From Desulfobacterales bacterium (GTDB lineage Bacteria; Desulfobacterota; Desulfobacteria; Desulfobacterales; C00003060), in contig JABXJX010000002.1 in the NCBI GenBank assembly GCA_013375375.1, positions 1,584 to 65,583 on the forward strand: DNA of 64,000 bases, written 5' to 3'. The notes beneath the pieces were generated by a model. The model was not told where the DNA came from. It was given only the letters and a program-made list of their open reading frames with translations, and did no database searches. Position numbers and translations under genes: made by a program. Positions 1 through 64,000 of the stretch are shown piece by piece. Numbering within the stretch: the first letter of the stretch is position 1; each line of letters starts with the position of its first letter.

Positions 1-141
1 TTTGCATGTCGCTGTGGACCTGGAAGGTTATGTGTCCGGGAGCATGAACCGGGCGTTGGATTGGAATTGAATGGATAGAGTTAGTATATGAAGAGAACGG
101 GCGAATGAACAAGTTAACCCAAGCCCGGGAACACAACCATA

Positions 142-921
142 ATGAAAGTTGATTTGCAATTGTGCAATCCTAAAATTCCTGGCGGGTGTGGCGTTGGCGG
201 AGTGGCCGACCTGAACGGTAAGCCTTCACGTGATATCATTGCTATGTCTTTGGAGGCGTGTGTTCGTCTGGAGCATCGCGGCGGACATATAGCAGATACC
301 GGTGATGGGTGCGGCGTATTGCTTCAGGTTTGTCGCCCCTTTTTTGAACAGTTTCTCCCCCGGCGGCTCATACCGGACCCTGATTCCCCGCTGGTTGTCG
401 GAACCTTTTTTTTCCCTCCCGGAGAGCAGACAAACGCGCGTGGATTGCAGCCTGAAATCGACCGTTTTTTCCGTAGGTGCGGCCTCAAGCCTCTAATGTG
501 GCGCAAAGTCCCGATACAATACAAGGTGCTAGGAGCAAGCGCTAATCAAAGTCGGCCTGAGATCTGGCACGCACTCCTCTCTCAAGGGATTGTGCCAAAG
601 GAACGCCTTCCCCTAGTTCTTTTTCAAGTCAAAAACAGTATTGAAAGAGAATTTCGCAAGATCTATACGGCCTCGCTTTCAGCGGATACAATAGTTTACA
701 AAGCCCTGGCTACATCTATACAGTTTGCGGAACTCTATCCTGACCTCCTCGATCCTTCCATGGAGAGCGCCCTGTGTCTATTCCATCGCCGATATTCGAC
801 CAATACATTTTCCAGTTGGGAGCTTGCCCAGGTTTTTCGGTATCTGGCCCAAAACGGTGAGATCAATTCGATCAAGGCAAACCGGCTTCCTCTTTTAACC
901 TTCAAAGTCAACTCGGCCTGA
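142..921 (+). CDS. gltB: glutamate synthase large subunit, N-terminal piece (Ntn/class-II glutamine amidotransferase domain); frame interrupted before the domain ends
   Basis: The translation has GGCGVGGVADL...RLEHRGG and QNGEINSIKAN, which are the nucleophile-Cys context and NGEIN motif of GltB amidotransferase domains. The ORF stops at 921, while the homologous continuation is in another frame. Confidence 0.75.
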   Translation: MKVDLQLCNPKIPGGCGVGGVADLNGKPSRDIIAMSLEACVRLEHRGGHIADTGDGCGVLLQVCRPFFEQFLPRRLIPDPDSPLVVGTFFFPPGEQTNARGLQPEIDRFFRRCGLKPLMWRKVPIQYKVLGASANQSRPEIWHALLSQGIVPKERLPLVLFQVKNSIEREFRKIYTASLSADTIVYKALATSIQFAELYPDLLDPSMESALCLFHRRYSTNTFSSWELAQVFRYLAQNGEINSIKANRLPLLTFKVNSA

Positions 922-932
922 ATCGAATCCTG

Positions 933-4511
<3,579 letters not shown>

Positions 4512-4600
4512 GAAGCATTGAACAAGGAAATTATGTTTGACAAGAGCCCCATAAGTGAGAAAATATTAACCATATGATCAGATATGGTGGGAGGATATAG

Positions 4601-6328
4601 ATGACGGGTAAGGTAATCTTGAAAGACGCCTTCAAGCGTTTCACCTTGGACCAGGACAAGGTCCTGTCACCTGAAGAGACAGTGCAGAGGTTTAAGGAAA
4701 GACTAAAAGAGGTGAATCTTGATCTTTTGGAAGAGACAATGAGAATCGATAACGGGAGGTTGGATATTCCCGTGTATTTCAGTATATGCGGACTGGATGC
4801 CCGCGAGACCATCGGCACAAAAAAACAGATGGGGAAGGGCGGCACCCCGCAACAGTCAGAGGCGAGTGCGGTTATGGAATTGGCTGAAAGATTCAGCTTC
4901 TTTAGTTTTTACAAAAATCCTGAAAACTTTTTTGTTGAGGAATACCGAAACCTGAACAATCGTGTCCTCCCCTTTGAAGCAATTGCCGCATCCGTGCATG
5001 ACGATTCGGACGACCCGGACAAGGCCCGGGAGGTTTTCTCAAGGCTCCCTTTGAAATGGACCCGGGCTTACAATCTGACCAGAGATGAAGAGGTTGTTGT
5101 TCCCTTTAACTGGTTTTTTGCCATTAATGAATACAACGGCCCTTCGGCCGGCAACTGTACGGAAGAAGCATTGAGCCAGGGAATATGTGAGGTTGTAGAA
5201 AGGCATGTCTCATCAATCATTAGCCGCAATAAGCTTAAAGTCCCCGCCGCCAACATAGACTCAGCAAGCGACACATTGGTTCTTGAGATGATCGGCAAGT
5301 ACCAAAAAGTGGGCATCAGGTTGTTCATCTCTGATTTTTCACTTGATACCGGGATTCCCAGTGTGGGGGTGCTTGCATACGACCCGTCCACCTTCCCGGA
5401 AAAGAGCGAGATCGTCTGGACTGCCGGAACGACACCCAGCCCCCAAAAGTCCTTAAGCCGTGCCTTGACGGAAGTGGCCCAGCTTGCCGGTGACTTTAAT
5501 ACGTCCTCTAACTACGTGGCGAGCGGTCTCCCCAAGTTCAGGACGCTTGAGGAGGCCGATTTCGTCATCCATGCCGACAGTGAGGTAGATATTACAAAAC
5601 TGCCGGACCTTTCCCATGACAACATAAGGGTCGAGGTGGAGAACTGTATTTCCGCCTTGTCCGGAATCGGCATGGAGGTCATTGTCGTCGATGTGACGCA
5701 TCCGAGGCTTGCAATACCGGCCTTTTATACCATCATACCGGGTGCCCATTTTCGGGAACGGGCCGCAGGAACCAGCACAGGTATGTTTTCGGCCAAGTTG
5801 ATAGCAGAGAGTGGTAACCCTGAATGGGCAATCGCCGAGCTACAAAAGGTTGACAGCCTGATGCCCGGAAAGTACTACGTCAAGTTTTTCCTGGGGTCAT
5901 GCCATCTTTCCATGAATGACCCCCCTGGGGCCTTAAGGTATTTTGAGGAGGCCTTGGCACTTAATCCGAAAGAGGAAGACATTGCCAGTAGTTACTCCTA
6001 TATGGGGGTCTGTTTGAAAGATCTGGGTCAATACCGACAGGCCATTGCGGCTCTTGAGAAGGCAGAGTGCTATGATAATGAGAGGACTGACATCTACAAC
6101 CTGATGGGATTCTGTTACTTTAAGTTAAAAAAACATGAAAAGGCCATCGAATGTTTCCGGAAAGTGCTACACCTGGATCCCTCTTCCGCCATCGACTATG
6201 CAAATATCGCTTCGAATTATCGGGATATGGGCAAAAAAGAAAAGGCTATTCGTTATTATGAGGTTGCCCTGGAGCTCGATCCTACCATAGAGTTTGCCAA
6301 GGATAATCTATCCATGCTTCAACAATGA
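4601..6328 (+). CDS. YcaO-domain protein with C-terminal TPR repeats
   Basis: Contains GKGGTPQQSEASAVMELAERFSFF, the YcaO ATP-binding/KGxT..SA..E..ER signature. The last ~150 aa show TPR-like repeats (ALRYFEEALALNP, AIAALEKAECYD, AIECFRKVLHLDP, AIRYYEVALELDP). RBS GGGAGG lies upstream. Confidence 0.8.
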   Translation: MTGKVILKDAFKRFTLDQDKVLSPEETVQRFKERLKEVNLDLLEETMRIDNGRLDIPVYFSICGLDARETIGTKKQMGKGGTPQQSEASAVMELAERFSFFSFYKNPENFFVEEYRNLNNRVLPFEAIAASVHDDSDDPDKAREVFSRLPLKWTRAYNLTRDEEVVVPFNWFFAINEYNGPSAGNCTEEALSQGICEVVERHVSSIISRNKLKVPAANIDSASDTLVLEMIGKYQKVGIRLFISDFSLDTGIPSVGVLAYDPSTFPEKSEIVWTAGTTPSPQKSLSRALTEVAQLAGDFNTSSNYVASGLPKFRTLEEADFVIHADSEVDITKLPDLSHDNIRVEVENCISALSGIGMEVIVVDVTHPRLAIPAFYTIIPGAHFRERAAGTSTGMFSAKLIAESGNPEWAIAELQKVDSLMPGKYYVKFFLGSCHLSMNDPPGALRYFEEALALNPKEEDIASSYSYMGVCLKDLGQYRQAIAALEKAECYDNERTDIYNLMGFCYFKLKKHEKAIECFRKVLHLDPSSAIDYANIASNYRDMGKKEKAIRYYEVALELDPTIEFAKDNLSMLQQ

Positions 6329-6614
6329 CGGCATCAAATGGATGAGTTAGGCAAAGGGTGCACCTTCCATGGCATACCAACCGATAAGGCCCGCCAATCA
6401 AGAGACTTGGGCCGGTCAAAAACGGACTATTCCAAAATGGTATGATAACCCCCAACTAATTGAATTAACATGTTTTTACTCCTAATGTGTGCCAAATTGG
6501 GATGCTGAAGACTACAAGCCAAACCTTCGCAATATGTTCCCCCATCAGAGCCCCCCTTGTTTAACATCTTGAATTTACAATTCTTTTGCTTCATGCCACC
6601 CAAATATTCCTTTC

Positions 6615-6630
6615 TGGCACGATAGGTGCT
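6615..6630 (+). promoter_or_regulatory. candidate sigma54 (-24/-12) promoter
   Basis: TGGCACGATAGGTGCT matches TGGCAC-N5-TTGCW with GG and GC correctly spaced. It lies 49 nt upstream of the 6679 start. Confidence 0.4.
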
Positions 6631-6678
6631 CTAAAGAACAGGTAAAGCACATAAGGCGAGGGGAGACGAAGGGAAAGG

Positions 6679-7755
6679 ATGATTATGAACATATTAGTTG
6701 TGGACGATGAAAAGGTACAGCTCGAAACCCTGAAGCGGGGGCTGAGAAGTAAAGGGCACGAGGTTGCGGGGGCATTGAGTGCTAAAGATGCAATAAGACA
6801 CCTTGAGGATAGCACCCTGAGACACCTCAAGAATGGTGCTAAGATTGATTTGGTCTTAACAGATTATTCCATGCCGGAAATGAATGGGCTGGAACTATTA
6901 AAAAGGATACGCAAAGACCACGGCTCCTTGCCGGTCATAATGATGACGGCCTACGGCGAAAAAGATCTGATCATTGATGCACTCCGTAACAGGTGCGACA
7001 GCTTTATCGAAAAGCCCTTTACCCTTGACCAGTTGATGCAAGAAATTGAAAGGGCCAAGATAAGCATCCTTGAAAACGCCAACACCGATCAACTCTCTGA
7101 TCTCATCCCCGAGTTTCTCCATCAAATCAATAATCCCCTGACGTCCATCATCGGGAGTGCAGAGCTGGCCATGCTTAAATCGAATAATGCGGAGGCAATC
7201 AAGAAACTCCTGACCGGTATTATGACGGCCACCGAAGAAATCCAGGCGATCAGCAAAGAGCTACTGACGCTTGGTCAGACAACCAAGGATGAAATTGAGA
7301 AGGTGGACATAATGGTCCTCTTGGATGATTGCATCGACATGTTTAAAGACCTGCTGCTCTTAAAGGGTATCACTGTGGAAAAAGATTTTAGCGGCCGCGA
7401 TGTATGCCTTTCTGGGAATAAATTCGGCCTTGAACAAGCATTCAAAAATTTGATCCTAAACGCGATCGATTCGATGGAAGACACGCCTGAAAAGATTTTA
7501 AAGATAAAGGTCACAGCAGATGAGAAGACATCTTCGGTGTCGATACATGTCGAAGATACGGGTTGCGGCATTCCAAAAGAATTAGTGGACAAGATCTTCA
7601 CGCCGTATTTCACGAAAAAGAAAGACGGCACGGGTCTTGGCCTGCCGGTTGTGAAGCGTGTCGTAGCAGAACACAAGGGGGTGATACGGGTTCACAGCCA
7701 GGTGGGAAAGGGAACAATCTTCAGGGTCAGGTTCCCGGAAAATTGCGGATCTTAG
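6679..7755 (+). CDS. response-regulator receiver fused to histidine kinase (REC-HisKA-HATPase_c)
   Basis: N-terminal ILVVDDE...DLVLTDYSMPEMNG...KPF is a receiver domain. H-box LHQINNPLTSIIGSAEL is present, and the C-terminal DTGCGIP...GTGLGLPVV carries the ATPase G-boxes. Confidence 0.85.
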   Translation: MIMNILVVDDEKVQLETLKRGLRSKGHEVAGALSAKDAIRHLEDSTLRHLKNGAKIDLVLTDYSMPEMNGLELLKRIRKDHGSLPVIMMTAYGEKDLIIDALRNRCDSFIEKPFTLDQLMQEIERAKISILENANTDQLSDLIPEFLHQINNPLTSIIGSAELAMLKSNNAEAIKKLLTGIMTATEEIQAISKELLTLGQTTKDEIEKVDIMVLLDDCIDMFKDLLLLKGITVEKDFSGRDVCLSGNKFGLEQAFKNLILNAIDSMEDTPEKILKIKVTADEKTSSVSIHVEDTGCGIPKELVDKIFTPYFTKKKDGTGLGLPVVKRVVAEHKGVIRVHSQVGKGTIFRVRFPENCGS

Positions 7756-7770
7756 ATTGCGTGGCGGAGG

Positions 7771-8031
7771 TTACAAACGAGAACCTTTTCTACTCGACAT
7801 TGGTTTGGGGTCATAATGTCTTTTCTTTCGTTCCGAGTCTCCCGGGCTGGTGTTTTTGGTGATTTATCTGCAGGGGATTTTTGCCCCCTCCGCATTCTCC
7901 CGCAAGCGGGAGCTGCGGTTTCCCCCACAGATAAGTCACAAAAACACGGCGCCCTCCCGCCAGTCACTCCAGAAAAGATATCATGACCCCCCTATCTATA
8001 TAATGTCGGGTAGTTAATGTATTTTTTAGTA
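7771..8031 (+). repeat. nested-hairpin MITE-like repeat, full-length copy A
   Basis: This 261-bp copy is near-identical to 22666-22925 and 41266-41499. Its left and right halves are imperfect reverse complements. It fills the gap between the convergent stops at 7755 and 8034. Confidence 0.85.
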
Positions 8032-8033
8032 GG

Positions 8034-9125
8034 TCAATTTTGCCTAAGGATTGAAGCTACAATTGTATCATGAAGAAGTGGCCTGAACGTCTTGATTCGT
8101 TCATTATCCCGGCTGGGATGAATACGGTTGGTCAGGAGGATCACGATCAGATTTTTTTGGAGGTCCATCCAGAAGGATGTCCCTGTAAAACCGAGGTGGC
8201 CGACACTTTGATCAGAAAAATGCCGTCCGCTGCTCGAATCGGGCTGTGAAGGGGTATCAAACCCGAGCGCCCAGCTCCCAGGACCGGACTGTTGCCTGAG
8301 AAATGTTTGCACCACATTTTCGTGTAAGAGGCCGCTGTTTTGTTTTCCCTCGTGGGTATTTAGGAGTTCTTTGAGGAGACCATAAACATCCTGGGCTGTA
8401 CCAAACAGCCCGGCGTGTCCTGCCACCCCTCCCAACACATAAGCGTTGTCGTCGTGGACCTCGCCATCCAGAATTTTCCCGCGCCAAGGACAGTCTTCAG
8501 TCGCGGCATACAACTGATCGTTTCGTACTTGTGACAGCTCAACACTCAAGGGGATGAAAAAAAGATGCTTGAGTCCGAGTGGCCCATACACGGAATCTTC
8601 CACAAACCGGTCAAGAGACTCTTGTGCAATGACTTCAACCAGCCATTCCAGGATCATGAAACCGATATCGCTGTACAGGCAAGCTTGCCCTGGTTTATGG
8701 ATAAGTTCTTCGGCAAGAAGCAGCTTCCTGAGTGAAGCTTTTCGCTCAGATGGCGGGATCTCCATGAGCTTCTTGTAATAGGGCCGGTAGTCCGGAAGAC
8801 CGGATGTGTGTGAAAGAAGCCGGCGGATAGTGATTTCTGCTTTGTCCGTACCTGAGCAGTCCTGGATTACGCTGCCCAGCGTCTGATCAGGATCAAGCTT
8901 TCCGTCCTGGACAAGGAGCATAATAGCAACAGTGGTGGACAGGGGCTTGGTCAATGATGCCAGGTCAAAGACTGTTCCGGTTGTCATGGGCCACTCAGGC
9001 GCGAGTCTCGCAAGGCCGAATGCCTCAAAGAATACCACGCGACCTTCCTTTGCTACAAGGAGCACACCACCCGGAAAGACACCGTCTATGACGCCGCTTT
9101 TCATCAAATCCCGTACGGACTTCAT
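8034..9125 (-). CDS. serine hydrolase, beta-lactamase/PBP4-like family
   Basis: SxxK motif in DLASLTKPLSTTV, plus HTSGLPDY and a HLGFTGTS-type C-terminal motif. Overlaps ldcA by 4 nt. Confidence 0.75.
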   Translation of the reverse strand: MKSVRDLMKSGVIDGVFPGGVLLVAKEGRVVFFEAFGLARLAPEWPMTTGTVFDLASLTKPLSTTVAIMLLVQDGKLDPDQTLGSVIQDCSGTDKAEITIRRLLSHTSGLPDYRPYYKKLMEIPPSERKASLRKLLLAEELIHKPGQACLYSDIGFMILEWLVEVIAQESLDRFVEDSVYGPLGLKHLFFIPLSVELSQVRNDQLYAATEDCPWRGKILDGEVHDDNAYVLGGVAGHAGLFGTAQDVYGLLKELLNTHEGKQNSGLLHENVVQTFLRQQSGPGSWALGFDTPSQPDSSSGRHFSDQSVGHLGFTGTSFWMDLQKNLIVILLTNRIHPSRDNERIKTFRPLLHDTIVASILRQN

Positions 9126-10042
9126 GATGTGTCCTTGTAGGTGGCTGGTTCCTGAAATCGAAGGCTACCGTTTTCAGTATCCAAGTGTGCTTCGAGTCCG
9201 ATCGGTACGGTTAGGTTTTCGGTTCCGTGGCCAATGTCGAATCCCGCGAGAATGGGGATGTCCATGTAGCGAAATGCTTCCTTGACAATCGCATACACAT
9301 CCTCAAGGGAGCCGCATTCCTGAAAGGACCCTAAAATAATTCCGGCAATTCCATCCAGGTGTCCCCCGAGATAGAGTTGAGAAAGCATCCTGTCAATACG
9401 GTAGGGGGCTTCCCCGCGGTCTTCGAAAAAAAGGAGATGCCCGTCAAACCGTGGCTCATAAGGTGTCCCCAGGAGATGGCAGATACTGGTAAGGTTGCCT
9501 CCCACCACATGGCCTGAGGCACGCCCGGGATTTAGGACCACAGGCTGGGACGGCTTGAATTCCAGGGGCAGGGTTGAGCCTATGGCGTCAATCAATGCTG
9601 TGCAGGTTTTTTCAGGGCCGGTTCCCAGGCTGGTTACGAGCGGCCCGTGAAACGTTACAAGTTGGCATCTGGCATAAATAGTCACCAGCAGGGCGGTTAT
9701 GTCGCTGAATCCCACCAGGATTTTCGGGTTGGCACGGATGGCCTCAAAGTCAAGCGAAGGGAGAACCTTCATGGAGCCGAATCCCCCACGGGCACAGAGT
9801 ATTGCTTTTATTGATTCATCTTCAAACAGCTTGATCAACTGTGAGGCGCGCTCGATATCGGAACCGGCAAGATATCCCTTGCGGCTGAAGAGATTGTCGG
9901 GAATCTTTACACGGTAGCCCGCAGACTCGAGTACTCCAACCCCGCGCTCAAAGGCCTCTCGATCAAACGGGGAGGCCGGCGCTGCAATACCGATGGTGTC
10001 GCCGGGGCAGATGGCCTGAGGTTTGACGAGAGGTTGTTCCAT
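9122..10042 (-). CDS. ldcA: LD-carboxypeptidase (muramoyltetrapeptide carboxypeptidase, peptidase S66)
   Basis: ILCARGGFGS, VGFSDITALL (catalytic Ser context) and a GHG..N C-terminal motif. Confidence 0.8.
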   Translation of the reverse strand: MEQPLVKPQAICPGDTIGIAAPASPFDREAFERGVGVLESAGYRVKIPDNLFSRKGYLAGSDIERASQLIKLFEDESIKAILCARGGFGSMKVLPSLDFEAIRANPKILVGFSDITALLVTIYARCQLVTFHGPLVTSLGTGPEKTCTALIDAIGSTLPLEFKPSQPVVLNPGRASGHVVGGNLTSICHLLGTPYEPRFDGHLLFFEDRGEAPYRIDRMLSQLYLGGHLDGIAGIILGSFQECGSLEDVYAIVKEAFRYMDIPILAGFDIGHGTENLTVPIGLEAHLDTENGSLRFQEPATYKDTS

Positions 10043-10149
10043 AAATTAAAAATAGCATGGAACCCGTTGGATTGTAAAGGTTTGTAATTGAAACCAAGAG
10101 GTGTGTTGACAGACCAGGTACAAAGTGTTAGTGAAATTTACATTCTCGG

Positions 10150-10226
<77 letters not shown>

Positions 10227-10347
10227 GAAAAACTTGAAAATTAAGCGGGCGAGAGGATAGCTGATCCGCTCTTTTTTATGACTTTTTAGGCTGTGTATAT
10301 CCTATGTATACCTTATTCTACTCCCATGGCACTGTTTCATATAGTGT

Positions 10348-11325
10348 TTAGTGAGCAAGTTCTGACGTTAAAGTTACGTCTCCTGCCAAGACTCTCCGAA
10401 TCTTATCCTTCTGGTCCTTAACGATAAGGGCTCCGTCTTTGTCTATGTCCAATGCATATCCTACAAAAGAACCGCTCGCATCTGCTATCTTCACCCGAGA
10501 ATGGATGGTTTGATCCCATCGCCGCCAACGCTCTCTGAACGCCTCAAAGTTGGCTGTTTTGAATTCATCATAAAGGGCCTCTATGTTTGGCAAGATCCTC
10601 TGAACGAGCGTCCGCCGGCACACGGGATGGCCGGCCACCTCGGCAATGGATGTGGCAGTAGATCGAAGATCATCTGGAAACATGGATGCGGGTGTATTGA
10701 CGTTAATACCAATTCCCAAGATGATGTAATGGACCCTCTCTGGTTCCGCGCTCATCTCTACCAGAATGCCGGACACCTTCTTCCCTTCAAGAAGGACATC
10801 GTTCGGCCATTTTATCCGAGGTTGAAGGCCGGTGACCCGAGAAATACTCTCACAAATGCCGATCCCCATTACAATGGGTATCTGGGCAATGTTGAACGGT
10901 TCAAGGTCTGGTCGGAGAATGAGGGATAGATAGATCCCCATCCCTGGAGGGGAGACCCAGTGTCGATCCCTTCGACCCCTGCCTTCTGACTGTGCTTCGG
11001 CCACAACCAGGGTGCCTTCTTCTGCATTGCTTTCTGCAAGCCGCTTGGCTTCATATTGCGTGGAGGCCGCTTCCTCATGATATTGTATGGATCGGCCGAA
11101 AACATGAGTGGTAAGACCTGATTGGATCTCCTCAGGATTCAGAAGATCCGGAGCCTGTTCAAGGCGGTAGCCCAATCTGGGGGAGGAGTTAATTTGATAC
11201 CCCGCTTTGCGAAGATTCCGGATATACTTCCAAACCGCTGTCCGGGTGATGCCAAGGTTCTTAGCTATATTCTCCCCGGAGATGTAGGCACCCTCTCTCA
11301 GGCGTTTGAGGATTTCTCTCCGCAT
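10348..11325 (-). CDS. birA: bifunctional biotin-[acetyl-CoA-carboxylase] ligase / biotin operon repressor
   Basis: N-terminal wHTH (ISGENIAKNLGITRTAVWKYIRNLR), the GRGRRDRHW biotin-binding loop, and KWPNDV. Confidence 0.9.
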   Translation of the reverse strand: MRREILKRLREGAYISGENIAKNLGITRTAVWKYIRNLRKAGYQINSSPRLGYRLEQAPDLLNPEEIQSGLTTHVFGRSIQYHEEAASTQYEAKRLAESNAEEGTLVVAEAQSEGRGRRDRHWVSPPGMGIYLSLILRPDLEPFNIAQIPIVMGIGICESISRVTGLQPRIKWPNDVLLEGKKVSGILVEMSAEPERVHYIILGIGINVNTPASMFPDDLRSTATSIAEVAGHPVCRRTLVQRILPNIEALYDEFKTANFEAFRERWRRWDQTIHSRVKIADASGSFVGYALDIDKDGALIVKDQKDKIRRVLAGDVTLTSELAH

Positions 11326-11411
11326 AAGATTTAAGTTAACGTAAACAGGATGTTTTTTCCACTTAAATTTCTTTGGTGCAAGATTTGCCGGAGAAAGAGA
11401 ACCTCTGCCTT

Positions 11412-11450
11412 GCTATTGTTAACCTAAAAATATTTTTGGTTGACAATAGC
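11412..11450. promoter_or_regulatory. BirA-operator-like palindrome overlapping a TTGACA -35 box
   Basis: GCTATTGTTAACC-N13-GGTTGACAATAGC has 13-bp arms with 1 mismatch. The half-sites resemble the TTGTAAACC/GGTTTACAA bioO type. TTGACA (11440-11445) sits inside the right arm, and CATAAT/ATAATC follows 15-16 nt downstream. Confidence 0.55.
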
Positions 11451-11500
11451 AGGCTTTTGTCATAATCCCCTTCAAGCTTATCCTGGAGGTAGGATTATAC

Positions 11501-13342
11501 ATGTGCTCAATGCGCTTAAATTGTGCAATTTTTTTATGTCTGCTTTTTGCTTACAATGGCCCTGTAATGGCACAAGAAGATCGTCCCTGTTACACATTAG
11601 ATCCGGTCGTGGTTACAGGGAGCCGTATCCTGCAGCACCTCTCAAGAATCGGCCGATCCGTTTCAATCATTGGTCGAGAAGAAATCGAGGCCGCGCCCGC
11701 AGACAGTATTGCAGATCTCTTGGAATACGTCAGCGGTGTGGACGTACGTCAGCGCGGCGTACACGGGGTTCAGGCCGATGTGGCAATCCGGGGTAGTTCG
11801 TTTGAACAAACTTTGATTTTGGTCGACGGCATCAATGTGAGTGATTCCCAAACCGGTCATCACAATCTGGATTTGCCTGTAAACCTGGAGGATATTGAGC
11901 GCATTGAGATTTTGAAAGGACCTGGGGCGAGAATTTACGGCCACAATGCCATGGCCGGTGTCATCAACATTATCACACGCGATGTTGAACGCAGTACTGT
12001 CGGCGGGTATGTGACATACGGTGACTACGATTATTATGATCTCGGTGCTCACGGGACTTTTAAAACCGGTGACATGTCAAGCCGAGTCTCAATATCTCGA
12101 CGTTATTCCGCAGGACATATCGAACAAGAAGAGACTGATTTTGATATCAAGACATGGGCTTATAAAGGTGCGATAAATAGGGGAGACCATAAATTTCAAC
12201 TGGGACTGGGATATACGGACAAGGATTTTGGGGCCTATCGCTTCTACAGCGACACATTTCCGAATCAACGCGAGCGGACAGATACCCTGTTAGCTCACAG
12301 CAGCGCCCATTTAAAGATGTCGGATTTTGAAGTAATGCCCAGAGTATTCTGGCGGCGCCATAATGATGATTTCAAGATAGAGATCAAAGGCGATTGGGAC
12401 CGAAACGAGCACCGAACCGATTCTTACGGGGTGCAAATAGGTTCCCGGTTTGAATCTGAATTGGGAACAACGGCCCTTGGAGGTGAAATCGCATTTGAAG
12501 TCTTGCAAAGCACCAACCTGGGTGATCACGACCGTGAGCGCAGCGGGGTATTTCTTGAGCACAAGTTTTATCCGGTTGAGTGCGTGACCCTTGGTCTTGG
12601 TGCTTCGGCAATGAAATATAGCGATTGGGGCTGGGAATACTGGCCGGGCGCAGAACTAAATGTTGAATTAATGGATGGATTCAATTGGTTTGTTTCTTCG
12701 GGAGAATCTTTTCGTATTCCCACATATACCGAGCTTTATTATTACACACAGGCAAACCAAGGCAATTCCGACCTTAAACCCGAACGGGCCTGGACTCACG
12801 AGACCGGTATTCGCTGGCGCGAAACAGGCCTTGGCGCTAATATCAGTCTATTTTCCCGCAATGCAGAAGATGTCATTGATTGGTCCCGCATTTCCGACCA
12901 GGAGCCCTGGAAATCGCGAAACATCGCTGAATGTAGGACTCAGGGGTTTGAAGTAGGTCTGGATTTTTATCCAGAGGCTTTTTTCAAGAAGACATTTGTT
13001 TCGGCTGTAAATCTTGCTTATACCTATCTGGACTCAGACTGGGATACAGGTGGACTTGAATCGAAATATGTTTTAGATCATCTGCGCCACCAGCTCCACG
13101 GTTCTATGATTTTAGATTGGTTTGACGGTTTGACGCATGACATCAAAGTTCGGCACGAGAAGCGAATGGTAGGGGATTCGAACGTTGTTGTCGATACGCG
13201 TCTCGCCTACAAATGGGCGGACTATGAGGTCTTTCTTGAAGCAACCAACCTGTTTGATGAGGATTATGTGGAATCCGGTTTTGCGCCTATGCCGGGCCGC
13301 TGGATTATGGGTGGCGTAAGGTTTAATATGGACTTTAAATAA
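11501..13342 (+). CDS. TonB-dependent outer-membrane receptor (BtuB-sized, 613 aa)
   Basis: A signal peptide is followed by the TonB-box-like DPVVVTGSR. Plug motifs are present (IEILKGPGARIYGHNAMAGVINI), along with barrel repeats and a C-terminal aromatic-rich strand GGVRFNMDF. Confidence 0.85.
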   Translation: MCSMRLNCAIFLCLLFAYNGPVMAQEDRPCYTLDPVVVTGSRILQHLSRIGRSVSIIGREEIEAAPADSIADLLEYVSGVDVRQRGVHGVQADVAIRGSSFEQTLILVDGINVSDSQTGHHNLDLPVNLEDIERIEILKGPGARIYGHNAMAGVINIITRDVERSTVGGYVTYGDYDYYDLGAHGTFKTGDMSSRVSISRRYSAGHIEQEETDFDIKTWAYKGAINRGDHKFQLGLGYTDKDFGAYRFYSDTFPNQRERTDTLLAHSSAHLKMSDFEVMPRVFWRRHNDDFKIEIKGDWDRNEHRTDSYGVQIGSRFESELGTTALGGEIAFEVLQSTNLGDHDRERSGVFLEHKFYPVECVTLGLGASAMKYSDWGWEYWPGAELNVELMDGFNWFVSSGESFRIPTYTELYYYTQANQGNSDLKPERAWTHETGIRWRETGLGANISLFSRNAEDVIDWSRISDQEPWKSRNIAECRTQGFEVGLDFYPEAFFKKTFVSAVNLAYTYLDSDWDTGGLESKYVLDHLRHQLHGSMILDWFDGLTHDIKVRHEKRMVGDSNVVVDTRLAYKWADYEVFLEATNLFDEDYVESGFAPMPGRWIMGGVRFNMDFK

Positions 13343-13472
13343 ACCAAAAAGAAGTTAACAATAGGGCGGGATGTTCTTTACAAGAAATGTCGGCTTTGCT
13401 ATAAGTAGACTGGATTTTATGTGGAGAAGCAGAAAGGTTGGTTAAACGAGCCCCCTGCAGGAGGAGGAATCG

Positions 13473-13745
13473 ATGGAATTCTTTCAAACAACACAACTAT
13501 CTGTGCCACTTTCCCAAATAACATTGCTTCTGATGCTTAGTACACTGGTACTTTTTTTTGGAAGAATAAAACTGGCACTGCTTATTAATTACCTTTTTAC
13601 ACTGTACTGGGGCTACATATTTAATCGAGAGCATTTAGTTGGTTCCAGCCTTGAAAAAATAAACTACTTTAATGCAATCTATTTTGGATTTGGTCTTGTA
13701 ATTGTTATTTTGGCTTTGATTGGATTTCTTGTCCACCGCGATTAG
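13473..13745 (+). CDS. small hydrophobic membrane protein, unknown function
   Basis: The 90-aa ORF has a strong RBS (GGAGGAGG) and about 3 predicted hydrophobic helices. No family was recognised. Confidence 0.5.
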   Translation: MEFFQTTQLSVPLSQITLLLMLSTLVLFFGRIKLALLINYLFTLYWGYIFNREHLVGSSLEKINYFNAIYFGFGLVIVILALIGFLVHRD

Positions 13746-13858
13746 TGCTTGTCTGGCCATTCGACTGCTTCCGGCACCAACCGCAAAGCATTTCAGGTCA
13801 GAGCCCTTCTCAGCAGCGACCTGCCGACACTTGTCAACCATTTGATCTGCGTCAATGA

Positions 13859-14872
13859 TTAAGTTATTTCATGACAACTACCTGAGGCGTAAGCAGCAGC
13901 ACCCAACAGTGCTGCCAGGTCGTTCAAGATGACCCGGACCGGTACCTGAGAAAGCAAACCGCTGAATCTTCCCTTATCTACAAAGGCCTTCATGAACTGG
14001 CCATCGCGGAGTTTGGGCAATATCTTTGGGGCAATGCCGCCTCCAAGGTAGATGCCGCCCCTGGTCAATCCGGTTAAGGCCAGGTTTCCTGAGGTCGCCC
14101 CGAATATTGATACAAACAGGTCCAGTGCTTTTACGCACAGAGGCTGTCTGTCTACGAGAGCGGCTTCACAGATGACCTTTGACGGATCGTCCTCTTCCAT
14201 CTTTTGGGCCATCCGTGTCGGCTCTTTCCCTTGGCCCGTATATTTTAACCAGCAGTATATAATGAACAGGCCAGGTCCTGATAAGACCCTTTCCGTACTC
14301 ACATGCCCCAAACGCTGGTAAAGATATTCCCATAAGTGGATCTCTGCTTCATTCCTTGGGGCAAAATCAACATGGCCTGCCTCGGAAGGCACGGGAATAT
14401 ACCGGCCGTCTTTCCAGATCAGCAGGGCGGTACCAAGCCCCGTACCTGGTGCGAGTACACCCAGGTTTCCCTTTCTGGTTGTCTTTGCCTTGTTCAGTGG
14501 AAATAGCTCGCGTTTGGTTAGAAAGGGAATGGCGTAAGCTGTAGCCGTCAAGTCGTTGACAAGCAGCACACGCTCCCAACCAAAGCGATTCTCAAGTCTT
14601 CTTTCAGAAACATCCCACGGGAGATTTGTCGTTTTGCATCTGCCGTTGTTGACCGGCCCGGCAATGCCAAAGCAGGCACTGGTAATTGGAACGTTATGCC
14701 TTTCCAGAAAACGCTCGAGGATATTCTCCAGGCCCCGAGCCTCTTGGCTGACGTAAGTCTCCAGCGACTTCAGAATGGGTTTTCTTTTTCCTCGGACGAA
14801 CAGACCCAAATTGGTCTTAGTTCCCCCAATATCTCCTGCCAAGATGAATGTTACATTATCCGTGGAAACCAT
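13859..14872 (-). CDS. glk: glucokinase
   Basis: AGDIGGTKTNLGLF is an N-terminal ATP-binding motif, and the protein looks Glk-like throughout. ATG 14872 is preferred (RBS GAGGGAA upstream) over the TTG at 14890. Confidence 0.8.
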   Translation of the reverse strand: MVSTDNVTFILAGDIGGTKTNLGLFVRGKRKPILKSLETYVSQEARGLENILERFLERHNVPITSACFGIAGPVNNGRCKTTNLPWDVSERRLENRFGWERVLLVNDLTATAYAIPFLTKRELFPLNKAKTTRKGNLGVLAPGTGLGTALLIWKDGRYIPVPSEAGHVDFAPRNEAEIHLWEYLYQRLGHVSTERVLSGPGLFIIYCWLKYTGQGKEPTRMAQKMEEDDPSKVICEAALVDRQPLCVKALDLFVSIFGATSGNLALTGLTRGGIYLGGGIAPKILPKLRDGQFMKAFVDKGRFSGLLSQVPVRVILNDLAALLGAAAYASGSCHEIT

Positions 14873-14948
14873 AGTTTTCCATTCCCTCAATCCGTTTTCA
14901 TAACTAAAAATCTCAAAATTTATGTTAAGTTTTCGCCTTATGAAACGA

Positions 14949-16352
14949 CTACAGCCTCTTCACCCGAACCATGTTTGTGCTTCCTGCAGCCCCTACAGGA
15001 TGGCCCGCCGTGATCACCACTAAATCCCCTCTTGATACATATCCGGTTTTCAACGCTGATTGTGCAGATCTCTCGATCATGTCGTCCGTATCTTTGGGAT
15101 CAGCCACAAGACGCGGCAGGCAGCCCCAAAAAAGGGTTAGTCTTCGGACTGTGTCCTGTCTTGGCGACGGCGCGATGATGGGCTGGATGGGCCTGAAACT
15201 GGAGATATGCCTGGCCGTCTGACCCGACTTGGTCGGCGCAATGATAGCACGGGCGTCAAGTTGATTAGCCAGGATGCAGGCCGCATAGGCGACGGACTCT
15301 GAAATGTCCTTTTTGGAGGTAAGTTGCAGGTGTCTCTCATGTGGAAAGTGGGTTTCGGCACTTTCGACAATGCGGGCCATGAACTGAGCCGCTTTGACCG
15401 GGTAACCTCCGCTGGCCGTCTCCTCGGAAAGCATCACCGCATCGGTGCCGTCCAGGACCGCGTTGGCCACGTCCGTGGCCTCGGCCCTTGTGGGGCGAGG
15501 GGACTCGACCATGGAGCGGAGCATCTGTGTGGCTGTTATGACTGGTTTCCCTAAGGCATTGGCACGGCGAATAAGCATCTTCTGAACAACAGGTACCTCT
15601 TCCAGCGGAATTTCTACGCCCAGGTCACCACGGGCCACCATGATACCGTCGGCTGCTTCCATAATCTCGTCGATGTGCTCGACGGCCTCATGTTTCTCAA
15701 TCTTTGCTATGACCGGAGTATCTTTTTTTCTGCTTCGGATAGTCTCTTTGACTTTTACTATCTCTTCTGCCGTCCTGACAAAAGACAGGGCCACATAATC
15801 CACGTCGTTTTCCAGGCCGAAAAGCAGGTCTTCCCGGTCCTTATCTGTCAAGGAGGGGGTTTGTATGGTTCGGGTGGGTAAGTTCAGTCCTTTGTGTGAG
15901 GTCAGCAGGCCACCGGTCACGACCTCGCAGTAAATCTCAGACCGATTTATTCTCTTGACAACCAGCTCTATGAAGCCATCGGCCAGCAGGATCGGGTCGC
16001 CTTCCTTCACCACTCCGGGCAGGTTCGGGTAAGATACCGAGACCTTTTCACTGGTACCTTCAACAGGCTGATTAGTCAAAACAAAAGACCGCCCCGCTTC
16101 CAGCCTTACCCCAGGGTCGGGCACCAGTCCAACCCGGATTTTTGGCCCAGCCAGGTCTTGTAGGATGGCGACAGGCTGATCCAGTTCATCGGAGACCTTT
16201 CGAATGACGCGGATTTTTCTCTCATGCTCACTACGATTTCCGTGGGAAAAGTTCAGCCTGGCCACGTTCATCCCGTTTTGGATCAACGCACTTATGATTT
16301 CCGGCGATTGGCTGGCCGGACCGATCGTACAGACAATCTTGGTCAGGGGCAT
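14949..16352 (-). CDS. pyk: pyruvate kinase
   Basis: MPLTKIVCTIGPAS..., NVARLNFSHG and MVARGDLGVEIP are present. The start is set at the internal ATG 16352 (RBS AAGGAAAG), because the upstream 49 aa of the ORF have no PK homology. Confidence 0.9.
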   Translation of the reverse strand: MPLTKIVCTIGPASQSPEIISALIQNGMNVARLNFSHGNRSEHERKIRVIRKVSDELDQPVAILQDLAGPKIRVGLVPDPGVRLEAGRSFVLTNQPVEGTSEKVSVSYPNLPGVVKEGDPILLADGFIELVVKRINRSEIYCEVVTGGLLTSHKGLNLPTRTIQTPSLTDKDREDLLFGLENDVDYVALSFVRTAEEIVKVKETIRSRKKDTPVIAKIEKHEAVEHIDEIMEAADGIMVARGDLGVEIPLEEVPVVQKMLIRRANALGKPVITATQMLRSMVESPRPTRAEATDVANAVLDGTDAVMLSEETASGGYPVKAAQFMARIVESAETHFPHERHLQLTSKKDISESVAYAACILANQLDARAIIAPTKSGQTARHISSFRPIQPIIAPSPRQDTVRRLTLFWGCLPRLVADPKDTDDMIERSAQSALKTGYVSRGDLVVITAGHPVGAAGSTNMVRVKRL

Positions 16353-16623
16353 GGACCTGCTTTCCTTGACTTTTCGGATTATTCTTTTCCCACGACCCTT
16401 TTGGCTCGCTCCGAACAACTTTCGGGTGATAGCTGTGCCATTAAAGAGGTTGGGCAGTCTACTTATTGTCAGCATATGAAAATGACACAAAGAGGTCAAT
16501 CATAAAGAATCACCATCAGGTGCCTGGGGCCGGACAAAGTCCCGAGGGTATATCGCCACACTCAGGTCGTGAGAGGGCTGCCCCTTCATTCTGACTTCAA
16601 CAGCCCGTTACCCTTCTGAATTC

Positions 16624-16652
16624 TTGACAAAAATCTGCATTCTTTGTAGTCT
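16624..16652 (+). promoter_or_regulatory. candidate sigma70 promoter for the sigma-factor gene
   Basis: TTGACA (16624-16629), a 17-nt spacer, then TAGTCT (16647-16652). Confidence 0.35.
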
Positions 16653-16753
16653 TCCTTTGAGATTTGGCGCCAATAGTTTTCAAGTCCAACCCTTGGGTAA
16701 ACTAACCTAAAAAGCTGATGGCTTTTTGACGGTACAAGGAGAATCAAGAGGTT

Positions 16754-17350
16754 TTGGATAAGAACCGGATGGCATTGGGTCTTCCTGATGAAAGAAAGCT
16801 CTTGGATAGATGCCTGGCACAAGACAAAGAGGCATGGGATACATTTGTTGAGACATACAATCGCCTCATCTCACATGCCATTGCTCAAACCTTAAAGAAG
16901 TATTCAGTCTCTCCGGAAACCCATGTGGTTGATGATCTCTTCCATACCGTATTTCTTTCACTTGTTGAAAATAACTGTAAAAAGCTCAGGCAATTCCAAT
17001 GGAAATGCAAACTTTCCAGTTGGCTCCACATAATCGCTGTCCGGGTGACAATTGATTATTTAAGGAAGCAATCTGAACATCTTTCATTGAACGGGGAAAC
17101 AGATGAGAAGATACCTCTAAAAGAGAGGATAGCCAACGGAAATCCTCTACCTGATGAACTCCTTGAATCGAAAGAGAAAGAAAGGATTTTCGAGCAGATC
17201 AAAAGCACCCTTACTTCCAGGGAGCGGCTTTTTGTAGAGCTTTACTACTGCCGTGAGCTTTCACCAAACGAGATCGCAAGGATATTGAACACAACTACAA
17301 ACAACGTCTATCAGTTAAAAAACTTTTCCAGATCTATTAGGTGGTCATGA
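16754..17350 (+). CDS. RNA polymerase sigma-70 family (ECF-type) sigma factor, atypical C-terminus
   Basis: Region 2 (DLFHTVFLSLVEN...SWLHIIAVRVTIDYLRK) and region 4 (RERLFVELYYCRELSPNEIARILNTTTNNVYQLKN) are recognisable. The start codon is uncertain (TTG 16754 or ATG 16769). Confidence 0.75.
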   Translation: MDKNRMALGLPDERKLLDRCLAQDKEAWDTFVETYNRLISHAIAQTLKKYSVSPETHVVDDLFHTVFLSLVENNCKKLRQFQWKCKLSSWLHIIAVRVTIDYLRKQSEHLSLNGETDEKIPLKERIANGNPLPDELLESKEKERIFEQIKSTLTSRERLFVELYYCRELSPNEIARILNTTTNNVYQLKNFSRSIRWS

Positions 17351-17403
17351 AATTTTTATCGCTGTAATATCGAGGAGTTAAGACGCCCAAGAAACTTTTT
17401 TGC

Positions 17404-17459
17404 TTGACAATGAGATTACTTTTAGTTATTTTTAGATACTAAATATAATCAGATGCAAG
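17404..17459 (+). promoter_or_regulatory. candidate sigma70 promoter(s) of the islet operon
   Basis: TTGACA(17404)-17 nt-TATTTT, and TTTAGA(17431)-17 nt-TATAAT(17454-17459). This is an AT-rich region 30-80 nt upstream of 17488. Confidence 0.4.
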
Positions 17460-17487
17460 GAAAGAATCTTGCCTGGGCGAGGTAACT

Positions 17488-18048
17488 ATGAAAAATGCGA
17501 ATACGACAGACATTGAAAAAGTTCTTCAAAGGAAAGAGGACCCAAGGAGAACGACCTTCAATCTCACCTCCAATGCCCATGAATTCATTAGTTACCTCGC
17601 CAAGTCACTGAGAATCAGAAAGAAGGAAGTTTTTGATCGTTTTGTTCAGATGATAGATGTCTTGGACCTGGATAAGGATGCAATTGCGAATTTGATGGGG
17701 AAGGGGACTGTTGAGGATACTGTGCGGAAAACATATGTCATTGATACCAAAGTCTTGCGAAGAATTGAACAAATTTCAAAAAAGGCGGGATGCAGGAGAG
17801 ATATCCTCATAGAAATGTTGGCGATTGGTTTGAGGGAGTGGATTGACAGTGAAAAAAGGCAGCGCACTCCAGTAATTGAAGAAACCATAAAGCGTATAAA
17901 TGACCTGTGGAGTGAAGTTTCCGGTTTAGAGGAGGACTTACGCAAGATCTTCGATGGGGACAACAAAATTTTCGAATGCTTCTCGACTATTGATTACAGC
18001 TTCGACAAGGGGCTACAACTCTTAAACGAGGAGCTTAAGACAAATTAA
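17488..18048 (+). CDS. hypothetical protein with two ribbon-helix-helix-like segments
   Basis: RTTFNLTSNAHEFISYLAKSL.. and RKTYVIDTKVLRRIEQISKKAG..DILIEMLAIGL both fit the strand-helix-helix pattern of CopG/Arc folds. This is by-eye inference only. Confidence 0.45.
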   Translation: MKNANTTDIEKVLQRKEDPRRTTFNLTSNAHEFISYLAKSLRIRKKEVFDRFVQMIDVLDLDKDAIANLMGKGTVEDTVRKTYVIDTKVLRRIEQISKKAGCRRDILIEMLAIGLREWIDSEKRQRTPVIEETIKRINDLWSEVSGLEEDLRKIFDGDNKIFECFSTIDYSFDKGLQLLNEELKTN

Positions 18049-18067
18049 CCCAAGGGCTATCAAAAAA

Positions 18068-18763
18068 ATGTCAACTATAGATGATGAAAAACTATTGGTT
18101 CGGCAACTCAGGAATGAAGAGGGTAAGACCCTTCAGGAGATAGCCAGCAAATTTGATAAGAGCATCTATTGGGTAAAATCGAGATTGGACAAAAGATATG
18201 AACCAAAGCGAAAAAGAAAAACCAGCTCAGAGGAAAACCTGTCAGCTCGTGATACGGAGATCCATGATCCAAAACTATCCAACGAAATTGATCAAGTAAC
18301 AAGACTAAGACAAAAAGGGCTAACATTTGAACAGATTGCGGCAAAACTCAACAGAAGCATATACTGGGTGCATACTCGACTAAGGTCCAAGTACACACCT
18401 CGCATAAGTCTAAAGGAAAAAGAATTCCAAGAACTGAGGGTAATCCCCTGGTTATTGGAACAAGGTCATACAATTACCGGACAATATGTCAGATCCGGGG
18501 AAGGACTTTTTATACAGGAGGCTGATATCCAGAGTTCTTGTGAGGGATTGCTTTATATCACGGAGGTTAAGGTTTCTATCAGTCATCATCAGTTTCAAAC
18601 CGCTATCGGCCAGCTCTTGCTACACAAATTTGCACTTAAGGACATTTCAACGTTACGACTGCAAATTGCGTTACCCGTTGAGGTTCGTGCCGAAAACATT
18701 TCCAATGAGCTTTTGCATTTTATGCATCATGAAATAGGCATAGACGTAGTTTTTGTTCCATAG
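18068..18763 (+). CDS. tandem HTH (sigma70 region-4-like) protein with C-terminal PD-(D/E)xK nuclease-like domain
   Basis: An internal repeat is present: GKTLQEIASKFDKSIYWVKSRLDKRYEPK and GLTFEQIAAKLNRSIYWVHTRLRSKYTP. The C-terminal WLLEQGHTI...QEADI...LYITEVKV fits the E..G / D / ExK restriction-endonuclease fold. Confidence 0.55.
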   Translation: MSTIDDEKLLVRQLRNEEGKTLQEIASKFDKSIYWVKSRLDKRYEPKRKRKTSSEENLSARDTEIHDPKLSNEIDQVTRLRQKGLTFEQIAAKLNRSIYWVHTRLRSKYTPRISLKEKEFQELRVIPWLLEQGHTITGQYVRSGEGLFIQEADIQSSCEGLLYITEVKVSISHHQFQTAIGQLLLHKFALKDISTLRLQIALPVEVRAENISNELLHFMHHEIGIDVVFVP

Positions 18764-18788
18764 ATAATCCGTAAGGGGGAGGTGTTAA

Positions 18789-19097
18789 ATGTCAATGTTT
18801 AATCTAAAACTTTTATTCCTGCCAGGCATTTACGGAAAAGATGCCCTACCTTGTGGTCCAACAGCATATGTTGCTATTCAAAGATACCTTCATCCAAATT
18901 TGACAGATAGTTCTATGAAGAATGAGCAAGTTATTTCAGCCGACTGCCTCACGTTTGATGAATTTAAGCATGAGATAAATCGACTTACTAATGAATTGGA
19001 AACACTAAAGAAACGGGCCGAACGACTTTTTGCGGAAATAGCACAAGAGAAACAAAGGGCTTACGGAGTCATTAGGAGCTTATTGGAATGCAATTAA
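18789..19097 (+). CDS. hypothetical protein (C-terminal coiled-coil-like)
   Basis: 102-aa ORF with a strong RBS (GGGGGAGG), lying in an operon with its neighbours. No family was recognised. Confidence 0.45.
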   Translation: MSMFNLKLLFLPGIYGKDALPCGPTAYVAIQRYLHPNLTDSSMKNEQVISADCLTFDEFKHEINRLTNELETLKKRAERLFAEIAQEKQRAYGVIRSLLECN

Positions 19098-19163
19098 GAA
19101 AATCACCGATGTCTCGATTGAGCGTGTCCGGCAACAGCGATTTAAGTATTGGAGGTAAAGGAT

Positions 19164-19376
19164 ATGGAATCAAGGTGCCTTAAATGCGGTCGTGCCCTTT
19201 TCAGGCAGGCCTTGCTTGATGATAACGGACATAAGGCAATGGTTGACGATACTCCAATCAATTCCGATGGGGTTGACAAATTTTACAGTTGTCCACATTG
19301 CGGAGCCAGAAATGTAACTGTAGAAGGCAGAAGCCCACACGTGCTTTGGCAACGGAGAATCTCTCATGTTAAGTAA
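19164..19376 (+). CDS. small zinc-ribbon protein
   Basis: CLKCGRA...CPHCGARN are two CxxC pairs. ATG 19164 is preceded by GGAGG. Confidence 0.5.
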   Translation: MESRCLKCGRALFRQALLDDNGHKAMVDDTPINSDGVDKFYSCPHCGARNVTVEGRSPHVLWQRRISHVK

Positions 19377-19419
19377 ACGGCGATAGGGTTCAGTGAATCA
19401 TAAATTGACTATTTTTTGA

Positions 19420-20394
19420 GTGCCTCAACGAGGGGAGTATCAAATCAGAACATTTAATAACGTGAAAAAAACATTTTCAGATTGCCCCTGCCAGCGGGCG
19501 ATTGACACTGAACACAAAGACCTGTTGAGGGAGTTTCGCAGAATTCGGAAACAGTGCCCAGCGTTGAGAGAAGTATTGGTGCCTGGACCCATCTTGTCGG
19601 AATTCGAGGAGGCTTGTAACGCAGCCCCGGACAATGCCCGGCATCGATCTATTCTCTTGCTGGCTCTCGAACGTGGATACCTGAACCGAATCACATCCCC
19701 AATACACAGCTACGTTCTCAAAAATGACAAACCGAAAAACGAGTTAACAAAGCAATACAGGCAAGACCTCCAAGAACGCTGGCTCCGTAATGATAGTGAG
19801 ATAGAGCGTCACCGAAGATCAAGGATTTTTCAAGGAAGACTATGTGAGCTTCAGTGCGCTGAATGGATCGAGAAACAAGGCTGGAAGATTACCGATTTGG
19901 AGGCATTGGGTGGTTCGCAAGATATCGAAGCTCGCTCTCCAGACGGCACCGAGTACTCAATTGAAGTAAAATACATAGGACAGGAAGATACTGATTTTCT
20001 ATCCCTTGTTAATAGCCTTAAAGGTAGAAGTGAAGCCCGCTCAGTATCTCCATACGTAGCATGCAATTTCATGCTCTTCAGAGTGTACGAGGCTACCAAG
20101 CAATTTGAGGAATCCACTCAGGCTCGTATCGCAATGTTAGTAATATCGGACATGACTTGGGAACGTTTTGATTTGCAACTGAAAGACAACTGGATTGATT
20201 GGAAGTCACCTCGTTTTTACAACAGAGATCAGATTTGGCAGAATTTCCTTCAAGAGCAGAAGAAAAGGTATCCTGACATCGAAAATAATTTGCAGACGGC
20301 TTTAAATAGTGTGACGGAGTTGTGGATAATAAGGTCTAAAAACGGCTTTGAATACTCGAAGGAGCATGTTGTGCCTCTCAGTGGATGCACATAA
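19420..20394 (+). CDS. hypothetical protein with Mrr-cat-like PD-(D/E)xK endonuclease domain
   Basis: GRLCELQCAEWIEKQGWKI...GGSQDIEARSPDGTEYSIEVKYIG fits the FE..L...G / D.GiDi / (E/Q)xK pattern of Mrr-type nucleases. There is no ATG near the 5' end, so the start (GTG 19420) is uncertain. Confidence 0.5.
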   Translation: MPQRGEYQIRTFNNVKKTFSDCPCQRAIDTEHKDLLREFRRIRKQCPALREVLVPGPILSEFEEACNAAPDNARHRSILLLALERGYLNRITSPIHSYVLKNDKPKNELTKQYRQDLQERWLRNDSEIERHRRSRIFQGRLCELQCAEWIEKQGWKITDLEALGGSQDIEARSPDGTEYSIEVKYIGQEDTDFLSLVNSLKGRSEARSVSPYVACNFMLFRVYEATKQFEESTQARIAMLVISDMTWERFDLQLKDNWIDWKSPRFYNRDQIWQNFLQEQKKRYPDIENNLQTALNSVTELWIIRSKNGFEYSKEHVVPLSGCT

Positions 20395-20575
20395 CTGGCA
20401 GTTGCGGCTGCCGGGGTTACGCTCCTTCGTCTATATCACCCTTCGGGGCACATCCTATGTAGCTGGTCGTTATAAAATGAAAGGGGGTCGGGCATGACCG
20501 GGAAACTTGAAGAACCAGGCAAAAATAATGAATTATTCTTGAAAAAGCTGTTTTTGTCTGGTAAAAGATTATATT

Positions 20576-20794
20576 ATGCTAAACAGAATCTCAGTAAATC
20601 CGGAAATTTGTGAAGGCAAGCCCACCATTAGAAATCTCCGAATAACAGTGGACTTTATCCTGAAGCTTATTGGAGACGGCTACTCAGCGGATGAGATCAT
20701 TAAGAATTACCCTGAATTAGAGAAAGAGGATATCTACCAAGCTGCCAAATACGGTGCTTGGCTGGCCAGCGAAAAAACTATAGCCGTCGCATGA
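20576..20794 (+). CDS. DUF433-family small protein (antitoxin-like partner of DUF5615)
   Basis: PEICEGKPTIRNLRITVDFILKLIGDGYSADEIIKNYPELEKEDIYQA matches the typical DUF433 signature. Confidence 0.75.
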   Translation: MLNRISVNPEICEGKPTIRNLRITVDFILKLIGDGYSADEIIKNYPELEKEDIYQAAKYGAWLASEKTIAVA

Positions 20795-21153
20795 AAATTC
20801 TGGCTGATATGCATGTGTCGCCGCACACCGTAACCTTCCTCCAGGCGCTCGGTCATGATGCTATTCGAATCAGCGAGATCTTGCCCTCAAATTCTTCTGA
20901 TACAATGATTGTGGAGGCGGCCAGAAAAGAGCACCGCGCTGTCCTTACACAAGATCTCGATTTTTCAGAAATCATCTCACTGTCTGGAGAAAGTGCCCCC
21001 TCCCTGATATCACTTCGCCTGTCATCTTCAAGAATAGAGTTTGTAAACAGCAGATTACAAAAAGTGTTGCCCCAGATAAGTGGCTATGTTGAAAAAGGGG
21101 CCATCATAGTAATTGAAGATGACCGTATTCGGGTTCGTAACCTTCCTGTCTAA
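20791..21153 (+). CDS. DUF5615 / Mut7-C-like PIN-fold protein (toxin-like partner of DUF433)
   Basis: MKILADMHVSPHTVTFLQALGHDA... is a typical family N-terminus. ATG 20791 overlaps the DUF433 stop (ATGA), so it is preferred over the longer ORF starting at 20758. Confidence 0.7.
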   Translation: MKILADMHVSPHTVTFLQALGHDAIRISEILPSNSSDTMIVEAARKEHRAVLTQDLDFSEIISLSGESAPSLISLRLSSSRIEFVNSRLQKVLPQISGYVEKGAIIVIEDDRIRVRNLPV

Positions 21154-21320
21154 AATAGTCAATTTCATGTGACTTCCTATAACGTGCCCGGCGTGATGTG
21201 AGGTGCGAAAATCTTGATGCCGGATCGCCCTGGGGATTTGTCAGAGAAAGAATACGAAAAGGGGCATGAAAAGGGCTCTCATTATTCGTCCAGAGGCGTA
21301 GTTCGATTCTCCTTTTTTCC

Positions 21321-21349
21321 TTGACAACTCAGCCATCGTCTTTTACGGT
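21321..21349 (+). promoter_or_regulatory. candidate sigma70 promoter of the riboswitch-dapA transcript
   Basis: A perfect TTGACA (21321-21326), a 17-nt spacer, then TACGGT. The predicted start falls just before riboswitch P1. Confidence 0.4.
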
Positions 21350-21358
21350 AGCTATCAA

Positions 21359-21530
21359 CGAGAGTTGAGGTGCGGTTCTCATGAGTAACCGTAAGACAGG
21401 GGACAGGCCCCGTATCTTGCGGTGAAAGGGTGGACCGCCGAAGTCTGCTTTTGGCCTGTTGCAAAAGAAGACTGGGCCTGAGGATAAGATCCCCAGGACT
21501 GTCACAACTTTTTTGTGGAGCGCTCTCTCG
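21359..21530 (+). promoter_or_regulatory. lysine riboswitch (L box) aptamer
   Basis: P1 is CGAGAG...CTCTCG. The conserved L-box blocks are GAGGTGCG, GAGTA, GTGAAAGGG, CGCCGAAG, CTGGGCC and GGACTGTCAC, in the same order as in the B. subtilis lysC leader. It sits upstream of dapA. Confidence 0.85.
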
Positions 21531-21538
21531 GCTAAGGT

Positions 21539-21570
21539 ACAGCTGGAGTGTTCTCCAGCTGTTTTTTTTT
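21539..21570 (+). terminator. intrinsic terminator (riboswitch expression platform)
   Basis: ACAGCTGGAG-TGTT-CTCCAGCTGT stem-loop followed by T9, located 22 nt before the dapA start. Confidence 0.8.
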
Positions 21571-21592
21571 GCAAACAAAAGGAGGTGCTATT

Positions 21593-22630
21593 ATGTTTAA
21601 CGGATGTTACACGGCGCTGGTGACGCCATTCAAGGACGACTATGAAGTTGATTATGAAGGCCTGGGTAAACTTGCCGAGTTTCAGATTGCAGGCGGTGTA
21701 AGCGGAATCCTGGCCGTCGGCACCACGGGTGAGAGCCCCACGTTGAACTGGGGAGAACACAATGAAGTAATCCGGGTAGTCGCGGAGAAGTGCAAGGAAA
21801 AGTGCCAGTGCATCGCAGGTACGGGCAGCAATAATACCCATGAAACCATGGAAAGCACCGAGCACGCGGTTCATGTAGGAGCTGATGCAGCATTGCTGGT
21901 AGATCCTTATTACAATGGCCCCAGTTCCCTTGAGATCCGAAGAGAATATATCGCCCCGGTTGCCGACAAGTTTCCCGAGATGCAGATCATCCCGTATGTT
22001 ATACCGGGGCGAACCGGGGCCCAGCTTTTGCCCGAAGATCTCGCTATACTCAGTAACCAATTTGCCAATGTGGGCACGGTCAAGGAAGCTACGGGAAACA
22101 TCGAAAACATGAAGCGCACGCGTGAGTGCTGCGGGGATGACTTCACGATCCTGTCCGGCGATGACGACAAGACCTTCACCATGATGACCGACCCCGCCAT
22201 CAAGGCAAGCGGCGTCATTTCAGTTGCTTCCAATATAGCGCCCAAGGCGGTTCATGAGATGACCGCGCTCATCGGCCAAGGCGACCATGCTGAGGCGGAA
22301 AAACTCATGCTTGCACTAAAGCCGCTTTTTGGGATTGTAACAGTAAAGACCCAGGAGGAGACACCTTACGGTAGTGTGGGTTGCCGGGCAAGAAATCCGC
22401 TGGGTACAAAGACCCTTATGGCGATTCTCGGCATGCCGGTTGGGCCGTGTCGCCGGCCACTTGGCAAGATGACCAAAAAAGGGGTCGAGGTCGTGTTGGA
22501 GGCGGGCCGTGCGGTCTGGAAGAATAATCCGGAGATCCTGAAACCTGTGGCCGATTTCTTTGGCGTAGATATTGAAGCCAGGCTCTACGAGGAATCGAGC
22601 AGGGCAGGGTTGACATACGACGAATACTAG
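21593..22630 (+). CDS. dapA: 4-hydroxy-tetrahydrodipicolinate synthase family protein (long form, 345 aa)
   Basis: TALVTPF..., GTTGESPTL and VKEATG (Schiff-base Lys context) are present. ATG 21593 follows AAAGGAGG. The lysine riboswitch upstream supports a lysine-pathway role. Confidence 0.8.
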   Translation: MFNGCYTALVTPFKDDYEVDYEGLGKLAEFQIAGGVSGILAVGTTGESPTLNWGEHNEVIRVVAEKCKEKCQCIAGTGSNNTHETMESTEHAVHVGADAALLVDPYYNGPSSLEIRREYIAPVADKFPEMQIIPYVIPGRTGAQLLPEDLAILSNQFANVGTVKEATGNIENMKRTRECCGDDFTILSGDDDKTFTMMTDPAIKASGVISVASNIAPKAVHEMTALIGQGDHAEAEKLMLALKPLFGIVTVKTQEETPYGSVGCRARNPLGTKTLMAILGMPVGPCRRPLGKMTKKGVEVVLEAGRAVWKNNPEILKPVADFFGVDIEARLYEESSRAGLTYDEY

Positions 22631-22665
22631 ACAGGGGTTGCGCATAGTGCGAGGGGCGAAACGCT

Positions 22666-22925
22666 TTACTAATGAGAACGTTTTGTACCCAACATTGGTT
22701 TGGGGTCATAATGTTTTTTCTTTCGTTCCGAGTCTCCAGGACTGGTGTTTTTAGTAACTTATCTGCGGGGGCATTCCTTGCCCCCTCCGCATTCTCCCGC
22801 AAGCGGGAGCTGCGGTTTCCCCCACAGATAAGTCACAAAAACACAGCGCCCTACCGCCAGTCACTCCAGAAAAGACATCATGACCCCCGTGTATAATGTC
22901 GTGTAGTTAATGTACTTCTTAGTAA
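22666..22925 (+). repeat. nested-hairpin MITE-like repeat, full-length copy B
   Basis: 260 bp, aligns end to end with copy A. Confidence 0.85.
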
Positions 22926-23057
22926 CTATGCCCTATGCGCCATGCGCTATGCCGTCACATTCTCTTTCTTAGCCGCAGTGCATAGCCGCCCATATTGAGA
23001 CCCGCCGATATTTTTCGCCTTGCAACTTGATAGCATCTGCATTAGATAAGCAAGATA

Positions 23058-23975
23058 ATGAAATGGGGAGATATACGGCGAACTATTCTATTTTGTTCTG
23101 CTTTTTTGGCTGTTTTATTTCTTTGCAGCATGCCTCTATGCGCGGAATCGCCTATTGACGGCAGGGACAAAGTCAAGGTTTTTGTCAGCATCCTTCCCCA
23201 GGCATACTTTGTAGAACGGGTTGGGGGCAAACGAGTTGATGTCTCGGTCATGGTCGGCCCCGGACACAGCCCGGCCACCTATGAGCCCATACCCAAACAT
23301 ATGACCGAACTCGACAAAGCCAGGCTCTATTTTCGCATTGGCGTGCCGTTTGAAGATGTCTGGATGGTGCGAATAAGCAGGGCAAATCCACGCATGAGGG
23401 TAATCGACACACGTCGCGGCGTTAAGCTTCGACCCATGAAAGCCCATTATCACAATGAGGGTGGACAACACCACCATGATTCAACAGGTATGAAAGATCC
23501 CCATATATGGTTAAGCTTAAGGTTGGTCAAGGTGCAGGCTCGAAACATCTGCGATGCCCTGATCTTCGAAGACCCTGCTCACAGGCCATATTATAAAAGT
23601 AATTTGAGGGCCTTCGAACATGATCTCGATAGACTGGATGCGGAAATAAGGGGTGTTTTTAAAAATCTCAAGACGCGCAAGTTTATGGTATTTCACCCTG
23701 CATGGGGCTACTTCGCCCGCGACTACGGGCTGGAGCAAATACCGGTTGAGGTCGAGGGAAAAGAGCCGAGTGCCAGGACGCTTGCAGACCTGATCAAAGT
23801 CGCAAAGCAAGAAGGAATCACAGTGGTCTTTGTCCAGGCTCAATTCAGTACAAAAAACGCCCGGACTGTTGCCCGAGCCATTGGAGGGCGGATTGTCAGG
23901 ATCGATCCCTTGGCCAGGGATTATATGAAAAACATGAAAAAAATCGCTGAAACCTTCAGACAGGTCATCCAATGA
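23058..23975 (+). CDS. znuA: zinc ABC transporter substrate-binding protein (cluster A-I SBP)
   Basis: A signal peptide, a ZnuA/TroA-like fold sequence and a His-rich loop HYHNEGGQHHHD. Followed by the ATPase and permease genes. Confidence 0.8.
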   Translation: MKWGDIRRTILFCSAFLAVLFLCSMPLCAESPIDGRDKVKVFVSILPQAYFVERVGGKRVDVSVMVGPGHSPATYEPIPKHMTELDKARLYFRIGVPFEDVWMVRISRANPRMRVIDTRRGVKLRPMKAHYHNEGGQHHHDSTGMKDPHIWLSLRLVKVQARNICDALIFEDPAHRPYYKSNLRAFEHDLDRLDAEIRGVFKNLKTRKFMVFHPAWGYFARDYGLEQIPVEVEGKEPSARTLADLIKVAKQEGITVVFVQAQFSTKNARTVARAIGGRIVRIDPLARDYMKNMKKIAETFRQVIQ

Positions 23976-24712
23976 AAACAAATGATGTTGTTATCAAAAT
24001 AGACGGGGTCGATTTTTCCTATGATGGCGACCTGATTCTCAAAGATATCACACTGGCCGTTAAAGAAGGGGATTTCCTGGGTGTGGTGGGTCCTAACGGC
24101 AGCGGGAAAAGCACACTTCTGAAAATCATACTCGGCCTGATTCATCCCTTGAGGGGCATGGTTAGGGTCTTTGGTCAACCGCCGGAACACGCACGCCATC
24201 TTATCGGTTATGTCCCGCAACATGCAGACCTTGACTATAGTTTTCCCATAAGTGTCAGGGACGTGGTTTTGATAGGGCGATTGGGCAAAGCGCCTTGCTT
24301 AGGGGGATATAGGAAAGACGATAGACAGGCCGCAGAAGAGGCTATGCAGGAAGTAGAAATATACAATTTGCGCAATCAACGTTTTGGCACGCTATCCGGC
24401 GGACAAAAACAGCGGGTTCTCATGGCCAGGGCCTTGGTTGGAAAGCCGGATCTGCTTCTTCTTGATGAGCCCACCACTAGTGTGGATGGCCGGGTTGAGC
24501 AAGATATCTACGAACTTTTGAAAAAGTTGAATGAAAAGGTGACAATCGTTCTTGTTTCTCACGACGTAGGTTTTATCTCTACCTATGTGAATCGTGTTGC
24601 TTGCGTTAACCGGAGTCTTTCATGTGATCGGACGGAGCACATCACAGGTGATGTGATTGAGGCGTGTTATAGTGGACCGGTCCATATGTTAAAACATAAA
24701 TGTGAGTTGTGA
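23972..24712 (+). CDS. znuC: zinc ABC transporter ATP-binding protein
   Basis: Walker A GPNGSGKST, signature LSGGQKQR and Walker B LLLLDEP. 4-nt overlap with znuA. Confidence 0.85.
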   Translation: MKTNDVVIKIDGVDFSYDGDLILKDITLAVKEGDFLGVVGPNGSGKSTLLKIILGLIHPLRGMVRVFGQPPEHARHLIGYVPQHADLDYSFPISVRDVVLIGRLGKAPCLGGYRKDDRQAAEEAMQEVEIYNLRNQRFGTLSGGQKQRVLMARALVGKPDLLLLDEPTTSVDGRVEQDIYELLKKLNEKVTIVLVSHDVGFISTYVNRVACVNRSLSCDRTEHITGDVIEACYSGPVHMLKHKCEL

Positions 24713-25554
24713 TGTTTGAATTCATAGAGGTGCTTAGAAATCATAGCTTCATGCAAAATGCCGTCATCATCGGCTTGCTTGCGAGTGTGGCCTGCGGCGT
24801 TATGGGAACCTATGTGGTTGTCAGACGAATTGTTTTTATCAGTGGAGGGATTGCCCATGCCGTCCTTGGTGGCATGGGAATCGCTTACTACTATGGCTAC
24901 AATCCCATGCACGGCGCTGTGGTGTCGGCCCTTATTGCAGCCCTCGTGATTGGGTTTGTAAGCTTGCGTTATCACCAGTACGAAGATACCCTGATCGGCG
25001 CTCTTTGGGCCTTAGGGATGGCCGTAGGTATCCTTTTTATCTACAAGACACCCGGTTACAATGTTGATCTGATGAGCTATCTTTTTGGTAATATTTTGAT
25101 GGTAGAAGGAGAAGATGTGCGTCTCCTGGCCTATCTTGATGCCCTTATCATCCTTTCGGTCCTTCTTTTTTACAAGCGTTTTTTGGCCGTATGCTTTGAC
25201 GAGGAGTACAGTCGACTTCAGGGAATCGGTGTTGTAAGCACCTATCTGTTACTCCTTTGCCTCATCGCCTTGACCGTGGTTATCCTGATTCAGGTGGTCG
25301 GCATTATCCTGGTGATCGCCTTGCTCACCCTGCCGGCGGCTACCGCCCGCTACTATGCCCGCAGCCTGATTCAAATGATGATACTGGCCTCACTTTTCGG
25401 CGCAGTCTTTACTACATCAGGACTCATGTTATCCTATCAGCCAGACCTTCCTGCAGGTGCCACTATTATTCTCATTGCCGGGCTGGCATACCTTCTGGCG
25501 ACCGTTTCTAAGGGGTTGGTTTCAAGATTTCATGGTTACAGGAAGAGATACTAA
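24709..25554 (+). CDS. znuB: zinc ABC transporter permease
   Basis: Polytopic membrane protein of the ABC-3 type (LTLPAATARYY motif). 4-nt overlap with znuC. Confidence 0.8.
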   Translation: MMFEFIEVLRNHSFMQNAVIIGLLASVACGVMGTYVVVRRIVFISGGIAHAVLGGMGIAYYYGYNPMHGAVVSALIAALVIGFVSLRYHQYEDTLIGALWALGMAVGILFIYKTPGYNVDLMSYLFGNILMVEGEDVRLLAYLDALIILSVLLFYKRFLAVCFDEEYSRLQGIGVVSTYLLLLCLIALTVVILIQVVGIILVIALLTLPAATARYYARSLIQMMILASLFGAVFTTSGLMLSYQPDLPAGATIILIAGLAYLLATVSKGLVSRFHGYRKRY

Positions 25555-25616
25555 TAAAAAGTACATTAAGTTCCCGACCCCAAACCAATGTCGGGTACAA
25601 AAGTTTCTTATTAGTA
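25549..25616 (-). repeat. nested-hairpin MITE-like repeat, minimal copy F (outer arms only)
   Basis: The reverse complement reads CTACTAATAAGAAACTTTTGTACCCGACATTGGTTTGGGGTC|GGGAACTTAATGTACTTTTT, which joins the two termini of the full copies directly. It overlaps the znuB stop codon. Confidence 0.7.
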
Positions 25617-25631
25617 GGTTTGAGGGGAACT

Positions 25632-26066
25632 ATGAAAGACGAGATAGAGATATTCAGGGAATTTATTCGAAAGAAGGGACTCCGCAATACGCCTGAGCGC
25701 GAGACCATCATCAAGGAGATCTTTGCCACCCACGATCACTTTGATGTGGATGAGCTCTATTTGCGCCTGAAGAACAAGAAAAAGAAGATTTCAAAGCCTT
25801 CCATTTACCGCCTGGTGCCTTACCTTTTGGAATCCGGCCTGATTCAGGAGGCCTATTTTGAAGACGGCCATTTCCACTACGAGCATATCTATGGACACGA
25901 ACACCACTGCCACCTTCGGTGTTTAAAGTGTGGAAAAATTATTGAGTTTGAAGAGAAATCTTTAAAAAAGATGGAAAAAAAACTGGCTGGGAAATACGAT
26001 TTTGCCATCAAGGGCCATAAACTCGAGGTCTTTGGTTATTGCCCCAAGTGCAAGCCCCACATCTGA
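25632..26066 (+). CDS. zur: Fur-family metalloregulator, probably Zur
   Basis: RNTPERETII..., HEHHCHLRCLKCGKIIEF...CPKCK (two CxxC pairs). It is adjacent to znuACB, and the Zur assignment rests on that context. Confidence 0.7.
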   Translation: MKDEIEIFREFIRKKGLRNTPERETIIKEIFATHDHFDVDELYLRLKNKKKKISKPSIYRLVPYLLESGLIQEAYFEDGHFHYEHIYGHEHHCHLRCLKCGKIIEFEEKSLKKMEKKLAGKYDFAIKGHKLEVFGYCPKCKPHI

Positions 26067-26131
26067 GCAAAAACAGCCTTTCACCTGTTGATTAAACCTA
26101 TGAGGGAGCTTTGGCAGGTGCTTTGCGAGGT

Positions 26132-27034
26132 TTAAAGTGACAGGATAAGCAAAAAGATTCCGAAAGATAGGATCAATAAAGACCCGCAGGTTGCCAAACC
26201 TTTTTGCACGAGCAGGCGGGCCTTATTTTTTTGGCTTAAAGCTTTTAATATTCCCTCCTTAGCAACAATGCTCAGCACACCTGCCAGTGAAATCGTAAAT
26301 GCCATCCCCAGGGCCATGAAAAACGATGAAACAAGGCCAATCCCCAGCATATTTAAGGAGAGGGAAAATAACATGATAATCACGACCCCCGGACAGGGGA
26401 CCATTCCAACCGCAAGGGCGACTGGAAGAATGCTCTTATGATCTAAAGGATGAGCGGATAAATCCTTTTCTTCCCCCTGTGGATTGTCTTTCCGCAAATC
26501 AAGAATGCTTTTAATCAACAAGACCGCACCGGTTAAGGTAATAAGGCTGTAACTGATCAGTTTTATTTTTCTTGAAAGGTTTTCAAAGGATGCTAAACAG
26601 GATTGTTTGAGAATGAAATAGATGGTCAGAACAATGACCACGGCCGAAAGGGCGTGAAAAAAGGAGATTAGATTGCCCAAAAGAATGCCTTTTTTGATAT
26701 GTTCCCTTCGGGATAGAAAGTAAGAAAAGGTCACTGCTTTGCCGTGCCCCGGCCCGGCTGCGTGTAAGATACCATAAAGGAAGGAGATCAGGATCAAAGC
26801 GATGAGAGGCTTCTTGGAGTTTGAGGTTTTTATTTCCCGGGATAATCTTGCAAACTTTTTATTAAGTTGATGCTGCCAAAGGGAGATTTTGCCGTAGAAC
26901 TTCGACAAGCAGCTCGGGGATTTTATGGCCTTCTTTGATGGTTCTTTCGAAACGAAAGGACTATCCGTGGCCAGACTGGTTACCGGAAACAACAATAGAG
27001 ATATCGCAAAAACGAGAAGGAATATCTTACCCAT
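26132..27034 (-). CDS. NicO/RcnA-like (COG2215) metal-transporter permease
   Basis: HAAGPGHGKAV motif and multiple TM helices. Translationally coupled to the DUF1007 gene. Confidence 0.65.
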   Translation of the reverse strand: MGKIFLLVFAISLLLFPVTSLATDSPFVSKEPSKKAIKSPSCLSKFYGKISLWQHQLNKKFARLSREIKTSNSKKPLIALILISFLYGILHAAGPGHGKAVTFSYFLSRREHIKKGILLGNLISFFHALSAVVIVLTIYFILKQSCLASFENLSRKIKLISYSLITLTGAVLLIKSILDLRKDNPQGEEKDLSAHPLDHKSILPVALAVGMVPCPGVVIIMLFSLSLNMLGIGLVSSFFMALGMAFTISLAGVLSIVAKEGILKALSQKNKARLLVQKGLATCGSLLILSFGIFLLILSL

Positions 27035-27629
27035 TTTTTCCTCGGAACTTCAAAATGATTTCTTCAGGAAATAGCATGCCAAAGTAATACGGTTCTTCGG
27101 TATTTTTTGCTATTTGATGATGAAAATCAATCGAAGATATATTTTCAAATTGAACAGAGTTGTTCTGGGCTAAAGAAATGTTGCAGTAGTTCTCTTTATC
27201 ATAAATGGATATTCTGACCTCCTTAAAGGTGGAAATGGCCGTCACATGGCATGGGACAAAAAAATTATAGATAACTTTGTTCTTGCAGATACTGGCCGAG
27301 AAGCCTTGGACGTATCTCACCTTGAATTGTTGACCGTTTATCTTTATGTAGGTGAAATAGTCAAAATTCTTTAAGTGCTCAAAGGCCCCTTTCTTGATTT
27401 TTTCTATTTCCGGAGCTTCAAATTTTCTATTTTTGTTTTTATCGAACTCATAGATAATCATGCCACTGAACATTTCATCAAAGATCCATTTCAGGTTAAT
27501 GCCTGTCAATCCCTTTTCATTGAAAACAATCTTCAGGGAATTATCTATAAAAACATGGGGATGAGAGAATGAATCTGCGTGAAGAAAGGACACAATGACA
27601 AAAGCCAAAACGGAAAGACCGAACTTCAT
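27027..27629 (-). CDS. DUF1007-family periplasmic protein (partner of COG2215 permease)
   Basis: A signal peptide followed by SHPHVFID..., as is typical of DUF1007. The start is uncertain (ATG 27629 or TTG 27647), and no clear RBS is visible. Confidence 0.6.
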   Translation of the reverse strand: MKFGLSVLAFVIVSFLHADSFSHPHVFIDNSLKIVFNEKGLTGINLKWIFDEMFSGMIIYEFDKNKNRKFEAPEIEKIKKGAFEHLKNFDYFTYIKINGQQFKVRYVQGFSASICKNKVIYNFFVPCHVTAISTFKEVRISIYDKENYCNISLAQNNSVQFENISSIDFHHQIAKNTEEPYYFGMLFPEEIILKFRGKNG

Positions 27630-27757
27630 TTTTTTAGATAGATACAATTAGAGCACTTTAAACTATTTTTATGACTGAATCCAGCCACTTCGCTAAAAAT
27701 AATACTCGTAAGAAATGAACAAGTCAATGGAAAAACAAGGGTTATACCCGGCGAGGA

Positions 27758-29923
27758 TTATGCCAGCCCCATGACCTTGCCGCCCTGATAGATCAAGAAG
27801 GCAACGAGCCAGGCCAAGATAGTGCTGTAAGTGATACTGAAGAGGGTCCACTTCCAGGAATTGGTCTCCCGCCTGATGACCCCCACGGTGGCAAGGCAGG
27901 GCACATAAATCAGCACAAAGGCCATCATGGCATATGCGGAAAGTGGCGTCATACCGGATTCTTTCAAGGCCGTTTTCAGGGCCTCGCTCTTTTCGTCCTC
28001 ATCAGCCCCTGCGGCATACAGTACGCCCATGGTGCTTACCACAATCTCCTTGGCCACAAAACCGGTGAGCACTGCCACACTGCCGCGCCAGTCCATGCCG
28101 ATTGGGGCAAACACAGGGGCCAATACTTTGCCTATCCGGCCTATATACGATCTTTCAATCTTTTCTTTTGCCTGAAGGGTTTCCAGGGCCGAAATAGCTT
28201 CATCAACATCCCCCTGTGCTGTATTTATGCCGGCCCCATAGTGTGCACTGATCCGGGCGATCTCGGCTTGATAATCCCTTGAAAATTGAACCTCTCGGGG
28301 GAAGGCGCTCAAGAACCAGACAATGACCGAGCCGACCAGAATCACGCCCCCTATTTTTTTAAGAAAGATCTTGCTGCGATCCCACATGTGGATCAACAGA
28401 CCCTTGAGCATAGGGGCACGGTACGGTGGGAGTTCCATCACAAAGGGGGCAACCTTGCCCCTGAGCAGAGTCGATCGAAATAGGCGGCCCACGGAAATGG
28501 CCAGTACAATACCCAGGGCATAGATGGAGAAGATAGCATTACCGGCCGTGGCTCCAAAGAACGCGCCGGCCAGCAGGATGTACACCGGCAGCCTGGCTGC
28601 ACACGACATCAGGGGATTGATCAAAATCGTCAAGATGCGGTCCTTTTCACTCTCAAGGGTCCGAGTAGCCATGATGGCCGGGGCATTGCAGCCAAAACCC
28701 ATGAGCATGGGAATAAACGATTTGCCGTGAAGCCCTATAAGGTGCATAACTTTATCCATTAAAAAGGCAGCGCGGGCCATATATCCGGTATCCTCAAACA
28801 GGGCAATGCAGAAAAAGAGAATGAGAATATTTGGCAGGAATATTGCGACACTTCCCACGCCGGCTATCACGCCGTCCACAATCAATTCCCTGAATAAACC
28901 CTCCGGCAAGATTTGGCCTGCGGCCTGGCCCAGCCACCCCACACCCGTGTCGATCCAGTCCATGGGATAGGCCCCAAATGAAAAGGTGAGTTGAAACATG
29001 GCCCATATAAAAAAGATAAAGATGGGAAGCCCGAGGAGGCGGTTGGTCAATACCTGGTCTATTTGCCGGGAAACATCTACCCGTTGTTTTGAGACCGTCT
29101 TCAGAACTTCTTTGACAATTCCCGCAATAAAACCGTAGCGGTGATCGGTCATGACAATTTCCGGCTCCTCATCAAAAAATTCACGGAGCCCCTGACGTTT
29201 TATTTCTGTTTCCTGAAGTATGGCCCCTCCATTTGGACTTGCGGACCGGATTACTCGTTCCTTGACGATTTTATCGTTTTCAAGGAGTTTTATTGCAACC
29301 CACCGGATGTGATAGGGAAGCTCTGCATCGGTCTTCTCTCTTATAAATTTTGATAGTTCACTGATGGCCTTTTCAATATCTTTGCCGTAATAGACCCGGC
29401 GGGTGCGAGGCAGATCTATCTCGGCCTCTGCCACAGAGAGGATCGTCTTAAGAAGCTCTGGGGTCCCTTTATTCCTGTTTCCGACCGTAAAGACCACGGG
29501 CACATCAAGAAGTTCGGACAGCTTATCTGCATCGACCTTGATACCCCGGTCTGCGGCAAGATCGGCCATATTGAGGACAAAAATCACCTTTGTGTCGAGT
29601 TCGCGAAGCTGCGTGGCCAAGTAAAGATTGCGTTCCAGATTGGAGGCGTCAATAATATCGACCACTACGTCCGGTTTTTCATCCAGGATGAAATTGCGTG
29701 CCACAATTTCTTCGATGGAGTAAGCAGTGAGGCTGTATGTGCCGGGCAGGTCAACCACGGTAATATCGTAACCATTGGCCTCTATGTGCCCCTCTTTTTT
29801 CTCAACAGTAACACCGGGCCAGTTTCCAACCTTTTGGCGGGTACCTGTTAAATTGTTGAAAATGGTGCTCTTGCCCGCATTAGGGTTGCCGGCAAGGGCA
29901 ATGGTTATTGGTTTCAAAGGCAT
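27758..29923 (-). CDS. feoB: ferrous iron transporter FeoB
   Basis: N-terminal G domain (GNPNAGKST, DLPGTYS, NMAD) followed by a large polytopic domain; 721 aa. Confidence 0.95.
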   Translation of the reverse strand: MPLKPITIALAGNPNAGKSTIFNNLTGTRQKVGNWPGVTVEKKEGHIEANGYDITVVDLPGTYSLTAYSIEEIVARNFILDEKPDVVVDIIDASNLERNLYLATQLRELDTKVIFVLNMADLAADRGIKVDADKLSELLDVPVVFTVGNRNKGTPELLKTILSVAEAEIDLPRTRRVYYGKDIEKAISELSKFIREKTDAELPYHIRWVAIKLLENDKIVKERVIRSASPNGGAILQETEIKRQGLREFFDEEPEIVMTDHRYGFIAGIVKEVLKTVSKQRVDVSRQIDQVLTNRLLGLPIFIFFIWAMFQLTFSFGAYPMDWIDTGVGWLGQAAGQILPEGLFRELIVDGVIAGVGSVAIFLPNILILFFCIALFEDTGYMARAAFLMDKVMHLIGLHGKSFIPMLMGFGCNAPAIMATRTLESEKDRILTILINPLMSCAARLPVYILLAGAFFGATAGNAIFSIYALGIVLAISVGRLFRSTLLRGKVAPFVMELPPYRAPMLKGLLIHMWDRSKIFLKKIGGVILVGSVIVWFLSAFPREVQFSRDYQAEIARISAHYGAGINTAQGDVDEAISALETLQAKEKIERSYIGRIGKVLAPVFAPIGMDWRGSVAVLTGFVAKEIVVSTMGVLYAAGADEDEKSEALKTALKESGMTPLSAYAMMAFVLIYVPCLATVGVIRRETNSWKWTLFSITYSTILAWLVAFLIYQGGKVMGLA

Positions 29924-29932
29924 ATGCTATTT

Positions 29933-30163
29933 TCAACTCCTGACGTTTTCGACTTGAATGTGGGCAGCTTCGTCGACGCGGAGGGAGACATGGTACCCCT
30001 TTAGAATAAGTTCGATAGGGTCTTTCAGAGGGGCATATTTTTCAACGTAGACCTCAGTACCACGCAAAAAGCCCATTTCAAGGAGCCTTCTGCGAAAAGA
30101 TCCGTTACCGCCTACATGCGCTATGGTAGCTGTCTGGCCTTGCTTCAACTCACTCAGGTTCAT
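29933..30163 (-). CDS. feoA: FeoA family protein
   Basis: 76 aa, LSELKQGQTATIAHV...RRRLLEMGFLRGTEVYV... Confidence 0.9.
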   Translation of the reverse strand: MNLSELKQGQTATIAHVGGNGSFRRRLLEMGFLRGTEVYVEKYAPLKDPIELILKGYHVSLRVDEAAHIQVENVRS

Positions 30164-30165
30164 TG

Positions 30166-30855
30166 CTATCCCTTTCTTTTCCCATTGGGTTTCACCATGA
30201 TTTTCTTGGCAATACCCCGGCCAAGGGCCAGTCGCATACCGTTGACAGCGACAACAAGCTGGCCCGCGCCGCTGTTGGTTATGACCTCGACCTCATCACC
30301 CTTCCTCAGCCCTATAGTGGCCAATCGGAGTTGCGCGCCGGACCCTCCCATGAATTCCGCCACAATGCCTAATTCGCCTTCTTGGGCAAATGAAAGGGGG
30401 ATCAAACGGATGCGCTCCTTTAGGCAGTCTGAGCACAGGCCGTATATCTCCATCTTGTGCTGGAGTACGTGGAAGCCGTGCAGGGCGGCTATTTTAACCT
30501 GGAGATCTTCCATCTGACGGTTTTCAAACTCGGCTATCTTCCCACACTTAGTGCAAATGAGATGGTCGTGGTGAGAGCCGAGATGTCGGTGTTCATACAG
30601 AGTAGGTCGGCCTTCAAATCCCTTTTTTGCGGCAAAGCCGTATCGGCATAGGAGGTTTAGCGTCTTTTTTACGAAGTCCGGCTCAAAGTCATAGCCGTTA
30701 TTTTGTAAAGCAGCGATAAATTCTTGAAAGCTTATGTGTTTCTCAGTGCCGAGAAAGACCTCCAGGATGGCTAACCTATCCTCAATCCGGTCGATACCCT
30801 CATCTTCAAAAAGGCGCTTAAACTGTTCTTTTTCCTTATGGTGGATCGGTTCCAT
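30166..30855 (-). CDS. Fur-family regulator fused to a C-terminal FeoA (SH3-like) domain
   Basis: Residues 1-150 look like Fur (HHDHLICTKCGKIAEF...GLCSDC). Residues 155-229 look like FeoA (LSFAQEGELGIVAEF..RLATIGLRKGDEVEV...LALGRGIAKKIMV). It is the first gene of the feoA-feoB operon. Confidence 0.75.
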   Translation of the reverse strand: MEPIHHKEKEQFKRLFEDEGIDRIEDRLAILEVFLGTEKHISFQEFIAALQNNGYDFEPDFVKKTLNLLCRYGFAAKKGFEGRPTLYEHRHLGSHHDHLICTKCGKIAEFENRQMEDLQVKIAALHGFHVLQHKMEIYGLCSDCLKERIRLIPLSFAQEGELGIVAEFMGGSGAQLRLATIGLRKGDEVEVITNSGAGQLVVAVNGMRLALGRGIAKKIMVKPNGKRKG

Positions 30856-30871
30856 TTGTTCCCCTTCTTAT

Positions 30872-30912
30872 TGTTATTGAGTTACAATAACACAAAGCGG
30901 CAAGCTTGTCAA
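30872..30912 (-). promoter_or_regulatory. candidate promoter with overlapping Fur-box-like palindrome
   Basis: On the minus strand, TTGACA (30907-30912) is followed by a 17-nt spacer and TATTGT (30884-30889). The palindrome TGTTATTG-N5-CAATAACA (30872-30892) covers the -10 box and lies just upstream of RBS GAAGGGGA. Confidence 0.5.
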
Positions 30913-30954
30913 ATTTTTTTTTGAGATTTCCCTAAGGAGTAAGGATATGGTTCC

Positions 30955-31147
30955 CTAGCAGGCTGTTGAAAAACTCTTCTTTTCGCTCCGATTGCCCATT
31001 TTTGAAGTTTCTAAGTTCGCTCCGCTAAAATTGCAAAACTCGGCATACGCCTCAGACAGTTGCAATTTTTGACGCTCCGCTTCACTAAGAAACTTTCGCA
31101 AAAATGATCAAAGTCGCTCATTCAAGAGTTTTTCAACAGCTTGCTAG
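30955..31147. repeat. 193-bp palindromic element (family 2)
   Basis: The termini CTAGCAGGCTGTTGAAAAACTCTTC and CAAGAGTTTTTCAACAGCTTGCTAG are reverse complements (2-3 mismatches). The interior is also partly self-complementary and contains repeated CGCTCCG units. Confidence 0.7.
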
Positions 31148-31392
31148 TTCTTGGAGTGGCCGGGAAGGTCTATAGTGGAACAGGTTCCAGAGGCGCATTC
31201 CCTCGATTGTACCTTTGGGCTTCGCGATTCTCCCTTGCCAGGACCCATGGTATGGCTGGTTGTACTCAGTATGCGCTCAAAGTCTTCGGACTTACAGTGG
31301 GGGCATTTCATCTCAACCTCTTTCTCAGTACTTACCGTGAGGATCTCAAAGACCTCATTGCACTTTAAACAGCGAAACTCATATATAGGCAT
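31144..31392 (-). CDS. FmdB-family zinc-ribbon protein
   Basis: MPIYEFRCLKCNEVFE...CPHCKS is the typical CxxC..CxxC FmdB/TIGR02605 N-terminus. Confidence 0.8.
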   Translation of the reverse strand: MPIYEFRCLKCNEVFEILTVSTEKEVEMKCPHCKSEDFERILSTTSHTMGPGKGESRSPKVQSRECASGTCSTIDLPGHSKN

Positions 31393-31445
31393 AGTAATTA
31401 TCCTTTCGTTGGTGTTTACCGGATGTACGGCTGCTTGAAAAAATA

Positions 31446-31474
31446 TATATAGCAGAAATGCAGTATAGTTGCAA
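31446..31474 (-). promoter_or_regulatory. candidate sigma70 promoter of the FmdB-like gene
   Basis: On the minus strand, TTGCAA (31469-31474), a 17-nt spacer, then TATATA (31446-31451). Confidence 0.45.
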
Positions 31475-31479
31475 ACACC

Positions 31480-33630
31480 TTAGTTTTTGTTCAGCACCTT
31501 CCGGATGGTCTCGGATAGGTCGCGCATCAATAGAGGCTTCATGACAAGCTCCTGAATACCCATTGACTTGGCCTTGTTTTCGTCTATCAGTTCACTATAT
31601 CCTGTACAAAGAATAATGGGGATATCCGGCCGGATCCGTATGAGCTCTTCGGATAGTTCTCCACCTGTCATAGTAGGCATGGTTTGATCTGTGATGACCA
31701 GGTCGAATTTGTCCGGCTGTGCCTTAAAGACCTCCAGGGCATCGGTGCTGCTTGTTGTGGCAACAACCTCGTAACCAAGGCTCTCCAATATCCGTTTTAC
31801 CATGGTTACAATCGCTTTTTCGTCATCGAGAAAAAGAATCCGTTCGTTGCCTGTGCGAAGAGGTGAAGTGACTTCATTTTTTTGTGTAACCTCGATCTCA
31901 GCCCTTGGAATGAATACGTGGAAAGTAGTCCCTTTTCCAGGCTCACTTTGGACGCTGATCGTCCCCCTGTGGCTCTTGACGATTTTCCGGACTACCGCGA
32001 GGCCCATTCCGGTTCCTTCAGCTAAGCCCTTGGTGGTGAAATAAGGATCGAAAATTCGGTCTATAATCTCAGGATCTATACCATGGCCCGTATCGCTCAC
32101 GCTCAATGTAACATACGGTCCGGGTGTCAGATCCGGATATTCAGCCGCAGTATCTGCGTCGAGATCCGCATCTATAAGACTCACTTCCAGTATGCCCCCT
32201 TCTTCTCGCATGGCATGGGCCGCATTTGTGCAAAGATCGATCAGCACCTGATGGATTTGCGTGGAATCGGCTATTACCATGCATGAAGAACACTGGATTT
32301 TTTGGCGGATTTCAATGGTTGCGGGCAACGATGCTCGGAGCAGTTTGAGGGCTTCTTCAACAACGAGACCGAGCTGCAGCGGCCTTTTTTCCACTTTGCT
32401 TTGACGGCAATATGTTAGGATTTGCTCCACCACGTTTTCCGCTCGCATGCAAGCCTTGAGCACCTCCTCCAAAGTCTGCCGCGGTTCACGCAAGTCGCGT
32501 ACCTGATACAGCGCCAGTTCAGTATTACCGATAATGATCCAAAGGATGTTGTTAAATTCATGAGCTATAGTACCCGCGAGGGCGCCTATGGCTTCCATCT
32601 TATGGGCTTGTTGGAGTTGTGCTTCCAGTTTCTTCTTTTCTTCCTCTGCCCGCTTTTGTTCTGTAATGTCCAGTGCGACCTCTACCACACCCGCAAGGTT
32701 GTCATTTCCGTCTCGAACCGGGTAGCTTCGTACGAACCATACTCGACCATCCGGGCAACTCACTTCTGATTCCTCTGGTCGACCTGTTTTACGAACCTGT
32801 GTAACAGGGCAGCCCGGACACGGTTTGCTACGTCCGTGTCTTACCTCATAGCAATAGCGTCCCGCCATTTCCTCAGTATTCATCCCAAGCGATTCGCCCG
32901 TTGCCCTGTTTGCCCATATTATCCTATGTTCAGTGTCCTGATACGTCACAACCCCGGTTATGCTGTTTAGAACAGCCTTTTTTTCTTCTTCGCTCTTTCT
33001 CAACGCCTCTTCGACTCGCCTTCGTTCAAGTATCTCATTGTTTAAAACCGCAATGGCATTTGAAAGCTCGGCGGTTCGCTTCTGAACCCGCTCTTCCAGT
33101 TCATCGCGGGCTTTTCTCAGCGCCTCCTCTGCTTGCTTACGCTCGGCGACTTTTTGTCTGAGTTCCTGTGCGTAAACGATCGATTGCTCGTAGGCAAGTT
33201 GCAGGCGGCGATTACTTTCCCGTAGCGCTTCTTCAGTTTTCTTGCGTTCGTTTTTCAGCCTTCTTTGATCAAGGGCGTTTCGCACCCTCTTTAACAGTTC
33301 ATCATGTTCAAACGGTTTTGTGAGATAATCGCAGGCTCCATTCGTCAGTGCTAATATCGATGATTCTACAGAAGCATGTCCGGTGATAATGACGACCAGG
33401 GTCTCCGGACTTTGCCTTTTTATCTGATCCATAATCTCGTTACCATCAGAATCAGGCATGACCAAGTCCAGCAACACAAGGTCAAAATCATTTTTGCCAA
33501 GACATTGTATAGCTTCCTGACCACCACAGCCTGCTTGAACCTCGAATCCTTCATTGCCCAACAAAGTCTTCAGGCTATCGCGCATGCGGGGCTCGTCATC
33601 TACTATCAGGATTTTGGGTACATTAGACAT
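31480..33630 (-). CDS. hybrid sensor histidine kinase (REC - coiled coil - PAS - HisKA - HATPase_c - REC)
   Basis: N-terminal receiver (ILIVDDEP..DLVLLDLVMPD..KPF), a PAS region, H-box GTIAHEFNNIL, ATPase DTGHGI..GMGLAVV, and a C-terminal receiver (ILFLDDE..DLVITDQTMP). Confidence 0.85.
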   Translation of the reverse strand: MSNVPKILIVDDEPRMRDSLKTLLGNEGFEVQAGCGGQEAIQCLGKNDFDLVLLDLVMPDSDGNEIMDQIKRQSPETLVVIITGHASVESSILALTNGACDYLTKPFEHDELLKRVRNALDQRRLKNERKKTEEALRESNRRLQLAYEQSIVYAQELRQKVAERKQAEEALRKARDELEERVQKRTAELSNAIAVLNNEILERRRVEEALRKSEEEKKAVLNSITGVVTYQDTEHRIIWANRATGESLGMNTEEMAGRYCYEVRHGRSKPCPGCPVTQVRKTGRPEESEVSCPDGRVWFVRSYPVRDGNDNLAGVVEVALDITEQKRAEEEKKKLEAQLQQAHKMEAIGALAGTIAHEFNNILWIIIGNTELALYQVRDLREPRQTLEEVLKACMRAENVVEQILTYCRQSKVEKRPLQLGLVVEEALKLLRASLPATIEIRQKIQCSSCMVIADSTQIHQVLIDLCTNAAHAMREEGGILEVSLIDADLDADTAAEYPDLTPGPYVTLSVSDTGHGIDPEIIDRIFDPYFTTKGLAEGTGMGLAVVRKIVKSHRGTISVQSEPGKGTTFHVFIPRAEIEVTQKNEVTSPLRTGNERILFLDDEKAIVTMVKRILESLGYEVVATTSSTDALEVFKAQPDKFDLVITDQTMPTMTGGELSEELIRIRPDIPIILCTGYSELIDENKAKSMGIQELVMKPLLMRDLSETIRKVLNKN

Positions 33631-33885
33631 GAATACCTCTTTCAGAAGGCTGGGTTATCATAAGTACACAAAAACCTCAACCTCCTTGTTTCCCCTTTTT
33701 AGAGCCTGACTGAATCATTAAACTTGTCAAGCTGTTACCCAGTCATCCCCAATACAGATGTCGGCGGATGGGTATCAGCCTACTGATGTTGCCCGCTTCA
33801 CATGATCCCATCAGGCTTTTTCTTGACCGATTGTGCCGGCTGGTCTATCTAAGGCTAATTATTGACCAGATTGCGAATTTAGCGC

Positions 33886-34045
33886 AAAGTACATTAACTA
33901 CCCAACATCACAGACAGGGCACAATGATGTCTTTTCCGGAATGACTGGCGGGAGGGCGCCTAAACACCAGCCAGGGAGACTCGGAATAGAGGAAAAGACA
34001 TCATGATCCCAAACCAATGTTGGTACAAAACGTTCTCATTAGTAA
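33886..34045 (-). repeat. nested-hairpin MITE-like repeat, intermediate copy E (hairpin tip absent)
   Basis: The reverse complement aligns with both arms of copies A/B. However, CCGAGTCTCCCTGGCTGGTGTTT joins directly to AGGCGCCCTCCCGCCAGTCA. Confidence 0.75.
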
Positions 34046-34092
34046 TTCTGCGATCCACAATCTCAAATCGAAAACCAAAAGGGGGTGTCTTT

Positions 34093-34620
34093 ATGGAGAA
34101 AAAAGTGGGCCTGGCAGTGCTCCAGGTAAGCCAGTGTGATATTACCGAGATGGAAACGGATGCAATAGTTAATGCGGCCAACGCACAGCTCATCCTGGGT
34201 GCCGGCGTAGCCGGAGCCATCAGGACGAAGGGAGGGCCTAAGATCCAGGAGGAGTGCAATGCCATCGGCGGCACCTTTGTAGGAGGGGCCGTGATCACAA
34301 CCGGTGGCAACCTGGAGGTAAGGCATGTGATCCATGCAGTGGGCCCGCGCATGGGGGAGGGAAACGAGGACGAGAAGTTGAAGAACGCCACCCTAAATAG
34401 CCTGAAGGTGGCTGACGAGAACAAGCTTACCAGCATCACGTTCCCGGCCATCAGTACGGGTGTCTTTGGATTTCCAAAGGAGCGCTGCGCCGAGATAATG
34501 CTTCGCACGGTGATCGATTACTTAAAAGGAGATACAAGGCTTAAAAGGGTGGTCTTTTGCCTGCACGGGGAGTCGAGTTGCGAGATTTTCTCAGAGACTC
34601 TGGCCCGCCTTTCCACATAA
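34093..34620 (+). CDS. macro-domain protein (ADP-ribose/O-acetyl-ADP-ribose binding or hydrolase, YmdB-like)
   Basis: DITEMETDAIVNAANAQLILGAGVAGAI...GGAVITTGGNL..HVIHAVGP..SITFPAISTGVFGFP. ATG 34093 follows AAGGGGG, and the upstream part of the ORF lies within repeat E. Confidence 0.85.
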   Translation: MEKKVGLAVLQVSQCDITEMETDAIVNAANAQLILGAGVAGAIRTKGGPKIQEECNAIGGTFVGGAVITTGGNLEVRHVIHAVGPRMGEGNEDEKLKNATLNSLKVADENKLTSITFPAISTGVFGFPKERCAEIMLRTVIDYLKGDTRLKRVVFCLHGESSCEIFSETLARLST

Positions 34621-34630
34621 AAAAGCCTGG

Positions 34631-35044
34631 CTATTGGCTTTTCCAGCTCACTCGACGCCCCCAAGCCTCTTGATACTTCATGAGAATCAGTTTGCGGGCA
34701 AAATCGGGGCTCGATAAGTAGCCAAGGTTCACGCTCAGGAACCGGTCCTTGAGTTCCTTAAAGACATCGTCTTTTTTTGTTTCAGAAACAAAGTTTCTTT
34801 GCTTCTCATGCTGGTACGTGGCCGTGTCGCCTATGGTCTTTTTTATCTCATCAAAAGGGAAATCTTCGAATTCTTTGTCTTCAAAGTATTCCGGCGTCAC
34901 ATCAACCTCTATGCGGGCGACAAGAGAGATCAGCCACCGGTCTCCTGCCACACGTCTTGAGCAATCATAAAGTTCGAGGGTCAGTCCGTTTTCAAGCTCT
35001 ATTTTGTCAATCAGTTTTTCTTCCATGGTCTGGTCAATAGTCAT
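34631..35044 (-). CDS. hypothetical protein
   Basis: 137-aa ORF lying 28 nt downstream of the EndoQ-UvrD gene on the same strand. No family was recognised. ATG 35044 follows AAGAAGG. Confidence 0.45.
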   Translation of the reverse strand: MTIDQTMEEKLIDKIELENGLTLELYDCSRRVAGDRWLISLVARIEVDVTPEYFEDKEFEDFPFDEIKKTIGDTATYQHEKQRNFVSETKKDDVFKELKDRFLSVNLGYLSSPDFARKLILMKYQEAWGRRVSWKSQ

Positions 35045-35072
35045 TCCCAAAACCTTCTTTTGAAAGTATATA

Positions 35073-38000
35073 TCAAACCTCAAAAAGACTCAATTGTGCA
35101 TCCTGTTTCTTGGGAGCCGGCCGTGATAAAAAGGGCTTTTTGTATTCTTTTAGATCTTCTTCAACGGCCGCAAGAAAAGGGGAGGGATGCTGAAAGGTCC
35201 TCCGTCCGAACAATAGCCTCTTCTTGGCGTGGGTCAGATAGATTTTTTCCTGCGCCCGGGTCAAGGCCACATAAAATAACCTTCTTTCTTCAGTGAGATC
35301 CCCCTGTTCACCTTTTTCCCTTTGGTAAGGAATCACCCCATCTTCACAACCTGCGATGAAGACCACAGGAAACTCCAGACCCTTGGCTGCATGCATGGTA
35401 AGCAGCGAAACCTTTTCTGCACCGGGGTCATAGCGGTCCTGCCAATCTTCGAGCGCGAGGTGAGCCAGAAAGTCCATGCCACGGTCCTCAAAGGATCCGG
35501 CAATATCCAAAAAGAGTGTCAGGTCTTCTTCAAACGCCTTATTACCATCCATGGCATCCATGATGCTGAATCGATTCAGGACATGGTGGATTTGCTCATG
35601 CAGGCTCATTTTGTTTAGTGTCTCTTTGAGTTGATTCAAATCCTTTAAAAATATACTGAGCTTGCTTCTCGGACCCGGTTTGAGTTCGGGGATCTCGTCT
35701 GAGCGGTTGGCAGCGGTCATAAGAGAACACCCGCTCATTTTGGACCATTGCTTTAATGTGCGAAGAGTACTGCGTCCGATCCCACGTGAAGGGAAGTTTA
35801 GGGTCCTTTCCACATCAAGATCGCTTGCAATCGACCATCCCGCCTTCAGGTAGGAAATAAGCTCCGTTATTCCAGTGCGATCTTGGAGCTTTTCATATCC
35901 GACCATCTGAAACGGGATACCGGACCGTGCAAATGCCTCCTCCATGGCCTTCCCCTGTTCCTTGATGCGGTAAAGCACGGCAAAATCCGAAAACCCCCGT
36001 TCCCTTTTGGCTTGAAGCCGGTCAATCCGCCCGCTGTCCATGGAAAAGTGGCTGATTCCTCCAACCTCCTGCTCGATGGTCTTGACTATGTACTCCGCCT
36101 CTGCCCTTTCAGTGGGAAGCTCGGTGACGGTCAGGGCCTTGGCGCCGTGGATCCCCGACCAGATACTCTTCTTATCATCCGTACCGATAAGCTGTCCTGA
36201 GGCCCTTAAAATTGTTTCTGTGGAGCGATAGTTCTGTTTAAGCAGAATCGTTTTTGCACTTGGATAATCCTCGCAAAACCTGTGAAAATATCGGACGTCT
36301 GCCCCCCTGAATCCGTATATGGCCTGATCCGGGTCGCCGATGACACAGATGTCGTGGCCTTCCGGGGCAAGGAGGCGGATGAGATGGTACTGGGCATAAT
36401 TGATGTCCTGATATTCGTCCACGGATATGAAAGAAAACCTTTTTTGGTACTTTCTCTGGATATCATGATGAGTTTCAAGAAGTCTGACTGTGTTAAAAAC
36501 AAGGTCATCAAAGTCAAGGAGATGGTTCTCATTAAGGATCTCCTGATATGCCTTATATATGGAAGGAAACTTATCCTGGAGTGGTTCCGGGACATTCCCG
36601 GCCAAATCGTCCTTCGGGGAGATCAAGAGCTGTTTCACCTTAGAGATAAGGTCTGCGATTTCACCTGTGTCAAGCCTTGAAACAAAAAGCTCGCCGTGCG
36701 CCCTCTCCATGGCCGCCTTTACCAGCCGGGTACGGTCGGTTTCATTCAATACGGATACAGCCTGTCTTAGTTCCAACACCTTTGCTTCAAAACGGATGAT
36801 ATCAAGACACAGGGCGTGAAAAGTCTTGATGGTGACCCTATTCATGATCTCAGGGTCTTCAAGAATCCTGCTCAAACGCTCCGCCATCTCACGGGCGGCC
36901 TTGTTTGTAAAGGTAACAGCAAGTATCTGTTCAGGCCCGGCAATCCCTCTTTGAAGCAAACGGGCAATGCGATGTGTAAGGGTGAAGGTTTTGCCGGTTC
37001 CGGGACCGGCAACAATCAAGAGAGGCCCTCCGGTGTGTTCGATTGCCTCCTGCTGGGTCTTGTTCAGGCGCTCCAACAGACCTTTTTTGTCCTCCCCTAC
37101 AAGATGCGCTTGCTCCGGTGGGACAAAGGTTGCCCTTATCTCTTGAACTGTTTGGGCCGACCCTCTCCCACTCTTTGTACTTTTTTTTGGCAAAGCCCTG
37201 AAGAGCGTCTTTTGGCCGAGGAGCCGGGTGCGTTCCTCATCATCAAAGAGCGAGATAGTGCCGAACTCGCCGTCATATCCAGGAGCGATACGGACCCGGT
37301 TGTTTCGCATCCTGTTGATTGCCTCGGCGAGCAGGGGCGGCCCGTGCCGTTCAAGGGCCTCTATGGGGGTCTTTCTAAGGATATCAAATTCCGGGCCGAT
37401 GTTTTCGAGAAGTGTCCGGTAGGCCCCGGCCACCTTCTTGCTCTTGGGCCCCACCTGAAGAACCTGTGACAAGACATCGGTCAGGGGAAGGAGGCTTGTA
37501 TAGGGATGAGCCTTTTTTCGTTTTGCATTGGTTTTGCGGTCGGCCAGTTCTTCTACCCGGCACATGACCCCTATGGTGACCGGCCTGCCGCAGACCGGGC
37601 AGAGTCCGTTGTAACGCCTTGTCTCCTCGGGTGAAAGCCTGACACCGCATTTCCGGTGGCCGTCAAAATGGTACTTTCCCTCCTCGGCAAAGTATTCAAG
37701 TGTGCCCAGAAAATGTTTTGGATCACCGGTTTTCAGTGAATCTCTGATAGTAGAATAGGAAAGCTCTGTATCAAAAAGGTTTGCCTCCCTTCCCAGATTG
37801 GCCGGGGAATGGGCATCGGAATTGGAGACCAGGGTGAGGCCGTCTAATGACGAAACCCTCCAGTTCATGGCAGGATCGGAGGAAAGACCGGTCTCCACGG
37901 CAAAGATGTGTGTTGTCAGGTCATCAAAGCATTCCTCAATGGAGTCAAAACCGGACCTGGAACCGAGTACCGAGAACCACGGGGTCCAGATATGGGCGGG

Positions 38001-38483
38001 GATCAGGAATGCATCTTCTGAAGCTTCAAGCGCGATTTCAAGGAGTGACCTGCAGTCCAGCCCGAGGATCGGCCTCCCGTCAGACTTGATATTGCCGATC
38101 CGGGCCAGTCGTTGGTTGAATTTTTTTGCCGGCTCAAGTCCGGGCATAAAGACGACATTGTGGACCTTGCGGGTCTTCCCATCCTTTTTATATATGCTGC
38201 TGATTTCTACACCGAGGATGAAGCGTACAGGCCTTTTGCAGCCGGGTGGAACCAGATGGTCTGTTTGGACTGCAATCTCCGGCTTTAACTTATAGAGTCC
38301 GTCTTCTGCCGGCTCCAGCTTTTCGCGTAACTCTGAAAACCACTGAGGGTGGGTAAAATCCCCTGTTCCGACAACGGTAATCCCTTTTAGCTGGGCCCAG
38401 AGGTTCAGGTGTTCCAGATTAAGATTTTTGGCTGTTGCCCGTGAAAGATAGGAATGGATGTGAAGGTCGGCAATGAATTTCAT
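35073..38483 (-). CDS. EndoQ-like PHP/Zn-ribbon endonuclease fused to UvrD/PcrA-type superfamily-1 helicase
   Basis: N-terminal ~420 aa carry DLHIHSYLSRA, GTGDFTHPQW, IPAHIWTPW, SNSDAHSPANLGREAN, GKYHFDGHRKC...CPVCG and APGYDGEFG, which are EndoQ hallmarks. The C-terminal part carries AGPGTGKT, VDEYQD, QNYRS, TMHAAKGLEFPVVF and EERRLFYVALTRA, which are UvrD motifs. The start is ATG 38483 or TTG 38492. Confidence 0.8.
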   Translation of the reverse strand: MKFIADLHIHSYLSRATAKNLNLEHLNLWAQLKGITVVGTGDFTHPQWFSELREKLEPAEDGLYKLKPEIAVQTDHLVPPGCKRPVRFILGVEISSIYKKDGKTRKVHNVVFMPGLEPAKKFNQRLARIGNIKSDGRPILGLDCRSLLEIALEASEDAFLIPAHIWTPWFSVLGSRSGFDSIEECFDDLTTHIFAVETGLSSDPAMNWRVSSLDGLTLVSNSDAHSPANLGREANLFDTELSYSTIRDSLKTGDPKHFLGTLEYFAEEGKYHFDGHRKCGVRLSPEETRRYNGLCPVCGRPVTIGVMCRVEELADRKTNAKRKKAHPYTSLLPLTDVLSQVLQVGPKSKKVAGAYRTLLENIGPEFDILRKTPIEALERHGPPLLAEAINRMRNNRVRIAPGYDGEFGTISLFDDEERTRLLGQKTLFRALPKKSTKSGRGSAQTVQEIRATFVPPEQAHLVGEDKKGLLERLNKTQQEAIEHTGGPLLIVAGPGTGKTFTLTHRIARLLQRGIAGPEQILAVTFTNKAAREMAERLSRILEDPEIMNRVTIKTFHALCLDIIRFEAKVLELRQAVSVLNETDRTRLVKAAMERAHGELFVSRLDTGEIADLISKVKQLLISPKDDLAGNVPEPLQDKFPSIYKAYQEILNENHLLDFDDLVFNTVRLLETHHDIQRKYQKRFSFISVDEYQDINYAQYHLIRLLAPEGHDICVIGDPDQAIYGFRGADVRYFHRFCEDYPSAKTILLKQNYRSTETILRASGQLIGTDDKKSIWSGIHGAKALTVTELPTERAEAEYIVKTIEQEVGGISHFSMDSGRIDRLQAKRERGFSDFAVLYRIKEQGKAMEEAFARSGIPFQMVGYEKLQDRTGITELISYLKAGWSIASDLDVERTLNFPSRGIGRSTLRTLKQWSKMSGCSLMTAANRSDEIPELKPGPRSKLSIFLKDLNQLKETLNKMSLHEQIHHVLNRFSIMDAMDGNKAFEEDLTLFLDIAGSFEDRGMDFLAHLALEDWQDRYDPGAEKVSLLTMHAAKGLEFPVVFIAGCEDGVIPYQREKGEQGDLTEERRLFYVALTRAQEKIYLTHAKKRLLFGRRTFQHPSPFLAAVEEDLKEYKKPFLSRPAPKKQDAQLSLFEV

Positions 38484-38576
38484 ATAGCCCAAAGGGTAAA
38501 AGAAGTTGATAGTCTATTGAGAAAAAGCGTGTGACAAAATGTTCGGGATGATGATTTCGCAGAAAGTCATCAAATG

Positions 38577-38701
38577 GACGGCACAGCAAGAAGCTCCAGA
38601 TGCAAGGCGCGCGAGTCTTGAGGAATGAGGCGTACTTATCGTACGTCGCAATGACGAAAGATGAAGCGCAACGCCGCAGATGGACTTCTTGCGAAGCCGT
38701 C
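38577..38701. repeat. 125-bp imperfect palindromic element (family 3)
   Basis: GACGGCACAGCAAGAAGCTCCAGATGCAAGGCG... and ...CGCCGCAGATGGACTTCTTGCGAAGCCGTC are imperfect reverse complements. The centre is GAGGCGTAC-TTATC-GTACGTCGC. The right end overlaps the hypE stop. Confidence 0.6.
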
Positions 38702-39713
38702 AGCAGATTCGAGGTAACTGCTCCCCCGCCAGCATATCAATGATCCTGGTGCCTCCGATACTGGTCTTCATAAAGACTCGCCCCTGGTTCTCTGAGATCA
38801 CCTTTCCGATGATAGCCGCTTCACGCCCATAAGGGTGGGACTTCATACAGTTCAAGACCTTGTCTGCATCTTCAGGTGATACAAAGGCTATCAGCTTTCC
38901 CTCGTTGGCCACATAGAGTGGGTCGATTCCGAGGAGTTCACAGGCCCCGACTACGCTTTCACGCACAGGGATCTTTTCTTCAAAGAGTTCAATTCCTACA
39001 TTCGACTGAAGGGCGATCTCGTTCAGGGTGGTGGCAAGTCCGCCGCGTGTAGGATCACGCATGGTATGGATACTGTCGCTGACCGACATCATTTCTGCCA
39101 CCAATTTATTCAAAGGAGCGGAATCGCTCTGGATGGAGGTCTCAAAGGAAAGGCCTCCCCGCTTGGAGAGGACGGTTATTCCGTGGTCCCCAATAGTTCC
39201 GCTGATCAGTACGAGATCTTCAACCTGAGCATTTTTCCCTGAGATATTGGTATTATTCTTTATGATACCGACCCCTGAGGTGTTAATAAAGATCTTGTCG
39301 GCCCCGCCGCGATTCACCACCTTGGTGTCGCCGGCAATAATCTGTACTCCCGCTGTTTCGGCCGCACCCTTCATCGACTCCACAATCCGCTTTAGATCGG
39401 CTATAGGGAATCCTTCCTCGATAATGAAACCCGCGCTGAGATAGAGCGGCACCGCGCCCCGCATGGACAGGTCGTTCACCGTGCCGTTGACCGCCAGGCA
39501 ACCGATATCGCCGCCCGGGAAAAAGATGGGATCTACCGTGTAAGAGTCTGTAGAAAAGGCGAGTTTTCGATCTCCTATCTCAAATACCGTGCTGTCATCC
39601 AGCCCATCAAGGAGCGAGTTCTTGAACTGAGGTAGAAACACGCGCCTGACCAGTTCGTGTGAGGCCCGGCCTCCGCTGCCGTGATCCAACAAAATACTAT
39701 CTTCTCTTGTCAT
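38700..39713 (-). CDS. hypE: [NiFe]-hydrogenase maturation protein HypE
   Basis: LLDHGSGG..., a PurM-like fold sequence and the C-terminal PRIC motif. The start is set at ATG 39713 (RBS GGGAGA). Confidence 0.9.
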   Translation of the reverse strand: MTREDSILLDHGSGGRASHELVRRVFLPQFKNSLLDGLDDSTVFEIGDRKLAFSTDSYTVDPIFFPGGDIGCLAVNGTVNDLSMRGAVPLYLSAGFIIEEGFPIADLKRIVESMKGAAETAGVQIIAGDTKVVNRGGADKIFINTSGVGIIKNNTNISGKNAQVEDLVLISGTIGDHGITVLSKRGGLSFETSIQSDSAPLNKLVAEMMSVSDSIHTMRDPTRGGLATTLNEIALQSNVGIELFEEKIPVRESVVGACELLGIDPLYVANEGKLIAFVSPEDADKVLNCMKSHPYGREAAIIGKVISENQGRVFMKTSIGGTRIIDMLAGEQLPRIC

Positions 39714-39808
39714 GCCTATCTCCCTAAAGCGTGTCTGTGTCGGTCTGCGCCTGCCCCGTAGGTAGACACTATCGTACCGGGGTGTGTCTGCGGCTAATTT
39801 ATCCAAAA

Positions 39809-40384
39809 TCAAAATTTTATCTTCGGCACCTCTTGTTTCTCCTTTGGCACTTCAAAGAAGGTGGCTTTTTCAAATCCGAACATACCCGCTATCAAGTTGG
39901 TCGGAAAGCTCCTAATATTCATATTGTATACCTTTACCGCTTCGTTGAACCGGCGCCGTTCCACTGCGATCCTGTTTTCAGTCCCTGCCAGTTCGTCTTG
40001 AAGCCGGATAAAATTAGTGTTCGCCTTCAGATCGGGATACCGTTCCACCACCACTAAGAGTCGGGCTAGGGCAGAGGATAATTGGTTATTGGCCGCAATC
40101 TTCTCACTGATATTGCCGGCTCCGGCTACCATTGAGCGTGCCTTGGTCACTTTCAGGAAGACCTCCTTTTCGTGCCTGGCATATCCCTTTACGGTTTCCA
40201 CGTAATTTGGGATCAGGTCGTAGCGGCGCTGGAGCTGATTTTCAACCTGTGCCCAGGCCCCCTTTATCCCTTCGTCCATACGGACAAGGCTATTGTACGT
40301 CCCTTTCAGATATAGCAAAGGAATCAAGACAGCCAACAGGATAATTCCTACTATGATGAGCGTGGTTTTTTGTCCTTGTGTCAT
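39809..40384 (-). CDS. lemA: LemA family protein
   Basis: N-terminal TM helix followed by YNSLVRMDEGIKGAWAQVENQLQRRYDLIPN..., a typical LemA sequence. Confidence 0.85.
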   Translation of the reverse strand: MTQGQKTTLIIVGIILLAVLIPLLYLKGTYNSLVRMDEGIKGAWAQVENQLQRRYDLIPNYVETVKGYARHEKEVFLKVTKARSMVAGAGNISEKIAANNQLSSALARLLVVVERYPDLKANTNFIRLQDELAGTENRIAVERRRFNEAVKVYNMNIRSFPTNLIAGMFGFEKATFFEVPKEKQEVPKIKF

Positions 40385-40520
40385 TTAACCTCCTAAAAAC
40401 GAGTTGCACGTTACGGGTTGCGCGTTAAGCAGCACATAGCGCATGGTGCATAGCGTGTGGCGTTTTTTCTTTTACGCTCTGCGCTTTGCCCTCTGCTCCT
40501 GGCGCTTTCGTTCCAAAATT

Positions 40521-41246
40521 CTACAGCGTGTCCACGATCTTCCACAGTTGGTGTACCTGCCTTAGGTATGATTTGAAAAGGTCGGCCATTTCAGAGTCAG
40601 ATAGCTTAAGCCTTTTTTCTTTGATGTCAAGGAGCTTTTCAAAGAGGGTGGCATCCATGTCAAAGGCCAGGCAAACCTCTCTGATGACCTCGCGTTTGTG
40701 GCGTGGAAGCTCGTTTCCTCTCAGATGAAGGAGCGCGTTGAATATGGCGACAAATGTACCAAGAGACTGGGTTGCGAGCTGTTGCAGATATTTCCCCTTG
40801 CCCCGTGTTTCCAAGAAGGCTTCCCTCAAGACGAGTAACTTTCCCTTTACCTCCCTTTCGCATTGGAGTCTCAAGAACTCTTGGTCAAAGGAGAGATCCT
40901 TCAGGATATCCTTGCCGTAAACGAGTTCGTGATTGTTCCGGAAATTCAGATATTCAATCGGAAAGACATCCAATGATGTCTTGACATACGTCTCGGTTAG
41001 AAACAAGGGGGTCGCCACATTGCGCTTTTTCCACTTTCCTATGACTTCAAAGGCCCGGTCAAGGGAATCGATGCCATCTTCAGAAAGCACAATCATGAAG
41101 TTGATGTCTGATTTGCCAGGAATGTAGTCATTGCTTGCCGCGCTACCGTAGAGTATTACGGAAACCAAATCCTCGCCAAACAGACCCTTGTAGTCATCAA
41201 CGATCCCGGGAAATATCTCCTTCGGATCTTTCGGGACTTTCGACAT
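40521..41246 (-). CDS. nucleotidyltransferase-domain protein with helical (HEPN-like) C-terminal half
   Basis: The ILYGSAASNDYIPGKSDINFMIVL motif is of the GS..SD(I/V)D type. The C-terminal half contains LRGNELPRH, which fits Rx4-6H. The architecture is KNTase-like, which is inference. Confidence 0.6.
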   Translation of the reverse strand: MSKVPKDPKEIFPGIVDDYKGLFGEDLVSVILYGSAASNDYIPGKSDINFMIVLSEDGIDSLDRAFEVIGKWKKRNVATPLFLTETYVKTSLDVFPIEYLNFRNNHELVYGKDILKDLSFDQEFLRLQCEREVKGKLLVLREAFLETRGKGKYLQQLATQSLGTFVAIFNALLHLRGNELPRHKREVIREVCLAFDMDATLFEKLLDIKEKRLKLSDSEMADLFKSYLRQVHQLWKIVDTL

Positions 41247-41265
41247 AAACTGTCCTCCGCTGTTC

Positions 41266-41499
41266 GTTATTGGTTTGGGATCATGACGTCTTTTCTTTCG
41301 TTCCGAGTCTCCCGGGCTGGTGTTTTTTGCAACTTATCTGCGGGGGAGCTTTACCCCCTCCGCATTCTCCCGCAAGCGGGAGCTGCGGTTTCCCCCACAG
41401 ATAAGTAACAAAAACACGGCGCCCTCCCGCCAGTCACTCCAGAAAAGACATCATGATCCCATATCTATGATGTCGAGTGGTTAATGTCCTTTTTAATAA
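41266..41499 (+). repeat. nested-hairpin MITE-like repeat, copy C (left terminus truncated)
   Basis: Aligns with copies A/B from ATTGGTTTGGG onward to TTAATGTCCTTTTTAATAA. It begins 20 nt from the 41246 start codon. Confidence 0.8.
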
Positions 41500-41536
41500 C
41501 TCTACGAACCCAATAAACCCAACAGGCTCAGCCGGT

Positions 41537-42313
41537 CTAAAAGCCTCCACCGGCCCCTCCGCCACCGCTAAAGCCGCCGCCAAAGCCGCCAAAACCCCCG
41601 CCAAAGCTACCGAAGCTGCCGCCGAATCCGCCCCGGCCGTAGCCTCCTCCATATCCGATTCCTCTTCCCATGAACATAAGGAGCAGGAGGGGGAAGAGAC
41701 CGCCTCTCCTCCTGCCCATGGAAAAGAGGAGCAACAGAAAGAAAAGCATGAACAGCAGGGACGATAAGCCGGCGCCCTTTTTGACGGGCCGTCTAACAGG
41801 AACCTCTCCGCTCAGACTGACTCCCGCGTCTTTGGCAATGAGGCCGGCTATGGCGAGGGTGCCGTTCAAGAGTCCTTCTCCAAATTGATTTTGCTTCAAA
41901 TAGGGGACAATATACTGGTCGCGTATCTCGCCGGCCAGGCCGTCAGGGATGATGCCTTCTATTCCATAGCCGGTCTCGATCCGCATCTTGCGCTCTTTGA
42001 TGGTGACAAAGATCAGGACTCCTCTATCTTCGCCTTTTTTCCCGATCCCCCATGCCGCGTACAAGCGGTTGGCGTACTCGTTGTAATCCTCACCACCGAT
42101 CTCCGGCATAGTGACCACCACCACAGGCACACCTGTTTTTCTCAAAAGTTCACCGGTTACTCGCAACAACTTCTCTTGATAATGAGGTGGAATGACATTG
42201 GCAAAATCGTTGACGAGTCCACGCGGCTTTGGAAACACATCGGCGGTATGACTTACGACCGGGCATGCGAGCGCCAAAAAAAGGAGAGTTGCCAGGGCAA
42301 GCCCGATCTTCAT
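41537..42313 (-). CDS. TPM-domain (YgcG-like) protein with Gly-rich C-terminal tail
   Basis: Signal peptide, LVNDFANVI... and VVVTMPEIGGEDYNEYANRLYAAWGIGKK (TPM/DUF477), a TM segment, and a GGGYGRGGFGGSFG tail. The start is ATG 42313, because the upstream part of the ORF lies in repeat D. Confidence 0.8.
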   Translation of the reverse strand: MKIGLALATLLFLALACPVVSHTADVFPKPRGLVNDFANVIPPHYQEKLLRVTGELLRKTGVPVVVVTMPEIGGEDYNEYANRLYAAWGIGKKGEDRGVLIFVTIKERKMRIETGYGIEGIIPDGLAGEIRDQYIVPYLKQNQFGEGLLNGTLAIAGLIAKDAGVSLSGEVPVRRPVKKGAGLSSLLFMLFFLLLLFSMGRRRGGLFPLLLLMFMGRGIGYGGGYGRGGFGGSFGSFGGGFGGFGGGFSGGGGAGGGF

Positions 42314-42347
42314 ATTCGAATATTGTCTATTAGTGATCATATAATAT

Positions 42348-42476
42348 TTACTAACAAGAAACTTTTGTGCTCGACATTGGTTTGGGGTCATGACGTCTTT
42401 TCTTTTGTTCCGAGTCTCCCGGACTACAGCGCCCCCCTATCTATTGATGTCGGGTAGTTAATGTACTTTTTAGTTA
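42348..42476 (+). repeat. nested-hairpin MITE-like repeat, short copy D
   Basis: The left arm, up to CCGAGTCTCCCGGACT, is joined to ACAGCGCCC and the right terminus. The termini are as in copies A/B. Confidence 0.75.
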
Positions 42477-42769
42477 GGATAAAGCCACCGGCACCAAATT
42501 GTCCGGAGACATCCATATAACACATTAAATCTTTCAAAGAAACCTTTCTTGCCTGCCCCATACGTCAAGATTTTGACCATTTTTGCCTTAAGATATCAAA
42601 AGGTAACGCTTTTACAAAGTGCCTGCACCCAAGAACCCACTCCGTTCTTCTCCGTCTCACCGGCAAATTCTTCAACTTTAATTATTACAAAGCGGCATTT
42701 TTTGCCTGGCTTCCATTCCTTCTCGCCCCATCTCTCTAAAATCATTGAATAAAATTCCCCTCTGCCTAC

Positions 42770-42785
42770 TGGCATGATAGTTGCT
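42770..42785 (+). promoter_or_regulatory. candidate sigma54 (-24/-12) promoter
   Basis: TGGCATGATAGTTGCT matches TGGCAC-N5-TTGCW at all but one position. The nearest downstream ORF starts at 43044. Confidence 0.5.
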
Positions 42786-43043
42786 TAGATTCAAGTGAAA
42801 GTTAAAGTTCAACAGGCCCCATCCGATAGAAGTAGAAACACAGGCACATCTATGATCTCTGTGTCTCTGTGGTGAAACCATCATAAAACTCAATAGGTTA
42901 GCATGTTCCCAGCCATGTAACCCAGGGGGGCGAAGCACGTCTTCATGTTGGAGGATCGCTCAAATCCAGCCCGCCCCGTAGGGAGGAACGACCGTACTGG
43001 GGTAGCGCGAAGCATCCCGCAGGGATAATCCTGTCTAAAAGTC

Positions 43044-43370
43044 ATGCAAGACCAGCTCTTAACCATTCAAGAAGTCAGTGACCGGCTCAAGGTCCCAAAA
43101 CACACCTTGCGGTTCTGGGAAAAGGAACTGGACGGCATTATAGTTCCTCACAGAACCAACGGCGGACAGAGGCGGTACGGCCTTAAGGCCATCGCCATAA
43201 TCGAAGAGATAAAAAGACTAAGAAAAAGAGGGATGAGTCTGGCCGAGATCAAGAGGAAACTCGGTGATAGCAATAATTCAAATTCAGACCGAATTGATCT
43301 TTTGGCAGACAAAATTACAGAGGTCGTCAAGGCAGAGGTTTATAGGTTTCTTGAAGGGGAAGCGGAATGA
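43044..43370 (+). CDS. small MerR-family HTH protein
   Basis: LLTIQEVSDRLKVPKHTLRFWEKEL...GGQRRY is the MerR N-terminal HTH signature; 108 aa. Confidence 0.75.
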   Translation: MQDQLLTIQEVSDRLKVPKHTLRFWEKELDGIIVPHRTNGGQRRYGLKAIAIIEEIKRLRKRGMSLAEIKRKLGDSNNSNSDRIDLLADKITEVVKAEVYRFLEGEAE

Positions 43371-43615
43371 ATCCCGGCTTCTATGCTTGCCTAAAATGAA
43401 ACAAAACTTAGCACAATTCAGCACCTGCTGCCCAAGCCGGTCGACTAAAGCAACTCAGGGCTTTTCCGCCGCAAGGCGGATTGTATTTCATCACTTTCAT
43501 CAGGAAAGTGATGAGAAAAAAATCCATCAAATCCTGTAAATCCTGTCTAACTTAGGAAAGAAAAAGATCAACTATTGAACTGTTATGGAATAACAAGTTG
43601 CGGGGTGTATGTGCT

Positions 43616-45214
43616 ATGAATAATATTGCAGTGATTGGATCGGGGTACTGGGGGAAAAATCTTGTGCGCAATTTTGACGAATTAGGCGCGCTTCATACGA
43701 TCTGTGATAAGAACATCGCAACCCTTCGATCCTTTCAGGAAAAATATCCTGAGAAAAAATTTCAAACGTCCTATGAATTAGTGTTGAAAAACCCCGCAAT
43801 TGACGCCGTGGTGATCGCCACGCCGGCAGAGACCCACTTTGAGCTGGCTAAAAAGGGATTATTGGCGGGCAAGCATGTGTTTGTGGAAAAGCCGCTGGCC
43901 TTGGTAGTCAGTGAAGCAGAGACCCTTTGCGAAATTGCGTTCCGCAGAAATCTCAAACTGATGGTCGGGCATATCCTGCTTTATCATCCGGCCATTGTAA
44001 AGCTCAAAGAGATCATAAGCTCCGGTGAATTAGGAAAGATCAACTACATCTATTCAAACCGCCTGAATCTTGGCAAGTTCCGTACTGAAGAGAATATCCT
44101 GTGGAGTTTTGCCCCGCATGATATCTCCGCCATCCTTTATCTATTGGAAGAGATGCCCACGCAGGTCGTGGCCCAGGGGGGCAATTATTTAAACAATGAC
44201 ATTGCCGACGTAACCATGAGCGTGCTTTCCTTTAAGAGTGGCGTCAAGGGGCATATCTTTGTCAGTTGGCTGCATCCTAACAAAGAACAAAAACTTGTGG
44301 TCGTTGGCGACAAAAAAATGGTGGTCTTTGACGACACATTGGCCGAAGGAAAATTGCAGATCCATGATAAGGGGGTTGAATGGGTGAACCGCCAGCCGGT
44401 GCCGCGAAAAAACGACGCGAAAATCGTCCCCATAGAATCCAATGAACCACTTAAGGCGGAATGCGCCCACTTCTTAGAGTGCATTGAATCCGACAGGGCA
44501 CCGAAAACAGACGGAAACAATGGAATACAGGTTCTAAAGATTTTGAACGCTTGCCAGGATTCTCTGGAGCACCACGGCACTGTTATTGACATGAATGGCG
44601 CTTGCCGTTCGGAATCGTTCTTTGCACATGAAACAGCAGTAATTGACACAGCCTGCAAGATAGGAAAAGGGAGCAAGGTCTGGCATTTCAGCCACATCAT
44701 GTCGGGCGCTGAAATAGGGGAGCGGTGCAACATCGGGCAAAACGTGGTCATCTCTCATGGTGTCAAGATCGGCAGCAACGTCAAGATCCAGAATAATGTA
44801 TCAATCTATGAAGGCGTAGTCCTTGAAGATGATGTTTTCTGCGGTCCCTCAATGGTCTTCACCAATGTCATCAATCCACGCAGTCATATCTCCAGAAAAC
44901 ATAAATTCAAACAAACCCTGGTCAAAAAGGGCGCAACCATCGGTGCCAATGCCACGATTGTATGCGGGCATACCATCGGCAGATACGCCTTTGTCGGCGC
45001 AGGTGCCGTGGTAACCAAAGATGTGCCGGATCACGCCCTTGTGCTGGGCAACCCGGCGACGATTGAGGGCTGGATGTGCGAGTGCGGGCACCAGCTTAAT
45101 TTCCAAGGCGATATGACTGCTTGTTCAGAATGCGGGAAAGAATACATAAAGACAGAAGAGGGTGTAAGGCTTTTTGAAGATCAAGGGACGTTGCATGCAG
45201 AAACTAGTGCATAA
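43616..45214 (+). CDS. Gfo/Idh/MocA-type sugar-nucleotide oxidoreductase fused to left-handed-beta-helix N-acetyltransferase and a terminal Zn ribbon (WbpB-like + WbpD-like)
   Basis: The N-terminus has [12 protein letters not shown] (Rossmann fold) plus a Gfo/Idh/MocA body. Residues ~340-480 show hexapeptide repeats ([35 protein letters not shown]...). The C-terminus has CECG...CSECG. Start at ATG 43616. Confidence 0.75.
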
Positions 45215-45287
45215 TCCAGACGTTCATTGTCTCTCTGTAATGCTTTCCAAACATGGATAAACTAAAAAGACTAAAGAGGATTTTTTG

Positions 45288-46946
45288 ATGGAAGACAAGT
45301 TAAAACAAGGCGAAACTCTTTTTGCTGAAGGTAAAGTTGAAGAGGCTGAGAAGTGCTTTTTGGGTCTTTTGGAAGAGAACCCTGAAAATGAGGAGGCATA
45401 TAACAATCTTGGCGTCATTGCCCTTCAACGGCAGAATATTGAACAAGCTTTTGCATATTTTACAAAGGCATTGGAAATAGCTCCTTTTTACAAATACGCA
45501 GTTTTAAACTATTCCGAGGTGCTTAGGGCGTTAGGCCGACTTCATGCAGCTATTCCCATTTTAGAAAAAGGCATTGAGAAATATTCTGACGATAAAGAGG
45601 TTAATCAGCTTTTACAGGATGCTTATGAAGCTCAGTATAATTCTACACCTTTAACTGATAGCCTAAACCACAAAACACATCTTAAATCAAAGGAATTAAT
45701 TAACTCCTCTCCCGAAAAGAAATTCAGCGGAACGAACGAAGATCCACTGTCAGGCAAGAAAATACTACATGCCCCGTTTGAAATTGCAGGCAATATGGCT
45801 AGAATCAGTCGATTTCTAAGAGCCCAAAACGTGGATGCGATTAGTGCGAATTATTATGATTCATGGCTGAAATACAAATGTGATATTAATCTAAATATCA
45901 ACAACCTTCCTGAAAGCGAGCGTCATAAAACGATTGACGATTTTGCCAAAGAGGCCATAGACAAATACGATATTTTTCATTTTCACTTCACCCATTCACT
46001 ATATCCAGACTTCAGGGATTTGGAAGAACTAAAACAAAAAGGCAAGAAAATTCTCTTTTCATTTTGGGGCAGTGATCAGAGAAGCCCGGAGTGGATACTT
46101 TATCACCAAGCTAAATTTCTCGGTTACAATCCTCCAAAGCCGTTCTTCAATACGTTACAGCAATATCATACCCATAAGTTAATTAACCGCTATGCAGATG
46201 TGATGTTTGGAACAACATGTATCCCGAGAGGAATATTTATTCCAGGTTATGCAGACACTTCTGAATGGAATCTTGTGGAAAAAGAGAGAATGCTCAGAAG
46301 GAGAATAATCGAAAAGGATTCTGGAAAGACTTATTTTGTTCATGCACCAACATCACATTGGAAGAAAGGGTCTCAAATTATTCTTAAGTTACTTGAGGAA
46401 TGTAAAAAAGATGGAATGCCAATTGAAATCTTGTTTGTCAGCCAGGTTCCACCAGAAAGGGCGAAGCAGATATATGCTTATGCAGATTATGGTATTGACC
46501 ATGTTGGGGTTGGCACATTCGGATTATTTGGAGTTGAAATGCTATGCTGGCAAACTCCTGTACTCGTTTATCATATAGATCTATTTGACAGAATCCGAAA
46601 CTCCCCTCCTATCATAAGAATAACAAAAGACAATTTTAAAAGCCAAATTGCCAAGTGTATTGAGATGAAAGAAAGTGGTGAGATAGTTGAGTTGGGAAAA
46701 AAGGGACAGAAATGGGCAATTGAGAATGTAGATATATCCCTTGGTTTACCGGAATATTTGAGAATATATAGAAACTTGGTTGAAGGAAAGCAGATCAAGC
46801 AATACGTGAACAGGTCTTGGTACGAACAGGAATACCGACTTCAGAGTGGGGTAAAGTCAAAGTTTTATAGATATATGATTGAAGAGAATGTGTTTGATGA
46901 GTTGCAGATGCAAGCACCAGACTACGATAGAAGGTTGTACACTTGA
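45288..46946 (+). CDS. TPR-repeat protein with C-terminal GT-B-like (glycosyltransferase-like) domain
   Basis: N-terminal TPR repeats (AEKCFLGLLEENPENEEAYNNLG, AFAYFTKALEIAP). The C-terminal ~400 aa have a GT-B-like layout (YFVHAPTSHWKKGSQ..., GTFGLFGVEMLCWQTPVLV). The second call is weak. Confidence 0.45.
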   Translation: MEDKLKQGETLFAEGKVEEAEKCFLGLLEENPENEEAYNNLGVIALQRQNIEQAFAYFTKALEIAPFYKYAVLNYSEVLRALGRLHAAIPILEKGIEKYSDDKEVNQLLQDAYEAQYNSTPLTDSLNHKTHLKSKELINSSPEKKFSGTNEDPLSGKKILHAPFEIAGNMARISRFLRAQNVDAISANYYDSWLKYKCDINLNINNLPESERHKTIDDFAKEAIDKYDIFHFHFTHSLYPDFRDLEELKQKGKKILFSFWGSDQRSPEWILYHQAKFLGYNPPKPFFNTLQQYHTHKLINRYADVMFGTTCIPRGIFIPGYADTSEWNLVEKERMLRRRIIEKDSGKTYFVHAPTSHWKKGSQIILKLLEECKKDGMPIEILFVSQVPPERAKQIYAYADYGIDHVGVGTFGLFGVEMLCWQTPVLVYHIDLFDRIRNSPPIIRITKDNFKSQIAKCIEMKESGEIVELGKKGQKWAIENVDISLGLPEYLRIYRNLVEGKQIKQYVNRSWYEQEYRLQSGVKSKFYRYMIEENVFDELQMQAPDYDRRLYT

Positions 46947-47013
46947 TTGGGTACTGGTTTGACTGAACGAGGGTTAGTTCGCAGTAATCATCACACTTTT
47001 TGGGCAAAGATTC

Positions 47014-48207
47014 ATGCGACTTAATCAGAAATTACAAGCGGTTTGGGAGTCTGCTACAGTCGCTCTGGCGGACCGTGTTCGCGAACTAAAGGCAGAGGGT
47101 AAGCATGTCATTGCGTTGCAGACAGGAGACCCTGACTTTCCAACACCAGAGCCAATTGTTGAAGCTGCCTATCAGGCTTTAAAGGATGGGCTGACGCATT
47201 ATTCGAACAGCCGTGGTTTGCCGGAATTGAGAGAGGCTATTTCACAGAAGCTTTTTCAGGAGCATGGCGTGCATTACGACCCAGGTGCCGAAATCCTGGT
47301 CACCAGCGGTGGTGTACACGCTTACTTCTGCGCGTTGAATGCCATTCTTAGCTTGGGTGAAGAGGTGCTTGTTCCAGACCCCGCCTGGATGACACACTCC
47401 AACGTTATTACTCTTCTAGGAGGAAAAGCGAAACATGTTCCTTCGGAACCGGAGAACGATTTTTGGCCAAAAGTGGACGCCTGGGAGGAGTCAGTTTCCC
47501 CCAAGACCGTGGCTCTGGTGATCAACTCTCCCAATAATCCGACTGGGTCGGTTGCTACTGAGGATTACCTGCGCAAAGTTGTGGACTTTGCCAATCGCCA
47601 CGATCTGCACATCATCTCTGATGAGGTTTACAACGCCATCCTTTTTGATAGCCAGCGGCATGTGTGTATGGCATCTTTTCCTGAAGCTCGTGATCGTATT
47701 TTATTGGTCAACAGCTTTTCCAAAACTTACGCTATGACAGGGTGGCGCATTGGGTACTTGGCGGCTCCGGCCGCGATCGTTTCACAGGCACTCAAAGCCA
47801 GTCAACACACCATCACAAACGTTTCGCCTTTCGTGCAGAAGGCGGCTTTGTGTGCTTTAAACGATGCCGACGTTGCTGCTGCAGTGAGCAAAATGGTTGC
47901 CCGTTATCAGCAACGGCGTGACATGGCACTGAAAATCCTTAAAGAACGTTCCCGTGTGGGGATTGATGTTGTGAAATCAAAAGGAGCCTTCTATCTTTTT
48001 CTCGATATCCGCAAACTGGGAATGCCGTCCAATACCTTTGCGAAGCGACTGCTTGACGAAGCACTGATCTCTACCGTGCCTGGCTCAGTATACGGTGTGT
48101 GTGGAGAGGGATTCCTGAGAGTGACGACTGCGACATCTGAAGAAGTTATAGAAGCTGGAATTCAGGGACTATTAGATTGGGCAGATTCTCAGGAATGGGG
48201 CAATTGA
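47014..48207 (+). CDS. PLP-dependent aminotransferase, class I/II (aspartate-aminotransferase fold)
   Basis: GDPDFPTP, INSPNNPTG, and SFSKTYAMTGWRIGY (PLP-Lys motif). Confidence 0.85.
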   Translation: MRLNQKLQAVWESATVALADRVRELKAEGKHVIALQTGDPDFPTPEPIVEAAYQALKDGLTHYSNSRGLPELREAISQKLFQEHGVHYDPGAEILVTSGGVHAYFCALNAILSLGEEVLVPDPAWMTHSNVITLLGGKAKHVPSEPENDFWPKVDAWEESVSPKTVALVINSPNNPTGSVATEDYLRKVVDFANRHDLHIISDEVYNAILFDSQRHVCMASFPEARDRILLVNSFSKTYAMTGWRIGYLAAPAAIVSQALKASQHTITNVSPFVQKAALCALNDADVAAAVSKMVARYQQRRDMALKILKERSRVGIDVVKSKGAFYLFLDIRKLGMPSNTFAKRLLDEALISTVPGSVYGVCGEGFLRVTTATSEEVIEAGIQGLLDWADSQEWGN

Positions 48208-48208
48208 C

Positions 48209-49003
48209 ATGATAGTGGATGCCCACACTCACGTTACTACTGACGGACAGTGGTTTTCAACCAGCTTTGACGCCAGCGAAACATGCTTACTGCGCCAGAT
48301 GGATGAAGAGGGTGTAGAAAAAGCTGTTGTGATCGGCTTACCGGGCTATATTTCCAACGAATCCATAAATGACCTGTGCGAACGTCATAGTGGCCGATTG
48401 CTACCTGTTGCATCTTTTAACCCGGCAGATTATGCAAATTCACAAGAAGTTTCCAGGGAAATTAGAAAACAGCTCAAAGATGAGGGGTTTATTGGAGTAA
48501 AACTACATCCGCGGTTAAACCATTATGATCCATTGGATGCTCGCGTGTTTGCCTTGCTGGATGAAATAGCAAGTTGGCCCAAACCCTTACCCGTCTGGAT
48601 AGACACCCTTTTTTATTATCCAGGCGGGGTTCTCAAAAAACCACCGGTTGAAACGATCCACGAAATGGTCGGCTCTTATCCAGGGATCACATTCTTTCTG
48701 TCGCACGCCGGGGGGCCGGACATACTGAGACTCTCCCAAGCTGTTCGTAGTTGCCCAAACACTTATTTGGAGCTTTCTCTTACTTTGACGCGGTATTTGG
48801 GCAGTTCTGTTGAGATGGATATTCGCTATCTACTGAGAACGTTCGAACAACGTTTGGTCTTTGGTTCCGATTTCCCGGAGGTCAGCCTCTCTCAAGCAAG
48901 GAATGCTTTCGACATACTTGTCAAAGATGCCAAACCCGAAGCAAGACAATCAGTTTTGGGGAATAATTTCTGCAAGATAGTCTTGCAGGAGCCCAATCAA
49001 TGA
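48209..49003 (+). CDS. amidohydrolase-2 family TIM-barrel metal-dependent hydrolase/decarboxylase-like protein
   Basis: MIVDAHTHV N-terminal metal motif, ...KLHP..., SHAGGP and FGSDFP. 1-nt gap from the aminotransferase gene. Confidence 0.7.
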   Translation: MIVDAHTHVTTDGQWFSTSFDASETCLLRQMDEEGVEKAVVIGLPGYISNESINDLCERHSGRLLPVASFNPADYANSQEVSREIRKQLKDEGFIGVKLHPRLNHYDPLDARVFALLDEIASWPKPLPVWIDTLFYYPGGVLKKPPVETIHEMVGSYPGITFFLSHAGGPDILRLSQAVRSCPNTYLELSLTLTRYLGSSVEMDIRYLLRTFEQRLVFGSDFPEVSLSQARNAFDILVKDAKPEARQSVLGNNFCKIVLQEPNQ

Positions 49004-51111
49004 ATCGTCATAACCTTGAAATCCTTGAATGCACCTTACGCGACGGCAGCTATACTATTGACTTCCAATTTACCCCTCGCGACACATACGTCATCGCCGC
49101 CGCCCTTGAGAATGCCGGCTTTAATCTTATCGAAGTGGGACATGGATTAGGCTTAAACGCATCAAGTTCAGGCAAAGGACAGGCAGCAGCAACGGACGAA
49201 GAATACATGAAGGCCGCTGCAAGCACACTCAAACGGGCTCAGTGGGGAATGTTCTTCATCCCAGGCATAGGTCAACATGAAGATCTGAAATTAGCCGCTG
49301 ATTACGGGATGGATTTCGTCCGAATTGGCACTAATGTTACAGAGGTCGAACAATCCAAAGAATATATTGAGCATGCCAAGAAGTTGGGCATGTTCGTTTC
49401 GGCCAACTTAATGAAATCTTACGCCTTGCCGCCCAAAGAACTCTCTATACGGGCAAAGCTTTCGGAAAGGTTCGGTGTTGATCTGGTGTGTCTGGTAGAT
49501 TCTGCGGGGACTATGTTGCCCGAGGATATTCAAAACTATGTGCGAACGATGCAAGATGTTCTTAATATACCAATAGGACTTCATTGCCATGACAATCTTG
49601 CACTGGGTATAGCAAATGTCTTGGCAGCGATCGATTGTGGAGTTCAGCGAATTGATAGCACTCTACAGGGAATGGGACGAGGGGGTGGCAATCCAGCCAC
49701 TGAAGTCTTAGTCAGTGTTTTGAAGAAACAAGGAATTGACCTAAACATTGATCTCAACCGTTTAATGGACGTCAGCGAGCGACTCATAAAACCAATGTTA
49801 CAGGAAAAAGGTTTTGATTCAATCAACATCACTTCGGGCTATGCCGGATTCCATTCCGGTTATCTCAAGACGATTCTCAAATATGCCGACCGCTATAAAG
49901 TTGATCCACGTGACCTGATTGTTGAGGTATGCCGGGCAGATCAAGTTTATGCTCATGAGGAACTTGTCGAAGACATCGCTTCACGGCTGCAACAGCAAGA
50001 AGCTGGTAGAGCGGGTCTGCATATCATTTCATTACCGCATTTTGCTTTTGCTGACGGGAAAGAGATGGAGGCATCGGATGATTCTCTTGCCGGAGCGGTT
50101 GAAAGGGTTGTGACAAAGGCCAGGACTACAGCCAAGAGACGAGGCAAACAGAGCGTTCTTAATATTGTTGCAGCTCCGCAGGCCGCAGAACAAACTATCG
50201 TTTCACGATTCGTGCAGGAAGAGTTTGACTATGTCATTGGCAGTGTAGAGGTTGGCAGCCCCTTGCCACTGGAAGAAATCATCGCAGTTGCTGATGGCGT
50301 GGTGGACATCTTGCTTGTGGATGCCGAACTTAAACCGTACCTCAATGAGCCTTTGTTTACAAAGGGACGTTCTCTTGCAAAGCAAAGCCGGGTGGTGGGC
50401 TACAAAGACTACGATGTCTGGGTACGTAGCGTTGACCAAGATATCCGCATGATGTTGAAGGATATTCGAGGTCGGCAGATCACGGTATGCGGTACGGACA
50501 ATCTGTCATTGAAACTTGTCTTATCCATGCTCGAACAGGGAGCAAGGGTCACACTTACAGGAGCCACCTCCGATAAGCTTGAAGTCTTCGGTGACTCCCT
50601 GAAACGAATGGCTCTCTGTACAGGGTTTCTGGGGATTGAAGCGGATCCTGTTGAGGCGGCCCGGGCGGCCGAGGTGATGGTGTCTTTTTCACGGAGGGAA
50701 CTTCTGGTCAGCCGAGCGATGGTAGAAGTGATGGCTGCCCACGGCATTATATTTGACGGGGGAATCGGTTCTGTGCCGCCTGAGGTAATCGCATACTGCA
50801 ACGAATGCGGTATGCGGATTATCCGACCGGATATGCGTGCTGTATTGGCATGTGAGCTGGCATCATTACTTGGGACAGATCGTACGGTTAATGAATTGAT
50901 GGGGCGAGGAGAAATAGCGGGCGTCCAGGTGGTAGCAGGCGGTTTGGTGGGCAAGTACGGAGATATTGTTGTAGATTCCGTATCGAATCCCTCCCGAGTA
51001 GTAGGTGTAGCTGATGGATGTGGACGGGTTCTATACGTTCCTACAGAATTCACCGATCAGATAGAGGCGGTTGAGCGAGAGATTGTACGGCGGCAAGCTC
51101 TGATCATTTAG
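49000..51111 (+). CDS. HMGL-like (DmpG/pyruvate-carboxyltransferase type) aldolase domain fused to a ~350-aa uncharacterised C-terminal domain
   Basis: ILECTLRDGSYTIDFQF, VRIGT and GLHCHDNLALGIAN..D.TL.GMGRGGGN are HMGL-like TIM-barrel motifs. No family was recognised for the C-terminal half. Confidence 0.7.
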   Translation: MNRHNLEILECTLRDGSYTIDFQFTPRDTYVIAAALENAGFNLIEVGHGLGLNASSSGKGQAAATDEEYMKAAASTLKRAQWGMFFIPGIGQHEDLKLAADYGMDFVRIGTNVTEVEQSKEYIEHAKKLGMFVSANLMKSYALPPKELSIRAKLSERFGVDLVCLVDSAGTMLPEDIQNYVRTMQDVLNIPIGLHCHDNLALGIANVLAAIDCGVQRIDSTLQGMGRGGGNPATEVLVSVLKKQGIDLNIDLNRLMDVSERLIKPMLQEKGFDSINITSGYAGFHSGYLKTILKYADRYKVDPRDLIVEVCRADQVYAHEELVEDIASRLQQQEAGRAGLHIISLPHFAFADGKEMEASDDSLAGAVERVVTKARTTAKRRGKQSVLNIVAAPQAAEQTIVSRFVQEEFDYVIGSVEVGSPLPLEEIIAVADGVVDILLVDAELKPYLNEPLFTKGRSLAKQSRVVGYKDYDVWVRSVDQDIRMMLKDIRGRQITVCGTDNLSLKLVLSMLEQGARVTLTGATSDKLEVFGDSLKRMALCTGFLGIEADPVEAARAAEVMVSFSRRELLVSRAMVEVMAAHGIIFDGGIGSVPPEVIAYCNECGMRIIRPDMRAVLACELASLLGTDRTVNELMGRGEIAGVQVVAGGLVGKYGDIVVDSVSNPSRVVGVADGCGRVLYVPTEFTDQIEAVEREIVRRQALII

Positions 51112-51138
51112 CGGTCCGAACACAGACGGAGGTTTGAG

Positions 51139-51816
51139 ATGCCAAACGGTGTAGTTAATACAAAAATAGAGAGACCTTCCGCCGAGGTGGTGGAACGGTT
51201 TAAAGAATTACCTACTAGTATAATCTCCGATGCGATGAACAGATCGAATGCCATGCATGCAGAGATCAAATGCCTTAATTCGAATATCAAAATGGTTGGA
51301 ACAGCCGTGACAGTCAAAGGAATGGTTGGTTGCAACATAATGAGCCACAAAGCTATATATGTGGCCGAACCTGGAGATGTGATAGTGTTTGATGCGAGAG
51401 GGCATACGGATACATCGGTGTGGGGATTTCTTCAGACGAAGGCTTGTGTGCTTAGAGGAATTACAGGGATTGTGATTGACGGCAGCGTCAGAGATAGTTT
51501 GGAAATCAGGCAATCAGGGCTTCCGGTATTTTGTCGGGGAATCACGCCTGCGGGGCCACACAAAGGGTGGGGAGATAGCGTTAACGTTCCGATCCAATGT
51601 GGCGGTGTGCCTGTCAGCCCAGGCGATATCATTGTCGGTGATGATGATGGCGTAATAGTTGTCCCTGGAGGTCAAGCAACAGAGATATTAAAGAAAGCGG
51701 AGGCAGAGATGACTAAGGAGGAGGATTGGTTTAAAAAGCTAGACGAAGGACAGACCACTTTAGAAATTTTATCCCTGGATGAGAAGATCGCAGAAATGGG
51801 GGTAAAAGTAATATGA
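51139..51816 (+). CDS. RraA-like protein (class II HMG/CHA-aldolase / oxaloacetate-decarboxylase fold)
   Basis: GDVIVFDARG...WG..., IVIDGSVRD and GGVPVSPGDIIVGDDDGVIVVP are RraA-family motifs. Confidence 0.8.
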   Translation: MPNGVVNTKIERPSAEVVERFKELPTSIISDAMNRSNAMHAEIKCLNSNIKMVGTAVTVKGMVGCNIMSHKAIYVAEPGDVIVFDARGHTDTSVWGFLQTKACVLRGITGIVIDGSVRDSLEIRQSGLPVFCRGITPAGPHKGWGDSVNVPIQCGGVPVSPGDIIVGDDDGVIVVPGGQATEILKKAEAEMTKEEDWFKKLDEGQTTLEILSLDEKIAEMGVKVI

Positions 51817-53036
51817 ACAAAATCCTGATGCTTTTGGGCGCAAGCCATTTTTATGCCCCCATTATTAGAGAAATACAAAAACTGGGAACAAAGGTCGTTG
51901 TTACCGACAGGGATCCTGAGGCAGAAGGCTTTCGTTATGCGGATTGTTGTGAAGTTGTCGATATTACGGACTTTGAGAAGTCGCTGGAAGTAGCTCGTAA
52001 ATACCGTATTGACGGCATTATGGCTATAAACGATTTTGGTGTCAGGACAGCCTCTTATATAGCAAATGAACTGGAATTGGTTGGAATTGACATGGAGAGT
52101 GCTATTGCGTCATGTGACAAAGGGAAACAACGGGAGAGGTGGCGCGAGGTGGAAGTGCCACAGCCTGTTTTTGAAATTATAACAGACCTTGAATCAGCAA
52201 CTGTTGCAGCGGAGCAAGTTGGATATCCGCTGGTTATAAAACCAACTGATTCTGGGGGAGCAAGTAGAGGAATCTCAGTAGTCAAACGTATATCAGAACT
52301 TGAATGGGCAATAGATTTTGCAGGGCGTTACGCGCGGACTGGTGAGATCATTTTGGAAAACTATATTGAAGGAATTGAGGCTACCGCTGAATGTTTAATT
52401 TGGAATGGCCATGTGGAAATTCTCGCAGTCTCGGACAAAGTCAAGCCTATAGATACTAAGTACCGTGTAGCGACTAGCCTGAACTATACCTCGTTCTTCC
52501 CAGACGAGGTAATGGCCCAGATACATGATGTGGTGCCAAAGGCGATACGTGCTCTTGGAATTGAACAAGGTGCTGCCCATATCGAACTCGTGATGCGGCC
52601 GGACGGTCGAGTTTGGATGGTTGAGATGGCAGCTCGACCGGGGGGAGGTCACATTTTTCACACCATTGTACCATATGTATCTGGAGTTAACATGCCGCAG
52701 GAATTTGCGAAAATCCTTACAGGGATAGAACCGGAGATAAAACCTAAGTACCAAAAAGGAGCAGTTTACAGGTTTTTTGATCCGCCCAAGGGTAGGTTGA
52801 AAACGGTTCTAGGCCTGGAAAAGGCAGGCGAATTGTCAGGGGTGCTAGCGTTGGGTATTCAGGTGCAGCCAGGCGCCATAATTGGAGACACTATAGGACA
52901 ACACCATCGGCCGGGCTACATCGTTACAGGGGCTGAAACCAGGGATGAGGCTGTAGAAATAGCTAACGCGGTTGAGCAGACTGTAATTTTTGAAATTGAG
53001 TCAAAAGCGAATCCTGCGAGCTTTACTAACACATGA
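51813..53036 (+). CDS. ATP-grasp ligase
   Basis: DK...R, GYPLVIKPTDSGGASRGISVV, ILENYIEG and AHIELVMRPDGRVWMVEMAARPGG. 4-nt overlap with the previous gene. Confidence 0.8.
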   Translation: MNKILMLLGASHFYAPIIREIQKLGTKVVVTDRDPEAEGFRYADCCEVVDITDFEKSLEVARKYRIDGIMAINDFGVRTASYIANELELVGIDMESAIASCDKGKQRERWREVEVPQPVFEIITDLESATVAAEQVGYPLVIKPTDSGGASRGISVVKRISELEWAIDFAGRYARTGEIILENYIEGIEATAECLIWNGHVEILAVSDKVKPIDTKYRVATSLNYTSFFPDEVMAQIHDVVPKAIRALGIEQGAAHIELVMRPDGRVWMVEMAARPGGGHIFHTIVPYVSGVNMPQEFAKILTGIEPEIKPKYQKGAVYRFFDPPKGRLKTVLGLEKAGELSGVLALGIQVQPGAIIGDTIGQHHRPGYIVTGAETRDEAVEIANAVEQTVIFEIESKANPASFTNT

Positions 53037-53230
53037 GACACATGCAGAGGAATTCCATCGTCCCTACAACTAAGGATTGTGACCGAAAGCAGTTTGCAAC
53101 ACGTTGGAAAGTGGCACATAGAATCATATCTACATATCGTTGTAAAAGGAAGGAACCGAATAAGATTTAGGGTTGCCGTGGTTAGATCGTTAATGTTCAG
53201 TTCTATGGAGATTTTTTTGGAGAATCCAAA

Positions 53231-54535
53231 ATGAATTACTTAGCTGAATTAGACAAATGCAATAGGTCTGTCATAACTCAATGGGCGAACAATCATACTA
53301 AACTCGAGAAATGTCCCTGGCTTTGTTACATTAGCGTAACTAATATCTGCAATAGCAGATGTACTGTATGTGCACATGGAAAGGCAATGAGGCGTGATAA
53401 GGGCGCCCTAACATTTAGTATTTTGAAACGGATAATTGGAGAGTTGCCAAACGACGTAAGAAAGATTTACCTCATGAAACAAGGTGAGCCCTTTTTAAGT
53501 AGAAATTTGGAACGTTTTGTAAGTTATATCAGAAAGCAAAAACCACATGTCCATATTGCATTACACACGAACGGAATTTTGGCTAAAAAAGAGCGCGTGG
53601 AAAAGATTCTTCCAGAGATCAATTCGATGGGAATTTCAATTAGCGCGATATCAACGGAAACGTACAAGAAGGTTCACGGAGTTAATAAATTTGAATTGGT
53701 GAAAAGAAATTTGAAAGATATCTCTGAAATACTGTTACGAATGGAGAGCAAAAAGAAGCCACACGTTTTTATCGACTATGTTTCCCAAAAGAATAATGCA
53801 CATGAAGAAAAGCGAGACATTGTTAACTTTTTTGAATCACAATTTCCAGGACTGTCATCGGTTGACTTACACTGGGTTTATAATTTCCAAGGAGAAATAG
53901 AGGAGGGGAACATGGAAGTTTACCACAAGGTACCGTACGATAAATTTCCTTGCTGTGTTTTTCCCTGGTCTTCAATAACGTTCCTCCATGACGGGAAGGT
54001 GAGCTATTGTTTCGTCGAACCGCGAGAAAACCGATTTCTAGGAGATATTACCATCCAAACTTTTGAGGAAATCTGGAACGGAAATGAATATAGGATGTTT
54101 AGGAAAAGGATGGCCAAAGGCCGTTTTGGCGAAATGGCCGATGATGGGATTTATTGTCATAGATGTTCTTGGCTTTGGAGCATGCAGTCTCAGTCGCCCC
54201 GTAATCTGAACTATGGGTATTCTGGAGATTTGAGAAGCAGCTTCCAGTACCCGTCATTCGGTGAGCTGTTGGATTTGCCGATTGAACAAATCTTTGAGAT
54301 CGGCATAGAGTTATACTTGAAAGGAGAGATTCACCGGGCAATGGGTTATTTTGGTTTGGTTCTATCAAGCGGCTGCGACGAAGGGCTTTTCAATGCGTCT
54401 AAAGAAATGAACCAAAAATGCAAGAACGTGTTAAGGAAATATAGATATCTTGCCTTGTGGCGGGAGATGATGGAAGAAGAGGGGTTCGACTCGCATAAAA
54501 AATCCTGCAAGTATTATTCTCTTGGAGAAAATTAA
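53231..54535 (+). CDS. radical SAM enzyme with SPASM/twitch-like C-terminal Cys cluster
   Basis: The CxxxCxxC motif is NICNSRCTVCAHG. Downstream are CCVFPWSSITFLHDGKVSYC, GDITIQTFEEIWNG and YCHRCSW. Confidence 0.8.
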   Translation: MNYLAELDKCNRSVITQWANNHTKLEKCPWLCYISVTNICNSRCTVCAHGKAMRRDKGALTFSILKRIIGELPNDVRKIYLMKQGEPFLSRNLERFVSYIRKQKPHVHIALHTNGILAKKERVEKILPEINSMGISISAISTETYKKVHGVNKFELVKRNLKDISEILLRMESKKKPHVFIDYVSQKNNAHEEKRDIVNFFESQFPGLSSVDLHWVYNFQGEIEEGNMEVYHKVPYDKFPCCVFPWSSITFLHDGKVSYCFVEPRENRFLGDITIQTFEEIWNGNEYRMFRKRMAKGRFGEMADDGIYCHRCSWLWSMQSQSPRNLNYGYSGDLRSSFQYPSFGELLDLPIEQIFEIGIELYLKGEIHRAMGYFGLVLSSGCDEGLFNASKEMNQKCKNVLRKYRYLALWREMMEEEGFDSHKKSCKYYSLGEN

Positions 54536-54539
54536 TGCG

Positions 54540-55817
54540 ATGAAACATCGTGAAATACGTCCGCGGGAGTGGCTGACTGACAGCAAGTTAACAGAAGCTG
54601 GAAATGTCGCGCGGGAAGAATACAAGAGCTATTGCAAGTATCTGGCCGCGTTGGGAATGCCATCTTTTAAGGTGGCAAGAACGAAATATTTCCTTCAGCG
54701 CGCTAACTATTGGACATTACCTGGTGGTTACGCCCTCCCACCGCACACGGTAAATGTTTGTGTGAACAATATATGTAATCTGCGGTGCAGGTATTGTGAC
54801 TTCGGCCAAAAGCATGATGAAACGTTTTACCATCAATACAACGTTGTTGACCGGACAAGGAAGATTGAACTACCTTTGGAGACATGCAAGTCTGTAGTAG
54901 ATCAGGTGAAGTGGTTCAATCCTATAATCAGAGCTTCATTTCGGGAACCACTGCTTTACAAGAATATCCTGCCATTTATCGAATACACAAAAAAGAACAA
55001 CCTACCTTTCTGGCTGTTAACGAATGGATTCAATCTGGCTAGGTTTGCTGAAGATCTGGTCGGGCTTGAGGTAGATTCTGTCAGATTATCTCTGGATGGT
55101 CCAAAAGATATACATGATACGATTAGGGGCGTAAAGAATGCTTACAGCCGGATGATGGAAGGGGTAAAAATTCTTATTGATAAAAGGAGAAACACAGACT
55201 CATGTATGCAAATCGGTTTTTATTTCACTCTTAACGATCAGAATTATGACAGAATTTTAGAAACTGTGGAGGTTTTGGACAATGAGGGAGTCTTAAAAGA
55301 TGTGTTCTTCAATTTTCAATGGCTGTTGTATACGACGAAGAAAATGGCCAAAGAACATAATGAAACCCACGGAAAAGTTTGTGAAGGATATATACAGGAG
55401 TCAACGGTCCACGCAGTAGACATTTATAAGATGGATCTAAAAGTTATGAGTGAACAAGCTAAGATTGTCCAGAGAAAATATCCTGCAGAAAAAGGATACC
55501 GTATTCATTTTAGACCGTCTTTTGAGTATGAAGATCTCGTCAGGTACAGAGAGACCGAAGAATTCTCTGTGGAAGATCCACGATGCAGGGTCCTATGGTA
55601 TAACATGAACATCAATCCTGCAGGTGAGGTGAAGTCTTTCCATCATTGCCTTCTTCCGGTTGTGGGAGATATCAATGAGCAGTCGATTATGGATATATGG
55701 AACGGAGACAATTTTAGAAGACAGAGAAGGCTACTGTTAGAGCATGGAGCATATCAGGGGTGTGCCCGATGCTGGGGTGTGTACTGTCTTTTAGAGGACC
55801 AAAAGAGAAGAGATTAA
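54540..55817 (+). CDS. radical SAM enzyme with SPASM-like domain
   Basis: NNICNLRCRYCDFG; C-terminal CRVLWYNMNINPAGEVKSFHHC, GDINEQSIMDIWNG and GCARCWG. ATG 54540 follows GGAGAAA. Confidence 0.8.
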   Translation: MKHREIRPREWLTDSKLTEAGNVAREEYKSYCKYLAALGMPSFKVARTKYFLQRANYWTLPGGYALPPHTVNVCVNNICNLRCRYCDFGQKHDETFYHQYNVVDRTRKIELPLETCKSVVDQVKWFNPIIRASFREPLLYKNILPFIEYTKKNNLPFWLLTNGFNLARFAEDLVGLEVDSVRLSLDGPKDIHDTIRGVKNAYSRMMEGVKILIDKRRNTDSCMQIGFYFTLNDQNYDRILETVEVLDNEGVLKDVFFNFQWLLYTTKKMAKEHNETHGKVCEGYIQESTVHAVDIYKMDLKVMSEQAKIVQRKYPAEKGYRIHFRPSFEYEDLVRYRETEEFSVEDPRCRVLWYNMNINPAGEVKSFHHCLLPVVGDINEQSIMDIWNGDNFRRQRRLLLEHGAYQGCARCWGVYCLLEDQKRRD

Positions 55818-56133
55818 TTTCTTTGATAACAAGAAAATGTTCATCTAGAGGGCACGTATGCCACAGGATACGCCCCAATTGGTGAGAACGATAGTCATAT
55901 TGTTCACACAGGCAAAGAAATTAGTGTACTGACGGTTTAGGCGGTTTGTGTTGGAATGGTATGAGTTTGACAGCAAAAAGGTTTGTCAATCCAAAAAATA
56001 TTTTAAAAGTTATGGATAGCTTTTGGCAATAAGTGAGTTCAAGCTGCCACGTGAATTAGAAAGGAAGGGTTGAGGTCGTCGAAAATGAGTTGCAATAGTT
56101 ATAGAGCTTATCTCCAAAAGTATTGGATCAAGA

Positions 56134-57018
56134 ATGAAAGATCGCAAGTTTCCCGTCAGCGATTACAAAAGTAAGGATTCCCGTTGGAATGCCTATTACA
56201 GCAGCTTTGACATTGAGTCGTATCTGCGGATATTGGAGTATGATGAAGCCACCCTCTTCATCGACGAACACCTTGGCCCATTACCCAAAGAAAGCTTCAT
56301 CTTGGATATCGGCTGTGGTTCTGGTCGCCATCTGGTTCACCTCAGCAATATGGGCTTTACCAATCTTTTTGGTGTGGATCTAAGTCCTCATGGCATCAGG
56401 AATTTGACTATCCGCCGCCCTGAGATCAAAGCTCAGGTTGCCGATGCCACCAAATTGCCGTTTGATGACAATACATTTGAAGCAATCCTTATGGTAGGGG
56501 TCGTGTATGAGATTGCGAATGTTTCCTTACATGATCAGGTCATAACCGAGATTCGGAGAGTATTGCGTCCTGGTGGACGAGTTGTTTTCATTAATAATTC
56601 ACCATACAACTTTGGTGAGCGGATATTTACCATTACTCAGACAATTTCTGCCTTTGTCAAGAGCTCTCAACTAAAGTTCTTTGTTTGGCGTTATGAGCGC
56701 AAAGATGTTCACACATTGTTTTTGCGTCACGGGCTACGCTTAGTTGAAGAATGGCCTTGCAGTATACGACGTGGGGTGTTTCGATTTTTCTATGGGATCT
56801 TTGTGCCAAAAAACGTGAAAGAAAACCGCAAAAGACGGATAAACAACACCAATGGCCAACCGTATTCCTTGCATGAATACTACCTGGTCAACAAGGATCG
56901 AAGCCTACTTACTCCTTTGGGTAACTATGTGGCCCGGATTTCGGCGCGGGTCGACCCTTTCCTCTTCGCCAATACAATTTGCTACCTATTCAAAAAGAAA
57001 GCCCCTACGTTCAAATAA
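56134..57018 (+). CDS. class I SAM-dependent methyltransferase
   Basis: ILDIGCGSGRH (motif I), DATKLPFDDNTFEAI, and LRPGGRVVF. Confidence 0.8.
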   Translation: MKDRKFPVSDYKSKDSRWNAYYSSFDIESYLRILEYDEATLFIDEHLGPLPKESFILDIGCGSGRHLVHLSNMGFTNLFGVDLSPHGIRNLTIRRPEIKAQVADATKLPFDDNTFEAILMVGVVYEIANVSLHDQVITEIRRVLRPGGRVVFINNSPYNFGERIFTITQTISAFVKSSQLKFFVWRYERKDVHTLFLRHGLRLVEEWPCSIRRGVFRFFYGIFVPKNVKENRKRRINNTNGQPYSLHEYYLVNKDRSLLTPLGNYVARISARVDPFLFANTICYLFKKKAPTFK

Positions 57019-57058
57019 TAAAAGCACAAAATGGTCATGATCAAAAAGGGGGTACTTA

Positions 57059-58009
57059 ATGGATATAATTAAGGATATAGTTTTTGAGTTGACTCTTAGA
57101 TGTAACCTCAGTTGTGCCATGTGTTCGCGACAGTTCCTGAAAAACAAGCCTTCAGACCTAGATTTCGCCTCACTGGAGCGTGTGCTGAGCGATTTGAAGA
57201 CTTTTTACAGCTCGAACCAGATCAATTTTAGTTTCGGGGGCTATGGGGAGCCACTTTTGTACCCGCACTTGTTTGAGGCAATTGAGACAGTTAAAACCAC
57301 ATTCCCACATAGTAATCTAACTATAACGACTAATGGTCATCTGCTGACAAGTTCTTTGATCGATAAATTGATGGTTTCACCGCTGGATTACGTACGCGTG
57401 AGCCTTAACGCTACGTGTGCTGAAGAATACCTGAGACTTATGAATAGCGACAGGTTCGACATGGTTGTATCAAATATCGAGCGTTTTCTTCGCAAGAAGC
57501 AGTCAATAAGGAGCCGGATTAAGGTAGGCATCCAGATCCTGGATACAACGATAAATAGGCAAAAATACCCTGAATACAAAAAGAGGTGGGAAGACCTTCT
57601 TACTGGCGATGATTTTATAACCTATCGCCTGATGGAAAATCGAGGCGGGACTATTGACTCCGTACGTCTTTCAAAGGGTAGCTCTCCAGGCCGCATAAAG
57701 ATGCGGTGGCCCTGCTATGCCCTTTGGTGCCACATTGCAATTGATACCCTGGGCCGCGTTTTTTCTTGCTGCGAAGCCTACACATTCAGGGATGACAGCA
57801 GTCTTTTACAGCTTGGCTTGCTTGAAGAATCGTCCATTGTTGATTTGATCAACTCGGAAAACTTAAAAAGGATGCAGGAGATGCACTTAAGAAATGATTA
57901 TTCTCTCCTGCCGGAGTGCCTAAAATGCACCAAGCCGATCAATTATCCGAACTATTGGGTTCTAAACAACGGTGTTTGGGTCGAAAAAGATGAGAATATT
58001 GCTAATTGA
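57059..58009 (+). CDS. radical SAM enzyme with SPASM-like domain
   Basis: LTLRCNLSCAMCSR; C-terminal WPCYALWCHIAIDTLGRVFSCC...ECLKC. Confidence 0.8.
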   Translation: MDIIKDIVFELTLRCNLSCAMCSRQFLKNKPSDLDFASLERVLSDLKTFYSSNQINFSFGGYGEPLLYPHLFEAIETVKTTFPHSNLTITTNGHLLTSSLIDKLMVSPLDYVRVSLNATCAEEYLRLMNSDRFDMVVSNIERFLRKKQSIRSRIKVGIQILDTTINRQKYPEYKKRWEDLLTGDDFITYRLMENRGGTIDSVRLSKGSSPGRIKMRWPCYALWCHIAIDTLGRVFSCCEAYTFRDDSSLLQLGLLEESSIVDLINSENLKRMQEMHLRNDYSLLPECLKCTKPINYPNYWVLNNGVWVEKDENIAN

Positions 58010-59456
58010 ACCTGAATCGAACTACAAGGCCCCCAATTTGGGGCTTTTGTTCCTCAGTAACGCTATTTCACAGAGTCGTCATGAGGCTTTGTTGCTGGAT
58101 TTTAATGGCAAGCCCATCGATGATCCGGCGACGAGGGTCATGCAACTCATCGATTCCCATGAAATAGCCATTATTGGGATATCGGTTTGTGATGTCAATT
58201 ACCAATGGTCCGTAGATCTTATAAGGCAATTGAAAAAGAAAAGAGCAATCACTGTCGTTGTCGGTGGACCGCAAGTCAACAGTCTAAAAGAATCTGTTCT
58301 AACGGACAACGCGGAAATTGACTACGCATTTGCTGGCGAATGTGAGGAGTCCATTGTCAACTTCCTTGACTTCATTGAGGCTGGCGGTGACGGAAGCGGG
58401 GTCCCCGGTTTACTTTACCGGAACGGAAAAACAATCAAACAGGTTAATCAAAACTTCATTTCATCGCTTGATGAACTGCCTTTCCCAGATTACAGCCATT
58501 TGGGTATTGAACATGTTTCTGGCTACATGCTGCTGACCTCACGGGGGTGTCCGTACCGCTGTACGTTTTGCTGTCGCAATACGGGGAACGTTTGGCGACC
58601 TCGATCGTTGGCCGAGTGTATAGAAGAAATACGCATAGCCAAAGAAAAGCTTGCCATCAAAAGTTTTAGAATTATCGACGCGTCTTTTAATATAAACGAA
58701 CATCGTGTTATCCAGTTTTGTCAACAGGCAAAAGAGTCAAAAAACGAACTGCCGTGGATGGTAAGCGGAATAAGGGCTGATCGTCTCACGGAGAAGTCTG
58801 TTGCTGCGCTTAAAGATGCTGGTTGTGAAATGTTGGCCGTGGGTGTGGAGAGTCTCGACCCCGTGGTATTTCGTCGGATTAACAAAGGAGAAACCATTGC
58901 TGACATTATGCGTGCAATAAACCTGGGTCACAAATATGACATTGAAGTGGCATGTTATATGATTCACGGCTTACCCGGGGATAGCTACGAAAGATCGATA
59001 AGCTACGCCCGCAAATTACAGGCATTGAGACCATCTTACGTCATGTACAATCATGCGATACCTTTTCCCGGCACCGAACTGCATAACTGGGTAACCCGGC
59101 ACGGTCATTTCAACGCTGATTTTTCATGGCTTCAGACTCGTGACGTAGAAAAAGTTGCATTCTGGACAGATGATTTTACGGAAGAAGAGCGGTTGAAATC
59201 CTTCCGCATCATCCAAACCATCACCCACGTAATAAATTTTTCTAGCGAGGACCCTAACGAGCTATCTGCTCTCGAAGCGGAGATTAAAGAGCATGACCCC
59301 GAATATCTTGTTTATCACCTTGATTTTGTCAAAGAGAACTTGAATCGAAAAGGTAATGAGAAAAACTACATTAAACGGTTTCACCAGGAAACCGATATCG
59401 GACGTCGGTCTGATTATACGGGCTGTGTTAATGTAAAGACTCACGAAATGGTCTGA
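57990..59456 (+). CDS. B12-binding-domain radical SAM enzyme
   Basis: The N-terminus (MRILLIEP...PNLGLLFLSNAI...IIGISV...VVVGGP) is a cobalamin-binding Rossmann-like domain. It is followed by SRGCPYRCTFCC. 20-nt overlap with the previous gene. Confidence 0.8.
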   Translation: MRILLIEPESNYKAPNLGLLFLSNAISQSRHEALLLDFNGKPIDDPATRVMQLIDSHEIAIIGISVCDVNYQWSVDLIRQLKKKRAITVVVGGPQVNSLKESVLTDNAEIDYAFAGECEESIVNFLDFIEAGGDGSGVPGLLYRNGKTIKQVNQNFISSLDELPFPDYSHLGIEHVSGYMLLTSRGCPYRCTFCCRNTGNVWRPRSLAECIEEIRIAKEKLAIKSFRIIDASFNINEHRVIQFCQQAKESKNELPWMVSGIRADRLTEKSVAALKDAGCEMLAVGVESLDPVVFRRINKGETIADIMRAINLGHKYDIEVACYMIHGLPGDSYERSISYARKLQALRPSYVMYNHAIPFPGTELHNWVTRHGHFNADFSWLQTRDVEKVAFWTDDFTEEERLKSFRIIQTITHVINFSSEDPNELSALEAEIKEHDPEYLVYHLDFVKENLNRKGNEKNYIKRFHQETDIGRRSDYTGCVNVKTHEMV

Positions 59457-59547
59457 AGTTAACGCGTCTTTCGAAAACATCAAAAATCTTGACCAAGCTG
59501 CATGTGCCGATTCCGATTCAAAACAAAGGAGTGCTTTAGTCGTAAAG

Positions 59548-61494
59548 ATGTGTGGGATTGCCGGCATATATCATCTTGAACGAAAGCCTATTCCGGCACA
59601 CTGCCTGCAGGGTATGTGTGACGTGATGAAACACCGCGGTCCCGACGATGAGGGCTATGTGTTTTTTCATGTCAGAAACGAGCCGTTTAGGGATGAGGGA
59701 TATTGGGTCGAAAAAGGCGCTGATATGCCAGCAGTCCAAGGAGTTGAGGAATGGAGAAATCTATTTGGTGGGAATGACGACTTCAACCTGGCGTTGGGGC
59801 ACAGGCGCTTAGCTGTTATTGATCTGACTTCTGCCGCACATCAACCCATGTCGAATCGGGCCAATGGTATCTGGATAAGCTACAACGGCGAGATATATAA
59901 TTTTAGAGAGCTGCGGCGTGAGCTTGAAAGCAAGGGTCACCACTTCTTTTCTCGCTCGGATACTGAGGTGATAATACACCTGTACGAAGAGTATGGTGAC
60001 GATGGCATAACCAGGTTAAACGGGATATTCGCATTTGCCCTTTGGGATGGGAGGAAGAATCGTTTACTACTGGCTCGTGATCGATATGGGGCCAAACCTT
60101 TATACTATACTATTCAAAATAATATATTGAGCTTTGCTTCAGAAGTAAAAGCCCTCCTCCAGGTAGATGGCATAAATGCCAAACTTAACTACCAGGCATT
60201 GTCAGAATATTTTACCTTTCAAAATACCTTTGGCGACGCCACCCTGTTTGACGGAATAAAACTGCTGGAACCCGGCCATCTTCTGGTGATAGAGGGGAAA
60301 AATATAACTAAGAAGAAATACTGGGATTTTGACTTTGATGATGGTGATGATCAAGGGGAAGCATTCTACATCAAACGGCTTAGAGAGATTTTTGAGCAGG
60401 TGATCGAACGTCAATTGATTTCGGATGTTCCTGTGGGAAGTTACCTGAGCGGGGGGCTTGATTCCGGTAGTATTACTGCATTTGCCTCGAAGTTTATTCC
60501 TCGGTTGATGACTTTTACCGGCGGTTTTGATGTTGCCACTGCTGTGAGTATCGAAAACTTCTTTGATGAGCGTGATAAGGCTGAATTGATATCGCGCGAA
60601 TTCGGCACAGAACATTACCAAATGGTCATTCATGCGGGTGATCTGGAATGGGCCCTGCCAAGAGTAATCCGGCATAGCGAGGATCTGCGTGTAGGCATGT
60701 CTTATCCCCATTATTATCTGTCGCAATTAGCGAGTAAGTTCGTCAAGGTCGTACTTGCCGGACCAGGTGGTGATGAAACCTTGGCCGGTTATCCCTGGAG
60801 ATACGATTTGGTAAAAAATTGTAAATCCTGTCGGGAATTCGAAGAGGTTACCTACCAATACTGGTCGAGGCTTGTTAAAGATCAGGACAAGAAAGAATTC
60901 TTCAGCCCAAATACATTGGAAAGAATAGGAAATCACTTGCCATTTGAATCTTTACAAGGCGTTCTAAGCAACGATTCGAACAGTAACTTTGCCAAAAAAG
61001 CGCTATATTTCGATGCCAAAACGTTCTTGCATGGGATTCTGCTTGTCGAGGATAAATTAAGTATGGCTCATTCTTTAGAGTCAAGAGTACCTTTTTTAGA
61101 TAATGAACTTGTGGACTTTACAACTAAAATGCCATGTAAATATCTCCTCAACGATTCATGGATCCCGACGGCCAAGACCGATATTAATCTCTCTGGAAAG
61201 TACGTTTTACGACGTGCAATGGAAGGTATGTTGCCGAAAGATATTATCGAAAATCGTAAACAGGGTTTTAGTCCGCCGGAGCAATCATGGTATATGCAGC
61301 AGCTTGTCCAGTATATTAAGAGCATCATTCTCTCAGAGCGTAGCCTGGAACGAGGTTTTTTTCAAAAGGTATATCTGGAGAGAATCCTTAATGAACATGT
61401 AAAGGGTAAGGCTAATCATCGTCTTCTGATCTGGTCGCTTCTTAGTTTTGAGTGGTGGAACAGAATTTTTATTGATGGAGAGGGAGTTGAATAG
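59548..61494 (+). CDS. asparagine synthase (glutamine-hydrolysing)-family amidotransferase
   Basis: N-terminal MCGIAG (Cys2 nucleophile), HRRLAVIDL, and the SGGLDS PP-loop; 648 aa. Confidence 0.9.
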   Translation: MCGIAGIYHLERKPIPAHCLQGMCDVMKHRGPDDEGYVFFHVRNEPFRDEGYWVEKGADMPAVQGVEEWRNLFGGNDDFNLALGHRRLAVIDLTSAAHQPMSNRANGIWISYNGEIYNFRELRRELESKGHHFFSRSDTEVIIHLYEEYGDDGITRLNGIFAFALWDGRKNRLLLARDRYGAKPLYYTIQNNILSFASEVKALLQVDGINAKLNYQALSEYFTFQNTFGDATLFDGIKLLEPGHLLVIEGKNITKKKYWDFDFDDGDDQGEAFYIKRLREIFEQVIERQLISDVPVGSYLSGGLDSGSITAFASKFIPRLMTFTGGFDVATAVSIENFFDERDKAELISREFGTEHYQMVIHAGDLEWALPRVIRHSEDLRVGMSYPHYYLSQLASKFVKVVLAGPGGDETLAGYPWRYDLVKNCKSCREFEEVTYQYWSRLVKDQDKKEFFSPNTLERIGNHLPFESLQGVLSNDSNSNFAKKALYFDAKTFLHGILLVEDKLSMAHSLESRVPFLDNELVDFTTKMPCKYLLNDSWIPTAKTDINLSGKYVLRRAMEGMLPKDIIENRKQGFSPPEQSWYMQQLVQYIKSIILSERSLERGFFQKVYLERILNEHVKGKANHRLLIWSLLSFEWWNRIFIDGEGVE

Positions 61495-61532
61495 TGTGAG
61501 GTAAGCGCCTAAAGTGATCTAAGGTGACTAAA

Positions 61533-62489
61533 ATGCCTAAAGTTAATCAAAATAGCTTCAATAACCCCAAACTCCTCGAATTTCCGGGTCGTGTCACCTT
61601 AGAATTAACAAATTACTGCAATTTGAATTGTGTAATGTGTCCGAGGAAGTACATGACAGGCCCCAAGGGGTATTTATCATTTTCTCTTTTTACTGAAATA
61701 ATAGACGAAATCGCAGAACGCGAAAACATCGCTCTTGTTCCTTTCTTCAGAGGGGAATCGTTACTTCATCCCAGATGTATCGACATGCTGGCATATGCTA
61801 AAGAGAATGGAGTTGGCCCTATTCAGTTCGCTACGAACGGCACTCTTATGACTGAAAATATTGCTCGGGATTTAATTGATATAGAGGTGGACTTTGTTTC
61901 TTTTAGTGTTGATTCCATTGATCCAAAGGATTATCGACAAATCAGAAAAGGGGCTGACCTTAAAACCGTACTAAAAAACATCGAATTCTTATGTAATCTA
62001 AAGAAGACAAGAGGAATATCAAAACCTGACATCCAGGTTTCCGTTGTGAAAACAAAAAATACCTACAATGGGATAGAAGATTTTGTTAACTTTTGGCAAC
62101 AAAGGGTTGATCGAGTTCGAGTATATGAAGAGCATTCTAAGGATGGTAATTTTGGCTCTTTGGACAAAGCCGGAGATGATGATGCGGTTTGTGAAAAACG
62201 GCGGCCTTGTTTGAAGCCTTTTACTGACATGGTTATTTATTGGAATGGCTGTGTTGTTCTGTGTAACCATGATTGGGATAAAAAATATGTCATAGGCGAC
62301 GTTAACCAAAGTGCCATTTCAGAAATTTGGCATAATGAGACTTATCGCAAAATCAGAGAAGCGCACCTGGGTAACGGCGAACTCGATGAGGTTTGCAAGG
62401 AATGCGACCACTGGAGGACTTATTATCGTAAAGAAAGTCTTATAGGGGAGGTATATGTCGGTAATTCAGAGGTGTATACAAATGCCTGA
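61533..62489 (+). CDS. radical SAM enzyme with SPASM-like domain
   Basis: LTNYCNLNCVMCPR; C-terminal CLKPFTDMVIYWNGCVVLC, GDVNQSAISEIWHN and CKECDHW. ATG 61533 follows AAGGTGA; GTG 61524 is an alternative start. Confidence 0.8.
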   Translation: MPKVNQNSFNNPKLLEFPGRVTLELTNYCNLNCVMCPRKYMTGPKGYLSFSLFTEIIDEIAERENIALVPFFRGESLLHPRCIDMLAYAKENGVGPIQFATNGTLMTENIARDLIDIEVDFVSFSVDSIDPKDYRQIRKGADLKTVLKNIEFLCNLKKTRGISKPDIQVSVVKTKNTYNGIEDFVNFWQQRVDRVRVYEEHSKDGNFGSLDKAGDDDAVCEKRRPCLKPFTDMVIYWNGCVVLCNHDWDKKYVIGDVNQSAISEIWHNETYRKIREAHLGNGELDEVCKECDHWRTYYRKESLIGEVYVGNSEVYTNA

Positions 62490-63708
62490 TGAGATAATTC
62501 CCATAACACGACCTGTTTTTGATGAGGAGGAAGAACGTGCTATCCCGGAAGTGATAAGATCCGGATGGTTGGTTCAGGGCCCCCGGGTTGCGGATTTTGA
62601 AGATAAGTTTAAGACATTTCTCGGTGTCAAGCATGCCATTGCAACAACCTCTTGTACCACAGCGCTTCATCTTGCTCTACTGGCTGCAGGGATCGGCCCG
62701 AGCGATGAGGTGTTACTGCCTTCCTTTACTTTCATTGCGACCGCCAATGCTGTTGAGTACACAGGGGCCAAGCCTGTATTTATAGATATTGATCTTGCCA
62801 CCTACAACATTGATTCTGAAAAGATATTGGAGTACCTGGACAATCAAAAAGCGATTTACAAACGCCATGCTAAGTGCATCCTCCCTGTCTCTCTTTTTGG
62901 CCTTTGCGCGAATATGGAATCAATTAACAGGATTGCATCTGAAAACGGACTCATAGTGATTGAAGACGCGGCCTGCGGGTTTGGCGCCAAACGAAATGGG
63001 CGCTTCGCTGGAACAGAGGCTTTGGCAGGATGTTTCAGTCTTCATCCCCGCAAGGCGATTACTACTGGGGAAGGGGGAATGGTCGTGACTAACGATGACC
63101 ATTTGGCTGACAAAGTCCGAAAGATGAGGGATCATGGCGGGTCAAAGACAGACCTGGAAAGACATTTACAGAATGGCGGTTCTATGCTTCCCGAATATAA
63201 TATGCTGGGTTTTAACTACCGGATGACGGACTTACAAGGGGCATTGGGCGTAGCCCAAATGGACAAGGCTGACATGATAATAGAGGGGCGACGGAAGGCC
63301 GCTGCAAGATACGATGAGCTTTTGCAAGGGGTAGCTGAGATAACAACACCGTTTGTACCGGAAAGCTATACACATGCTTACCAGTCTTATGTTTGTTTGT
63401 ATAAGGCGGATAGTTCCAAGCTGAAAGATAAAGCGGATATTCACTGGTCCGATGTTGATGTCTGGAACCGTGAGCGCAACCGCCTCATGGCCCGCCTGGA
63501 AAAGAAGGGCATCTCTGTGAGGCAGGGAACACACGCTGTCCATACTTTGGGCTATTACAAGAAAAAATACGGACTTAATGACTATGATTACCCCATGTCC
63601 TATATTGCAGACCGACTATCCATAACCCTTCCACTATATTATGGGATAACCAAAGAAGAACAACTGAGAGTTGTGAATAGTTTGCAGGAGCTTATTAAGA
63701 CTCGGTAA
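62482..63708 (+). CDS. DegT/DnrJ/EryC1/StrS-family sugar aminotransferase (WbpE-like)
   Basis: IPITRPVFDEEE, GPRVADFE, ATTSCTTALHLAL, and SLHPRKAITTGEGGMV (PLP-Lys motif). ATG 62482 overlaps the previous gene by 8 nt. Confidence 0.85.
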   Translation: MPDEIIPITRPVFDEEEERAIPEVIRSGWLVQGPRVADFEDKFKTFLGVKHAIATTSCTTALHLALLAAGIGPSDEVLLPSFTFIATANAVEYTGAKPVFIDIDLATYNIDSEKILEYLDNQKAIYKRHAKCILPVSLFGLCANMESINRIASENGLIVIEDAACGFGAKRNGRFAGTEALAGCFSLHPRKAITTGEGGMVVTNDDHLADKVRKMRDHGGSKTDLERHLQNGGSMLPEYNMLGFNYRMTDLQGALGVAQMDKADMIIEGRRKAAARYDELLQGVAEITTPFVPESYTHAYQSYVCLYKADSSKLKDKADIHWSDVDVWNRERNRLMARLEKKGISVRQGTHAVHTLGYYKKKYGLNDYDYPMSYIADRLSITLPLYYGITKEEQLRVVNSLQELIKTR

Positions 63709-63760
63709 GGGGGAGAAAACGACAAGGTCGGAAAATTTGATCGCATTTTTTCTCTGAGTA

Positions 63761-64000
63761 TTATCCTTTGTAAGAAAGCCATGCCCTGAAAAAAGGATTT
63801 ATAAACCTGTATTCACCGCCGCTTTCAAACAGAATATTGAGTTTGGTCAGTCGTGTTATTGCCCTTTGAACAGATGATGGATTATTAAACCCTGCGGATT
63901 TCATGAAGGACACGGAAAAGACACTTTTTCCGCCTTCCTTTGCTATTGCCATGAGGCACCTGAGCTGAATGTTAGTCAAAAGGCTGACATAGTTTTCGTA
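63761..64000 (-). CDS. C-terminal end (wHTH, DUF234-like) of an AAA-type ATP-binding protein; 5' part lies outside the window
   Basis: The frame is open to the window edge (...YENYVSLLTNIQLRCLMAIAKEGG...SVQRAITRLTKLNILF..YRFINPFFRAWL). This C-terminus is typical of archaeal-ATPase/DUF234 proteins. Confidence 0.55.
   Translation of the reverse strand, partial: YENYVSLLTNIQLRCLMAIAKEGGKSVFSVSFMKSAGFNNPSSVQRAITRLTKLNILFESGGEYRFINPFFRAWLSYKG

Follow-up and report, generated by a model that had tools for sequence, protein, structure and literature searches.

Radical S-adenosylmethionine (rSAM) enzymes that act on sugars are known from aminoglycoside pathways. BtrN, the 2-deoxy-scyllo-inosamine dehydrogenase of the butirosin pathway (PDB 4M7T), acts on an amino-carbohydrate and carries an N-terminal CX3CX2C motif followed by one auxiliary cluster site, C-x17-C-x43/44-CxxC, in a so-called Twitch domain. 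A DegT-family aminotransferase then acts on the BtrN product. The class B enzymes (AprD4, HpnJ, GenK and Fom3-type methylases) join an N-terminal B12-binding domain to the rSAM core. In the PylB-PylC logic, rSAM tailoring of an amino acid is paired with an ATP-grasp ligase. Uronamide sugars belong to the Wbp/Vim pathway, described for the linking sugar of Porphyromonas gingivalis and Tannerella forsythia and for Pseudomonas aeruginosa O-antigens, which combines WbpB-, WbpE- (DegT) and WbpD-type genes with an AsnB amidotransferase of the eps_aminotran_1 kind. WbpS-type AsnB enzymes form the uronamides, and Wbp sugars bearing an amino-acyl group exist (PMC7468200). On the transferase side, FlmG, OGT and SPINDLY are cytoplasmic protein O-glycosyltransferases in which an N-terminal TPR region precedes a GT-B catalytic domain; FlmG glycosylates flagellins via its N-terminal binding domain (PMC7591256).

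We analyzed a 64,000-nucleotide window of a Desulfobacterales metagenome-assembled genome in which genes reminiscent of these systems stand together (Table 1). We consider it likely that the region from 43044 to beyond 64000 is a glycosylation island for a glycoconjugate, most likely flagellin.

Table 1. Features of the window, in order of position
Feature	Coordinates	Strand	Basis
MerR-family regulator, head of cluster	43044..43370	+	NCBIfam MerR/HspR-like, below cut-off
WbpB-like oxidoreductase fused to WbpD-like hexapeptide acetyltransferase	43598..45214	+	Pfam GFO_IDH_MocA + Hexapep
TPR + GT-B, putative protein O-glycosyltransferase (FlmG/OGT-like architecture)	45285..46946	+	AF2 + Foldseek
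Class I/II aminotransferase (putative amino-acid branch)	47014..48207	+	Pfam Aminotran_1_2 8.8e-75
Amidohydrolase_2 family enzyme	48209..49003	+	Pfam 6.5e-22
4-Hydroxy-2-oxovalerate-aldolase-like (HMGL/DmpG)	49000..51111	+	Pfam HMGL-like + DmpG_comm
RraA-like aldolase/decarboxylase	51139..51816	+	Pfam 5.9e-43
ATP-grasp L-amino-acid-ligase-type enzyme	51813..53036	+	Pfam ATP-grasp + LAL_C2
Gap 1, non-conserved spacer, no precursor gene	53037..53230		No syntenic ORF match, no Rfam
rSAM A	53231-54535	+	Pfam Radical_SAM 1.5e-15; SPASM 2.7e-11
rSAM B	54522/54540-55817	+	Pfam Radical_SAM 4.2e-18; SPASM 3.3e-10
Gap 2, non-conserved spacer, no precursor gene	55818..56133		No conserved ORF, no Rfam
Class I SAM methyltransferase	56134..57018	+	Pfam Methyltransf_11 7.8e-20
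rSAM C	57059-58009	+	Pfam Radical_SAM 2.9e-15; SPASM 3.4e-08
B12-rSAM (class B)	57972/57990-59456	+	Pfam Radical_SAM 3.2e-22; B12-binding 1.1e-13
AsnB-type (WbpS-like) glutamine amidotransferase	59548..61494	+	Passes TIGR01536; obligate D partner
rSAM D	61524/61533-62489	+	Pfam Radical_SAM 2.1e-19; SPASM 3.2e-15
DegT/DnrJ/EryC1 sugar aminotransferase	62455..63708	+	Pfam 2.2e-103

Five rSAM enzymes and their auxiliary cysteines

A stretch of 9.3 kb encodes one B12-rSAM and four rSAM enzymes that carry an Fe-S domain at the C terminus (A, B, C and D); five rSAM domains at such E-values over this distance make a chance pattern impossible. The CX3CX2C motif starts at residue 40 in A, 85 in B, 15 in C, 32 in D and 193 in the B12-rSAM, and A to D share a C-terminal C...G-x4-C ... 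CxxC pattern. A first-pass annotation had noted the N-terminal motif in the ORFs at 53231, 54540, 57059 and 61533, a common C-terminal module in these four, a cobalamin domain in the ORF at 57990, and a setting amid sugar and amino-acid enzymes. Motif inspection, Pfam and the neighboring gene annotations bore out each of these points. The start given for D by the metagenome gene caller (61653) would remove CX3CX2C; alignment of homologues favored the longer ORF of the first-pass annotation.

The cysteines conserved in the C-terminal part of each family number only four, spaced C-x17-20-C-x37-49-CxxC. Invariant positions are 40, 44 and 47 plus 242, 260, 309 and 312 in A; 85, 89 and 92 plus 355, 376, 414 and 417 in B (numbering of the 431-aa ORF); and 32, 36 and 39 plus 229, 247, 291 and 294 in D. 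In C, positions 15, 19 and 22 plus 219, 237, 238, 287 and 290 are conserved. A to D share the superfamily fold, the Pfam SPASM match and the first half of the motif (C-x9-15-G-x4-C ... CxxC) with the SPASM enzymes of ribosomal peptide maturation and anSME (TIGR04085), but lack the CX2CX5CX3C...C part, so that a single auxiliary cluster is possible. The label "SPASM-like" given earlier should therefore be revised: against the seven cysteines of a full SPASM domain, the predicted four-cysteine site is better described as a one-cluster, BtrN-type Twitch.

In agreement with this, BtrN was the top PDB sequence match for A (E = 5.9e-11), C (2.3e-06) and D, and the second for B. The D-family profile aligned with BtrN (E = 1.7e-20), and each of the four auxiliary cysteines had its counterpart. 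Identity to BtrN is about 18%, and none of the rSAM enzymes reached a curated NCBIfam family cut-off; thus, BtrN chemistry is not confidently transferable. A to D are also 50 to 165 residues longer than BtrN and sit in nucleotide-sugar/glycan clusters rather than in a 2-deoxystreptamine pathway. The AF2 model of D (pLDDT 81) gave DesII, BtrN, SuiB and BlsE as leading Foldseek matches. DesII and BtrN were among its three best distinct matches and BlsE also ranked high, all three being sugar modifying, while the scores for the RiPP enzymes SuiB and SkfB were near those for the sugar enzymes. The idea that these enzymes fall into a well-characterized sugar-modifying subgroup thus held halfway: among solved structures BtrN is nearest, yet the scores of these enzymes all stayed under the curated cut-offs. 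For the B12-rSAM, the top PDB match was AprD4 (1.5e-17), the nearest solved structure, whose substrate is an aminoglycoside sugar. Its NCBIfam scores (HpnJ, the best, 122 bits against a cut-off of 578; AprD4, 72 against 500) lie below every curated cut-off, and it may methylate, dehydrate or rearrange its substrate.

The first-pass annotation had attributed A to D to duplication and divergence. Homology is clear, with A and D aligning end to end (hhalign 99.8%), but pairwise identities are 22 to 25%, and each of the four has orthologues in other phyla at 50 to 77% identity, which speaks against recent local duplication. The A/D split is ancient, and the genes move as separate modules. A, from a rare family of 54 proteins, carries about 120 additional conserved residues at its C terminus, and B is extended by about 80 aa at its N terminus.

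A conserved sugar-enzyme frame and a variable cassette

As far as its sequence indicates, D is a BtrN-like Twitch rSAM enzyme of a widespread family. AsnB lies near D in 70 of 82 D loci and DegT in 64, directly 3' of D in 46. Among the 34 loci with full flanks, AsnB was always present on the same strand, DegT occurred in 27, and WbpD and WbpB, fused or separate, in 20 and 16, respectively. Other recurring genes encode UDP-sugar 6-dehydrogenase, formyltransferase, NeuB and glycosyltransferases. The seven full-flank loci without a nearby DegT weaken a strict coupling of D to DegT. In the window, the AsnB ORF scored 420 bits on TIGR03108 (eps_aminotran_1, WbpS/WbqG family), the DegT ORF was PseC-like (310 bits), and the WbpB/WbpD-like fusion best matched UDP-GlcNAc 3-dehydrogenase (180 bits), all below cut-off. 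No UDP-GlcNAc 6-dehydrogenase was found in the cluster, and we assume that the uronic-acid step is encoded elsewhere. Since the window holds neither NeuB nor a cytidylyltransferase, the donor sugar would not be pseudaminic acid. The locus departs from the known Wbp/Vim pathway in two respects: that pathway has no rSAM enzyme, whereas AsnB is locked to D here, and there VimA (FemAB/acetyltransferase type), not an ATP-grasp ligase, attaches the amino acid.

Between the transferase gene and asnB lies a variable cassette (47014-59456), whose equivalents hold 0, 3, 3, 5 or 10 genes depending on the locus. The aminotransferase is aspartate-aminotransferase-like (below cut-off) and has an orthologue in the same block of locus L098. 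The Amidohydrolase_2 gene accompanies the ATP-grasp gene and A in most A loci. The HMGL/DmpG ORF scored 316 bits on TIGR03217, above the cut-off of 286, its C-terminal half of about 370 aa has no assigned domain, and orthologues occur in L018 (77% identity), L085 and L098. The RraA-like ORF scored 170 bits on the CHA aldolase/oxaloacetate decarboxylase model (cut-off 179); its orthologues are 53 to 54% identical in L096 and L098, with weaker matches (24 to 29%) in L089/90 and L094 and a Pfam RraA-like gene in L100. Wherever an A locus has sufficient flank, the ATP-grasp gene stands directly 5' of A, recalling PylB-PylC in gene logic only, as A is not PylB-like in sequence; the ligase has a weak PylC-like_N match (E = 0.0014), and those of related loci carry this domain. 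B comes after A in eight kinds of locus, orthologues of the methyltransferase (56 to 60% identity) separate B from C in L010, L035 and L089, and the B12-rSAM has orthologues in L010 and L089. A-B and then methyltransferase-C-B12-rSAM are recurring blocks. A natural B12-rSAM::B-like fusion exists (P0308). MerR orthologues head L004 and L018.

According to our model, the frame enzymes (the WbpB/WbpD-like fusion, DegT, the WbpS-like AsnB and D) would produce a hexuronamide nucleotide sugar of the 2,3-diamino type, which the TPR + GT-B enzyme would then move onto protein. The aminotransferase, the Amidohydrolase_2 enzyme and the 4-hydroxy-2-oxovalerate-type and RraA-like aldolases would form a small amino- or keto-acid branch, and the ATP-grasp ligase would link its acid by an amide bond. 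A, B, C, the methyltransferase and the B12-rSAM may tailor the sugar or the acyl side chain. In A to D, a 5'-deoxyadenosyl radical would take a hydrogen atom from a small-molecule substrate, with the single four-cysteine auxiliary [4Fe-4S] cluster as electron acceptor. D would most likely be a secondary-alcohol dehydrogenase that takes the amidated sugar as substrate and may supply DegT, a parallel to BtrN that the adjacency of the two genes suggests. The B12-rSAM would most likely carry out C-methylation, or else diol chemistry as AprD4 does.

The putative transferase and the competing readings

Pfam detected only TPR in the putative transferase and, unlike in its named counterparts, no glycosyltransferase match for the C-terminal domain; distant homologues carry PF00534. 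Foldseek with its AF2 model (pLDDT 90.9) returned SPINDLY and OGT first, followed by the GT4 enzymes MshA and SPS. As with FlmG, orthologues adjoin flagellin genes, here in L004, L008 and L099. Giant flagellins lie 6 to 8 kb away in L004 and L099, and L008 reads FliD, flagellin, GT2-TPR, TPR-GT, AsnB, D, DegT, WbpD, WbpB and then chemotaxis genes. We found no flagellin gene in the window or 3 kb beyond, nor at the transferase orthologue loci L100 and L101, and only 3 of 82 D loci have one within 10 kb. In most of the family, a polysaccharide or another protein may be the acceptor.

If the rSAM enzymes instead matured a ribosomal peptide, the Pfam SPASM matches would be explained, as would the many weak NCBIfam matches to RiPP maturases, the score of the B12-rSAM on the RiPP C-methyltransferase model TIGR03975 (102 bits) and the resemblance of the AsnB-like gene to lasso cyclases (233 bits). 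The RiPP matches were all far under their cut-offs, however, and the four-cysteine site, the sugar-enzyme partners in all 34 full-flank loci and the lack of a RiPP-typical protease or transporter in the cluster point away from it. The first-pass annotation had seen no peptide substrate; it had named gaps 1 and 2 as the only ones that could hide a precursor and described two small ORFs. Our inspection found both ORFs as described, and gaps 1 and 2 are the sole intergenic gaps over 100 bp inside the operon. The gap-1 ORFs had no syntenic match (best tblastn E-value 0.059), and across 15 loci (the window cluster and 14 related loci carrying A, B or C) there was no conserved small ORF, either in the gaps or elsewhere. 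In syntenic L018, L035 and L010, the gaps have shrunk to 1 to 134 bp or vanished: the ATP-grasp gene and A overlap in L018, and gap 2 is down to 134 bp in L010 and to 23 bp in L035. Neither gap contains an Rfam element, and Pfam and NCBIfam detected no PqqD/RRE domain in the cluster. A RiPP cluster, whose precursor gene would have to be tiny, unconserved in sequence or outside the cluster, is very improbable. Direct modification of a flagellin or other surface protein encoded elsewhere, as anSME acts on sulfatases, needs no RRE; anSME-type enzymes occur among the Foldseek matches, related islands adjoin flagellin and FliD, and a TPR protein-binding domain is present. That domain, however, is part of the glycosyltransferase and not of an rSAM enzyme, D is linked with AsnB and DegT in flagellin-free loci and A with the ligase and small-molecule aldolases, anSME has two auxiliary clusters against four conserved cysteines here, and the cluster has no sulfatase partner. 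We regard this reading as highly unlikely.

Two further readings keep the sugar chemistry and change its product. BtrN and AprD4, the best relatives of solved structure, belong to aminoglycoside pathways, a DegT aminotransferase, an ATP-grasp ligase, an AsnB-like enzyme and a methyltransferase together recall butirosin-type tailoring, and a MerR regulator heads the cluster, all of which would suit a diffusible natural product, either aminoglycoside-like or an aminoacyl sugar. This is nevertheless unlikely: 43 to 64 kb holds no 2-deoxy-scyllo-inosose synthase, resistance gene or exporter, the transferase is of the protein type, orthologous frames lie inside flagellar and chemotaxis loci, and a variable cassette is a trait of surface-glycan loci. 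Delivery of the sugar to an O-antigen, capsule or S-layer glycan is a more serious contender, though still an improbable one. The window has no flagellin, and most D and A loci are likewise flagellin-free, and their WbqC, WbmS-like, formyltransferase, GT1/GT2 and deacetylase genes are of a sort usual in polysaccharide loci. Against it, we found no Wzx/Wzy, ABC exporter, initiating phosphoglycosyltransferase or chain-length regulator in 43 to 64 kb or 3 kb beyond, the transferase has OGT/FlmG architecture, and the nearest frames (L004, L008 and L099) are linked to flagellin. We therefore favor glycosylation of a protein, probably flagellin, a familiar kind of system that here would be served by enzyme families without earlier characterization.

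Gene content and radical SAM enzymes of the cluster

The first 43 kb of the window holds housekeeping genes (selected features are listed in the table). From 43044, an operon runs in the order MerR regulator; fusion of a WbpB-like oxidoreductase and a WbpD-like acetyltransferase; tetratricopeptide (TPR) protein; class I aminotransferase; Amidohydro_2 protein; 4-hydroxy-2-oxovalerate-aldolase-like protein, which passes TIGR03217; RraA-like aldolase; ATP-grasp L-amino-acid ligase; the radical SAM (rSAM) enzymes A and B; a methyltransferase; rSAM enzyme C; a cobalamin-domain rSAM enzyme (B12-rSAM); an AsnB-type amidotransferase; rSAM enzyme D; and the sugar aminotransferase DegT. On a near-identical metagenome scaffold, an ATPase gene and a GT1-type gene come next. 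The break in the glutamate synthase gene may be genuine, or it may reflect a frameshift or an assembly error.

Features of the window and of related loci in other genomes (prefix L), with the cysteines conserved in the C-terminal part of each enzyme family
Feature	Position	Strand	Content	Conserved C-terminal Cys
Glutamate synthase large subunit	142-921 and 933-4511	+	Two ORFs in different frames, broken inside the amidotransferase domain (GATase_2 positions 1-242 and 271-417)	
YcaO protein	4601-6328	+	Stand-alone YcaO domain (2.2e-72) fused to C-terminal TPR repeats	
tRNA	10150-10223			
Lysine riboswitch	21357-21532	+	99.9 bits; directly upstream of DHDPS-family gene 21548-22630	
FeoB	27758-29923	-		
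Fur-FeoA fusion	30166-30855	-	Fur-family regulator fused to FeoA domain; adjoins FeoB	
UvrD/REP helicase	35073-38492	-	1139 aa; first ~470 residues without Pfam match	
Gap 1	53037-53230		ATP-grasp ligase to A	
A	53231-54535		Pfam Radical_SAM + SPASM	C242, C260, C309, C312
B	54522/54540-55817		Pfam Radical_SAM + SPASM	C355, C376, C414, C417
Gap 2	55818-56133		B to methyltransferase	
C	57059-58009		Pfam Radical_SAM + SPASM	C219, C237/238, C287, C290
B12-rSAM	57972/57990-59456		B12-binding (1e-13) + Radical_SAM (3e-22)	
D	61524/61533-62489		Pfam Radical_SAM + SPASM	C229, C247, C291, C294
Giant flagellin	L004:18681-20969		~800-935 aa; beside glycan island	
Giant flagellins	L099:17971-20400 and 21281-end		~800-935 aa; beside glycan island; faint left-handed beta-helix (LbH/Hexapep) Pfam matches in central region	
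Small called gene	L086:12534-12704		56 aa; between B-like and C-like rSAM genes (Bacteroidota MAG)	
Cassette beside TPR-protein orthologue	L100:4615-13897		Two rSAMs, RraA, ATP-grasp, Amidohydro_2, B12-rSAM, then transposases	
Cassette beside TPR-protein orthologue	L101:3057-9985		ACP, ketoreductase, FkbH-like, phosphopantetheinyl transferase, B12-rSAM	

The ORF listing and Pfam agreed on the five rSAM enzymes located by the first-pass annotation. A to D matched Radical_SAM with E values of 1e-15 to 1e-19 and SPASM with 3e-8 to 3e-15, and the N-terminal CX3CX2C and C-terminal C...GxxxxC...CxxC motifs were found where that annotation had placed them. Its description of the four enzymes as SPASM-like had to be revised. 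A full SPASM domain, with two auxiliary 4Fe-4S clusters, is defined by seven cysteines (CX9-15GX4C - gap - CX2CX5CX3C - gap - C), and the truncated, BtrN-like Twitch domain by four cysteines that hold one auxiliary cluster (C169, C187, C232 and C235 in BtrN). In family alignments, only four C-terminal cysteines were invariant in the A, B and D families and five in the C family, and the CX2CX5CX3C block was cut down to CxxC. Because four C-terminal cysteines are conserved in each family, A to D are, as judged from these alignments, Twitch-type enzymes rather than full SPASM proteins.

The spacing in D, C229-x17-C247-x43-C291-x2-C294, is essentially that of BtrN, and the same four-cysteine pattern occurs in the A, B and C families. 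The D-family profile matched BtrN across both domains (E=1.7e-20) with all four ligands aligned; identity to BtrN is low. BtrN was the top PDB sequence match for A, C and D and the second for B. In Foldseek, the AF2 model of D (pLDDT 81) matched DesII, BtrN, SuiB and BlsE best. When eight cluster proteins were compared with NCBIfam, all rSAM matches were sub-threshold (the best, W_rSAM_matur, reached 131 bits where the cut-off is 380), and remote relatives of B likewise reached no curated family. From its context, with DegT adjoining in 46 loci, D may be a carbohydrate secondary-alcohol dehydrogenase. Epimerases of the NeoN and PoyD types use a cysteine as the H-atom donor. Since the D-family alignment contains no spare invariant cysteine able to play this part, a dehydrogenase fits better than either epimerase. 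In the public metagenome annotation, D begins at 61653 (278 aa), after CX3CX2C, so that the databases hold a truncated form (protein P0001); when 23 homologues were aligned, they supported the longer form.

B12-rSAM scored 51.4 bits on PF02310 (cut-off 32.1) and 79.9 bits on PF04055, with CPYRCTFC at residue 193. An N-terminal B12-binding domain followed by a CX3CX2C core places it, by sequence, among the class B cobalamin-dependent rSAM enzymes. Its closest structure was AprD4, in which B12 is reportedly not used as a methyl carrier.

The first-pass annotation had suggested duplication and divergence for A to D. Pairwise alignment argues against recent tandem duplication: the four share only 22-25% identity with one another, compared with 50-77% to orthologues elsewhere. 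D has 581 relatives, with up to 77% identity; the A family is rare (n=54, 39-64%); and orthologues in other loci share 46-72% identity with B and 54-59% with C. Only four 50%-cluster representatives exceed 39% identity to B, whose wider family numbers 179 at E<=1e-30. The A and D families align as homologues over their full length (hhalign 99.8%, E 4e-30, 22% identity). Since closer orthologues lie elsewhere than among A to D, the sequences indicate that their relationship is ancient and that the genes move as separate modules. In a relative of B, the 879-aa database protein P0308, a B12-binding rSAM forms the N-terminal half and a B-like Twitch rSAM the C-terminal half; this natural fusion suggests that the two act together. 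The first-pass observations were confirmed and the interpretation stood in part, losing the SPASM label and the reading as recent duplicates.

Search for a peptide substrate

SPASM-matching enzymes invite a search for a ribosomally synthesized peptide (RiPP) substrate. The two small ORFs noted earlier do exist in the gaps, and the earlier failure to see a peptide precursor was borne out, as no small ORF was conserved and neither were the gaps. A tblastn search of the gap ORFs against 82 loci gave no syntenic match (best E 0.036, elsewhere and on the opposite strand). When 246 small ORFs, drawn from the window cluster and from 14 related loci with A, B or C (15 loci in total), were compared all against all, no cross-locus family emerged; the sole cross-locus matches were antisense to merR or came from one pair of identical contigs. 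In locus L018 the ATP-grasp and A genes overlap, and L035 has 23 bp, and L010 134 bp, between B and the methyltransferase. Rfam at E<=1 detected no RNA element in the two gaps, and promoter and terminator scans of both gave matches at background level. The called 56-aa gene of L086 occupies the spot of the window's methyltransferase and had no match among the other small ORFs of the 15 loci compared, L086 being one of them.

An rSAM maturase of a RiPP was rejected on the missing conserved precursor gene and on the missing recognition element (RRE): Pfam returned no PF05402 or other RRE match at E<=0.01 on the enzymes or their partners, and CX3CX2C already lies at residue 15 in C and 32 in D, which leaves no space for an N-terminal RRE. 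A sulfatase-maturing enzyme (anSME) was rejected as well, as no sulfatase is encoded within the window and D has the four-cysteine pattern and not two auxiliary clusters. The finding is not a RiPP, and genome miners should not take a SPASM match in this kind of context as a sign of one.

Conserved sugar genes and a variable cassette

Scanning one genome per species for D yielded 80 loci, and neighbors were counted over 82. The loci are spread over Desulfobacterota, Nitrospinota, Planctomycetota, Omnitrophota, Campylobacterota, Nitrospirota and Acidobacteriota, and occur also in Lachnospiraceae (including Dorea sp. 5-2), Veillonellaceae and one Altiarchaeales archaeon. Of the 82 loci, 70 have an AsnB-type gene near D, in each case on the same strand, and 64 have DegT, which in 46 lies directly downstream of D. 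Where 10 kb was available to either side of D (34 loci), AsnB was present in all 34, DegT in 27 (absent nearby in the other 7), a WbpD-like gene in 20 and a WbpB-like gene in 16. Genes for a UDP-sugar 6-dehydrogenase, a formyltransferase, a NeuB-like protein, a cytidylyltransferase and glycosyltransferases also recur.

The Wbp-type 2,3-diamino-uronic acid pathway comprises the WbpA 6-dehydrogenase, WbpB 3-dehydrogenase, WbpE aminotransferase and WbpD acetyltransferase. The window's WbpB/WbpD-like fusion and DegT score below equivalog cut-offs, and a WbpA-like 6-dehydrogenase is absent from the window cluster and occurs in 8 of the 34 related loci. D as a replacement for WbpB was rejected, since WbpB-like genes accompany D in 16 of 34 loci, the window included. 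The window's AsnB scored 419.9 bits on TIGR03108 (eps_aminotran_1; cut-off 816.9) and passes the generic TIGR01536. WbpS and WbqG, which belong to eps_aminotran_1, turn the uronic acids found in Wbp-type sugars into uronamides, and the Wbp-type sugar of P. gingivalis additionally carries a seryl group (PMC7468200). The Wbp-type context around AsnB and D fits the WbpS/WbqG setting.

Wherever the flank of an A locus is long enough (window, L018, L085, L086/93, L087, L089/90, L091/92, L094, L096 and L098), the ATP-grasp ligase gene lies directly upstream of A, and Amidohydro_2 is rarely missing. L098 again has the HMGL, aminotransferase and RraA genes, and L018 and L085 have part of this set. In eight types of locus A is followed by B, and the methyltransferase-C-B12 block then follows in L010 and L089/90. 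These A, B or C loci further hold WbqC, WbmS-like, formyltransferase, HisH/HisF-like and epimerase genes. Between the TPR-protein gene and asnB lie no genes in L008, three in L004 and L006, five in L003 and ten in the window, which defines this interval as a hypervariable tailoring cassette. The cassette is highly mosaic, as L100 and L101 illustrate.

A probable protein glycan island and its possible chemistry

The C-terminal 400 residues of the TPR protein had no Pfam match. As a PDB sequence search with this domain also gave none, a fold search was needed. The AF2 model (pLDDT 90.9) matched first SPINDLY and OGT, protein O-glycosyltransferases of TPR + GT-B architecture, and next GT4 enzymes, and PF00534 was detected in distant homologues. 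Caulobacter FlmG has been shown by experiment to be a flagellin O-glycosyltransferase that binds flagellin via its N-terminal domain (PMC7591256). In L008, from a Syntrophales MAG, the order is FliD, flagellin, GT2-TPR, the orthologue of the TPR protein, AsnB, D, DegT, WbpD-like and WbpB-like genes, then chemotaxis genes, and giant flagellins lie a few kilobases from orthologues of the TPR protein in L004 and L099. When all D loci were searched by BLAST and a small HMM, flagellin was found only in L004, L007 and L008, and most D loci have no flagellin link. None was found within 10 kb in L100 and L101, or in the window or at the end of its source contig.

The best-supported reading is that the cluster is probably an island for a protein glycan, with flagellin the probable acceptor. 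Domain types, cysteine patterns, synteny statistics and the missing precursor are observed; substrates, step order and acceptor are inferred. The conserved frame would yield, with D taking part, an amino-uronamide sugar of the Wbp type, and the variable cassette would make and attach an unusual acyl or aminoacyl group, which A, B, C, the methyltransferase and B12-rSAM would tailor. On this reading, uncharacterized Twitch-type and B12-type rSAM families would have been recruited to glycan tailoring.

A more detailed version, which we consider unlikely as a whole, would make this the first rSAM-tailored protein (flagellin) glycan. AsnB and D, usually with DegT, would give a further-aminated uronamide sugar by a route that needs neither oxygen nor NAD. 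AsnB would first amidate the C6 carboxylate, so that the 4-keto intermediate made by D could not decarboxylate as 4-keto-uronates do, a speculative rationale for the locking of AsnB to D. DegT would then install an amine to give a 2,3,4-triamino-type hexuronamide. The side chain would be a gamma-hydroxy or keto-acid-derived aminoacyl group attached by the ATP-grasp ligase, on which A, B, C and B12-rSAM would perform C-methylation, oxidation or cyclization. If true, several new families of sugar-acting rSAM enzymes would exist in more than 10 phyla, including gut Lachnospiraceae and Desulfovibrio.

To our knowledge, carbohydrate-acting rSAM enzymes are few (BtrN, DesII, BlsE, AprD4 and NeoN), and antibiotic pathways are the source of nearly all of them. 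Literature searches on rSAM enzymes with flagellin glycosylation or O-antigen, and on Twitch with sugar, returned nothing relevant; none retrieved a paper on the A to D families, and one on the Bordetella triamino sugar found nothing. Four findings deserve attention: an uncharacterized BtrN-like family, D, tied to a WbpS-like amidotransferase in all loci with full flank; the spread of this family over anaerobes from Desulfobacterota to Lachnospiraceae, Planctomycetota, Campylobacterota and an archaeon; three rarer families (A, B and C) and B12-rSAM accompanying an ATP-grasp ligase; and the placement of rSAM genes in probable protein/flagellin glycan islands, within a hypervariable cassette. 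They offer concrete, clonable enzyme-substrate pairs for testing. If confirmed, this would mean that anaerobes diversify their surface and flagellar glycans by radical chemistry.
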